This document shows positions 1-64,000 of a DNA stretch of 64,000 nucleotides, one piece after another. The stretch lies in contig JBNRSN020000167.1 of assembly GCA_051313645.2 (NCBI GenBank), forward strand, positions 124,001 through 188,000, read 5' to 3'. The notes under the pieces are model-generated. The model ran no database searches. It was not told the DNA's origin and worked only from the letters and a program-made list of their open reading frames with translations. This DNA comes from Centroscyllium fabricii (Eukaryota). The translations under genes and the position numbers were made by a program. The stretch's first letter is position 1; each line of letters begins with the position of its first letter.

Positions 1-1141
1 TCCAGGCGCACCTCTCTCCCGTCAGGAGTGGCGGCTCTCCTTCGAGAGCCGCTGCTCAGGAATCCGCACCTCCGCGACCGAGGGTTCGGGTGGCTGGCGG
101 AACACAGAGCTGTGCTTGGCAGGGTGACTATAGTCAGGGACCTGCTTGATGGCGGAGGAGCGGGCTGGATGGCGCCAGAGGAGCTGGCGCAGCGTCTGGG
201 TCATGATAATGGCCGGCTCGCGGCCAAAGCCATCGAGTCGCTGAAAGTGGCGTTGGGCCTTGGCTACACTAAAAGAATTGAGGCGGCTCAAAGAAGTGGG
301 GTGCTCCCGTCCGAGCTGACCCCCGTTCGGATGGAATTCCTCATCGGCGCCCGGCCCCAAAACCCCTCTCGGGGACCGGCGCCTCACAACTTGAGCCGTC
401 TCGGTGAGATGCCCTCCGTGCCTTTTGACACCGCACGGAGGCGTTTCCTGTACGGGCTGCTCCTGCACACTCTCCACTTTGTCATCTTCGCCTGCCGTCC
501 GGACACGCCCTGGCGTGCCATCTTGCCGTCCGGCGGAGGCGGAGGTCCCCAATGGGGGGCTCTCTACGCGGGAGTCTTCCCCTGTTATATTGGGGACTTG
601 GCCTGGAGAGTGTTGCACGGAGTAGCCCCGTGCAACAAAGTTTTAAGTCGGTTCACGGACTCCCAGGCCACCTGTCATTTCTGCGGCCTGGAAGAGTCCG
701 TGTTCCATGTTTACGTGGAATGTGGGAGGTTGCAGCCCCTCTATCATTATTTGAAGGGGCTGCTCCTCAAATTTTGGTTGCACTTCAGTCCCACGCTCCT
801 GATCTACGGCCATCCGGTGCGGAGGGGAGCGGGCAGGTTGGAGGATCTCCTCGTCGGTCTGCTCCTGGGACTTGCGAAAAGGTCCATCTACTCGTCCAGG
901 CAGCGGGCCATTGAGGGGGCCGTCCAGCCAGATTGCCTGCCTCTCTTTCGCGGCCAGGTTCGCGCCCGGGTGGCCCTGGAGATGGAGCACGCGGTGTCCG
1001 ACGGTACGCTTGAGGCTTTTCGCGACCGTTGGGCGCCGGGGGGATTGGAGTGCATCGTCACCCCGGTCAATCAAATTTTAATTTAATTTGTTAAAAGTTA
1101 AGTAAAATTTTTGGTTACAGATAATCCGTGTATCAAAAGAG
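1..1141 (+). mobile_element. 3' end of an L1/Tx1-clade non-LTR retrotransposon (ORF2 C-terminus plus short AT-rich 3' UTR); 5' part lies outside the window
   Basis: ORF 28..1086 contains DLAWRVLHGVAPCN and the CCHC-type zinc-finger CHFCGLEESVFHVYVEC typical of L1/Tx1 ORF2 C-termini. GC-rich coding DNA switches abruptly to an AT-rich tail after the stop at 1086. The 3' boundary is approximate. Confidence 0.85.
28..1086 (+). CDS. Partial L1/Tx1 ORF2 (C-terminal region with zf-RVT-like zinc finger)
   Basis: 352-aa open frame with a Cx2C...H...C motif; no real start codon, so it probably continues upstream of the window. Confidence 0.8.
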   Translation: MAALLREPLLRNPHLRDRGFGWLAEHRAVLGRVTIVRDLLDGGGAGWMAPEELAQRLGHDNGRLAAKAIESLKVALGLGYTKRIEAAQRSGVLPSELTPVRMEFLIGARPQNPSRGPAPHNLSRLGEMPSVPFDTARRRFLYGLLLHTLHFVIFACRPDTPWRAILPSGGGGGPQWGALYAGVFPCYIGDLAWRVLHGVAPCNKVLSRFTDSQATCHFCGLEESVFHVYVECGRLQPLYHYLKGLLLKFWLHFSPTLLIYGHPVRRGAGRLEDLLVGLLLGLAKRSIYSSRQRAIEGAVQPDCLPLFRGQVRARVALEMEHAVSDGTLEAFRDRWAPGGLECIVTPVNQILI

Positions 1142-2088
1142 ATCCACAGCTGTTTCAAGGAATAGGTCCCTAGTTATGTGATTAACTGTTCAATTATCTA
1201 TGTGTGTGGAAGTTGTGCTCTGGTCTCACGCCCCTCAGGATTATTGGCTATCACCCAATAGGGTACTTACTGGGGTTAGCATATAATCAGGAGGTTGGCT
1301 GAGGTCAGAGGCTGGATCATTGCAGTGTAATGTGTCATGGGACTGGACTGCTATCCATTGTTCATTCTTCAGGCCACTGGAAGGAGGTGGTTTTCTGCTG
1401 TGCTGAGTCGCCGTCAGAGACAAGGAAGTTGTAGATCGATGGACTCAGCTGGTACTTGTTCTTTGCTATTTCTGGTGCTCAGGCTGGGTTACCCAACAGG
1501 GGCATTGGGGTGGAACGCATTTCCCTCTGCCTTGACAGTGCTCCCTGCTATTGAGAACTCAGCAATGGACATTCATCTGTTTGGTAAGGGAGTCTCCCTG
1601 CCGGTGGATCTGGTGCGCTACTGCCTGACTGCCATGGGGTTAAGTCTCTGTGTCAGAGCAGAAGAAGTAGGTCGGACCCATTTCCACTACATGGACATTC
1701 TTTTCATCACCCGAACCCTGGTTTGGACATTGGTCATCTGGAAGCATAGCTGTTCCCACATCCTCTATGCAGAGGGGTGGAATGAGATGTCATGCTCGCT
1801 TAGGAGGACTTGCTCGGTTCTCTGTAGGGTGGACAGTGATGCCAGGACTGGTATTCTTGGGGAGAATGGCGCGCCTGGATTGCGTAGCACCCCTCTATTC
1901 ATTGCTCGCTGTTTGGAAGTTTGTGCCGGTCTGTTTATAAGACTTGTGTTGTATATGTGTTTATATATATAATTGTATGTTTAGGGTATTATAAGGGGTT
2001 TTAGGAATAAAGTTGTTTAGTTTTATAAACGTTTCAGTGTCTCTGCATTTGGGCCCCGCCTTCATTCCGAATACACCCAACCGTTACA
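1142..2088 (+). mobile_element. LTR-like element, 5'-interrupted, same family as the solo LTR at 20772-21823
   Basis: Ends ...CCGTTACA at 2088 with AATAAA at ~2007. 1520-1735 and 2035-2060 (tcagtgtctctgcatttgggccccgc) align by eye with the reverse complement of the 20772-21823 element. Confidence 0.75.
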
Positions 2089-2234
2089 TCCTGTAATTAG
2101 CCCAGTATAAATACTGGGCTACTTAGTATGATTTAGTAAGAGGCATGGTGCAGACCTCTTTTGTATGTATCACAGTTATACGTTGATTAAAGCTTACCTT
2201 AAGTTCATATCATGTAAGTTTCATTCTTACAACA
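2089..2234 (+). repeat. Gypsy 5' LTR, 3' 146 bp only
   Basis: Direct repeat of 6400-6545, ends ...ACAACA; contains TATAAATA and ATTAAA. Confidence 0.92.
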
Positions 2235-2317
2235 ATTTAATCAACTTTGCAAAACTTCTCACTCAACTCGAACTTTTGGACAAAACTCGGAGCTGAGGAT
2301 CCAGGGAACCGCCCAGC

Positions 2318-5300
2318 ATGGAGAACCTCCTTAGACCGACTCATCTCGATTTGGACCCAAACACCTCAGCAGCTGATAAAGTATGGAAACACTGGTATCA
2401 CTCTTTCAAAAATGTTCTTGTGTATTGTGAAGCTGATGATGACATGAAGCTCAAGTTACTTATCAACTATGTCACCCCAAGGGTATATGAATGTGTGGAT
2501 CATTGGACTAATTTTGATGAGGCAATCCGGACACTTCAGAGACTATATACTAAGACACCTAATGAGGTCTATGCTAGACATCTACTACCTACAGCCCGAC
2601 AAGGGCCAGAGGAATCAATTGATAAATTCCTTCATGAGCTTCGCAGGCTTAGCATGAATTGTAACTTTCAGGCGGCCTCAGCTGAGCTATACCGTGAAGA
2701 GCTGATTCGTGATGCCTTCATCTGCGGGCTTGCCTCCCCATTTATTCGCCAGCGTTTACTCAAAAGTAAGACACTGGAACTACAAAAAGCTTATGACATG
2801 GCTTGTTCTCTGGATTTGGCAAAAAAAAATGCAGACCTTTATGAGGTACCCAGACCTCGAACTGCTGCTTTAACCACAACCAGACAACTTAAGCAGCCAC
2901 AGGTGCACTCTATTAGGGAGGACTTTATTCCTGATGATCAATCTGATGACTTCAGTGATGAAGAAGATGCTGACCCCACTCTGGCAGCCTCTTGGCGATC
3001 TAAGAAATGCTTCTTTTGTGGTGATGAGTTTCATCCTAGGAAATTCTGCCATGCTCGCAATGCGATTTGCAGTCATTGTGACAAAAAGGGTCATTTTGCG
3101 AAGGTTTGCCTATCACGAGCCTCTACGAGGGCTTATCGAGCTCAGTCCTATCGAACTGCCCCAATTCGGGCCTATCAAGATATTCCGGCTAAGACTTATC
3201 ATGCTTCCTCTCGGGGTTTTTCCCGAAGAAGCACACCTAGAGTTTCAGCCACTCTTTGTGCAACAACATCAATTACAGCTGCTTGTCCTCCAAATCTATT
3301 CCATGCTGCTGTGAAGGCATCAATTGCTGGACATACTTTAGATGCCTTAATTGACTCAGGCAGCTCTGATAGTTTTATTAGGGAACAGGTTGTTACAAAG
3401 TTAAAGCTACATGTTTTCCCATCCAACCAGGCAATTGCGATGGCTCAGTCGTCGCTCAACACCAGAATCTCCGGCTTTTGTATTGTTGAAATGGCACTTA
3501 ATGGCTACAGGTATCCCTCCACCCGGCTTTCGGTGCTCAAGGACCTGTGTAGTGATCTTATCTTAGGACTGGACTTTCAAAAGCAGCATAAGCAGCTCAC
3601 TATTGAGTTCGGCGGATCCAAACCCAGACTCACTATTTCTAATATCCTGCCTCAATTACCGTTCTGTGCGTTGTCAGTGGTTTCGCTGGATGAACCCTCA
3701 CTATTTACCAGTATTCCTCCTCGATGCAAACCAATTATAACAAAATCACGACGTTTCAGTCAGGAAGACCAGTCCTTTATTGCGACTGAAATTTCTCGGC
3801 TTTTGGCAGAGGGTATCATCGAGCCTTGTTCATCGCCATGGCGGGCCCAAGTTGTTATTGTTAAGAACCCTCTACAGCCTCACAAGAAACGGCTGTGCAT
3901 TGACTATTCACAGACCATCAATCAATATACGGACTTGGACGCCTACCCATTGCCGCGCATAGATGATATGGTTAATAGATTGGCTGAGTACACAGTGTTC
4001 TCAACGTATGATCTGAAAAGCGCCTATCATCAAGTACCTTTGAAAGTCTCAGACAAGCAGTATACGGCCTTTGAGGCCAATGGACGGCTGTACCAGTTTC
4101 GTCGCCTCCCGTTTGGGGTCACTAATGGAGTGGCTGTCTTCCAGCGGGCAATGGATGACTTAGTCAAGCAGGAAAACTTAAAGGATATTTTCCTTATCTA
4201 GACAATATTACTGTTGCAGGTCGTGATCAACAGGAACACGACGCCAATCTCCAACGATTTCGGGATGCACTCCAGCACCGTAATTTAACATTGAATGCTT
4301 CTAAATCCATTGAGTCGCAACCAACCATCAACATCCTTGGCTATTGTGTGGGCAATGGCATAATTAAACTGGACCCTGAAAGGCTTCGCCCGCTCCAAGA
4401 GCTCCCGCCGCCTAAGAATCCAGCCTCCTTGCGTCGGGCCCTCGGCCTCTTTGCGTATTATGCTAAATGGATTCCTAACTTCTCGGACAGAATCCAACCT
4501 CTACTGAAGGCCAGAACATTTCCATTAGACACAGCGGCTGTTACAGCCTTTACTCTTCTAAAACAACAGTTGGAGAAAGCGGCCCTTCACTCTATTGATG
4601 AGAATCTGCCCTTCGTCGTCGAATGTGATGCCTCAGAAGTGGCGATCTCGGCTACTCTGAATCAGGAAGGTCGTCCGGTGGCATTTTTGTCCAGGACCTT
4701 TCAAGGTGCCGAACTACATTATCCTCCAGTGGAGAAAGAAGCTACAGCCATTATAGAGGCAGTATGGAAATGGAACCATTTCCTAGCTCGGCAACACTTT
4801 ACGTTGATAACAGACCAGCGATCGGTCGCTTTTATGCTTGATAATCGGAAACGAACCAAAATTAAAAATAATAAGATCCAGCTTTGGCGGATGGAGTTGG
4901 CCTCTTTCGGTTACACCATCCACTACCGACCTGGCAAGGACAATGTGGCCCCGGATACCCTCACACGAGCATTCTGCTCCGCCGTGTCACCCTCTACTCT
5001 CGTGGACATCCATGATGGATTGTGTCATCCTGGCGTTACCCGCATGTTACACTTCGTGCGATCACGGAATCTCCCTTTTTCTACCGGGGATGTCAAGAAG
5101 ATGTGCTTGGACTGCAGAGTCTGTGCAGAATTAAAGCCTCCGTTTTTCCGCCCCTCGGGTGGTACGCTCATACATGCGACCCAGCCAATGCAACGGCTTA
5201 GCATTGATTTTAAGGGCCCGTTGCCCTCTTCAACTCGAAACACTTATCTACTGACCATGGTCGACGAATATTCCCATTTTCCGTTTGCCTTTCCCTGCCC

Positions 5301-5982
5301 CAATATGCTGTCGTCCACGGTTATCAGCTGCCTTGAACAGGTATTTTCTTTCTGTGGCATGGCGTCTTACGTTCACTCGGATCGGGGTCCTTCCTTCATG
5401 TCAGGAGAACTCAAGGCCTATCTCTCGGATCGGGGCGTTGCTACCAGCAAAACGACGCCTTATCATCCTGTCGGGAATGGGCAAATCGAACGGTATAATG
5501 GCATCATTTGGAATTCTGTACGTCTAGCTTTGAAATCTCGGGGCCTGCCCATCCAGCAATGGGAAGCGGTACTCCCAGACGCATTGCATTCTATACGGTC
5601 CCTTCTTTCGACCGCCACGAATATGACTCCCCATGAACGATTCTTCCAATTCCAGCGTCGCTCATCCTGCGGGATCTCCCTTCCATCGTGGCTGACTACA
5701 CCAGGACCGGTGTTACTCCGGAGACATGTCCGGGCGTCTAAGAATGACCCCCTTGTAGACGAGGTGGAACTGACTGATATCAACCCGACCTATGCATATA
5801 TCCGATATCCTGACGGTCGGGAATCCACTGTGTCGTTACGAGATCTGGCTCCCTGCCCACCGAAACTTACTGGGACACCTGGGGATGGTGTTTTGCCAGG
5901 CGCATCTCTGTGCTCGCCAGGTACCCCTCACCAGGATCTGGATCTGACGGCAGCTGGTACTTCATCCAGGATACAAACCTGA
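2318..5982 (+). pseudogene. Gypsy gag-pol polyprotein, frameshifted near 4190
   Basis: Two CCHC knuckles (CFFCGDEFHPRKFC, CSHCDKKGHFAKVC), protease LIDSGS, RT motifs (RLCIDY, DLKSAYHQ, LPFGV), RNase H (ECDASEVAI), integrase HHCC plus D-D-E (IDFKG, HSDRG, GQIER). A 1-bp shift in gatattttccttatctagacaat joins ORFs 2318..4201 and 4291..5982. Confidence 0.93.
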
Positions 5983-6305
5983 GGCAGACCGACTATGAGC
6001 CCGTTGGGGCTCGCACACGCAGCCGCGATCCACCCCGTTCTACACGCCCAGGAACAAATCTGCCACAGACCTACTCAACACCCGTTCGGGCTCAAACGCA
6101 AAGCCATGATCTCCCAGACCCTTCACAGGGCGGGCCAGACCACACGGACTCTGATCAATGGCCCACGGCATGTAAACGGGCTAGAGACCCTCTATCACCA
6201 TGGGAACCCAAACGGGTGCGACTCTCCCTCATTCGACGGATGCGTAATGAAGGGAGGATTCCGGCCTCCTACTCTTTTGGGAGGGAGGCGGCCTCCTAAT
6301 CTTTT

Positions 6306-6317
6306 GGGAGGGAAGAA
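6306..6317 (+). promoter_or_regulatory. Polypurine tract (plus-strand primer site)
   Basis: GGGAGGGAAGAA immediately before the TG start of the 3' LTR. Confidence 0.85.
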
Positions 6318-6545
6318 TGTGGTAATACAGAACAGCTTCTAGCTTGGAGTTTTTGCTTACATCACTTCTGGGGACCTATGAACTTTGTATGATGTCACTT
6401 CCTGTAATGAGCCCAGTATAAATACTGGGCTACTCAGTATGATTTAGTAAGAGGCATGGTGCAGACCTCTTTTGTATGTATCACAGTTATAAGTTGATTA
6501 AAGCTTACCTTAAGTTCATATCGTGTAAGTTTCATTCTTACAACA
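6318..6545 (+). repeat. Gypsy 3' LTR (228 bp)
   Basis: TGTGG...CAACA termini, follows the PPT, matches the 5' LTR remnant. Confidence 0.93.
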
Positions 6546-6765
6546 GACTCCTTAATTAATATTGCGAGACCCCCTCCTCTTTTAACCCCCCCCCGTCTCG
6601 CCTGAAGATTCTATACCCCGGAATATTGAGCTGCCAGTCCTGCCCCTCCCGCAACCATGTCTCCGTGATAGCAACAATATCATACTCCCATGTGTTCAAC
6701 AACACCTTCAATTCATCCACCTTATTCGCAAGACTCCTTGCATTAAAATAAGTGCCATCGAGCCT
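6546..6765 (-). mobile_element. CR1 LINE fragment (ORF2 N-terminal AP-endonuclease), cut by the Gypsy insertion
   Basis: Minus strand reads YFNARSLANKVDELK...YDIVAITETWLREGQDWQLNIPGYRIFR, homologous to the ORF2 start of the CR1 at ~29500-29700. Confidence 0.85.
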
Positions 6766-6809
6766 CGCGTCACAGTTTTATCCGCAAACCATATACACCC
6801 CTGATCTCT

Positions 6810-7101
6810 GACCATGGTACACACTGCACACACTGCTGCTGATGGAGGGGTGGATATTGAGTCCAGTGACAGGGGCTCCGATGAAGCGGGCTGCTTTATC
6901 CTGAATGGTGTCGAGCTTCTTGAGTGTTGTTGGAGCTGCACTCATCCAGGCAAGTGGAGAGTATTCCATCACACTCCTGACTTGTGCCTTGTAGATGGTG
7001 GAAAGGCTTTGGGGAGTCAGGAGGTGGGACACTCACCGCAGAATACCTAGCACCTGGCCTGCTCTTGTAGCCACAGTTTTGATACAGCTGGTCCAGTTCA
7101 G
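6810..7101 (-). mobile_element. Degenerate LINE fragment of a second family (CR1/L2 group, post-RT region)
   Basis: Minus-strand peptide PQSLSTIYKAQVRSVMEYSPLAW...KKLDTIQDKAARFI follows the Y..VR..LEY...W..LD.IQ.KA.R pattern of LINE ORF2. Confidence 0.75.
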
Positions 7102-7579
7102 CCTCAGGATTAGCAGGAGAAGCCTGGCCCTCGCGGACTGCGTATCAGGAAGTGGAGAGACGTCTGCCGATTTCCTGAATGTGTCTGCAGTGAGCAAGGC
7201 TCCAACATCGGGAGCGTACATTCAGGAAATAGTCCCTCGGTTCTTTTAGATCACGTTGCACTTGCTCTGTAAATTCAGCTCGGTTGCCGAGGGAAGTAAA
7301 GTCCGGGTGTTTCTTATAGCGAGAAAAGAGACAAAACAATGGGTGAACCGGCCAACCCAGCTCCAGAAATACACCTCCTGGGGTTTGGTTTACAGCTACA
7401 CCAGTAGCAAGAGGAGATCATTTGTATACATGACAGGCACTTCAAGAGTTAATGCACAGCATATTCAATGACAAGAGTGAGAGAGAAAAAGTATTTGAGC
7501 GCTGCAGGTTTTTTGCAGAGGTTTGTGTGACAGTATTGGACTGAATTTGTCTTGCTTTTATTCTCCACTCTTTCTTCAG

Positions 7580-7699
7580 ATCCTCTGGGTCTTGCTGTTG
7601 GCTACCATCCTCGGTCTCATGCTACAGAGACTGTCGGCCCGGTTAGGAGTTGTAAGTGGCATGCAACTGGCTGAGGTCTGTCGCAGGCAGTATCCCAAG
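7580..7699 (+). CDS. slc11a2: Internal exon (120 bp) of an NRAMP/SLC11 divalent metal transporter, SLC11A2/DMT1-like
   Basis: tttcttcag| acceptor and |gtatgt donor. Encodes [40 protein letters not shown], matching the conserved NRAMP QRLAARLGVV...LAEVC..QYPK exon. Family is certain; paralogue assignment is less so. Confidence 0.92.
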
Positions 7700-7949
7700 G
7701 TATGTACCAGAGTTCCAAACTTCTCCATCAGATAAAGTTGTAAGCATAGCCTAAAAGAGCTTGGAGACGATTTTCCTGACTGTTGCCCCTGGGGAATGGC
7801 CTGGAAAAGTCAGGAGAAAGGAGACACGTTTTGTCCGGTTTCCACCACATTGACGATGTATTGGAATTCCCAAGGCTTGTCTGAGTGGCAAAGCAGGGCC
7901 TGGAATTTTATCTTGTGTCAGTCCTCTGTTCCCCATTCTTTGCCCCTGC

Positions 7950-8350
7950 AGAGTGAGTGAGAGGTTTACTGGTTGAGGACAAGGGCTATCACCTGAACAC
8001 TTGGCTCATGACCCCTCTCAGGAACCCACACTCAGTGTGCTGTAATCAGATCTATGGCGAGATGAGAGCTCTCATCGAGCAGATCTATGGAGTCCTTAGG
8101 CAGCCATGTTGCTGCTTGGACAGGTCAGCTGGCTTCCTCCAATGCAGAGAGCATTCTGTATGATTGCGATTTGCTGTAAGCTGCACAACTTTGCTCTGCA
8201 ATGGGGGCAACACATGGAGCTACCATTGGAGAGAACCTTCAGCATGATGCGAGAGAGGACACAGAAGATGTAGAGGATGGAGAAGAAGTGTGAGGAGTCC
8301 TACAGCCAGAGCTCTTCAGCACCAGCTTATTGAAGAGAACTTCAGTTGAA
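7950..8350 (+). pseudogene. Degenerate PIF/Harbinger (HARBI1-like) transposase C-terminal fragment
   Basis: LLVEDKGYHLNTWLMTPLRNP, RALIEQIYGVLR..CCLDRSAGFLQ and CCKLHNFAL match the Harbinger motifs GD.GY.L..WLMTP, IE...G.LK.RFRCL and CC.LHN; followed by an acidic stretch; disrupted by stops and indels. Confidence 0.8.
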
Positions 8351-11300
8351 CAATCTCTGCTCCCCTACATTAACAGCCATGTCCAACATCTCACCCACTC
8401 ACAGTACACTCAAATAAATGACATCTGACCAAAGACCAACACTGATATTCATGTCAGCTGACATTGCGTGGAGTTGCTTCTCTATTTTGACAACAATATA
8501 AGCACCACCACTTCAAGCTGCTGCAGGCCTTTATGCACCTGCGGCAGTGCCTGGCTTCCCACATCCCAAACAGTGACATCCCTGTGGCCAGCACGTTTCT
8601 CACTGGCAGCTTGCCTCCACTGTACAAATGATGGGTGACCCAGAAACTAGGACTGGTCTCCTGCTGACTCCTCCAATAGATGTTCTTCGAACCCTGCCCA
8701 CCTCCCTCTCGGACACACCTATGCCTTTTGCAGAACGAGAAGGATCAACAGAAGCAGTCAACCCATAAAACAAAAATACAAGTCAGAGTACAGTGTAGAG
8801 AGTTCTAGTCAGACCCACCTAGAGTACAGTGTAGAGAGTTCTAGTCAGACCCACCCTGAGCACGGTGTCCAGTGTGGTCAGACCCACCTTGAGCACGGTG
8901 TCCAGTGTGGTCAGACCCACCCTGAGCAGGGTGTCCAGTGTGGTCAGACCCACCTTGAGCACGGTGTCCAGTTGTGGTCAGACCCACCTTGAGCACTGTG
9001 TCCAGTTGTGGTCAGACCCTCCTTCAGCACTGTGCCCAGTTCTGGTCAGACCCAACTTGAGCACGGTGTCCAGTTGTGGTCAGACCAACCTTGAGCACTA
9101 TGTCCAGTTCTGGTCAGACCCACCTGGAGCACAGTGTCCAGTTCTGGTCAAACCAACCTTGAGCACAGTGTGCTGTACTGGTCAGACCAACCTTGAGCAC
9201 AGTGTCCAGTTCTAGTCAAACCCACCTTGAGCACTGTTTCCAGTTCTGGTCAGACCCACCTTGAGCACTGTGTCCATTTCTGGTCAGACCCACCTTGAGC
9301 ACTGTGTCCAGTTCTGGTCAGACCCACCTTGAGCACTGTGTCCAGTTCTGGTCAGACCCACCTTGAGCACAGTGTCCTGTTCTGGTCAGACCCACCTTGA
9401 GCGCTGTGTCCAGTTCTGGTCAGACCCACCTTGAACACTGTGTCCAGTTTGGTCAGACCCACCTTGAGCAGAGTGTCCTGTTCTGGTCAGACCCACCTTG
9501 AGCGCTGTGTCCAGTTCTGGTCAGACCCAACTTGAGCACAGTGTCCTGTTCTGGTCAGACCTACCTTGAGCACTGTGTCCAGCTCTGGTCAGACCCACCT
9601 TGAGCAGAGTGTCCTGTTCTGGTCAGACCCACCTTGAGCGCTGTGTCCAGTTCTGGTCAGACCCACCTTGAGCATCGTGTCCAGTTTGGTCAGACCCACC
9701 TTGAGCACTGTGTCCAGTTCTGGTCAGACCCAACTTGAGCACAGTGTCCTGTTCTGGTCAGACCCAACTTGAGCACAGTGTCCTGTTCTGGTCAGACCCA
9801 CCTTGAACACTGTGTCCAGTTTGGTCAGACCCACCTTGAGCACTGTGTCCAGTTCTGGCCAGACCCAACTTGAGCACAGTGTCCTGTTCTGGTCAGACCC
9901 AACTTGAGCACAGTGTCCTGTTCTGGTCAGACCCACCTTGAGCGCTGTGTCCAGTTCTGGTCAGACCCACCTTGAGCATCGTGTCCAGTTCTGGTCAGAC
10001 CGACCTTGAGCACTGTGTCAAGTTCTGGTCAGACCCACCTTGAGTACTGTGTCCATTTCTGGTCAGACCCACCTTGAGCACTGTGTCCAGTTCTGGTCAG
10101 ACCCACCTTGAGCACTGTGTCCTGTTCTGGTCAAACCCATCTTGAGTACTGTGTCCAGTTCTGGTCACACCCACCTTGAGCACTGTGTCCTGTTCTGGTC
10201 AGACCCACCTTGAGCACTGTGTCCAGTTATGCTCAGACCCACCTTGAACACTGTGTCCAGTTCTGGTCAGACCCACCTTGAGCACTGTGTCCTGTTCTGG
10301 TCAGACCCACCTTGAGTGCAGTGTCCAGTTCTGCTCAGACCCACCTTGAGTACTGTGTCCAGTTCTGGTCAGACACACATTGGGCACTGTGTCCAGTTCT
10401 ACTCAGACTCCCCTTGAGCGCAGTGTCCAGTTCTGCTCCGACCCACCTTGAGCACTGTGTCCAGTTCTGGTCAGAACCACCTTGAGCACTGCACCCAGTT
10501 CGGGTCAGATCCACCTTGAACACTGTGTCCAGTTCTGGTCAGACACACCTTGAGCACTGTGTCCAGTTCTGCTCAGACCCACCTTGTGCACTGTGTCCAG
10601 TTCTGCTCAGACCAACCTTGAGCACTGTGTCCAGGTCTGGTCAGACCCACCTTGAGCACTGCGTCCAGTTCTGGTCAGATCCACCTTGAGTACTGTGTCC
10701 AGTTCTGGTCAGACCCTCCTTGAGCATTGATTCCAGTTCGGGTCACAACCCCCTTGAACACTGTGTCCAGTTCTGTTCAGAATCACCTTGAGCACTGTGA
10801 CCAGTTCTGGTCAGACCCAACTTGAGCACTGTGTCCAGTTCTGGTCAGAATCACCTTGAGCACTGTGTCCAGTTCACAGTTATGGTCAGACCCACCTTGA
10901 GCACTGTGTCCAGTTCTGGTCAGATCCACCTTGAGCACTGTCTCCAGTTCTGGTCAGACCCACCTTGAGCACTGTGTCCAGTTCTCGTCAGACCCACCTT
11001 GAGCACTTTGTCCTGTTCTGGTCAGACCCACCTTGAGCACTGTGTCCAGTTCTGGTCAGATCCAACTTGAGTTCCATGTCCAGTTCTGTTCAGACCCACC
11101 TTGAGCACAGTGTCCAGTTATGGTCAGACCCACCTTGAGCACTGTGTCCAGTTCTGGTCAGACCCACCTTGAGCACTGTGTCCAGTTATGGTCAGACCCA
11201 CCTTGAGCACTGTGTCCAGTTCTGGTCAGACCCACCTTGAGCATTGTGTCCAGTTCTGGTCAGACCCACCTTGAGTACTGTGTCCAGTTCTGGTCAGATA

Positions 11301-14300
11301 CACCTTGAGTTCTGTGTCCAGTTCTGGTCAGACCCACCTTGAGCACCGTGTCCAGTTCTGGTCAGACCCACCTTGAGCAACGTGTCCAGTTCTGGTCAGA
11401 CCCACCTTGACCATTGTGTCCAGTTGTAGTCAGACCCACCTTGAGAACTGTGTCCCGTTCTGGTCAGATCCACCTTGAGCACTGAGTCCAATTCTGGTCA
11501 GATCCACCTTGAGCACTGTGTTCAGTTCTGGTCAGACCCACCTTCAGCACTGTGTCCAATTCAGGTCAGACCCACCTTGAGCACTTTGTCCAGTTCAGGT
11601 CAGACCCTCCGTGAGCGCTGTGTCCAGTTCTGGTCAGATCCACCTTGACCATTGTGTCCAATTCTGGTCAGACCCACCTTGAGCACTGTGTCCAGTTATG
11701 GTCAGAATCACCTTGTACACTATATCCAGTCCTGGTCAGACCCACCTTGAACACTGTGTCCAGATCTGGTCAGATCCACCTTGGGCACTGTGTCCAGTTC
11801 TGGTCAGACCCACCTTGATCACTGTGTTCTCTCTGGTCAGACTCACATTGAGCACTGTGTCAAGTTCTGCTCAGATCCACCTTGAGCACTGTGCCCAGTT
11901 CGGGTCAGATCCACCATGAACACTGTGTCCAGTTCTGGTCAGACCCACCTTGAGCACAGTGTCCAGTTCTGCTCAGACCCACCTTGAGCACTGTGTCCAG
12001 TTCGGGTCAGATCGACCTTGAACACTGTGTCCAGTTCTGGTCAGAATCACCTTGAGCACTGTGTTCAGTTCTGGTCAGACCCACCTTGAGCACTGTGTCC
12101 AGTTCTGCTCAGACCCACCTTGTGCACTGTGTCCAGCTCTGCTCAGACCAACCTTGAGCACTGTGTCCAGGTCTGGTCAGACCCACCTTGAGCACTGTGT
12201 CCAGTTCTAGTCAGATCCACCTTGAGCACTGTGTCCAATTCTAGTCAGATCCACCTTGACCATTGTGTCCAATTCTGGTCAGACCCACCTTGAGCACTGT
12301 GTCCAGTTCTGGTCAGACCCACATTGAGCACTCTGTCCAGTTCTGGTCAGACCCACCTTGAGCACTGTGTCCAGTTCTGGTTAGAGCCCCCTTGAGCACT
12401 GTGTCCAGTTCTGGTCAGACCCACCTTGAGCACTGTGTCCAGTTCTGGTCAGACCCACCTTGAGCACTGTGTCCAGTTCTGGTCAGATCCACCTTGCGTT
12501 CCATGTCCAGTTCTGTTCAGACCCACCTTGAGCACAGTGTCCAGTTCTGGTCAGACCCACCTTGAGCATTGTGTCCAGTTCTGGTCAGACCCACCTTGAG
12601 CATTGTGTCCAGTTCTGGTCAGACCCACCTTGAGCACTCTGTCCAGTTCCTGTCAGACCCACCTTGAGCACTGTGTCCAGTTCTGGTCAGACCCACCTTG
12701 AGCACAGTGTCCAGTTCTGGTCAGACCCACCTTGAGCATTGTGTCCAGTTCTGGTCAGACCCACCTTGAGCACTCTGTCCAGTTCCTGTCAGACCCACCT
12801 TGAGCACTCTGTCCAGTTCCTGTCAGACCCACCTTGAGTTCTGTGTCCAGTTCTGGTCAGACCCACCTTGAGCACCGTGTCCAGTTCTGGTCAGACCCAC
12901 CTTGACCACTGTGTCCAGTTCTGGTCAGATCCACCTTGAGCACTGTGTCCAGTTGCAGTCAGACCCACCTTGAGAACTGTGTCCCGTTCTGGTCAGATCC
13001 ACCTTGAGCACTGTGTCCAATTCTGGTCAGATCCACCTTGAGCACTGTGTTCAGTTCTGGTCAGACCCACCTTCAGCACTGTGTCCAATTCTGGTCAGAT
13101 CCACCTTGAGCACTGTGTTCAGTTCTGGTCAGACCCACCTTGAACACTGTGTCCAGCTCTGGTCAGACCCACCTTGAGCACTGTGTCCAGTTCAGGTCAG
13201 ACCCTCCGTGAGCACTGTGTCCAGTTCTGGTCAGACCCACCTTGAGTACTGTGTCCAGTTCTGGTCAGATCCACCTTGACCATTGTGTCCAATTCTGGTC
13301 AGACCCACCTTGAGCACTGTGTCCAGTTCTGGTCAGACACATCTTGAGCACTGTGTCCAGTTCTGGTTAGAACCACCTTGAACACTGTGTCCAGTTCTGG
13401 TCAGACCCACCTTGATCACTGTGTTCTCTCTGGTCAGATCCACCTTGGGCACTGTGTCAAGTTCTGCTCAGATCCACCTTGAGCACTGTGCCCAGTTCGG
13501 GTCAGATCCAACATGAACACTGTGTCCAGTTCTGGTCAGATCCACCTTGGGCACTATATCCAGTTCTGGTCAGACCCACCTTGAACACTGTGTCCAGTTC
13601 TGGTCAGATCCACCTTGGGCACTGTGTCAAGTTCTGCTCAGATCCACCTTGAGCACTGTGCCCAGTTCGGGTCAGATCCACCATGAACACTGTGTCCAGT
13701 TCTGGTCAGACCCACATTGAGCACTGTGTCCAGTTCTGCTCAGACCCACCTTGAGCACTGTGTCCAGTTCTGGTCAGACCAACCTTGAGCACTGTGTCCA
13801 GTTCGGGTCAGATCGACCTTGAACACTGTGTCCAGTTCTGGTCAGAATCACCTTGAGCACTGTGTTCAGTTCTGGTCAGACCCACCTTGAGCACTGTGTC
13901 CAGTTCTGGTCAGAATCACCTTGAGCGCTGTGTCCAGTTCTGGTCAGACCCACCTTGAGCACTGTGTCCAGTTCTGGTCAGACCCACCTTAAGACTGTGT
14001 CCAGTTCTGGTCAGAATCACCTTGAGCACTGTGTCCAGTTCTGGTCAGATCCACCTTGAGCACTGTGTCCAGTTCTGGTCAGACCCACCTTGAGCACTGT
14101 GTCCAGTTCTGGTCAGACCCACCTTGAGCACTGCGTCCAGTTCTGGTCAGACTCACCTTGAACACTGTGTCCAGTACTGGTCAGACCCACCTTGACGATT
14201 GTGTCCAGTTCTGGTCAGACCCACCTTGAGCACTCTGTCCAGTTCTGGTCAGACCCACCTTGAGCACTGTGTCCAGTTCTGGTCAGATCCACCTTGAGCA

Positions 14301-17300
14301 CTGTGTCCAGTTCTAGTCAGATCCACCTTGACCATTGTGTCCAATTCTGGTCAGACCCACCTTGAGCACTGTGTCCAATTCTGGTCAGATCCACCTTGAG
14401 CACTGTGTCCAGTTCTGGTCAGATCCACCTTGAGCAACGTGTTCAGTTCTGGTCAGACCCACCTTGAGCACTGTGTCCAGTTCTAGTCAGATCCACCTTG
14501 ACCATTGTGTCCAATTCTGGTCAGACCCACCTTGAGCACTGTGTCCAATTCTGGTCAGATCCACCTTGAGCACTGTGTCCAGTTCTGGTCAGATCCACCT
14601 TGAGCAACGTGTTCAGTTCTGGTCAGACCCACCTTGACCATTGTGTCCAATTCTGGTCAGATCCACCTTGAGCACTGTGTCCAGTTATGGTCAGACTCAC
14701 CTTGGGCACTGTGTCCAGTTCTGGTCAGATCCACCTTGAGCACTGTGTCCAGTTATGCTCAGACTCACCTTGGGCACTGTGTCCAGTTCTGGTCAGACTC
14801 ACCCTGGGCACTCTGTCCTGTTCTGGTGAACCCCACATTGAGCACGGTGTCCAGTTATGGTCAGACCCACATTGAGCAATGTGTCCAGTTCTGGTCAGAC
14901 CCACCTTGAGCACTGTGTCCAGTTCTAGTCAGAATCACCTTGAGCACAGTGTCCAGTTATGGTCAGACCCACATTGAGCAATGTGTCCAGTTCTGGTCAG
15001 ATCCACCTTGAGCATTGTGTCCAGTTCTAGTCAGAATCACCTTGAGCATTGTGTCCAGTTCTGGTCAGACCCACCTTGTGAACTGTGTCCAGTTCTGGTC
15101 AGATCCACCTTGAGCACTGTGTCCAGTTCTGGTCAGAATCACCTTGAGCGCTGTGTCCATTTCTGGTCAGATCCACCATGAGCACTGTGTCCAGTTCTGG
15201 TCAGATCCACCTTGAGCACTGTGTCCAGTTCTGGTTAGATCCACCTTGAGCACTGTGTCCAGTTATGGTCAGACTCACCTTGGGCACTGTGTCCAGTTCT
15301 GGTCAGATCCACCTTGAGCACTGTGTCCAGTTATGGTCAGATCCACCTTGAGCACTGTGTCCAGTTCTGGTCAGATCCACCTTGAGCACTGTGTCCAGTT
15401 CTGGTCAGACCCACCTTGAGCACTGTGTCCAGTTCTGGTCAGACCCACCTTGAGCACCGTGTCCAGTTCTGGTCAGACCCACCTTGAGCATTGTGTCCAG
15501 TTCTAGTCAGAATCACCTTGAGCGCGGTGTCCAGTTCTGGTCAGACATACCTTGAGCACTGTGTCCAGTTCTGGTCAGACACACCTTGTGAACTGTGTCC
15601 AGTTCTGGTCAGATCCACCTTGAGCACTGTGTCCAGTTCTGGTCAGAATCACCTTGAGCGCTGTGTCCGTTTCTGGTCAGATCCACCATGAGCACTGTGT
15701 CCAATTCTGGTCAGATCCACCTTGAGCACTGTGTCCAGTTCTGGTCAGACCCACCTTGAGCACTGTGTCCAGTTCTGGTCAGACCCACCTTGAGCACAGT
15801 GTCCAGTTCTGCTCAAACCCACCTTGAGTACTGTGTCCAGTTCTGGTCAAACCCACCTTGAGCGCAGTGTCCAGTTCTGCTCAAACCCACCTTGAGTACT
15901 GTGTCCAGTTCTGGTTAGATCCACCTTGACCATTGTGTCCAATTCTGGTCAGACCCACCTTGAGCACTGTGTCCAGTTCTGGTCAGATCCACCTTGAGCA
16001 CTATATCCAGTTCTGGTCAGACCCACCTTGAACACTGTGTCCAATTCTGGTCAGACCCACCGTGAACACTGTGTCCAGTTCTGGTCAGAATCACCTTGTA
16101 CACTATATCCAGTTCTGGTCAGACCCACCTTGATCACTGTGTTCTCTCTGGTCAGACTCACATTGAGCACTGTGTCAAGTTCTGCTCAGATCCACCTTGA
16201 GCACTGTGCCCAGTTCGGGTCAGATCCACCATGAACACTGTGTCCAGTTCTGGTCAGACCCACCTTGAGCACTGTGTCCAGTTCTGCTCAGACCCACCTT
16301 GAGCACTGTGTCCAGTTCTGGTCAGTCCCACCTTGAGCACAGTGTCCAGTTCTGGTCAGACCCACCTTGAGCACTGTGTCCAGTTCGGGTCAGATCGACC
16401 TTGAACACTGTGTTCAGTTCTGGTCAGAATCACCTTGAGCACTGTGTCCAGTTCTGGTCAGAATCACCTTGAGCGCTGTGTCCAGTTCTGGTCAGACCCA
16501 CCTTGAGCACTGTGTCCAGTTCTGCTCAGACCCACCTTGTGCACTGTGTCCAGTTCTGCTCAGACCAACCTTGAGCACTGTGTCCAGGTCTGGTCAGACC
16601 CACCTTGAGCACTGTGTCCAGTTCTGGTCGGATCCACCTTGAGTACTGTGTCCAGTTCTGGTCAGACCCTCCTTGATCATTGATTCCAGTTCGGGTTAAA
16701 AAAACCCTTGAACACTGTGTCCAGTTCTGTTCAGAATCACCTTGAGCACTGTGACCAGTTCTGGTCAGACCCAACTTGAGCACTGTGTCCAATTCTGGTC
16801 AGAATCACCTTGAGCGCTGTGTCCAGTTCACAGTTATGGTCAGACCCACCTTGAGCACTGTGTCCAGTTCTGGTCAGAATCACCTTGAACGCTGCGTCCA
16901 GTTCTGGTCAGACCCACCTTGACCACTGTGTCCAGTTCTTGTCAGACCAACCTTGAGCACTCTGTCCAGTTCTGGTCAGACCCACCTTGAGCACTGTGTC
17001 CAGTTCTGGTCAGACCAACCTTGAGCACTGTGTCCAGTTCTGGTCAGACCCACCTTGAGCACTGTGTCCAGTTCTGGTGAGACCCACCTTGAGCACTGTG
17101 TCCAGTTCTGGTCAGACCCACCTTGAGCACTGTGTCCAGTTCTGGTCAGATCCACCTTGAGTTCCATGTCCAGTTCTGTTCAGACCCACCTTGAGCACTG
17201 TGTCCAATTCTGGTCCGACCCACCTTGAGCACTGTGTCCAGTTCTGGTCAGACCCACCTTGAGCACAGTGTCCAGTTCTGGTCAGACCCACCTTGAGCTC

Positions 17301-20300
17301 TGTGTCCAGTTCTGGTCAGACCCACCTTGAGCATTGTGTCCATTTCTGGTCAGACCCACCTTGAGCATTGTGTCCAGTTCTGGTCAGACCCACCTTGAGC
17401 ACTCTGTCCAGTTCCTGTCAGACCCACCTTGAGTACTGTGTCCAGTTCTGGTCAGATACACCTTGAGTTCTGTGTCCAGTTCTGGTCAGACCCACCTTGA
17501 GCACCGTGTCCAGTTCTGGTCAGACCCACCTTGAGCAACGTGTCCAGTTCTGGTCAGACCCACCTTGACCACTGTGTCCAGTTGTAGTCAGATCCACCTT
17601 GAGCACTGTGTCCAGTTGTAGTCAGACCCACCTTGAGAACTGTGTCCCGTTCTGGTCAGATCCACCTTGAGCACTGTGTCCAATTCTGGTCAGATCCACC
17701 TTGAGCACTGTGTTCAGTTCTGGTCAGACCCACCTTCAGCACTGTGTCCAATTCAGGTCAGACCCACCTTGAGCACTGTGTCCAATTCTGGTCAGATCCA
17801 CCTTGAGCACTGTGTTCAGTTCTGGTCAGACCCACCTTGAGCACTGTGTCCAGTTCAGGTCAGACCCTCCGTGAGCACTGTGTCCAGTTCTGGTCAGACC
17901 CACCTTGAGTACTGTGTCCAGTTCTGGTCAGATCCACCTTGACCATTGTGTCCAATTCTGGTCAGACCCACCTTGAGCACTGTGTCCAGTTATGGTCAGA
18001 CTCACCTTGAACACTGTGTCCAGTTCTGGTCAGATCCACCTTGGGCACTGTGTCCAGTTCTGGTCAGACCCACCTTGATCACTGTGTTCTCTCTGGTCAG
18101 ACTCACATTGAGCACTGTGTCAAGTTCTGCTCAGATCCACCTTGAGCACTGTGCCCAGTTCGGGTCAGATCCACCATGAACACTGTGTCCAGTTCTGGTC
18201 AGACCCACATTGAGCACTGTGTCCAGTTCTGCTCAGACCCACCTTGAGCACTGTGTCCAGTTCTGGTCAGTCCCACCTTGAGCACAGTGTCCAGTTCTGG
18301 TCAGACCAACCTTGAGCACTGGATCCAGTTCGGGTCAGATCGACCTTGAACACTGCGTCCAGTTCTGGTCAGACTCACTTTGAACACTGTGTCCAGTTCT
18401 GGTCAGACCCACCTTGACGATTGTGTCCAGTTCTGGTCAGACCCACCTTGAGCACTCTGTCCAGTTCTGGTCAGACCCACCTTGAGCACTGTGTCCAGTT
18501 CTGGTCAGATCCACCTTGAGCACTGTGTCCAGTTCTAGTCAGATCCACCTTGACCATTGTGTCCAATTCTGGTCAGACCCACCTTGAGCACTGTGTCCAA
18601 TTCTGGTCAGATCCACCTTGAGCACTGTGTCCAGTTCTGGTCAGATCCACCTTGAGCAACGTGTTCAGTTCTGGTCAGACCCACCTTGAGCACTGTGTCC
18701 AGTTCTAGTCAGATCCACCTTGACCATTGTGTCCAATTCTGGTCAGACCCACCTTGAGCACTGTGTCCAATTCTGGTCAGATCCACCTTGAGCACTGTGT
18801 CCAGTTCTGGTCAGATCCACCTTGAGCAACGTGTTCAGTTCTGGTCAGACCCACCTTGACCATTGTGTCCAATTCTGGTCAGATCCACCTTGAGCACTGT
18901 GTCCAGTTATGGTTGGACTCACCTTGGGCACTGTGTCCAGTTCTGGTCAGATCCACCTTGAGCACTGTGTCCAGTTATGCTCAGACTCACCTTGGGCACT
19001 GTGTCCAGTTCTGGTCAGACTCACCCTGGGCACTCTGTCCAGTTCTGGTGAAACCCACATTGAGCACGGTGTCCAGTTATGGTCAGACCCACATTGAGCA
19101 ATGTGTCCAGTTCTGGTCAGACCCACCTTGAGCACTGTGTCCAGTTCTAGTCAGAATCACCTTGAGCACAGTGTCCAGTTATGGTCAGACCCACATTGAG
19201 CAATGTGTCCAGTTCTGGTCAGACCCACCTTGAGCATTGTGTCCAGTTCTAGTCAGAATCACCTTGAGCATTGTGTCCAGTTCTGGTCAGACCCACCTTG
19301 TGAACTGTGTCCAGTTCTGGTCAGATCCACCTTGAGCACTGTGTCCAGTTCTGGTCAGAATCACCTTGAGCGCTGTGTCCATTTCTGGTCAGATCCACCA
19401 TGAGCACTGTGTCCAGTTCTGGTCAGATCCACCTTGAGCACTGTGTCCAGTTCTGGTTAGATCCACCTTGAGCACTGTGTCCAGTTATGGTCAGACTCAC
19501 CTTGGGCACTGTGTCCAGTTCTGGTCAGATCCACCTTGAGCACTGTGTCCAGTTATGGTCAGATCCACCTTGAGCACTGTGTCCAGTTCTGGTCAGATCC
19601 ACCTTGAGCACTGTGTCCAGTTCTGGTCAGACCCACCTTGAGCACTGTGTCCAGTTCTGGTCAGACCCACCTTGAGCACCGTGTCCAGTTCTGGTCAGAC
19701 CCACCTTGAGCATTGTGTCCAGTTCTAGTCAGAATCACCTTGAGCGCTGTGTCCAGTTCTGGTCAGACATACCTTGAGCACTGTGTCCAGTTCTGGTCAG
19801 ACACACCTTGTGAACTGTGTCCAGTTCTGGTCAGATCCACCTTGAGCACTGTGTCCAGTTCTGGTCAGAATCACCTTGAGCGCTGTGTCCGTTTCTGGTC
19901 AGATCCACCATGAGCACTGTGTCCAATTCTGGTCAGATCCACCTTGAGCACTGTGTCCAGTTCTGGTCAGACCCACCTTGAGCACTGTGTCCAGTTCTGG
20001 TCAGACCCACCTTGAGCACAGTGTCCAGTTCTGGTCAAACCCACCTTGAGTACTGTGTCCAGTTCTGGTCAAACCCACCTTGAGCGCAGTGTCCAGTTCT
20101 GCTCAAACCCACCTTGAGTACTGTGTCCAGTTCTGGTCAGATCCACCTTGACCATTGTGTCCAATTCTGGTCAGACCCACCTTGAGCACTGTGTCCAGTT
20201 CTGGTCAGATCCACCTTGAGCACTATATCCAGTTCTGGTCAGACCCACCTTGAACACTGTGTCCAATTCTGGTCAGACCCACCGTGAACACTGTGTCCAG

Positions 20301-20601
20301 TTCTGGTCAGAATCACCTTGTACACTATATCCAGTTCTGGTCAGACCCACCTTGAACAATGTGTCCAGTTCTGGTCAGATCCACCTTGGGCACTGTGTCC
20401 AGTTCTGGTCAGACCCACCTTGAGCATTGTGTCCAGTTCTAGTCAGAATCACCTTGAGCGCTGTGTCCAGTTCTGGTCAGACATACCTTGAGCACTGTGT
20501 CCAGTTCTGGTCAGACACACCTTGTGAACTGTGTCCAGTTCTGGTCAGATCCACCTTGAGCACTGTGTCCAGTTCTGGTCAGAATCACCTTGAGCGCTGT
20601 G

Positions 20602-20710
20602 GGACGGGATACTGAACTGAAGGATCAGCCATGATCTCATTGAATGGCGGAGCAGGCTCGAAGGGCCGAATGGCCTACTCCTGCTCCTATCATCTATGTA
20701 TCTATGTATG
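20602..20710 (+). mobile_element. Heavily 5'-truncated CR1 insertion (last ORF2 codons, 3' UTR, TCTATGTA-type tail)
   Basis: GTGY* then gatcagccatgatctcattgaatggcggagcaggctcgaagggccgaatggcctactcctgctcctat, nearly identical to the reverse complement of 26826-26915. Confidence 0.92.
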
Positions 20711-20771
20711 TCCGTTTCTGGTCAGATCCACCATGAGCACTGTGTCCAATTCTGGTCAGATCCACCTTGAG

Positions 20772-21823
20772 TGTAAGGGAATGGTAATGGATCTGGTGAG
20801 CGGGACCCAAATGCAGAAACACTGAGAAACCGTCTTGATACAAAAAACCCTTTAATCTAACAAAACATGTTTGAATAAAACATACAATTCTAGACACAAG
20901 TCTTTGACTAAAGACAGGCACATACTTTAACGTTATTATTAAAACCCTAGAGGCAGAATATTAACAAGTCCTCCTCCGAACCGGACAGGCTTTCTACTGG
21001 GCGTGGAACCCTTTAAACCGACCACAACCCCAGAGAGGTACAAGCCTTAGTGGAATCTGTTATCATGACCACTTCTATCAGAGAGGAACAAGTTCTACGC
21101 AGCCAAGTAGTAGAGTAGCTAACATACAACAGGGCCTAATAACAACAGATAATGAACAGTCCAATTATGAAGGTAGAATGCAATGATGTCCAGCTCCTCT
21201 GTTCCACCACAGAGACTTAACCCCATGGTAACAGGCAGGAAAGATAATTCCTGATCTTCCTAACAGATGTCCAAACCTCGGTTCGGGTGAATTAAGCCAA
21301 TGTCCAAGGAGTAGAAATGGGTCCGACCTACTTCTTCTGCTCCACCACGGAGACTTAACCCCATGGCATCAGGCAGTAGCGCACCAGGTCTACTGGCAGG
21401 GGAACTCCCTTACCCAACAGATGAGTGTCCATGTCTGAGTCCCAGATAGCAGGGTACTATGTCAAGACGGAGTGATGTGGGCTCGGTCCCATAGTCCCTC
21501 TTAAGTCCACTCAGAGAAGCAGAGCAATCCCTTCTGCTTCTTTTCCATCCAGTGAAGTGTGATATCATAGAAACTTCTGCAATGATCCCGCAACCTGTCT
21601 GGTCAAACCATGGGCTAATAAACCCAAACCAGCCTAATCAGATGATTGATGTTGACCAATCAGGGTGCAGGCATATACAAACAGAAAACACCTGGTTGTG
21701 AACAACCCAATTGATACACTTAACCCACACATAGAACAACACTTAGAACCAAAATGGGAACATTAAAGGGATATGCCCAAATAAAACATGGATGCCTTAA
21801 AGGGGGCATGCCAAACTGTGACA
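20772..21823 (-). mobile_element. Solo LTR (1052 bp) with 5-bp target-site duplication TTGAG
   Basis: TGT...ACA termini; TTGAG at 20767-20771 and 21824-21828; satellite phase resumes exactly. Orientation inferred from ATTAAA on the minus strand ~80 bp from the end and from homology to 1142-2088. Confidence 0.9.
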
Positions 21824-24800
21824 TTGAGCACTGTGTCCAGTTCTGGTCAGACCCACCTTGAGCACTGTGTCCAGTTCTGGTCAGACCCACCTTGAGCACA
21901 GTGTCCAGTTCTGGTCAAACCCACCTTGAGTACTGTGTCCAGTTCTGGTCAAACCCACCTTGAGCGCAGTGTCCAGTTCTGCTCAAACCCACCTTGAGTA
22001 CTGTGTCCAGTTCTGGTCAGATCCACCTTGACCATTGTGTCCAATTCTGGTCAGACCCACCTTGAGCACTGTGTCCAGTTCTGGTCAGATCCACCTTGAG
22101 CACTATATCCAGTTCTGGTCAGACCCACCTTGAACACTGTGTCCAATTCTGGTCAGACCCACCGTGAACACTGTGTCCAGTTCTGGTCAGAATCACCTTG
22201 TACACTATATCCAGTTCTGGTCAGACCCACCTTGAACACTGTGTCCAATTCTGGTCAGACCCACCTTGAACAATGTGTCCAGTTCTGGTCAGATCCACCT
22301 TGGGCACTGTGTCCAGTTCTGGTCAGACCCACCTTGATCACTGTGTTCTCTCTGGTCAGACTCACATTGAGCACTGTGTCAAGTTCTGCTCAGATCCACC
22401 TTGAGCACTGTGCCCAGTTCGGGTCAGATCCACCATGAACACTGTGTCCAGTTCTGGTCAGACCCACCTTGAGCACTGTGTCCAGTTCTGCTCAGACCCA
22501 CCTTGAGCACTGTGTCCAGTTCTGGTCAGTCCCACCTTGAGCACAGTGTCTAGTTCTGGTCAGACCCACCTTGAGCACTGTGTCCAGTTCGGGTCAGATC
22601 GACCTTGAACACTGTGTCCAGTTCTGGTCAGAATCACCTTGAGCACTGTATCCAGTTCTGGTCAGAATCACCTTGAGCGCTGTGTCCAGTTCTGGTCAGA
22701 CCCACCTTGAGCACTGTGTCCAGTTCTGCTCAGACCCACCTTGTACACTGTGTCCAGTTCTGCTCAGACCAACCTTGAGCACTGTGTCCAGGTCTGGTCA
22801 GACCCACCTTGAGCACTGTGTCCAGTTCTGGTCAGATCCACCTTGAGTACTGTGTCCAGTTCTGGTCAGACCCTCCTTGATCATTGATTCCAGTTCAGGT
22901 TAAAAAAAACCTTGAACACTGTGTCCAGTTCTGTTCAGAATCACCTTGAGCACTGTGACCAGTTCTGGTCAGACCCAACTTGAGCACTGTGTCCAGTTCT
23001 GGTCAGAATCACCTTGAGCGCTGTGTCCAGTTCACAGTTATGGTCAGACCCACCTTGAGCACTGTGTCCAGTTCTGGTCAGAATCACCTTGAACGCTGCG
23101 TCCAGTTCTGGTCAGACCCACCTTGAGCACTGTGTCCAGTTCTTGTCAGACCAACCTTGAGCACTCTGTCCAGTTCTGGTCAGACCCACCTTGAGCACTG
23201 TGTCCAGTTCTGGTCAGACCCACCTTGAGCACTGTGTCCAGTTCTGGTCAGATCCACCTTGAGTTCCATGTCCAGTTCTGGTCAGACCCACCTTGAGCAC
23301 TGTGTCCAATTCTGGTCCGACCCACCTTGAGCACTGTGTCCAGTTCTGGTCAGACCCACCTTGAGCACAGTGTCCAGTTCTGGTCAGACCCACCTTGAGC
23401 ACTGTGTCCAGTTCTGGTCAGACCCACCTTGAGCATTGTGTCCATTTCTGGTTAGACCCACCTTGAGCATTGTGTCCAGTTCTGGTCAGACCCACCTTGA
23501 GCACTCTGTCCAGTTCCTGTCAGACCCACCTTGAGTACTGTGTCCAGTTCTGGTCAGATCCACCTTGAGCACTGTGTCCAGTTGTAGTCAGACCCACCTT
23601 GAGAACTGTGTCCAGTTCTGGTCAGATCCACCTTGAGCACTGTGTCCAATTCTGGTCAGATCCACCTTGAGCACTGTGTTCAGTTCTGGTCAGACCCACC
23701 TTCAGCACTGTGTCCAATTCAGGTCAGACCCACCTTGAGCACTGTGTCCAATTCTGGTCAGATCCACCTTGAGCACTGTGTTCAGTTCTGGTCAGACCCA
23801 CCTTGAGCACTGTGTCCAGTTCAGGTCAGACCCTCCGTGAGCACTGTGTCCAGTTCTGGTCAGACCCACCTTGAGTACTGTGTCCAGTTCTGGTCAGATC
23901 CACCTTGACCATTGTGTCCAATTCTGGTCAGACCCACCTTGAGCATTGTGTCCAGTTATGGTCAGACTCACCTTGAACACTGTGTCCAGTTCTGGTCAGA
24001 TCCACCTTGGGCACTGTGTCCAGTTCTGGTCAGACCCACCTTGATCACTGTGTTCTCTCTGGTCAGACTCACATTGAGCACTGTGTCAAGTTCTGCTCAG
24101 ATCCACCTTGAGCACTGTGCCCAGTTCGGGTCAGATCCACCATGAACACTGTGTCCAGTTCTGGTCAGACCCACATTGAGCACTGTGTCCAGTTCTGCTC
24201 AGACCCACCTTGAGCACTGTGTCCAGTTCTGGTCAGTCCCACCTTGAGCACAGTGTCCAGTACTGGTCAGACCAACCTTGAGCACTGGATCCAGTTCGGG
24301 TCAGATCGACCTTGAACACTGTGTCCAGTTCTGGTCAGAATCACCTTGAGCACTGTGTTCAGTTCTGGTCAGACCCACCTTGAGCACTGTGTCCAGTTCT
24401 GGTCAGAATCACCTTGAGCGCTGTGTCCAGTTCTGGTCAGACCCACCTTGAGCACTGTGTCCAGTTCTGGTCAGACCCACCTTAAGACTGTGTCCAGTTC
24501 TGGTCAGACCCACCTTGAGCACCGTGTCCAGTTCTGGTCAGACCCACCTTGAGCATTGTGTCCAGTTCTATTCAGAATCACCTTGAGCGCTGTGTCCAGT
24601 TCTGGTCAGACATACCTTGAGCACTGTGTCCAGTTCTGGTCAGACCCACCTTGTGAACTGTGTCCAGTTCTGGTCAGATCCTCCTTGAGCACTGTGTCCA
24701 GTTCTGGTCAGAATCACCTTGAGCGCTGTGTCCGTTTCTGGTCAGATCCACCATGAGCACTGTGTCCAATTCTGGTCAGACCCACCTTGAGCACTGTGTC

Positions 24801-25770
24801 CAGTTCTGGTCAGACCCACCTTGAGCACAGTGTCCAGTTCTGGTCAAACCCACCTTGAGCCCAGTGTCCAGTTCTGCTCAAACCCACCTTGAGTACTGTG
24901 TCCAGTTCTGGTCAGACCCACCTTGAGCGCAGTGTCCAGTTCTGGTCAGACCCACCTTGAGCACTGTGTCCAGTTCTGCTCAGACCCACCTTTAGCATTG
25001 TGTCCAGTTCTAGTCAGACCCACCTTATGTACTGTGTCCAGTTCTGGTCAGACCCACCTTGAGCACAGTGTCCAGTTCTGGTCAAACCCACCTTGAGTAC
25101 TGTGTCCAGTTCTTGTCAGACCCACCTTGAGCACGGTGTCCAGATCTGGCCAGACCCACCTTGAGCACAGTGTCCACTTCTGGTCAGACCCACCTTGAGC
25201 ACTGTGTCCACTTCTGGTCAGACCCACCTTGAGCACAGTGTCCACTTCTGGTCAGACCCACCTTGAGCACTGTGTCCACTTCTGGTCAGACCCACCTTGA
25301 GCACAGTGTCCAGTTCTGGTCAAACCCTCCTTGAGTACTGTGTCCAGTTCTGGTCAGACCCACCTTGAGCACTGTGTCCACTTCTGGTCAGACCCACCTT
25401 GAGCACTGTGTCCACTTCTGGTCAGACCCACCTTGAGCACTGTGTCCAGTTCTGGTCAAACCCACCTTGAGCACTGTGTCCAGTTCTGGTCAGACCCACC
25501 TTGAGCACTGTGTCCAGTTCTGGTCAGACCCACCTTGAGCACAGTGTCCAGTTCTGGTCAGTGAGACACAGGGGAGGCATTCAAACGCTGGAGAGAGTGT
25601 AGAGAGGAGCGACGAGGCTGGTCGACAGTGAAAAGTGTCAAGAATCTGTGTTATGGGGAGAGACTGGGTGAATCTGGGCTTTTTAAACTGGACAGGAGGC
25701 ATTTGCGAGGTGACCTTATAGAGGGATATCCGATAGTTAAGGGAATGGAAAAACGTAAATCTCCTATATT

Positions 25771-26188
25771 GGGCCAGAATTTCCTCTGTGCAGGTTGGTG
25801 CGTGCGCTAGGACCCTGCGGACACCTATCGCACACACCAACATCGCACAGAAGTTGCTCCCTGACTTTCCTCCCCGTTCCTGCGCTGCCTGGCAGTCCAG
25901 CCACGCTAGGTGCGCAGTGTAAATCTTGTCCCTCACGCACGAGTTTACTACTGGTTTTCCCGGGTGCAGCTTGTGGGCCAGTTGCACACAGAATCACTCT
26001 CCAAAAATCACCCTTTTGGATTGCAAATTCTGGGTGCAACTCACTCCTGCATTTGATGCTGAGGGCCCTTCTCCCTCAGCAGAAGAAATTCCCGTTCGTG
26101 GGCATCCCCCGTGCGTTCATCGCACGGGTCATTTCGGACCCCTTTCCGTGCGTGTGCAGCTCCTCTGGCGTAGAGGATATTCTGGCCC
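25771..26188. mobile_element. Non-autonomous DNA transposon (MITE), PIF/Harbinger-type
   Basis: 17-bp TIRs GGGCCAGAATTTCCTCT / AGAGGATATTCTGGCCC (1 mismatch), 3-bp TSD ATT on both sides; CR1 homology resumes after it. Confidence 0.88.
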
Positions 26189-26587
26189 ATTGCTTTAAAT
26201 TCAATTGTGAAAGTAGCACAAGGGGGGCGGGGGGTGGAGTCACAGGGTCAAACTAGTAAAAGGTTAATTTAGGTCTGATATCAGGTAGTTTCTCTGCACA
26301 CAGAGGGTGACCAACACCTGGATAGAGGAGGGGAGGCAAACACCTGGAATTAGTTAAGAACCAATCGGATGTTACAATGGGGAGAAGGTGTGTTTGGAAC
26401 TTTTTGAATGAATGTATTAAGATGGGCTGAGTGGCCTTCCTCATGCATAATTATCCTGTGATATGTGAGAATGACATTGCTGTCATTTCTTCGGGCTGTT
26501 TCACTCACCTACTTCAGATTATCAAGCAGATCAGATGACAGCAGTCAATTCCCAGTTTGCTCACAACTAACACTTGCTGTATTGTGA

Positions 26588-26704
<117 letters not shown>

Positions 26705-26900
26705 TAGAGTACAATCGCTTTGAGTTCCCTCCAATGGTGTTTCACTACTGATTGTTACATTCTGGCAGTCTGAGTTGAACTTTCCCTGTTCCTACACTCA
26801 TTCTTAATCATAGAATCATAGAAGATAGGAGCAGGAGTAGGCCATTCGGCCCTTCGAGCCTGCTCCGCCATTCAACGAGATCATGGCTGATCTTACACGT

Positions 26901-29710
26901 TCAGTACCCAGTCCCTGCCTTCTCCCCATATCCCTTAATCCCTTTAGCCTGAAGAAATATATCTAGTTCCCTCTTGAATATATTCAATGAACCGGCCTCC
27001 ACCGCCCTCTGTGGCAAGGAATTCCACAGGTTCACCACTCTCTGTGTGAAGAATTTTCTCCTCATCTCAGTCCTACAAGGCTTACCCCTTATCCTTAGAC
27101 TATGCCCCCTGGTTCTTGACTCCCCGGCCATCGGAAACATCCTTTCTGCATCTAACCTGTCCACGCCTGACAGAATTTTATAAGTCTCGATGAGATCCCC
27201 TCTTAATCTTCTAAACTCCAGCGAGTATAAGCCCAGACTACACAATCTCTCCTCATAAGTCATTCCTGCCATCCCAGGTATCAGCCTGGTGAATCGTCGC
27301 TGTACTCCCTCCATGGCAAGAACATCCTTCCTCAGATGCGGCGACCAAAACTGCACACAATACTCAAGGTGTGGCCTCACCAAGACCCTGTACAGCTGCA
27401 GCAAGACATCCCTATTCCTATACTCAAACCCTCTTGATATAAAGGCCAACATACCATTTGCCTTTTTAACCGCCTGCTGCACCTGCATGCTCACCTTCAG
27501 TGACTGGTGTACAAGAATACCCAGATCTCTTTGCACTTCCCCATCTCCCAATCTATTGCCGTTCAAATAATATTCTGCCTTTCTGTTTTTGCTACCAAAG
27601 TGGATAACCTCACATTTATCCACATTATAGTGCATTTGCCATGTGTTCGCCCAATCCCCCAATCTGTCCAGGTCGCTCTGGAGCTTCCCGACATCCTCCT
27701 CAGAGCATACTCCCCCTCCAAGCTTAGTGTCATCTGCGAATTTGGAGATGTTACATCCAATTCCCTCATCCAGGTCATTAATATATATTGTGAACAGCTG
27801 GGGTCCCAGTACCGACCCCTGTGGTACCCCACGAGTCACTGCCCGCCAATCAGAAAACGACCCGTTTATCCCAACTCTCTGTTTTCTATCTGCCAACCAG
27901 TTCTCTATCCATGCCAATACCTTGCCCCCAATCCCATGAGCCTTAATTTTGCCTGCCAATCTCCTATGAGGGACCTTGTCAAAGGCTTTCTGGAAGTCCA
28001 GATAAACCACATCTACTGGCTCTCCCCTATCTATTTTATCGGTTACATCCTCGAAGAATTCCAATAGATTAGTCAAGCACGATTTACCTTTTGTAAATCC
28101 ATGTTGACTGTGTCCGATCCCGTCACTCTTAGTCAAGTGATCTGCTATTACGTCCTTAATAATGGACTCTAGCATTTTGCCCACAACCGATGTAAGGCTT
28201 ACCGGTCTATAATTCCCCGCCTTCTCTTTACCCCCCTTTTTGAATAGTGGGGTAACATTAGCTACCCTCCAATCCCTGGGCACCATTCCAGAGTCTATTG
28301 AGTTCTGGAAAATGATCCTCAAAGCATCTGATATCTCCAGGGCCACTTCCTTAAGCACCCTAGGATGCAGATTATCAGGCCCTGGGGATTTGTCGGCCTT
28401 TAATCCTTTCAATTTCCCGGACACCATATCCTTAGAGATATTGATTTCTTTCAGTTCCTCCCTCTCATTAGTCCCTATGTTTCCCGACATCTCCGGGAGG
28501 CTATTTGTGTCCTCCTCTGTGAAGACAGAACCAAAATATGAATTTAATTGGTCCGCCATTTCCTTGTTCCCCATTATATAATCTCCTGATTCGGACTGCA
28601 GGGGCCCGACTCTGGATTTCACCAGTCTCTTCCTTTTAATGTATCTGTAAAAGGTTTTGCAGTCAGTTTTTATGTTTGCCGCAAGCCTTCTTTCATAATC
28701 TATTTTCCCCTTCTTAATTAATCCCTTTGTCCTCCTTTGCTGTATCCTGAATTGTTCCCAATCTTCAGGTTTGCTGCTTTTTTTGGCCAGTTGATACGCC
28801 CTTTCTTTGGTTTTTATGTTATCCCTAATTTCCCTTGTTATCCACGGTTGAGTCACCTTTTTTGGTTTATTTTTATTCCAAACTGGTATAAACAAGCTCT
28901 GCGCTTCTTCCATTCGATCTTTGAATGCCTGCCATTGTTGATCCACCGTCAGCCCCCTGAGCGACACCCCCCAATCAATTGTACCCAACTTTCGTCTCAT
29001 ACCATCATAGTTCCCTTTTCTTAAATTTAGGACCTTAGTCTCCGAGTCAATTTCTTCCCTTTCCATTCTGAGTGAGAATTCGATCATATTATGATCGCTC
29101 CGCCCCAATGGGCCTCGTACAACAAGATTGCCAATCAATCCCTTCTCATTGCACAGTACCCAGTCTAAGATGGCCTGATCCCGAGTTGGTTCCTCGACAT
29201 ATTGGTCCAGGAAACCATCTCGTATACACTCCAGAAATTCCTCCTCCATCGTGTTTTTACTAATCTGGCTAGACCAATCTATATGTAAATTAAAGTCACC
29301 CATGATGACAGCTGTGCCCTTATTGCACGCTTCTTTAATTTCCCTTTTTATGCCTTCCCCAACCTCCATATTACTATTTGGCGGTCTATATACCACTCCC
29401 AGCAACATTTTTCGCCCCTTGCTATTCCTCAGTTCTACCCATACAGATTCCGCATCATCCGAGTTAATATCAGTCCTTTCAATTGAGTTAATCCCCTCCC
29501 TCACCAGTAATGCCACCCCACCTCCCTTTCTTTTTTGCCTATCCTTCCTAAATATTGTATACCCTGGTATGTTAAGTTCCCAGCCTTGTCCACCCTGCAG
29601 CCATATTTCTGTAATCGCAACCAAATCATATTTGTTTGCCTCTATTTCTACAGATCATTCATCTACCTTGTTCCAAATGCTTCTTGCATTAAGATACAAG
29701 GTTTTCAGGC
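26901..29710 (-). CDS. CR1 ORF2: AP-endonuclease plus reverse transcriptase; one nonsense codon near the N-terminus
   Basis: 907-aa frame with GDFN, SDH, YRPVSL, GVPQGSVLGP, FADD and LVRPHLEYCVQFWSP. In frame upstream: LYLNARSIWNKVDE*SVEIE, with TGA at 29655-29657. Confidence 0.95.
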
Positions 29711-29935
29711 TTGTTTTTTTCACTTTACCCGACCATTGTGCATTTTTATTACCTGCGGTCCTGTTTGCTTTTACCCGTTGATCTCCCTGCCTTATACTTT
29801 TGCTTTTCTCCTTCCTGTCTTTATCCTTTTTTCTTGTTTCCCTTTTTTCCGCCTCCTTACTTGTTTTTTCCTCTATATTAGCCTTTTCGCCACCCCCTAT
29901 TTTTGCTCCACTCCATATCCCAACCCCCTGCCAAG

Positions 29936-30886
29936 TTAGTTTAAACCCTCCCCAACCATGCTAGCAAACCTCCCCGCCAGGATATTGGTCCCCCTCCGGT
30001 TAAGGTGGAGACCGTCCTCCCAATACAAGTCCCACCTTTCCCAGAAACAGGGCCAGTTATCCAGGAAACTAAAGCCCTCCCTCCTGCACCAACTCTTGAG
30101 CCACATATTAAGCTGCTCTATCCTTCTATTCCTATATTCACTAAATCGTGGCACAGGGAGTAATCCAGAGATTACAACCTTTGAGGTCCTGCACTTTAAT
30201 TCTCTGCCTAGCTCCCTGAATTCTTGTTGCAGGACCTCATCCCTCTTTTTACCTATGTTGTTGATTCCTATGTGTACAACGACCTCTGACTGGTTTCCCT
30301 CCCTTTTCAGGATGCCCTGCAGCCGTTCCGTGACATCCTTGACCCTGGCACCAGGGAGGCAACAGACCATCCTGGAGTCACGTCTACGGCCACAGAAACG
30401 CCTATCTGCTCCCCTTACGATAGAGTCCCCTACCACTATTGCTCTCTCACACCTTTTCCCCCCCAGCTGAACAGCAGAAGCAACCCCAGTGCCTGGAGGT
30501 TGGCTACCGCTGCATTCCCCTGGTAGGTCTTCCCCCCCAACAGTATCCAAAATGGTATACTTGTTCGTGAGGGGGATGGCCACAGGGGTTTCCTGCTCTA
30601 CCTGCCTGACCTTACTGTTCTTTCTGATGGTCACCCATTTCCCTTCTGCCTGCACACCCTTAGCCTGCGGTGTGACCAGCTCACTGTATGAGTAATCAAC
30701 GCACCTCTCAGCATTGCGAATGCTCCATAACCCATCCACCCTCAGTTCCAGTGCCGTAATGCGGTCAGTCAGTAACTGAAGGTGGACGCATTTCCCGCAC
30801 ACATGGTCGTCAGGGACTCCAGTGGTGTCCCTGAATTCCCACATGCGGCAGGAGGAGCAAAGCACGGGACCGAGCTCCACTGACAT
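29936..30886 (-). CDS. CR1 ORF1 protein: zinc finger/leucine zipper plus SGNH esterase
   Basis: CSSC...CGKC, heptad leucines, SGNH blocks GDS, PGA, GINN and DGLH; 316 aa, intact. Confidence 0.93.
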   Translation of the reverse strand: MSVELGPVLCSSCRMWEFRDTTGVPDDHVCGKCVHLQLLTDRITALELRVDGLWSIRNAERCVDYSYSELVTPQAKGVQAEGKWVTIRKNSKVRQVEQETPVAIPLTNKYTILDTVGGEDLPGECSGSQPPGTGVASAVQLGGKRCERAIVVGDSIVRGADRRFCGRRRDSRMVCCLPGARVKDVTERLQGILKREGNQSEVVVHIGINNIGKKRDEVLQQEFRELGRELKCRTSKVVISGLLPVPRFSEYRNRRIEQLNMWLKSWCRREGFSFLDNWPCFWERWDLYWEDGLHLNRRGTNILAGRFASMVGEGLN

Positions 30887-31309
30887 GACGTACCCCTCTA
30901 ATTACTGTTACAAAAAATTTAACACCACCAAAAAAACAAGATATATACTAGGGTGCTAGTCTATCAGAAGTCCCCGTTATACCACAGAGACCTCAGAAAA
31001 ATAAATAAAATAAAAATAAATAAATCACTTACCCTGCTTGCCTTTATAGCCACTGCCTCCTGTTGTCTCCTTCCAGTACCGTCCCGCTGCCTGCTCCTGA
31101 AAAGAAAGACCCGCGAAAAACTCCTGCCCTGGTCCTGCTGCTGCCACCGACTGCTACCTCTGTCCAGGAGCCCCTTCCACTTAAGTTCAGCCTCTGAAAA
31201 TAAACAATAAATCACCTACCTTTTAAATTCCCTCTAACCCTAAAGGTTAGAGGAGGTGGAAGGGTGGGAGACATTACTAGTGTAGTGGCTCGGGTTTAGC
31301 AACTGCTCC

Positions 31310-31360
31310 ACCTATATACGGGTACCAATGGATTGGCCCCGCCCCCTGGCTATTTAAAAA
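31310..31360 (-). promoter_or_regulatory. Putative internal Pol II promoter of the CR1
   Basis: On the minus strand, in order: GC box (31336-31345), CCAAT (31332-31336; a second in the opposite orientation at 31325-31329), TATATA (31313-31318). Confidence 0.5.
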
Positions 31361-32014
31361 AGCCCGCGCTGGCTCAGCTCTCCTGGCTCAGCTCCCCTGA
31401 AGCAACGGTAGGTCAGCTCCCCTGGAAGGAAAGTTACCTGTCCTTTTATCTGCTTCTCACCGCCTCAGGCTCCCAGCTGGCTGGACTCTGCGTTGATCAG
31501 CTCCTTCCTGGTATTTCCCCTAGGTCCGCTCTGCCTCTGCTGAAATGGCTTTTAAAAAAGCCCGCGCTGGCTCAGCTCTCCTGGCTCAGCTCCCCTGAAG
31601 CAACGGTAGGTCAGCTCCCCTGGAAGGAAAGTTACCTGTCCTTTTATCTGCTTCTCACCGCCTCAGGCTCCCAGCTGGCTGGACTCTGCGTTGATCAGCT
31701 CCTTCCTGGTATTTCCCCTAGGTCCGCTCTGCCTCTGCTGAAACAGCTTTTAAAAAAGCCCGCGCTGGCTCAGCTCTCCTGGCTCAGCTCCCCTGAAGCA
31801 ACGGTAGGTCAGCTCCCCTGGAAGGAAAGTTACCTGTCCTTTTAGCTGCTTCTCACCGCCTCAGGCTCCCAGCTGGCTGGACTCTGCGTTGATCAGCTCC
31901 TTCCTGGTATTTCCCCTAGGGCCGCTCTGCCTCTGCTGAAACGGCTTTTAAAAAAGCCCGCGCTGGCTCAGCTCTCCTGGCTCAGCTCCCCTGAAGCAAA
32001 GGTAGGTCAACTCC
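31353..32014 (-). repeat. 198-bp tandem monomers (~3.3 copies) at the CR1 5' end
   Basis: AAAAAAGCCCGCGCTGG recurs at 31356, 31554, 31752 and 31950; copies are nearly identical. Confidence 0.95.
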
Positions 32015-32199
32015 AAGTTGGCCTCGTAAATAATGGGGGTGGATTTCTCCTGCTCATTCACTGTAACTTCGGCAAAAGGGTCATGGAATCCCCGAAATAC
32101 AGTAGAAACAGCACTTGGTTTCAGCAGGAAATCCACCGGCGTTAGTGAATCAGGAGGATAACTCCTGCCGAAGTACACCTCATATTCTGCCCGACATAA

Positions 32200-35100
32200 C
32201 CTTTCCCAGTAACACAGTCTCCCAGCAACACAGTCTCCCAGAAATGCAGTGACATAGTAACACAGTCTTACAGTAACGCAGTCTCCCAATAACACAGTCT
32301 CCCAGCAACATCGTCTCCCAGTAATGCAGTCTCCCAGTAACACAGTCTCCCAGCAACATCGTCTCCCAGTAATGCAGTCTCCCAGTAACGCAGTCTCCCA
32401 GTAACGCAGTCTCCCAGTAACGCAGTCTCCCAGTAACGCAGTCTCCCAGTAACGCAGTCTCCCAGTAACGCAGTCTCCCAGTAACGCAGTCTCCCAGTAA
32501 CGCAGTCTCCCAGTAATGCAGTCTCCCAGTAATGCAGTCTCCCAGCAATGCAGGCTCCCAGCAATGCAGTCTCCCAGCAACGCAGTATCCCAGTAATGCA
32601 GGCTCCCAGTAATGCAGTCTCCCAGTAATGCAGTCTCACAGTAATGCAGTCGCCCAGTAATGCAGTCGCCCAGCAATGCAGTCGCCCAGCAAGGCAGTCT
32701 CCCAGCAAGGCAGTCTCCCAGCAAGGCAATCGCCCAGCAATGCAGTCTCCCAGCAACGCAGTCTCCCAGTAATGCAGTCTCCCAATAATGCAGTCCAGTC
32801 TCTCAGTAACGCAGTCACACAGTAACGCAGTTTCCCAGCAATGCCGTCTACCAGCAATGCCGTCTCCCAGCAATGCAGTCTCCCAGCAATGCAGTCTCCC
32901 AGCAACGCAGTCTCGCAGTAACTCAGTCTCCCAGCAACACTGTCTCCCAGCAACACAGTCCACCAGTAATGCAGTCTACCAGTAACGCAGTCTCCCAGTA
33001 CTGCAGTCTCCCAGTACTGCAGTTTCCCAGTACTGCAGTGTCCCAGTAATGCAGTCTCCCAGTAATGCAGGGTCCCAGTAATGCGGTCTCCCAGTAATGC
33101 AGTCTCCCAGTAATGCAGTCTCCCAGTAATGCAGTCTCCCAGTAATGCAGTCTCCCAGTAATGCAGTCTCCCAGTAATGCAGTGTCCCAGTAATGCAGTC
33201 TCCCAGAAATGCAGTCTCCCAGTAATGCAGTCTCCCAGTACTGCAGTGTCCCAGTAATGCAGTCTCCCAGTAATGCAGTCTCCCATTAATGCAGTCTCCC
33301 AGTAATGCAGTCTCCCAGTAATGCAGTCTCCCAGTAATGCAGGGTCCCAGTAATGCAGTCTCCCAGTAATGCAGTCTCCCAGTAATGCCGTCTCCCAGTA
33401 ATGCCGTCTCCCAGTAATGCCGTCTCCCAGTAATGCCGCCTCCCAGTAATGCCGTCTCCCAGTAATGCCGTCTCCCAGTAATGCCGTCCCCCAGTAATGC
33501 CGTCTCCCAGTAATGCCGCCTCCCAGTAATGCCGTCTCCCAGTATTGCCGTCTCCAAGTAATGCCCTCTGCCAATAATGCAGTCTCCCAGTAATGCAGTC
33601 TCCCAGTAATGCAGTCTCCCTGTAATGCAGTCCCCGAGCAACACAGTCTCCCAGCAACGCAGTCTCCCAGCAATGCAGTCTCCCAGCAACGCAGTCTCCC
33701 AGCAACGCAGTCTCCCAGCAACCTCGTCTCCCATTAAAGCATTCTCCCAGTAACGCATTCTCCCAGTAACGCACTCTCCCAGTAACGCAGTCTCCCAGCA
33801 ACATCGTCTCCCAGCAAAGTAGTCTCCCAGCAATTCAGTCTCCCAGTAATGAAGTCTCCCAGCAACATCATCTCCCAGTAATGCAGCCTCCCAGTAACGC
33901 AGTCTCCCAGCAATGCAGTCTCCCAGTAACGCAGTCACCCAATAATGCCGTTTCCCAGCAACGCAGACTCCCAGTAACACAGTCTCCCAGTAACACTGTC
34001 TTCCAGCAACACAGTCTCCATGTAACAGTCGCCCAGTAACGCAGTCTCCCAGTAACGCAGTCTCCCAGTAACACAGTCTCCCAATAACACACTCTACCAG
34101 TAACGCAGTCCAGCCGTAATGCAGTCTCCCAGCAATGCAGTCCCCCAGTAACACAGTCGCCCAGCAACAACTTCTACCAGTAACGCAGTCTACCAGTGAC
34201 ATTATCTCCCAGTAACGCAGTCTCCCAGTAACGCAGTCTCCCAGTAACGCAGTCTCCCAGTAACGCAGTCTCCCAGTAACGCAGTCTCCCAGTAACGCAG
34301 TCTCCTAGTAACGCAGTCTCCCAGTAACGCAGCCTCCCAGTAACATCGTCTCACAGTGACGCAGTCTCCCAGCAATGTAGTTGCCAAGTAACGCAGTCTC
34401 CCAGTAATGCAGTCTCCCAGCAATGCAGTCTGCCAGCAATGCAGACTCTCAGCAATGCAGTCTCCCAGCAACGCCGTCTCCCAGCAACGCAGTCTCCCAG
34501 CAACGCAGTCTCCTAGTAATTCAGTCCCCCAGCAATGCAGTCTCGCAGTAATGCAGTCTCCCAGTAACGCTGTCTCCCAGTAACACTGTATCCCATTAAC
34601 GCAGTCTCCTAGTAACGCAGTCTCCCAGTAACGCAGTCTCCCAGCTACGCAGACTCCCAGTAATGCAGTCTCCCAGTAACGCAATCTCCCAGTAACGCAG
34701 TCTCCCAGTAACGCAGTCTCCCAGTAATGGAGTTTCCCAGCAATGCCGTCTCCCAGCAATGTCGTCTCCCAGCAACGCAGTCTCCCAGCAAGGCAATCTC
34801 ACAGCAAAGCAGTCTCCCAGTAACGCAGTCTCCCAGTAACGCAGTCTCCCAGCAACGTTTTCTACCAGTAACGCAGTCTCCCAGCAATGCAATTGCCCAG
34901 CAATGCAGTCTCCCAGTAATGCAGCCTACCAGTAATGCAGTCTGCCAGTAGCGCAATGTCGCAGTAACACTGTCTCCCAGTAACGTAGTCTCCCAGTAAT
35001 GCAGTCTCGCTGTAACTCAGTCTCCCTGTAATGCAGTCTCCCTGTAATGCAGTCTCCCAGTAATGCAGTCTCCCAGTCTCTCAGTAACATAGTCTCCCAG

Positions 35101-38100
35101 CGACGCAGCCTCCCAGCAACGCAGTCTCCCAGCAACGCAGTCTCCCAGCGACACAGTCTCCCAGCAACGCAGTCTCCCAGTAATGCAGTCTGCCAGTAAT
35201 GTAGTCTCCCAGTAATGCAGTCTCCAGTAACGCAATCTCCCAGTAATGCAGTACCCCAGTAATGCAGTCTCCCAGTAACGCAGTCTCCCAGCAACATTGT
35301 CTCCCAGTAACGCAGTCTCGCAGCAACCGTCACCCAGCAAAGCAGCCTCCCAGCAACGCAGTCTCCCAGCAGCATGGTCTCCCAGTAATGCAGTCTCCCA
35401 GTAATGCAGACTCCCAGTAATGCATTCCCCCAGTAACACAGTCTCCCAGTAACGCAGTCTCCCAGCATCCTCGTCTCCCAGCAAAGCAGCATCCCAGTAA
35501 TACAGTCTCCAAGTAACACTGTCTCCCAGCAACGCAGTCTCCCAGTTACGCAGTCTCCCAGCACGCAGTCTCCCAGCAATGCAGTCTCCCAGCAACGCCA
35601 TCTCCCAGCAACGCCGTCTCCCAGAAATGCAGTCTCCCAGCAACGCAGTCTCCCAGCAAGGCAGTCTCCCAGCAAGGCAGTCTCCCAGAAAGGCAGTCTC
35701 CCAGGAATGCAGTCTCCCAGGAATGCAGTCCCCCAGGAATGCAGTCTCCCAGTAATGCAGTCTCCCAGTAATGCAGTCTCCCAGTAATGCAGTCTCCCAG
35801 TAATGCAGTCTCCCAGTAATGCAGTCTCCCTGTAATGCAGTCCCCCGTAACGCAGTCCCCGAGCAACGCAGTCCCCCAGCAACGCAGTCTCCCAGCAACG
35901 CAGTCTCCCAGCAACATCGTCTCCCATTAAAGCATTCTCCCAGTAACGCATTCTCCCAGTAACGCACTCTCCCAGTAACGCAGTCTCCCAGCAACATCGT
36001 CTCCCAGCAAAGTAGTCTCCCAGCAATTCAGTCTCCCAGTAATGAAGTCTCCCAGCAACATCATCTCCCAGTAATGCAGTCTCCCAGTAACGCAGTCTCC
36101 CAGCAATGCAGTCTCCCAGTAACGCAGTTAACCAATAATGCCGTTTCCCAGCAACGCAGACTCCCAGTAACACAGTCTCCCAGTAACACGGTCTTCCAGC
36201 AACACAGTCTCCATGTAACACAGTCGCCCAGTTACGCAGTCTCCCAGTAACGCAGTCTCCCAGTAACGCAGTCTCCCAGTAACACAGTCTCCCAATAACA
36301 CAGTCTCCCAATAACACACTCTACCAGTAACGCAGTCCAGCCATAATGCCGTCTCCCAGCAATGCAGTCCCCCAGTAACGCAGTCGCCCAGCAACAACTT
36401 CTACCAGTAACGCAGTCTACCAGTGACATTATCTCCCAGTAACACAGTCTCCCAATAACACAGTCTCCCAATAACACACTCTACCAGTAACGCAGTCCAG
36501 CCGTAATGCCGTCTCCCAGCAATGCAGTCCCCCAGTAACGCAGTCGCCCAGCAACAACTTCTACCAGTAACGCAGTCTACCAGTGACATTATCTCCCAGT
36601 AACGCAGTCTCCCAGTAACGCAGTCTCCCAGTAACGCAGTCTCCCAGTAACGCAGTCTCCCAGTAACACAGTCTCCTAGTAACGCAGTCTCCCAGTAACG
36701 CAGCCTCCCAGTAACATCATCTCACAGTGACGCAGTCTCCCAGCAATGTAGTTGCCAAGTAACGCAGTCTCCCAGTAATGCAGTCTACCAGTAATACAGT
36801 TTGCCAGCAATGCAGACTCTCAGCAATGCAGTCTCCCAGCAACGCAGTCTCCCAGCAACGCAGTCTCCCAGTAATTCAGTCCCCCAGCAATGCAGTCTCG
36901 CAGTAATGCAGTCTCCCAGTAACGCTGTCTCCCAGTAACACTGTCTCCCATTAACGCAGTCTCCTAGTAACGCAGTCTCCCAGTAACGCAGTCTCCCAGC
37001 AACGCAGACTCCCAGTAGTGCAGTCTCCCAGTAACGCAATCTCCCAGTAACACAGTCTCCCAGTAACGCAGTCTCCCAGTAATGGAGTTTCCCAGCAATG
37101 CCGTCTCCCAGCAATGCCGTCTCCCAGCAACGCAGTCTCCCAGCAAGGCAATCTCACAGCAAAGCAGTCTCCCAGTAACGCAGTCTCCCAGTAACGCAGT
37201 CTCCCAGCTACATTTTCTACCAGTAACGCAGTCTCCAAGCAATGCAGTTGCCCAGTAATGCAGCCTACCAGTAATGCAGTCTGCCAGTAGCGCAATGTCG
37301 CAGTAACACTGTCTCCCAGTAACGTAGTCTCCCATTAATGCAGTCTCGCTGTAACTCAGTCTCCCTGTAATGCAGTCTCCCAGTAATGCAGTCTCCCAGT
37401 CTCTCAGTAACATAGTCTCCCAGCGACGCAGTCTCCCAGCAACGCAGTCTCCCAGCAATGCAGTCTCCCAGCAACACAGTCTCCCAGCAACACAGTCTCC
37501 CAGTAATGCAGTCTGCCAGTAATGTAGTCTCCCAGTAACGCAGTCTCCAGTAACGCAGTCTCCAGTAAAGCAATCTCCCAGTAATGCAGTACCCCAGTAA
37601 CGCAGTCTCCCAGTAACGCAGTCTCCCAGTAACGCAGTCTCCCAGCAACATTGTCTCCCAGTAACACAGTCTCCCAGCAACCGTCACCCAGCAAAGCAGC
37701 CTCCCAGCAACGCAGTCTCCCAGCAGCATTGTCTCCCAGTAATGCAGTCTCCCAGTAACGCAGACTCCCAGTAATGCATTCCCCCAGTAACACAGTCTCC
37801 CAGTAACGCAGTCTCCCAGCAACATTGTCTCACCAGCAAAGCAGTAACCCAGTAATGCAGTCTCCCAGTAACGCTGTCTCCCAGCAACGCAGTCTCCCAG
37901 CAACGCAGTCTCCCAGCAACGCAGTCTCCCAGCAACGCAGTCTCCCAGCAACGCAGTCTCCCAGCAACGCAGTCTCCCAGCAACGCAGTCTCCCAGCAAC
38001 GCAGTCTCCCAGTAACGCAGTCTCCCAGTAACGCAGTCTACCAGTAATGCAGTCTCCCAGCAACGCAGTCTCCCAGTAACGCAGTCCCCCCGCGAAACAG

Positions 38101-41100
38101 TCTCCTAGATACACAATCTCCCAGTAATACAGTCTCCCAGCAACGCAGTCTCCCAGTAACGCAGTCTCCCAGTAACGCAGTCTCCCAGTAACGCAGTCTC
38201 CCAGTAACATCGTCTCCCAGTAACGCAGTCTCCCAGCAATGCAGTTGCCAAGTAACGCAGTCCCCAGTAATGTAGTCTACCAGCAATGCAGTCTACCAGC
38301 AATGCAGTCTACCAGCAATGCAGTCTTCCAGCAATGCAGTCTCCCAGCAATGCAGTCTCCCAGCAATGCAGTCTCCCAGCAATGCAGTCTCCCAGTAATG
38401 CAGTCTCCCAGTAATGCAGTCTCCCAGTAATGCAGTGTCCCAGTAATGCAGTCTCCCAGTAATGCAGTCTCCCAGTAATGCAGTCTCCCAGTAATGCAGT
38501 CTCCCAGTAATGCAGTCTCCCAGTAATGCAGTCTCCCAGTAATGCAGTCTCCCAGTAACACAGTCTCCCAGTAACGCAGCCTCCCAGTAACATCGTCTCA
38601 CAGTGACGCAGTCTCCCAGCAATGTAGTTGCCAAGTAACACAGTCTCCCAGTAATGCAGTCTACCAGTAATGCAGTTTGCCAGCAATGCAGACTCTCAGC
38701 AATGCAGTCTCCCAGCAACGCAGTCTCCCAGCAAATCAGTCTCCCAGTAATTCAGTCCCCCAGCAATGCAGTCTCACAGTAATGCAGTCTCACAGTAATG
38801 CAGTCTCCCAGTAATGCTGTCTCCCAGTAACACTGTCTCCCATTAACGCAGTCTCCTAGTAAAGCAGTCTCCCAGTAACGCAGTCTCCCAGCAACGCAGA
38901 CTCCCAGTAATGCAGTCTCCCAGTAATGCAATCTCCCAGTAACGCAGTCTCCCAGTAACGCAGTCTCCCAGTAACGCAGTCTCCCAGTAATGGAGTTTCC
39001 CAGCAATGCCATCTCCCAGCAATGCCGTCTCCCAGCAACGCAGTCTCCCAGCAAGGCAATCTCACAGCAAAGCAGTCTCCCAGTAATGCAGTCTCCCAGT
39101 AACGCAGTCTCCCAGCTACATTTTCTACCAGTAACGCAGTCTCCAAGCAATGCAGTTGCCCAGTAACACAGTCTCCCAGTAACGCAGCCTACCAGTAATG
39201 CAGTCTGCCAGTAGCGCAATGTCGCAGTAACACTGTCTCCCAGTAACGTAGTCTCCCATTAATGCAGTCTCGCTGTAACTCAGTCTCCCTGTAATGCAGT
39301 CTCCCAGTAATGCAGTCTCCCAGTCTCTCAGTAACATAGTCTCCCAGCGACGCAGTCTCCCAGCAACGCAGTCTCCCAGCAATGCAGTCTCCCAGCAACA
39401 CAGTCTCCCAGCAACACAGTCTCCCAGTAATGCAGTCTGCCAGTAATGTAGTCTCCCAGTAACGCAGTCTCCAGTAACGCAGTCTCCAGTAACGCAATCT
39501 CCCAGTAATGCAGTACCCCAGTAACGCAGTCTCCCAGTAACGCAGTCTCCCAGTAATGCAGTCTCCCAGCAACATTGTCTCCCGGTAACAGTCTCCCAGC
39601 AACCGTCACCAAGCAAAGCAGCCTCCCAGCAACGCAGTCTCCCAGCAGCATTGTCTCCCAGTAATGCAGTCTCCCAGTAACACAGACTCCCAGTAATGCA
39701 TTCCCCCAGTAACACAGTCTCCCAGTAACGCAGTCTCCCAGCAACATCGTCTCCCAGCAAAGCAGTATCCCAGTAATGCAGTCTCCCAGTAACGCTGTCT
39801 CCCAGCACGCAGTCTCCCAGCAATGCAGTCTCCCAGCAACGCAGTCTCCCAGCAATGCAGTCTCCCAGCAACGCAGTCTCCCAGCAACGCAGTCTCCCAG
39901 CAATGCAGTCTCCCAGCAAAGCAGTCTCCCAGCAACGCAGTCTCCCAGTAACGCAGTCTCCCAGTAACGCAGTCTCCCAGTAACGCAGTCTCCCAGTAAC
40001 GCAGTCTCCCAGTAACGCAGTCTACCAGTAATGCAGTCTCCCAGTAACGCAGTCTCCCAGTAACGCAGTCTCCCAGTAACGCAGTCTCCCAGTAACATCG
40101 TCTCCCAGTAACGCAGTCTCCCAGCAATGCAGTTGCCAAGTAACGCAGTCCCCCAGTAATGCAGTCTACCAGCAATGCAGTCTCCCAGCAATGCAGTCTC
40201 CCAGCAATGCAGTCTCCCAGCAATGCAGTCTCCCAGCAATGCAGTCTCCCAGCAATGCAGTCTCCCAGCAATGCAGTCTCCCAGCAATGCAGTCTCCCAG
40301 TAATGCAGTCTCCCAGTAATGCAGTCTCCCAGTAATGCAGTCTCCCAGTAATGCAGTCTCCCAGTAATGCAGTCTCCCAGTAATGCAGTCTCCCAGTAAT
40401 GGAGTCTCCCAGTAATGCCGTCTCCCAGTAATGCCGTCTCCCAGTAATGCCGTCTCCCAGTAATGCCGTCTCCCAGTAATGCCGTCTCCCAGTAATGCCG
40501 TCTCCCAGTAATGCCGTCTCCCAGTAATGCCGTCTCCCAGTATTGCCGTCTGCCAGTAATGCCGTCTGCCAGTAATGCCGTCTGCCAGCAATGCCGTCTG
40601 CCAGCAATGCCGTCTCCCAGCAACGCAGTCTCCCAGCAACGCAGTCTCCCAGCAACGCAGTCTCCCAGCAATGCAGTCTCCCAGCAACGCAGTCTCCCAG
40701 CAACGCAGTCTCCCAGTAACGCAGTCTCCCAGTAATGCAGTCTCCCAGTAACGCAGTCTCCCAGTAACGCAGTCTCCCAGTAATGCAGTCTCCCAGTAAT
40801 GCAGTCTCCCAGTAATGCAGTCTCCCAGTAATGCAGTCTCCCAGTAATGCAGTCTCCCAGTAATGCAGTCTCCCAGTAATGCAGTCTCCCAGTAATGCCG
40901 TCTCCCAGTAATGCCGTCTCCCAGTAATGCCGTCTCCCAGTAATGCCGTCTCCCAGTAATGCCGTCTCCCAGTAATGCCGTCTCCCAGTAATGCCGTCTC
41001 CCAGTAATGCCGTCTCCCAGTAATGCCGTCTCCCAGTAATGCCGTCTCCCAGTAATGCCGTCTCCCAGTATTGCCGTCTGCCAGCAATGCCGTCTGCCAG

Positions 41101-44100
41101 CAATGCCGTCTGCCAGCAAAGCCGTCTGCCAGCAACGCCGTCTCCCAGCAACGCAGTCTCCCAGCAACGCAGTCTCCCAGCAACGCAGTCTCCCAGCAAC
41201 GCAGTCTCCCAGCAACGCAGTCTCCCAGCAACGCAGTCTCCCAGCAACGCAGTCTCCCAGCAACGCAGTCTCCCAGCAATGCAGTCTCCCTTTAATGCAG
41301 TCTCCCAGTAACGCAGTCTACCAGTAATGCAGTCTCCCAGCAACGCAGTCTCCCAGTAACGCAGTCCCCCCGCAAAACAGTCTCCTAGATACACAGTCTC
41401 CCAGTAATGCAGTCTCCCAGCAACGCAGTCTCCCAGTAACACACTCTCCCAGTAACGCAGTCTCCCAGTAACACCGTCTCCCAGTAACGCAGTCTCCCAG
41501 CAATGCAGTTGCCAAGTAACGCAGTCCCCCAGCAATGCAGTCTACCAGCAATGCAGTCTACCAGCAATGCAGTCTTCCAGCAACGCAGTATCTCAGCAAC
41601 GCAGTATCCCAGCAACGCAGTCGCCCAGCAACGTAGTCTCCCAGCAACGCCATCTCCCAGTAACGCAGTCTCCCAGTAACATCGTCTCCCAGTAACGCGG
41701 TCGCCATGTAACGCGGTCCCCCAGTAATGCAGTCTCCCAGCAATGCAGTCTCCCAGTAACATTGTCTCCCAGTAACGCAGTCTCCCAGCAATCCAGTTGC
41801 CAAGTAACGTGGTCCCCCAGTAATGCAGTCTCCCAGTAATGCAGTCTCCCAGTAACACAGTCTCCCAGCAACATGGTCTCCCAGTAATGCAGTCTCCCAG
41901 TAACGCAGTCTCCCAGTAATGCAGTCTCCCAGTAATGCAGTCTCCCAGTAACGCAGTCTCCCAGTAACGCAGTCTCCCAGTAACGCAGTCTCCCAGTAAT
42001 GCAGTCTCCCAGTAATGCAGTCTCCCAGCAATGCAGTCTCCCAGCAATGCAGTCTCCCAGCAATGCAGTCTCCCAGTAATGCAGTCTCCCAGTAATGCAG
42101 TCTCACAGTAATGCAGTCGCCCAGTAATGCAGTCGCCCAGCAATGCAGTCGCCCAGCAATGCAGTCGCCCAGCAAGGCAGTCTCCCAGCAAGGCAGTCGC
42201 CCAGCAATGCAGTCTCCCAGCAACGCAGTCTCCCAGTAATGCAGTCTCCCAATAATGCAGTCCAGTCTCTCAGTAACGCAGTCACACAGTAACGCAGTTT
42301 CCCAGCAATGCCGTCTACCAGCAATGCCGTCTCCCAGCAATGCAGTCTCCCAGCAATGCAGTCTCCCAGCAACGCAGTCTCGCAGTAACTCAGTCTCCCA
42401 GCAACACTGTCTCCCAGCAACACAGTCCACCAGTAATGCAGTCTACCAGTAACGCAGTCTCCCAGTACTGCAGTCTCCCAGTACTGCAGTCTCCCAGTAC
42501 TGCAGTGTCCCAGTAATGCAGTCTCCCAGTAATGCAGGGTCCCAGTAATGCAGTCTCCCAGTAATGCAGTCTCCCAGTAATGCAGTCTCCCAGTAATGCA
42601 GTCTCCTAGTAATGCAGTCTCCCAGTAATGCAGTCTCCCAGTAATGCAGTCTCCCAGTAATGCAGTCTCCCAGTAATGCAGTCTCCCAGTAATGCAGTCT
42701 CCCAGTAATGCAGTCTCCCAGCAATGCAGTCTCCCAGTACTGCAGTCTCCCAGTACTGCAGTGTCCCAGTAACGCAGGGTCCCAGTAATGCAGTCTCCCA
42801 GTAATGCAGTCTCCCAGTAATGCAGTCTCCCAGTAATGCAGTCTCCCTGTAATGCAGTCTCCCAGTAATGCAGGGTCCCAGTAATGCAGTCTCCCAGTAA
42901 TGCAGTCTCCCAGTAATGCCGTCTCCCAGTAATGCCGTCTCCCAGTAATGCCGTCTCCCAGTAATGCCGCCTCCCAGTAATGCCGTCTCCCAATAATGCC
43001 GTCTCCCAGTAATGCCGTCCGCCAGTAATGCCGTCTCCCAGTAATGCCGCCTCCCAGTAATGCCGTCTCCCAGTATTGCCGTCTCCAAGTAATGCCCTCT
43101 GCCAATAATGCAGTCTCCCAGTAATGCAGTCTGCCAGTAATGCAGTCTCCCAGTAATGCTACTCCCCGTAATGCAGTCTCTCAGTAATGCAGTCTCCCAT
43201 TAATGCAGTCTCCCAGTAATGCAGTCTCCCAGTAATGCAGTCTCCCTGTAATGCAGTCCCCGAGCAACACAGTCTCCCAGCAACGCAGTCTCCCAGCAAT
43301 GCAGTCTCCCAGCAACGCAGTCTCCCAGCAACGCAGTCTCCCAGCAACCTCGTCTCCCATTAAAGCATTCTCCCAGTAACGCATTCTCCCAGTAACGCAC
43401 TCTCCCAGTAACGCAGTCTCCCAGCAACATCGTCTCCCAGCAAAGTAGTCTCCCAGCAATTCAGTCTCCCAGTAATGAAGTCTCCCAGCAACATCATCTC
43501 CCAGTAATGCAGCCTCCCAGTAACGCAGTCTCCCAGCAATGCAGTCTCCCAGTAACGCAGTCACCCAATAATGCCGTTTCCCAGCAACGCAGACTCCCAG
43601 TAACACAGTCTCCCAGTAACACTGTCTTCCAGCAACACAGTCTCCATGTAACAGTCGCCCAGTAACGCAGTCTCCCAGTAACGCAGTCTCCCAGTAACAC
43701 AGTCTCCCAATAACACACTCTACCAGTAACGCAGTCCAGCCGTAATGCAGTCTCACAGCAATGCAGTCCCCCAGTAACGCAGTCGCCCAGCAACAACTTC
43801 TACCAGTAACGCAGTCTACCAGTGACATTATCTCCCAGTAACGCAGTCTCCCAGTAACGCAGTCTCCCAGTAACGCAGTCTCCCAGTAACGCAGTCTCCT
43901 AGTAACGCAGTCTCCCAGTAACGCAGCCTCCCAGTAACATCGTCTCACAGTGTCGCAGTCTCCCAGCAATGTAGTTGCCAAGTAACGCTGTCTCCCAGTA
44001 ATGCAGTCTCCCAGCAATGCAGTCTGCCAGCAATGCAGACTCTCAGCAATGCAGTCTCCCAGCAACGCAGTCTCCCAGCAACGCAGTCTCCCAGCAACGC

Positions 44101-47100
44101 AGTCTCCCAGTAATTCAGTCCCCCAGCAATGCAGTCTCGCAGTAATGCAGTCTCCCAGTAACGCTGTCTCCCGGTAACACTGTATCCCATTAACGCAATC
44201 TCCTAGTAACGCAGTCTCCCAGTAACGCAGTCTCCCAGCTACGCAGACTCCCAGTAATGCAGTCTCCCAGTAACGCAATCTCCCAGTAACGCAGTCTCCC
44301 AGTAACGCAGTCTCCCAGTAATGGAGTTTCCCAGCAATGCCGTCTCCCAGCAATGCCGTCTCCCAGCAACGCAGTCTCCCAGCAAGGCAATCTCACAGCA
44401 AAGCAGTCTCCCAGTAATGCAGTCTCCCAGTAACGCAGTCTCCCAGCAACATTTTCTACCAGTAACGCAGTCTCCCAGCAATGCAGTTGCCCAGCAACGC
44501 AGTCTCCCAGTAATGCAGCCTACCAGTAATGCAGTCTGCCAGTAGCGCAATGTCGCAGTAACACTGTCTCCCAGTAACGTAGTCTCCCAGTAATGCAGTC
44601 TCGCTGTAACTCAGTCTCCCTGTAATGCAGTCTCCCTGTAATGCAGTCTCCCAGTAATGCAGTCTCCCAGTCTCTCAGTAACATAGTCTCCCAGCGACGC
44701 AGCCTCCCAGCAACGCAGTCTCCCAGCAACGCAGTCTCCCAGCGACACAGTCTCCCAGCAACGCAGTCTCCCAGTAATGCAGTCTGCCAGTAATGTAGTC
44801 TCCCAGTAACGCAGTCTCCAGTAACGCAATCTCCCAGTAATGCAGTACCCCAGTAATGCAGTCTCCCAGTAACGCAGTCTCCCAGCAACATTGTCTCCCA
44901 GTAACGCAGTCTCCCAGCAACCGTCACCCAGCAAAGCAGCCTCCCAGCAACGCAGTCTCCCAGCAGCATGGTCTCCCAGTAATGCAGTCTCCCAGTAATG
45001 CAGACTCCCAGTAATGCATTCCCCCAGTAACACAGTCTCCCAGTAACGCAGTCTCCCAGCAACCTCGTCTCCCAGCAAAGCAGCATCCCAGTAATACAGT
45101 CTCCCAGTAACACTGTCTCCCAGCAACGCAGTCTCCCAGTAACGCAGTCTCCCAGCATGCAGTCTCCCAGCAATGCAGTCTCCCAGCAATGCCATCTCCC
45201 AGCAACGCCGTCTCCCAGAAACGCAGTCTCCCAGCAACGCAGTCTCCCAGCAAGGCAGTCTCCCAGAAAGGCAGTCTCCCAGGAATGCAGTCCCCCAGGA
45301 ATGCAGTCCCCCAGGAATGCAGTCTCCCAGTAATGCAGTCTCCCAGTAATGCAGTCTCCCAGTAATGCAGTCTCCCAGTAATGCAGTCTCCCTGTAATGC
45401 AGTCCCCCGTAACGCAGTCCCTGAGCAACGCAGTCCCCCAGCAACGCAGTCTCCCAGCAACGCAGTCTCCCAGCAACATCGTCTCCCATTAAAGCATTCT
45501 CCCAGTAACGCATTCTCCCAGTAACGCACTCTCCCAGTAACGCAGTCTCCCAGCAACATCGTCTCCCAGCAAAGTAGTCTCCCAGCAATTCAGTCTCCCA
45601 GTAATGAAGTCTCCCAGCAACATCATCTCCCAGTAATGCAGTCTCCCAGTAACGCAGTCTCCCAGCAATGCAGTCTCCCAGTAACACAGTTAACCAATAA
45701 TGCCGTTTCCCAGCAACGCAGACTCCCAGTAACACAGTCTCCCAGTAACACTGTCTTCCAGCAACACAGTCTCCATGTAACACAGTCGCCCAGTTACGCA
45801 GTCTCCCAGTAACGCAGTCCCCCAGTAACGCAGTCTCCCAGTAACACAGTCTCCCAATAACACAGTCTCCCAATAACACACTCTACCAGTAACGCAGTCC
45901 AGCCGTAATGCCGTCTCCCAGCAATGCAGTCCCCCAGTAACGCAGTCGCCCAGCAACAACTTCTACCAGTAACGCAGTCTACCAGTGACATTATCTCCCA
46001 GTAACGCAGTCTCCCAGTAACGCAGTCTCCCAGTAACGAAGTCTCCCAGTAACACAGTCTCCTAGTAACGCAGTCTCCCAGTAACGCAGCCTCCCAGTAA
46101 CATCATCTCACAGTGACGCAGTCTCCCAGCAATGTAGTTGCCAAGTAACGCAGTCTCCCAGTAATGCAGTCTACCAGTAATGCAGTTTGCCAGCAATGCA
46201 GACTCTCAGCAATGCAGTCTCCCAGCAACGCAGTCTCCCAGCAACACAGTCTCCCTGCAACGCAGTCTCCCAGTAATTCAGTCCCCCAGCAATGCAGTCT
46301 CGCAGTAATGCAGTCTCCCAGTAACGCTGTCTCCCAGTAACACTGTCTCCCATTAACGCAGTCTCCTAGTCACGCAGTCTCCCAGTAATGCAGTCTCCCA
46401 GCAACGCAGACACCCAGTAGTGCAGTCTCCCAGTAACGCAATCTCCCAGTAACACAGTCTCCCAGTAACGCAGTCTCCCAGTAATGGAGTTTCCCAGCAA
46501 TGCCGTCTCCCAGCAACGCAGTCTCCCAGCAAGGCAATCTCACAGCAAAGCAGTCTCCCAGTAACGCAGTCTCCCAGTAACGCAGTCTCCCAGCTACATT
46601 TTCTACCAGTAACGCAGTCTCCAAGCAATGCAGTTGCCCAGTAACGCAGCCTACCAGTAATGCAGTCTGCCAGTAGCGCAATGTCGCAGTAACACTGTCT
46701 CCCAGTAACGTAGTCTCCCATTAATGCAGTCTCGCTGTAACTCAGTCTCCCTGTAATGCAGTCTCCCAGTAATGCAGTCTCCCAGTCTCTCAGTAACATA
46801 GTCTCCCAGCGACGCAGTCTCCCAGCAACGCAGTCTCCCAGCAATGCAGTCTCCCAGCAACACAGTCTCCCAGCAACACAGTCTCCCAGTAATGCAGTCT
46901 GCCAGTAATGCAGTCTGCCACTAATGTAGTCTCCCAGTAACGCAGTCTCCAGTAACGCAGTCTCCAGTAAAGCAATCTCCCAGTAATGCAGTACCCCAGT
47001 AACGCAGTCTCCCAGTAACGCAGTCTCCCAGTAACGCAGTCTCCCAGCAACATTGTCTCCCAGTAACACAGTCTCCCAGCAACCGTCAACCAGCAACGCA

Positions 47101-50100
47101 GCCTCCCAGCAACGCAGTCTCCCAGCAGCATTGTCTCCCAGTAATGCAGTCTCCCAGTAACGCAGACTCCCAGTAATGCATTCCCCCAGTAACACAGTCT
47201 CCCAGTAATGCAGTCTCCCAGCAACATCGTCTCACCAGCAAAGCAGTATCCCAGTAATGCAGTCTCCCAGTAACGCTGTCTCCCAGCAATGCAGTCTCCC
47301 AGCAAGGCAGTCTCCCAGCAAGGCAGTCTCCCAGAAAGGCAGTCTCCCAGGAATGCAGTCTCCCAGGAATGCAGTCCCCCAGGAATGCAGTCTCCCAGTA
47401 ATGCAGTCTCCCAGTAATGCAGTCTCCCAGTAATGCAGTCTCCCAGTAATGCAGTCTCCCAGTAATGCAGTCTCCCTGTAATGCAGTCCCCCGTAACGCA
47501 GTCCCTGAGCAACGCAGTCCCCCAGCAACGCAGTCTCCCAGCAACGCAGTCTCCCAGCAACATCGTCTCCCATTAAAGCATTCTCCCAGTAATGCATTCT
47601 CCCAGTAACGCACTCTCCCAGTAACGCAGTCTCCCAGCAACATCGTCTCCCAGCAAAGTAGTCTCCCAGCAATTCAGTCTCCCAGTAATGAAGTCTCCCA
47701 GCAACATCATCTCCCAGTAATGCAGTCTCCCAGTAACGCAGTCTCCCAGCAATGCAGTCTCCCAGTAACACAGTTAACCAATAATGCCGTTTCCCAGCAA
47801 CGCAGACTCCCAGTAACACAGTCTCCCAGTAACACTGTCTTCCAGCAACACAGTCTCCATGTAACACAGTCGCCCAGTTACGCAGTCTCCCAGTAACGCA
47901 GTCCCCCAGTAACGCAGTCTCCCAGTAACACAGTCTCCCAATAACACAGTCTCCCAATAACACACTCTACCAGTAACGCAGTCCAGCCGTAATGCCGTCT
48001 CCCAGCAATGCAGTCCCCCAGTAACGCAGTCGCCCAGCAACAACTTCTACCAGTAACGCAGTCTACCAGTGACATTATCTCCCAGTAACGCAGTCTCCCA
48101 GTAATGCAGTCTCCCAGTAACGAAGTCTCCCAGTAACACAGTCTCCTAGTAACGCAGTCTCCCAGTAACGCAGCCTCCCAGTAACATCATCTCACAGTGA
48201 CGCAGTCTCCCAGCAATGTAGTTGCCAAGTAACGCAGTCTCCCAGTAATGCAGTCTACCAGTAATGCAGTTTGCCAGCAATGCAGACTCTCAGCAATGCA
48301 GTCTCCCAGCAACGCAGTCTCCCAGCAACGCAGTCTCCCTGCAACGCAGTCTCCCAGTAATTCAGTCCCCCAGCAATGCAGTCTCGCAGTAATGCAGTCT
48401 CCCAGTAACGCTGTCTCCCAGTAACACTGTCTCCCATTAACGCAGTCTCCTAGTCACGCAGTCTCCCAGTAACGCAGTCTCCCAGCAACGCAGACTCCCA
48501 GTAGTGCAGTCTCCCAGTAACGCAATCTCCCAGTAACACAGTCTCCCAGTAACGCAGTCTCCCAGTAATGGAGTTTCCCAGCAATGCCGTCTCCCAGCAA
48601 TGCCGTCTCCCAGCAACGCAGTCTCCCAGCAAGGCAATCTCACAGCAAAGCAGTCTCCCAGTAACGCAGTCTCCCAGTAACGCAGTCTCCCAGCTACATT
48701 TTCTACCAGTAACGCAGTCTCCAAGCAATGCAGTTGCCCAGTAACGCAGCCTACCAGTAATGCAGTCTGCCAGTAGCGCAATGTCGCAGTAACACTGTCT
48801 CCCAGTAACGTAGTCTCCCATTAATGCAGTCTCGCTGTAACTCAGTCTCCCTGTAATGCAGTCTCCCAGTAATGCAGTCTCCCAGTCTCTCAGTAACATA
48901 GTCTCCCAGCGACGCAGTCTCCCAGCAACGCAGTGTCCCAGCAATGCAGTCTCCCAGCAACACAGTCTCCCAGCAACACAGTCTCCCAGCAACACAGTCT
49001 CCCAGTAATGCAGTCTGCCAGTAATGTAGTCTCCCAGTAACGCAGTCTCCAGTAACGCAGTCTCCAGTAAAGCAATCTCCCAGTAATGCAGTACCCCAGT
49101 AACGCAGTCTCCCAGTAACGCAGTCTCCCAGTAACGCAGTCTCCCAGCAACATTGTCTCCCAGTAACACAGTCTCCCAGCAACCGTCACCCAGCAAAGCA
49201 GCCTCCCAGCAACGCAGTCTCCCAGCAGCATTGTCTCCCAGTAATGCAGTCTCCCAGTAACGCAGACTCCCAGTAATGCATTCCCCCAGTAACACAGTCT
49301 CCCAGTAACGCAGTCTCCCAGCAACATCGTCTCACCAGCAAAGCAGTATCCCAGTAATGCAGTCTCCCAGTAACGCTGTCTCCCAGCAACGCAGTCTCCC
49401 AGCAATGCAGTCTCCCAGCAATGCAGTCTCCCAGCAACGCAGTCTCCCAGCAACGCAGTCTCCCAGCAAAGCAGTCTCCCAGCAACGCAGTCTCCCAGCA
49501 ACGCAGTCTCCCAGCAACGCAGTCTCCCAGTAACGCAGTCTCCCAGTAACGCAGTCTACCAGTAATGTAGTCTCCCAGCAACGCAGTCTCCCAGTAATGC
49601 AGTCCCCCCGCGAAACAGTCTCCTAGATACACAATCTCCCAGTAATACAGTCTCCCAGCAACGCAGTCTCCCAGTAACGCAGTCTCCCAGTAACGCAGTC
49701 TCCCAGTAACGCAGTCTCCCAGTAACATCGTCTCCCAGTAACGCAGTCTCCCAGCAATGCAGTTGCCAAGTAATGCAGTCCCCAGTAATGTAGTCTACCA
49801 GCAATGCAGTCTACCAGCAATGCAGTCTACCAGCAATGCAGTCTACCAGCATTGCAGTCTTCCAGCAATGCAGTCTCCCAGCAATGCAGTCTCCCAGCAA
49901 TGCAGTCTCCCAGCAATGCAGTCTCCCAGCAATGCAGTCTCCCAGTAATGCAGTCTCCCAGTAATGCAGTCTCCCAGTAATGCAGTGTCCCAGTAACGCA
50001 GTCTCCCAGTAACGCAGTCTCCCAGTAACGCAGTCTCCCAGTAACGCAGTCTCCCAGTAACGCAGTCTCCCAGTAACGCAGTCTCCCAGTAACGCAGTCT

Positions 50101-53100
50101 CCCAGTAACGCAGTCTCCCAGTAACGCAGTCTCCCAGTAACGCAGTCTCCCAGTAACACAGTCTCCCAGTAACGCAGCCTCCCAGTAACATCGTCTCACA
50201 GTGACGCAGTCTCCCAGCAATGTAGTTGCCAAGTAACGCAGTCTCCCAGTAATGCAGTCTACCAGTAATGCAGTTTGCCAGCAATGCAGACTCTCAGCAA
50301 TGCAGTCTCCCAGCAACGCAGTCTCCCAGCAACGCAGTCTCCCAGCAACGCAGTCTCCCAGTAATTCAGTCCCCCAGCAATGCAGTCTCACAGTAATGCA
50401 GTCTCACAGTAATGCAGTCTCCCAGTAACGCTGTCTCCCAGTAACACTGTCTCCCATTAACGCAGTCTCCTAGTAAAGCAGTCTCCCAGTAACGCAGTCT
50501 CCCAGCAACGCAGACTCCCAGTAATGCAGTCTCCCAGTAATGCAATCTCCCAGTAACACAGTCTCCCAGTAACGCAGTCTCCCAGTAATGGAGTTTCCCA
50601 GCAATGCCATCTCCCAGCAATGCCGTCTCCCAGCAGCGCAGTCTCACAGCAAGGCAATCTCACAGCAAAGCAGTCTCCCAGTAACGCAGTCTCCCAGTAA
50701 CGCAGTCTCCCAGCTACATTTTCTACCAGTAACGCAGTCTCCAAGCAATGCAGTTGCCCAGTAACGCAGTCTCCCAGTAACGCAGCCTACCAGTAATGCA
50801 GTCTGCCAGTAGCGCAATGTCGCAGTAACACTGTCTCCCAGTAACGTAGTCTCCCATTAATGCAGTCTCGCTGTAACTCAGTCTCCCTGTAATGCAGTCT
50901 CCCAGTAATGCAGTCTCCCAGTCTCTCAGTAACATAGTCTCCCAGCGACGCAGTCTCACAGCAACGCAGTCTCCCAGCAATGCAGTCTCCCAGCAACACA
51001 GTCTTCCAGCAACACAGTCTCCCAGTAATGCAGTCTGCCAGTAATGTAGTCTCCCAGTAACACAGTCTCCAGTAACGCAGTCTCCAGTAACGCAATCTCC
51101 CAGTAATGCATTACCCCAGTAACGCAGTCTCCCAGTAACGCAGTCTCCCAGTAACGCAGTCTCCCAGCAACATTGTCTCCCGGTAACAGTCTCCCAGCAA
51201 CCGTCACCCAGCAAAGCAGCCTCCCAGCAATGCAGTCTCCCAGCAGCATTGTCTCCCAGTAATGCAGTCTCCCAGTAACGCAGACTCCCAGTAATGCATT
51301 CCCCCAGTAACACAGTCTCCCAGTAACGCAGTCTCCCAGCAACATCGTCTCCCAGCAAAGCAGTATCCCAGTAATGCAGTCTCCCAGTAACGCTGTCTCC
51401 CAGCAACGCAGTCTCCCAGCAATGCAGTCTCCCAGCAACGCAGTCTCCCAGCAACGCAGTCTCCCAGCAACGCAGTCTCCCAGCAACGCAGTCTCCCAGC
51501 AACGCAGTCTCCCAGCAATGCAGTCTCCCAGCAAAGCAGTCTCCCAGCAACGCAGTCTCCCAGTAACGCAGTTTCCCAGTAACGCAGTCTCCCAGTAACG
51601 CAGTCTCCCAGTAACGCAGTCTACCAGTAATGCAGTCTCCCAGCAATGCAGTCTCCCAGTAACGCAGTCCCCCCACGAAACAGTCTCCTAGATACACAGT
51701 CTCCCAGTAATACAGTCTCCCAGCAATGCAGTCTCCCAGTAACGCAGTCTCCCAGTAACGCAGTCTCCCAGTAACGCAGTCTCCCAGTAACATCGTCTCC
51801 CAGTAACGCAGTCTCCCAGCAATGCAGTTGCCAAGTAACGCAGTCCCCCAGCAATGCAGTCTACCAGCAATGCAGTCTACCAGCAATGCAGTCTACCAGC
51901 AACGCAGTCTCCTAGCAATGCAGTCTCCCAGCAATGCAGTCTCCCAGCAATGCAGTCTCCCAGCAATGCAGTCTCCCAGCAATGCAGTCTCCCAGCAATG
52001 CAGTCTCCCAGTAATGCAGTCTCCCAGTAATGCCGTCTCCCAGTAATGCAGTCTCCCAGTAATGCAGTCTCCCAGTAATGCAGTCTCCCAGTAATGCAGT
52101 CTCCCAGTAATGCAGTCTCCCAGTAATGCAGTCTCCCAGTAATGCAGTCTCCCAGTAATGCAGTCTTCCATTAATGCAGTCTCCCAGTAATGCAGTCTCC
52201 CAGTAATGCAGTCTCCCAGTAATGCAGTCTCCCAGTAATGGAGTCTCCCAGTAATGCCGTCTCCCAGTAATGCCGTCTCCCAGTAATGCCGTCTCCCAGT
52301 AATGCCGTCTCCCAGTAATGCCGTCTCCCAGTAATGCAGTCTCCCAGTAATGCCGTCTCCCAGTAATGCCGTCTCCCAGTAATGCCGTCTCCCAGTAATG
52401 CCGTCTCCCAGTAATGCCGTCTCCCAGTAATGCCGTCTCCCAGTAATGCCGTCTCCCAGTAATGCCGTCTCCCAGTAATGCCGTCTCCCAGTATTGCCGT
52501 CTGCCAGTAATGCCGACTGCCAGTAATGCCGTCTGCCAGTAATGCCGTCTGCCAGCAACGCCGTCTCCCAGCAACGCAGTCTCCCAGCAACGCAGTCTCC
52601 CAGCAACGCAGTCTCCCAGCAACGCAGTCTCCCAGCAACGCAGTCTCCCAGCAACGCAGTCTCCCAGCAACGCAGTCTCCCAGCAACGCAGTCTCCCATT
52701 AATGCAGTCTCCCAGTAACGCAGTCTACCAGTAATGCAGTCTCCCAGCAACGCAGTCTCCCAGTAACGCAGTCCCCCCGCAAAACAGTCTCCTAGATACA
52801 CAGTCTCCCAGTAATGCAGTCTCCCAGCAACGCAGTCTCCCAGTAACACACTCTCCCAGTAACGCAGTCTCCCAGTAACATCGTCTTCCAGTAACGCAGT
52901 CTCCCAGCAATGCAGTTGCCAAGTAACGCAGTCCCCCAGCAATGCAGTCTACCAGCAATGCAGTCTACCAGCAATGCAGTCTTCCAGCAACGCAGTATCC
53001 CAGCAACGCAGTATCCCAGCAACGCAGTCGCCCAGCAACGCAGTCTCCCAGCAACGCCATCTCCCAGCAACGCCATCTCCCAGTAACGCAGTCTCCCAGT

Positions 53101-56100
53101 AACATCGTCTCCCAGTAACGCGGTCGCCAAGTAACGCGGTCCCCCAGTAATGCAGTCTCCCAGCAATGCAGTCTCCCAGTAACATTGTCTCCCAGTAATG
53201 CAGTCACCCAGCAATCCAGTTGCCAAGTAACGCGGTCCCCCAGTAATGCAGTCTCCCAGCAATGCAGTCTCCCAGCAACGCAGTCTCCCAGCAACGCATT
53301 CTCCCAGCAACGCAGTCTCCCAGTAATGCAGTCTCCCAGCAATGCCGTCTCCCAGCAATGCCGTCTCCCAGCAATGCCGTCTCCCAGCAATGCCGTCTCC
53401 CAGCAACGCATTCTCCCAGCAACGCAGTCTCCCAGTAATGCAGTCTGCCAGTAATGCAGTCTCCCAGTAACGCAGTCTCCAGTAACGCAGTCTCCCAGTA
53501 ATGCAGTCTCCCAGTAATGCAGTCTCCCAGTAATGCAGTCTCCCAGTAATGCAGTCTCCCAGTTAAGCAGTCTCCCAGTAACGCAGTCTGCCAGGAACAT
53601 TGTCTCCCAGTAACACAGTCTCCCAGCAACCGTCACCCAGCAAAGCAGCCTCCCAGCAATTCAGTCTCCCAAGCAACATCTCCCAGTAACGCAGTCTCCC
53701 AGCAAGGCAGTCTCCCAGCAGCATTGTCTCCCAGTAACGCAGTCTCCCAGTAACGCAGACTCCCAGTAATGCATTCCCCCAGTAACACAGTCTCCCAGTA
53801 ACGCAGTCTCCCAGCAACAACGTCTCCCAGCAAAGCAGTCTCCCAGCAATTCAGTCGCCCAGTAATGAAGTCTCCCAGCAACATTGTCTCCCAGTAATGC
53901 TGTCTCCCAGTAATGCAGTCTCCCAGTAACGCAGTCTCCCATCAATGCAGTCTCCCAGTAACACAGTTACCCAATAAATGCCTTCTCCCAGCAATACAAT
54001 ATCCCAGTAATACAGTCTCCCAGTAACACTGTCTCCCAGCAACATCTTCTCAGAGTAACGCAGTCTCCCAGCAACACAGTCTCCCAGTAATGCAGTCTCC
54101 CAGTAACGCAGTCTCCCAGTAACGCAGTCTACCAGTAATGCAGTCTACCAGTAACGCAGTCTCCCAGTAAAGCAGTCTCCCAGTAATGCAGTCTCCCAGT
54201 AATGCAGTCTCCCAGTAATGCAGTCTCCCAGTAATGCAGTCTCCCAGTAATGCAGTCTCCCAGTAATGCAGTCTCCCAGTAACGCAGTCTCCCAGTAATG
54301 CAGTCTCCCAGTAACACCGTCTCCCAGTAACGCCGTCTCCCAGTAACGCCGTCTCCCAGTAACGCCATCGCCCAGTAACGCCGTCTCCCAGTAACGCCGT
54401 CTCCCAGTAACGCCGTCTCGCAGTATTGCCGTCTCCCAGTAATGCCATCTCCCAGTAATGCCGTCTCCCAGTAATGCCCCAGTAATGCAGTCTCCCAGTA
54501 ATGCAGTCTCCCAGTAATGCAGTCTCCCAGTAATGCAGTCTCCGAGCAACGCAGTATCCCAGCAATGCAGTATCCCAGCAACGCAGTCTCCCAGCAACGC
54601 AGTCTCCCAGCAACGCCATCTCCCAGTAACGCAGTCTCCCAGTAACGCAGTCTCCCAGTAACATCGTCTCCCAGTAACGCGGTCGCCAAGTAACGCGGTC
54701 CCCCAGTAATGCTGTCTCCCAGCAATGCAGTCTCCCAGTGACATTGTCTCCCAGTAACGCAGTCTCCCAGCAATCCAGTTGCCAAGTAACGCGGTCCCCC
54801 AGTAATGCAGTCTCCCAGCAATGCAGTCTCCTAGCAACGCAGTCTCCCAGCAACGCATTCTCCCAGCAACGCAGTCTCCCAGTAATGCAGTCTGCCAGTA
54901 ATGCAGTCTCCCAGTAACGCAGTCGCCAGTAACGCAGTCTCCCAGTAATGCAGTCTCCCAGTAATGCAGTCTCCCAGTAATGCAGTCTCCCAGTAATGCA
55001 GTCTCCCAGTAATGCAGTCTCCCAGTAATGCAGTCTCCCAGTAATGCAGTCTCCCAGTAATGCAGTCTCCCAGCAATGCCGTCTCCCAGCAATGCCGTCT
55101 CCCAGCAATGCCGTCTCCCAGCAATGCCGTCTCCCAGCAATGCCGTCTTCCAGCAATGCCGTCTTCCAGCAATGCCGTCTCCCAGCAATTCCGTCTCCCA
55201 GCAATGCCGTCTCCCAGTATTGCCGTCTCCCAGTAATGCCGTGGGCCAGTAATGCAGTCTCCCAGTAATGCAGTCTCCCAGTAATGCAGTCTCCCAGTAA
55301 TGCAGTCTCCCAGTAATGCAGTCTCCCAGTAATGCAGTCTCCCAGGAATGCAGTATCCCAGCAATGCAGTCACCCAGCAATGCCGTCTCCCAGCAATGCC
55401 GTCTCCCAGCAATGCCGTCTCCCAGCAACGCCGTCTCCCAGCAAAGCAGTCTCCCAGCAAGGCAGTCTCCCAGCAAGGCAGTCTCCCAGCAAGGAAGTCT
55501 CCCCGCAAGGCAGTCTCCCAGCAAGCCAGTCTCCCAGAAATGCAGTCTCCCAGTAATGCAGTCTCCCAGTAATGCAGTCTCCCAGTAATGCAGTCTCCCA
55601 GTAATGCAGTCTCCGAGCAACGCAGTATCCCAGCAACGCAGTATCCCAGTAACGCAGTCTCCCAGTAACGCAGTCTCCCAGCAACATTGTCTCCAAGTAA
55701 CGCAGTCTCCCAGAAACGCAGTCTGCCAGTAACGCAGTCTCCCAGTAACATCGTCTCCCAGTAACGCGGTCGACAAGTAACGCGGTCCCCCAGTAATGCA
55801 GTCTCCCAGCAATGCAGTCTCCCAGTAACGCAGTCTCCCAGCAACATTGTCTCCAAGTAACGCAGTCTCCCAGTAACGCAGTCTGCCAGTAACGCAGTCT
55901 CCCAGTAACATTGTCTCCCAGTAACGCAGTCTCCCAGCAATCCAGTTGCCAAGTAACGCGGTCCCCCAGTAATGCAGTCTCCCAGCAATGCAGTCTCCCA
56001 GCAACGCAGTCTCCCAGCAACGCATTCTCCCAGCAACGCAGTCTCCCAGTAATGCAGTCTGCCAGTAATGCAGTCTCCCAGTAACGCAGTCTCCAGTAAC

Positions 56101-59100
56101 GCAGTCTCCCATTAATGCAGTCTCCCAGTAATGCAGTCTCCCGGTAATGCAGTCTCCCAGTAATGCATTCTCCCAGTAACGCAGTCTCCCAGTAACGCAG
56201 TCTCCCAGTCACGCAGACTACCAGTAACGCAGTCTCCCAGCAACACAGTCTCCTAGTTACGCAGTCTCCCAGTAACGCAGTCTCCCAGCAACGCAGTCTC
56301 CCAGCAACATGGTCTCCCAGCAAAGCAGTCTCCCAGCAATTCAGTCTCCCAGTAATGAAATCTCCCAGCAACATTGTCTCCCAGTAATGCTGTCTCCTAG
56401 TAACGCAGTCTCCCAGTAACGCAGTCTCCCAGCAATGCAGTCTCCCAGTAACACAGTTACCCAATAAATGCCGTCTCCCAGCAATGCAATATCCCAGTAA
56501 TACAGTCTCCCAGTAACACTGTCTCCCAGCAACATCCGCTCAGAGTAACGCAGTCTCCCAGTAACGCAGTCTCCCAGCAACGCAGCCTCCCAGTAAAGCA
56601 GTCTCCCAGTAACGCAGTCTCCCAGTAACGCAGTCCACCAGTAACACAGTCTACCAGTAATGCAGTCTCCCAGCAAAGCAGTCTGCCAGTAACGCAGTCC
56701 CCCCGCAACACAGTCTCCTAGTTACGCAGTCTCCCAGTAAGGCAGTCTCCCAGCAACGCAGTCTCCCAGCAACGCAGTCTCCAAGTAACGCAGTTCCCAG
56801 TAACGCAGTCTCCCAGTAACGCAGTCTCCCAGTAAAATCGTCTCCTAGTAACGCAGTCTCCCAGCAATGCAGTTGCCAAGTAACGCAGTCTACCAGCAAT
56901 GCAGTCTACCAACAATGCAGTCTCCCAGAAATGCAGTCTCCCAGGAATGCAGTCTCCCAGTAATGCAGTCTCCCAGTAATGCAGTCTCCCAGTAATGCAG
57001 TCTGCCAGTAATGCAGTCTCCCAGTAACGCAGTCTCCAGTAACGCAGTCTCCCAGTAACGCAGTCTCCCAGTAATGCAGTCTCCCAGTAATGCAGTCTCC
57101 CAGTAATGCAGTCTCCCAGTAATGCAGTCTCCCAGCAATGCAGTCTCCCAGCAATGCCGTCTCCCAGCAATGCCGTCTCCCAGCAATGCCGTCTCCCAGC
57201 AATGCCGTCTCCCAGCAATGCCGTCTCCCAGCAATGCCGTCTCCCAGCAATGCCGTCTTCCAGCAATGCCGTCTCCCAGCAATTCCGTCTCCCAGCAATG
57301 CCGTCTCCCAGTATTGCCGTCTCCCAGTAATGCCGTGGGCCAGTAATGCAGTCTCCCAGTAATGCAGTCTCCCAGTAATGCAGTCTCCCAGTAATGCAGT
57401 CTCCCAGTAATGCAGTCTCCCAGTAATGCAGTCTCCCAGTAATGCAGTCTCCCAGGAATGCAGTCACCCAGCAATGCAGTCACCCAGCAATGCCGTCTCC
57501 CAGCAATGCCGTCTCCCAGCAATGCCGTCACCCAGCAATGCCGTCTCCCAGCAAAGCAGTCTCCCAGCAAGGCAGTCTCCCAGCAAGGCAGTCTCCCAGC
57601 AAGGAGGTCTCCCCACAAGGCAGTCTCCCAGCAAGCCAGTCTCCCAGAAATGCAGTCTCCCAGTAATGCAGTCTCCCAGTAATGCAGTCTCCCAGTAATG
57701 CAGTCTCCTAGTAATGCAGTCTCCCAGTAATGCAGTCTCCGAGCAACACAGTATCCCAGCAACGCAGTATCCCAGCAACGCAGTCTCCCAGCAACGCAGT
57801 CTCCCAGCAACGCCATCTCCCAGTAACGCAGTCTCCCAGTAACGCAGTCTCCCAGTAACGCAGTCTCCCAGTAACGCAGTCTCCCAGTAACGCAGTCTCC
57901 CAGTAACATCGTCTCCCAGTAACGCGGTCGACAAGTAACGCGGTCCCCCAGTAATGCAGTCTCCCAGCAATGCAGTCTCCCAGTAACGCAGTCTCCCAGC
58001 AACATTGTCTCCAAGTAACGCAGTCTCCCAGTAACGCAGTCTGCCAGTAACGCAGTCTCCCAGTAACATTGTCTCCCAGTAACGCAGTCTCCCAGCAATC
58101 CAGTTGCCAAGTAACGCGGTCCCCCAGTAATGCAGTCTCCCAGCAATGCAGTCTCCCAGCAACGCAGTCTCCCAGCAACGCATTCTCCCAGCAACGCAGT
58201 CTCCCAGTAATGCAGTCTGCCAGTAATGCAGTCTCCCAGTAACGCAGTCTCCAGTAACGCAGTCTCCCATTAATGCAGTCTCCCAGTAATGCAGTCTCCC
58301 AGTAATGCATTCTCCCAGTAACGCAGTCTCCCAGTAACGCAGTCTCCCAGTCACCCAGACTACCAGTAACGCAGTCTCCCAGCAACACAGTCTCCTAGTT
58401 ACGCAGTCTCCCAGCAACGCAGTCTCCCAGCAACGCAGTCTCCCAGCAACATGGTCTCCCAGCAAAGCAGTCTCCCAGCAATTCAGTCTCCCAGTAATGA
58501 AATCTCCCAGCAACATTGTCTCCCAGTAATGCTGTCTCCTAGTAACGCAGTCTCCCAGTAACGCAGTCTCCCAGCAATGCAGTCTCCCAGTAACACAGTT
58601 ACCCAATAAATGCCGTCTCCCAGCAATGCAATATCCCAGTAATACAGTCTCCCAGTAACACTGTCTCCCAGCAACATCCGCTCAGAGTAACGCAGTCTCC
58701 CAGTAACGCAGTCTCCCAGCAACGCAGCCTCCCAGTAAAGCAGTCTCCCAGTAACGCAGTCTCCCAGTAACGCAGTCCACCAGTAACACAGTCTACCAGT
58801 AATGCAGTCTCCCAGCAAAGCAGTCTGCCAGTAATGCAGTCCCCCGCAACACAGTCTCCTAGTTACGCAGTCTCCCAGTAAGGCAGTCTCCCAGCAACGC
58901 AGTCTCCCAGCAACGCAGTCTCCAAGTAACGCAGTTCCCAGTAACGCAGTCTCCCAGTAACGCAGTCTCCCAGTAACATCGTCTCCCAGTAACGCAGTCT
59001 CCCAGCAATGCAGTTGCCAAGTAACGCAGTCTAACAGCAATGCAGTCTACCAGCAATGCAGTCTCCCAGAAATGCAGTCTCCCAGTAATGCAGTCTCCCA

Positions 59101-62100
59101 GTAATGCAGTCTCCCAGTAATGCAGTCTCCCAGTAATGCAGTCTCCCAGTAATGCAGTCTCCCAGTAATGCAGTCTCCCAGTAATGCAGTCTCCGAGCAA
59201 AGCAGTATCCCAGCAAAGCAGTATCCCAGCAACGCAGTATCCCAGCAACGCAGTCTCCCAGCAACGCAGTCTCCCAGCAACGCCGTCTCCCAGCAACGCA
59301 GTCTCCCAGTAACGCAGTCTCCCAGTAACATCGTCTCCCAGTAACGCGGTCGCCAAGTAACGCGGTCCCCCAGTAATGCAGTCTCCCAGCAATGCAGTCT
59401 CCCAGTAACGCAGTCTCCCAGCAACATTGTCTCTAAGTAACGCAGTCTCCCAGTAACGCAGTCTGCCAGTAACGCAGTCTCCCAGTAACATTGTCTCCCA
59501 GTAACGCAGTCTCCCAGCAATCCAGTTGCCAAGTAACGCGGTCCCCCAGTAATGCAGTCTCCCAGCAATGCAGTCTCCCAGCAACGCAGTCTCCCAGCAA
59601 CGCATTCTCCCAGCAATGCAGTCTCCCAGTAATGCAGTCTGCCAGTAATGCAGTCTCCCAGTAACGCAGTCTCCAGTAACGCAGTCTCCCAGTAATGCAG
59701 TCTCCCAGTAATGCAGTCTCCCAGTAATGCAGTCTCCCAGTAATGCAGTCTCCCAGTAATGCTGTCTCCCAGTAATGCAGTCTCCCAGTAATGCAGTCTC
59801 CCAGCAATGCCGTCTCCCAGCAATGCCGTCTCCCAGCAATGCCGTCTCCCAGCAATGCCGTCTCCCAGCAATGCCGTCTCCCAGCAATGCCGTCTCCCAG
59901 CAATGCCGTCTTTCAGCAATGCCGTCTCCCAGCAATTCCATCTCCCAGCAATGCCGTCTCCCAGTATTGCCGTCTCCCAGTAATGCCGTGGGCCAGTAAT
60001 GCAGTCTCCCAGTAATGCAGTCTCCCAGTAATGCAGTCTCCCAGTAATGCAGTCTCCCAGTAATGCAGTCTCCCAGTAATGCAGTCTCCCAGTAATGCAG
60101 TCTCCCAGGAATGCAGTCTCCCAGCAATGCAGTCACCCAGCAATGCCGTCTCCCAGCAATGCCATCTCCCAGCAATGCCGTCTCCCAGCAACGCCGTTTC
60201 CCAGCAAAGCAGTCTCCCAGCAAGGCAGTCTCCCAGCAAGGCAGTCTCCCAGCAAGGAAGTCTCCCCGCAAGGCAGTCTCCCAGCAAGCCAGTCTCCCAG
60301 AAATGCAGTCTCCCAGTAATGCAGTCTCCCAGTAATGCAGTCTCCCAGTAATGCTGTCTCCCAGTAATGCAGTCTCCCAGTAATGCAGTCTCCCAGTAAT
60401 GCAGTCTCCGAGCAACGCAGTATCCCAGCAACGCAGTATCCCAGTAACGCAGTCTCCCAGTAACGCAGTCTCCCAGCAACATTGTCTCCAAGTAACGCAG
60501 TCTCCCAGAAACGCAGTCTGCCAGTAACGCAGTCTCCCAGTAACATCGTCTCCCAGTAATGCGGTCGACAAGTAACGCGGTCCCCCAGTAATGCAGTCTC
60601 CCAGCAATGCAGTCTCCCAGTAACGCAGTCTCCCAGCAACATTGTCTCCAAGTAACGCAGTCTCCCAGTAACGCAGTCTGCCAGTAACGCAGTCTCCCAG
60701 TAACATTGTCTCCCAGTAACGCAGTCTCCCAGCAATCCAGTTGCCAAGTAACGCGGTCTCCCAGCAATGCAGTCTCCCAGCAATGCAGTCTCCCAGCAAC
60801 GCAGTCTCCCAGCAATGCATTCTCCCAGCAACGCAGTCTCCCAGTAATGCAGTCTGCCAGTAATGCAGTCTCCCAGTAACGCAGTCTCCAGTAACGCAGT
60901 CTCCCATTAATGCAGTCTCCCAGTAATGCAGTCTCCCAGTAACGCATTCTCCCAGTAACGCAGTCTCCCAGTAACGCAGTCTCCCAGTCACGCAGACTAC
61001 CAGTAACGCAGTCTCCCAGCAACACAGTCTCCTAGTTACACAGTCTCCCAGTAACGCAGTCTCCCAGCAACATGGTCTCCCAGCAAAGCAGTCTCCCAGC
61101 AATTCAGTCTCCCAGTAATGAAATCTCCCAGCAACATTGTCTCCCAGTAATGCTGTCTCCCAGTAACGCAGTCTCCCAGTAACGCAGTCTCCCAGCAATG
61201 CAGTCTCCCAGTAACACAGTTACCCAATAAATGCCGTCTCCCAGCAATGCAATATCCCAGTAATACAGTCTCCCAGTAACACTGTCTCCCAGCAACATCC
61301 GCTCAGAGTAACGCAGTCTCCCAGTAACGCAGTCTCCCAGCAACGCAGCCTCCCAGTAAAGCAGTCTCCCAGTAACGCAGTCTCCCAGTAACGCAGTCCA
61401 CCAGTAACACAGTCTACCAGTAATGCAGTCTCCCAGCAAAGCAGTCTGCCAGTAACGCAGTCCCCCCGCAACACAGTCTCCTAGTTACGCAGTCTCCCAG
61501 TAAGGCAGTCTCCCAGCAACGCAGTCTCCCAGCAACGCAGTCTCCAAGTAACGCAGTTCCCAGTAACGCAGTCTCCCAGTAACGCAGTCTCCCAGTAACA
61601 TCGTCTCCCAGCAATGCAGTTGCCAAGTAACGCAGACTACCAGCAATGCAGTCTCCCAGCAATGCAGTCTCCCAGAAATACAGTCTCCCAGGAATGCAGT
61701 CTCCCAGTAATGCAGTCTCCCAGTAATGCAGTCTCCCAGTAATGCAGTCTCCCAGTAATGCAGTCTCCCAGTAATGCAGTCTCCCAGTAACGCAGTCTTC
61801 CAGTAACGCAGTCTCCAGTAACGCAGTCTCCCAGTAATGCAGTCTCCCAGTAATGCAGTCTCCCAGTAATGCAGTCTCCCAGTAATGCAGTCTCCCAGTA
61901 ATGCAGTCTCCCAGTAATGCAGTCTCCCAGTAATGCAGTCTCCCAGCAATGCCGTCTCCCAGCAATGCCGTCTCCCAGCAATGCCGTCTCCCAGCAATGC
62001 CGTCTCCCAGCAATGCCGTCTTCCAGCAATGCCGTCTCCCAGCAATTCCGTCTCCCAGCAATGCCGTCTCCCAGTATTGCCGTCTCCCAGTAATGCCGTG

Positions 62101-64000
62101 GGCCAGTAATGCAGTCTCCCAGTAATGCAGTCTCCCAGTAATGCAGTCTCCCAGTAATGCAGTCTCCCAGTAATGCAGTCTCCCAGTAATGCAGTCTCCC
62201 ACTAATGCATTCTCCCAGTAATGCAGTCTCCCAGTAATGCAGTCTCCCAGGAATGCAGTATCCCAGCAATGCAGTCACCCAGCAATGCCGTCTCCCAGCA
62301 ATGCCGTCTCCCAGCAATGCCGTCTCCCAGCAATGCCGTCTCCCAGCAAAGCAGTCTCCCAGCAAGGCAGTCTCCCAGCAAGGCAGTCTCCCAGCAAGGA
62401 AGTCTCCCCACAAGGCAGTCACCCAGCAAGCCAGTCTCCCAGAAATGCAGTCTCCCAGTAATGCAGTCTCCCAGTAATGCAGTCTCCCAGTAATGCAGTC
62501 TCCCAGTAATGCAGTCTCCGAGCAACGCAGTCTCCGAGCAACGCAGTATCCCAGCAACGCAGTATCCCAGCAACGCAGTCTCCCAGCAACGCAGTCTCCC
62601 AGCAACGCCATCTCCCAGTAACGCAGTCTCCCAGTAACGCAGTCTCCCAGTAACGCAGTCTCCCAGTAACGCAGTCTCCCAGTAACATCGTCTCCCAGTA
62701 ACGCGGTCGACAAGTAACGCGGTCGACAAGTAACGCGGTCCCCCAGTAATGCAGTCTCCCAGCAATGCAGTCTCCCAGCAACATTGTCTCCAAGTAACGC
62801 AGTCTCCCAGTAACGCAGTCTGCCAGTAACGCAGTCTCCCAGTAACATTGTCTCCCAGTAACGCAGTCTCCCAGCAATCCAGTTGCCAAGTAACGCGGTC
62901 CCCCAGTAATGCAGTCTCCCAGCAACGCAGTCTCCCAGCAACGCATTCTCCCAGCAATGCAGTCTCCCAGTAATGCAGTCTGCCAGTAATGCAGTCTCCC
63001 AGTAACGCAGTCTCCAGTAACGCAGTCTCCCAGTAATGCAGTCTCCCAGTAATGCAGTCTCCCAGTAATGCAGTCTCCCAGTAATGCAGTCTCCCAGTAA
63101 TGCTGTCTCCCAGTAATGCAGTCTCCCAGTAATGCAGTCTCCCAGCAATGCCGTCTCCCAGCAATGCCGTCTCCCAGCAATGCCGTCTCCCAGCAATGCC
63201 GTCTCCCAGCAATGCCGTCTCCCAGCAATGCCGTCTCCCAGCAATGCCGTCTTTCAGCAATGCCGTCTCCCAGCAATTCCATCTCCCAGCAATGCCGTCT
63301 CCCAGTATTGCCGTCTCCCAGTAATGCCGTGGGCCAGTAATGCAGTCTCCCAGTAATGCAGTCTCCCAGTAATGCAGTCTCCCAGTAATGCAGTCTCCCA
63401 GTAATGCAGTCTCCCAGTAATGCAGTCTCCCAGTAATGCAGTCTCCCAGGAATGCAGTCTCCCAGCAATGCAGTCACCCAGCAATGCCGTCTCCCAGCAA
63501 TGCCATCTCCCAGCAATGCCGTCTCCCAGCAACGCCGTTTCCCAGCAAAGCAGTCTCCCAGCAAGGCAGTCTCCCAGCAAGGCAGTCTCCCAGCAAGGAA
63601 GTCTCCCCGCAAGGCAGTCTCCCAGCAAGCCAGTCTCCCAGAAATGCAGTCTCCCAGTAATGCAGTCTCCCAGTAATGCAGTCTCCCAGTAATGCTGTCT
63701 CCCAGTAATGCAGTCTCCCAGTAATGCAGTCTCCCAGTAATGCAGTCTCCGAGCAACGCAGTATCCCAGCAACGCAGTATCCCAGTAACGCAGTCTCCCA
63801 GTAACGCAGTCTCCCAGCAACATTGTCTCCAAGTAACGCAGTCTCCCAGAAACGCAGTCTGCCAGTAACGCAGTCTCCCAGTAACATCGTCTCCCAGTAA
63901 TGCGGTCGACAAGTAACGCGGTCCCCCAGTAATGCAGTCTCCCAGCAATGCAGTCTCCCAGTAACGCAGTCTCCCAGCAACATTGTCTCCAAGTAACGCA
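32200..64000 (+). repeat. 16-bp tandem satellite, consensus GCAGTCTCCCAG(T/C)AA(T/C), about 2000 units, continues past the window end
   Basis: Directly visible; variant units recur in blocks of several kb. Confidence 0.98.

Follow-up and report, generated by a model that had tools for sequence, protein, structure and literature searches.

Organization of the locus

The window analyzed here is a stretch of 64,000 nucleotides of the Centroscyllium fabricii genome (assembly GCA_051313645.2, contig JBNRSN020000167.1, positions 124,001 to 188,000, forward strand). It contains two exons of a gene resembling SLC11A2 (NRAMP2/DMT1), separated by an intron of 18.9 kb (7700-26596), 89% of which is occupied by a tandem array of 34-bp units. 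The features of this region, in window coordinates, are the following:

7580..7699, plus strand: host exon preceding the array, SLC11A2 (NRAMP2/DMT1)-like, with AG/GT boundaries (Pfam Nramp, E 1e-12; splice dinucleotides read)
7957..8160, plus strand: left flank, possible PIF/Harbinger transposase relic, weak (DDE_Tnp_4, E 0.098, under the curated cut-off)
8783..25561, plus strand: 34-bp tandem array, a mosaic of duplicated blocks, whose unit corresponds to the CR1 LVRPHLEYCVQF codons minus one base (TRF, monomer decomposition, block comparison, CR1 alignment)
8783..8840, plus strand: left edge of the array, a partial monomer and a full one of 36 bp (with a 2-nt insertion), both divergent, reading L-E-Y-S-V where the array has L-E-H-C-V (monomer decomposition)
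20601..20709, plus strand: insertion 1, short LINE/SINE 3' tail that matches the intact CR1 at its 3' end (98/107 identical, E 4e-32; junctions read)
20772..21823, no strand assigned: insertion 2, a solo-LTR-like element of 1052 bp (TG...CA) flanked by a 5-bp target-site duplication, with a related sequence at 1522-2059 (junctions read)
25554..25769, plus strand: decayed CR1 ORF2 directly after the last monomer (FWS...TLERV, ...YGERL...LRGDLIE), with one stop and one frameshift (blastn, tblastn, profile)
25770..26189, no strand assigned: MITE that interrupts the CR1 relic, its terminal inverted repeats 18 nt long (arms 25770-25787 and 26172-26189, 94% complementary)
26190..26468, plus strand: rest of the CR1 relic, comprising the ORF2 end with two more stops, a presumed 3' UTR and a decayed tail, the exact 3' end being approximate (profile, E 7.8e-5)
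26597..26703, plus strand: next host exon, SLC11A2-like (phmmer best match NRAMP2, E 2.2e-14; NRAMP1, E 8.2e-12; boundaries read)
26901..29654, minus strand: ORF2 (917 aa) of another CR1, intact and lying in the following intron, used as the comparison copy, with the motif at 27349-27383 (RVT_1 and Exo_endo_phos domains)
29936-30901, minus strand: ORF1 of the intact CR1, GDSL esterase (domain match)

An earlier note on this DNA, made from the sequence alone, had mentioned neither the host exons, nor the two insertions that interrupt the array, nor the MITE that lies within the CR1 relic. A giant tandem array lies in each of two consecutive introns of the SLC11A2-like gene, so that short repeats add at least 48 kb to its length, and about three-quarters of the window is tandem repeat. 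Human SLC11A2 lies on chromosome 12. Because part of this human chromosome is homologous to the shark X, and simple tandem repeats are abundant on short shark chromosomes (both in the accessible part of PMC10620051), the locus may sit on a short, tandem-repeat-rich shark chromosome.

Structure of the 34-bp array

Tandem Repeats Finder (TRF) delimits an array of period 34 at 8801-25561, and the total span is about 17 kb once the edge monomers are counted. Decomposition into monomers gave 462 segments, 433 of which are exactly 34 bp long; when the two units split by insertions are merged, and the two partial ends included, the array comprises 460 monomers, in agreement with the figure of about 460 copies given in the earlier note. 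The copy number of 491 returned by TRF is wrong, as it counts 1.16 kb of insertions as array. The span first assigned to the array, 8770..26468, is sound for 8783-25561, while its right limit takes in the CR1 tail, which is not array. The monomers fall into 178 distinct types, with a mean identity of 93.4% to the commonest unit over the 456 near-full units. The right terminal unit is incomplete: it stops after 8 nt and is followed by CR1 codons.

By inspection, stops recur in the consensus unit at intervals of 34 codons on either strand, so that it would seldom yield predicted proteins. There were no Rfam matches within positions 1-33000 of the window. No function is indicated for the array, which is most likely neutral filler that is spliced out along with the intron.

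The unit and the right flank derive from CR1

Aligned with the LVRPHLEYCVQF codons of the intact CR1 (minus strand, 27349-27383), the unit shows 28 matches in 35 positions and a single gap of one base. The local score is 48, above the maximum of 40 reached in 100 shuffles (mean 32.0, SD 2.1). The proposal that the unit is a CR1 motif with a 1-bp deletion is thereby upheld, and the unit is homologous to part of a transposable element, as expected of a transposon-derived minisatellite.

On its right side, the array exits into CR1 ORF2 and stays in register with it (blastn, 128/205 nt identical, E 2e-11). Named CR1 proteins match this right-flank relic by tblastn at E ~1e-12, and the profile of the CR1 C-terminus matches it in three collinear pieces (E 2e-8, 2e-12 and 8e-5), the last of which lies past the MITE. 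Collinearity with the C-terminus of ORF2 places the relic in the CR1 clade, and the array ends as the flanking-repeat model of transposon-derived minisatellites has it, with an incomplete terminal unit running into the parent sequence. That the array passes straight into CR1 codons and on to a 3' UTR, as had been noticed from the sequence, is confirmed by these matches, the 3' UTR itself being presumed. Because its 5' part is missing, the relic has no endonuclease and reverse transcriptase domains; its 3' tail is decayed. The unit therefore derives from the CR1 ORF2 motif: it spans L-V to Q-F and is continuous, in register, with a CR1 3' end.

The intact CR1 is only 62% identical to the relic, and is therefore a relative from another subfamily rather than the parent. 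None of 17 candidates compared for the parent subfamily of the relic was significant. Named relatives of its ORF2 C-terminus from Chiloscyllium (74% identity) and Mobula (70%) compare with 42-54% for bird and turtle proteins, which points to a cartilaginous fish as the host. The minus-strand element as a whole (26790-32014) is apparently full-length, with ORF1 and ORF2 open; on its 5' side, a 198-bp unit is repeated 3.4 times at 98% identity (31348-32014), possibly as promoter monomers.

The base lacking from the unit is restored in no monomer, the sole insertion at unit positions 9-14 belonging to a heavily altered unit at 16692. The deletion hence predates amplification, which began in a CR1 copy that was already frameshifted. 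An early one-base deletion is consistent with the state of the relic, which bears stops, a frameshift and a MITE.

CR1 sequence is found on one side of the array only

According to the earlier note, the array lay inside a CR1 ORF2. This did not hold on the left side, where nothing CR1-like was detected upstream of the array: a profile of the 120 residues that precede the motif reached at best E 2.3 on 7700-8830, compared to E 1.6e-51 on the intact CR1 used as a control. Likewise, with a set of 116 CR1 proteins (115 named ones plus the window's own; five unnamed of the 120 listed were omitted), the best of 31 plus-strand tblastn HSPs on the left had E 0.046, versus ~1e-12 on the right flank, and this best match lies 750 nt from the array, inside the possible Harbinger relic. 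Neither tblastn nor blastn with the window's intact element revealed a left CR1 flank. CR1 sequence is thus present nowhere in 7700-8780, and parent sequence collinear with the array is found to its right and not to its left. Since just 1.1 kb of intron remains on the left, the missing 5' part of the CR1 has not merely been displaced inside the intron.

Two consequences follow from the absence of a left CR1 flank: birth of the array at this locus is unproven, and the L-V context and microhomology of the founder are not independently readable. The left boundary falls within or just past the L-V codons, with a TAC codon immediately before the edge. Among 228 copies of the CR1 motif, Y occupies the position before L-V in 210, and Y is also the commonest residue (181/228) at the position where the array has H (L-E-Y versus L-E-H). 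The TAC codon at the edge hints that the founder might have begun a few bases before L-V, a reading that rests on a handful of bases and on an assumed deletion. No target-site duplication ties the left edge to the CR1 3' end; a single 5-nt word is shared, 46 nt beyond the presumed end.

Probable inside-out growth of the array by duplication of multi-unit blocks

Comparison of monomers along the array revealed long duplicated blocks. The largest is a block of 58 units copied at a lag of 124 units (block 158-215 versus 282-339) with 0.5% divergence, followed by blocks of 26 units at lag 148 (1.0%), 23 units at lag 141 (0.8%) and 20 units at lag 21 (0.3%); older block copies in the array interior diverge by 2-4%. 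This pattern indicates that the array grew by unequal exchange or long-tract copying, and not by unit-by-unit slippage. Slippage, to which all ~460 copies had initially been attributed, would explain at most the first duplication, the bulk having arisen through multi-unit blocks of up to 58 units (0.5%).

The two ends of the array share features that its interior lacks. Of 22 variants tabulated, only two contrast strongly: T24A is present in 12 of the 40 leftmost and 9 of the 40 rightmost units, versus 0-4 per interior window of 40 units, and C10T in 0/40 and 3/40, respectively, versus 5-18 in the interior. The monomers are not independent, so Fisher values for these end variants overstate significance. 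In addition, the last bin of 20 units correlates best with the first two bins (0.36 and 0.37). These observations support growth from the inside out at this locus, with older monomers left at both ends. Because the variants common to both ends are missing from the interior, most of the expansion took place here, as the proposal of an expansion in situ had it; what the end variants show is growth at the locus, not birth at the locus.

The two insertions are late. The block that bears them (342-361) has two uninterrupted paralogues at 0.3-0.5% divergence, and since both lack the insertions, the LINE tail and the LTR-like element entered after the newest block duplications. The LTR-like elements at 1522-2059 and 20772-21823 are in opposite orientation and 83% identical over 210 nt; the former abuts the 5' LTR of a Gypsy element, in which it may be nested.

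Microhomology at the L-V and F-W codons

In CR1, the L-V and F-W residues are conserved (L in 219, V in 209, F in 186 and W in 222 of 228 copies, nearly all of them from one bird species), and their codons create a short direct repeat 35 nt apart. A natural CTGGTC microhomology had been proposed to bound the motif. The short, codon-imposed repeat does exist; at the 35-nt spacing, however, the intact CR1 shares 5 nt (TTGGT) and not the hexamer. CTGGTC is found only in the array, where the duplication itself places it at both ends. Similarly, 8 nt are common to the start of the unit and the exit of the array, in part as a consequence of the duplication. Eight further CR1-bearing loci (L001-L008) were available as short animal CR1-type contigs in bacterial genome assemblies, apparently contamination; two of them, L001 and L004, gave no match to the motif pattern, and the six other copies share 4, 4, 1, 3, 4 and 0 nt at L-V/F-W.

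Short repeats of this kind are abundant: a single CR1 ORF2 contains, at spacings of 10-100 nt, 267, 63, 21 and 7 repeat pairs of at least 5, 6, 7 and 8 nt, respectively. The 63 pairs of at least 6 nt rule out that the site is special in its microhomology. Given this abundance, the L-V/F-W site is a plausible but unexceptional seed.

Origin of the array

We favor an origin by a first duplication in this dead CR1 copy, either 5'-truncated or later deleted on its 5' side, followed by local growth, and we hold this to be the probable course of events. The starting material would be the L-V to Q-F segment that is observed in register with the CR1 3' end. A single duplication of this segment would then have occurred in a dead CR1 copy already lacking one base, possibly aided by a short repeat, YTGG(T), which arises 35 nt apart through the L-V and F-W codons. 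The founder probably lacked its 5' side, through truncation at the motif or just in front of it, or through a later loss. Growth from within would have followed, the observed copies of 4-58-unit blocks being suited to unequal exchange or long-tract copying, and the LINE tail and LTR-like element came last, after the newest block duplications. The incomplete 8-nt right terminal unit is as the slippage model predicts (in the part of PMC3389668 available).

Alternatively, the array was born elsewhere: a non-autonomous CR1 derivative with a short internal array would have been retrotransposed by means of its CR1 3' tail, 5'-truncated within the array, and expanded locally thereafter. This course predicts exactly the asymmetry that we observe, that is, a CR1 tail on the right and a partial monomer without CR1 on the left, and is equally compatible with local growth; moreover, spread of tandem repeats by transposition has been described for LTR12 (PMC3389668) and in general (PMC6947457), in the accessible portions of both papers. 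On the other hand, the window holds no second copy of the unit besides the motif of the intact CR1, the translated unit is absent among the 8000 candidate proteins scored, and the left boundary lies near a natural unit boundary, which by our own estimate random truncation would achieve about 1 time in 7. An origin elsewhere is thus possible, if rather unlikely.

A junction of chimeric nature would also be one-sided and in register: a dispersed CR1-derived satellite, its unit homologous to every CR1 copy at the motif, would have recombined or converted with a resident CR1 relic at the shared motif and replaced the 5' part of the relic. We consider this highly improbable, as it requires a donor array, of which we see no sign here, and as the variants common to both array ends point to a single local history. 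Finally, the unit is short and its copy number is that of the assembly, yet a chance likeness to CR1 or an assembly artefact can hardly be credited in view of a match that beats all 100 shuffles in register with an independently significant flank, of the 178 types of monomer, of block copies that diverge by degrees, and of the clean junctions of the insertions. An origin in the dead CR1 copy itself, with local growth, therefore remains the reading we prefer.

Relation to known repeat origins

The comparisons that follow refer to the accessible parts of the papers cited. An origin of minisatellites between short flanking direct repeats corresponds to the model of Haber and Louis (1998), and Alu-derived minisatellites were reported by Jurka and Gentles (2006), both as cited in PMC6947457. 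In the flanking-repeat model, the unit lies in the parent between direct repeats of 5-10 bp. Besides this route, satellites derived from LINE ORF2 and from chicken CR1 are described (PMC6947457, PMC9659126). Like the transposon-derived minisatellites of PMC6947457, the array has a unit taken from within a retroelement, possibly between copies of a short repeat, probably grew later by unequal crossing-over or conversion, and ends in an incomplete unit; it differs from them in that its parent is CR1 ORF2 coding sequence, of which one flank is left, and in its size (about 460 units and 17 kb, above the figure of roughly 100 units cited there for minisatellites).

Transposons gave rise to at least 23% of human minisatellites and satellites (Ahmed and Liang 2012, PMC3389668), and the same study puts forward hotspots within AluS and LTR12 as well as propagation by transposition and an onset during retrotransposition. 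In that text the term CR1 has 0 occurrences, and its accessible part mentions no codon-imposed microhomology. Satellites derived from CR1 are known in chicken, namely the HinfI repeat and the Cen2/3/4/7/11 repeats (PMC9659126, PMC6947457). Like the array, they derive from the CR1 3' part including ORF2; the HinfI unit, however, embeds the 3' UTR and a partial ORF2, whereas the present unit is a slice of 34 bp, with the tail beyond the array. Long simple tandem arrays are typical of elasmobranch genomes and enriched on short chromosomes and in the X pseudoautosomal region (PMC10620051, bioRxiv 10.1101/2025.06.08.657570); in the accessible parts of these studies no unit is traced to a parent element, in contrast to the parent traced here. 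The accessible parts of PMC8854603 and PMC4992247 contain nothing on CR1-derived units. In a search of mostly open literature we found no publication on the 34-bp unit or on a shark CR1-derived satellite; a Repbase or Dfam entry is possible.

The class of mechanism is already known, as transposon-derived minisatellites, the flanking-repeat model and CR1-derived satellites have all been published. The array is a transposon-derived minisatellite grown to satellite size in an intron, and a large and clear example of a known repeat origin. Its value is that of a case study, in which the parent segment, the junction, the layers of growth and the late insertions can all be read in a conserved gene, and the locus is usable for dating array growth across sharks.

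Possible recurrence of the motif as a seed, and other elements of the window

The codon-forced L-V...F-W repeat, imposed on a very large number of CR1 copies by conservation of the protein, might make the motif a recurrent, independent source of minisatellites across CR1-rich vertebrates, with some arrays spreading as array-plus-tail retroposons and filling introns of small, recombination-rich shark chromosomes, and the 16-bp array in the next intron could be a second birth, from the neighbouring motif L-x-Y-x-E-R-L. We regard this generalization as improbable. If true, coding constraints of LINEs would explain part of the tandem-repeat load of the small chromosomes of elasmobranchs. The searches for a second array were confined to proteins, bacterial and archaeal contigs and the eight CR1 loci, and lent no support to the recurrent seed suggested in the earlier note. 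The translated array frame had no match among the 8000 candidate proteins, which were 69-221 aa long; the tandem-junction DNA pattern had none in the bacterial and archaeal contigs; and an array of the unit was present at none of the eight other CR1-bearing loci (L001-L008). A search with the junction peptide gave nine protein matches, seven of them unrelated repeat proteins and two short unnamed proteins, which were not used as evidence.

The second, larger array occupies 32204-64000 in the next intron of the SLC11A2-like gene and runs past the window end; it consists of about 1994 copies of a 16-bp unit (31.8 kb), with long-range repeats near 2.1, 4.8 and 9.5 kb. A variant at its edge matches the relic CR1 at 25646-25661 (L-C-Y-G-E-R-L codons) at 15 of 16 positions (BLAST E 0.67); for this variant, which was chosen post hoc, the score on the relic is equalled by 2 of 150 shuffles, and that on the intact element by 86 of 150. 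The commonest 16-bp unit does not match CR1, its scores being equalled by 104/150 and 65/150 shuffles. At the exit of the 16-bp array, no profile match to CR1 was found (best E 2.2), nor any excess over shuffles in 10 of 10 comparisons. A CR1 origin of this array would be a lead, to which the array exit lends no support.

The window contains several other elements. Just left of the 16-bp array lies a small element with terminal inverted repeats (32040-32140), recognized by eye. At the other end, positions 1-1085 contain the GC-rich terminal part of a LINE-like ORF, in which a cysteine/histidine motif is present and behind which an A/T-rich tail lies; this ORF end may resemble Tx1. A Gypsy-type LTR retrotransposon spans 2090-6545, with short LTRs and with protease, reverse transcriptase, RNase H and integrase spread over two overlapping frames. 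It is followed, at 6556-7150 on the minus strand, by a piece of CR1 endonuclease adjoining a piece of a more distant LINE, in which a homologue of the Y-x-x-x-V-R motif is present in unexpanded form.
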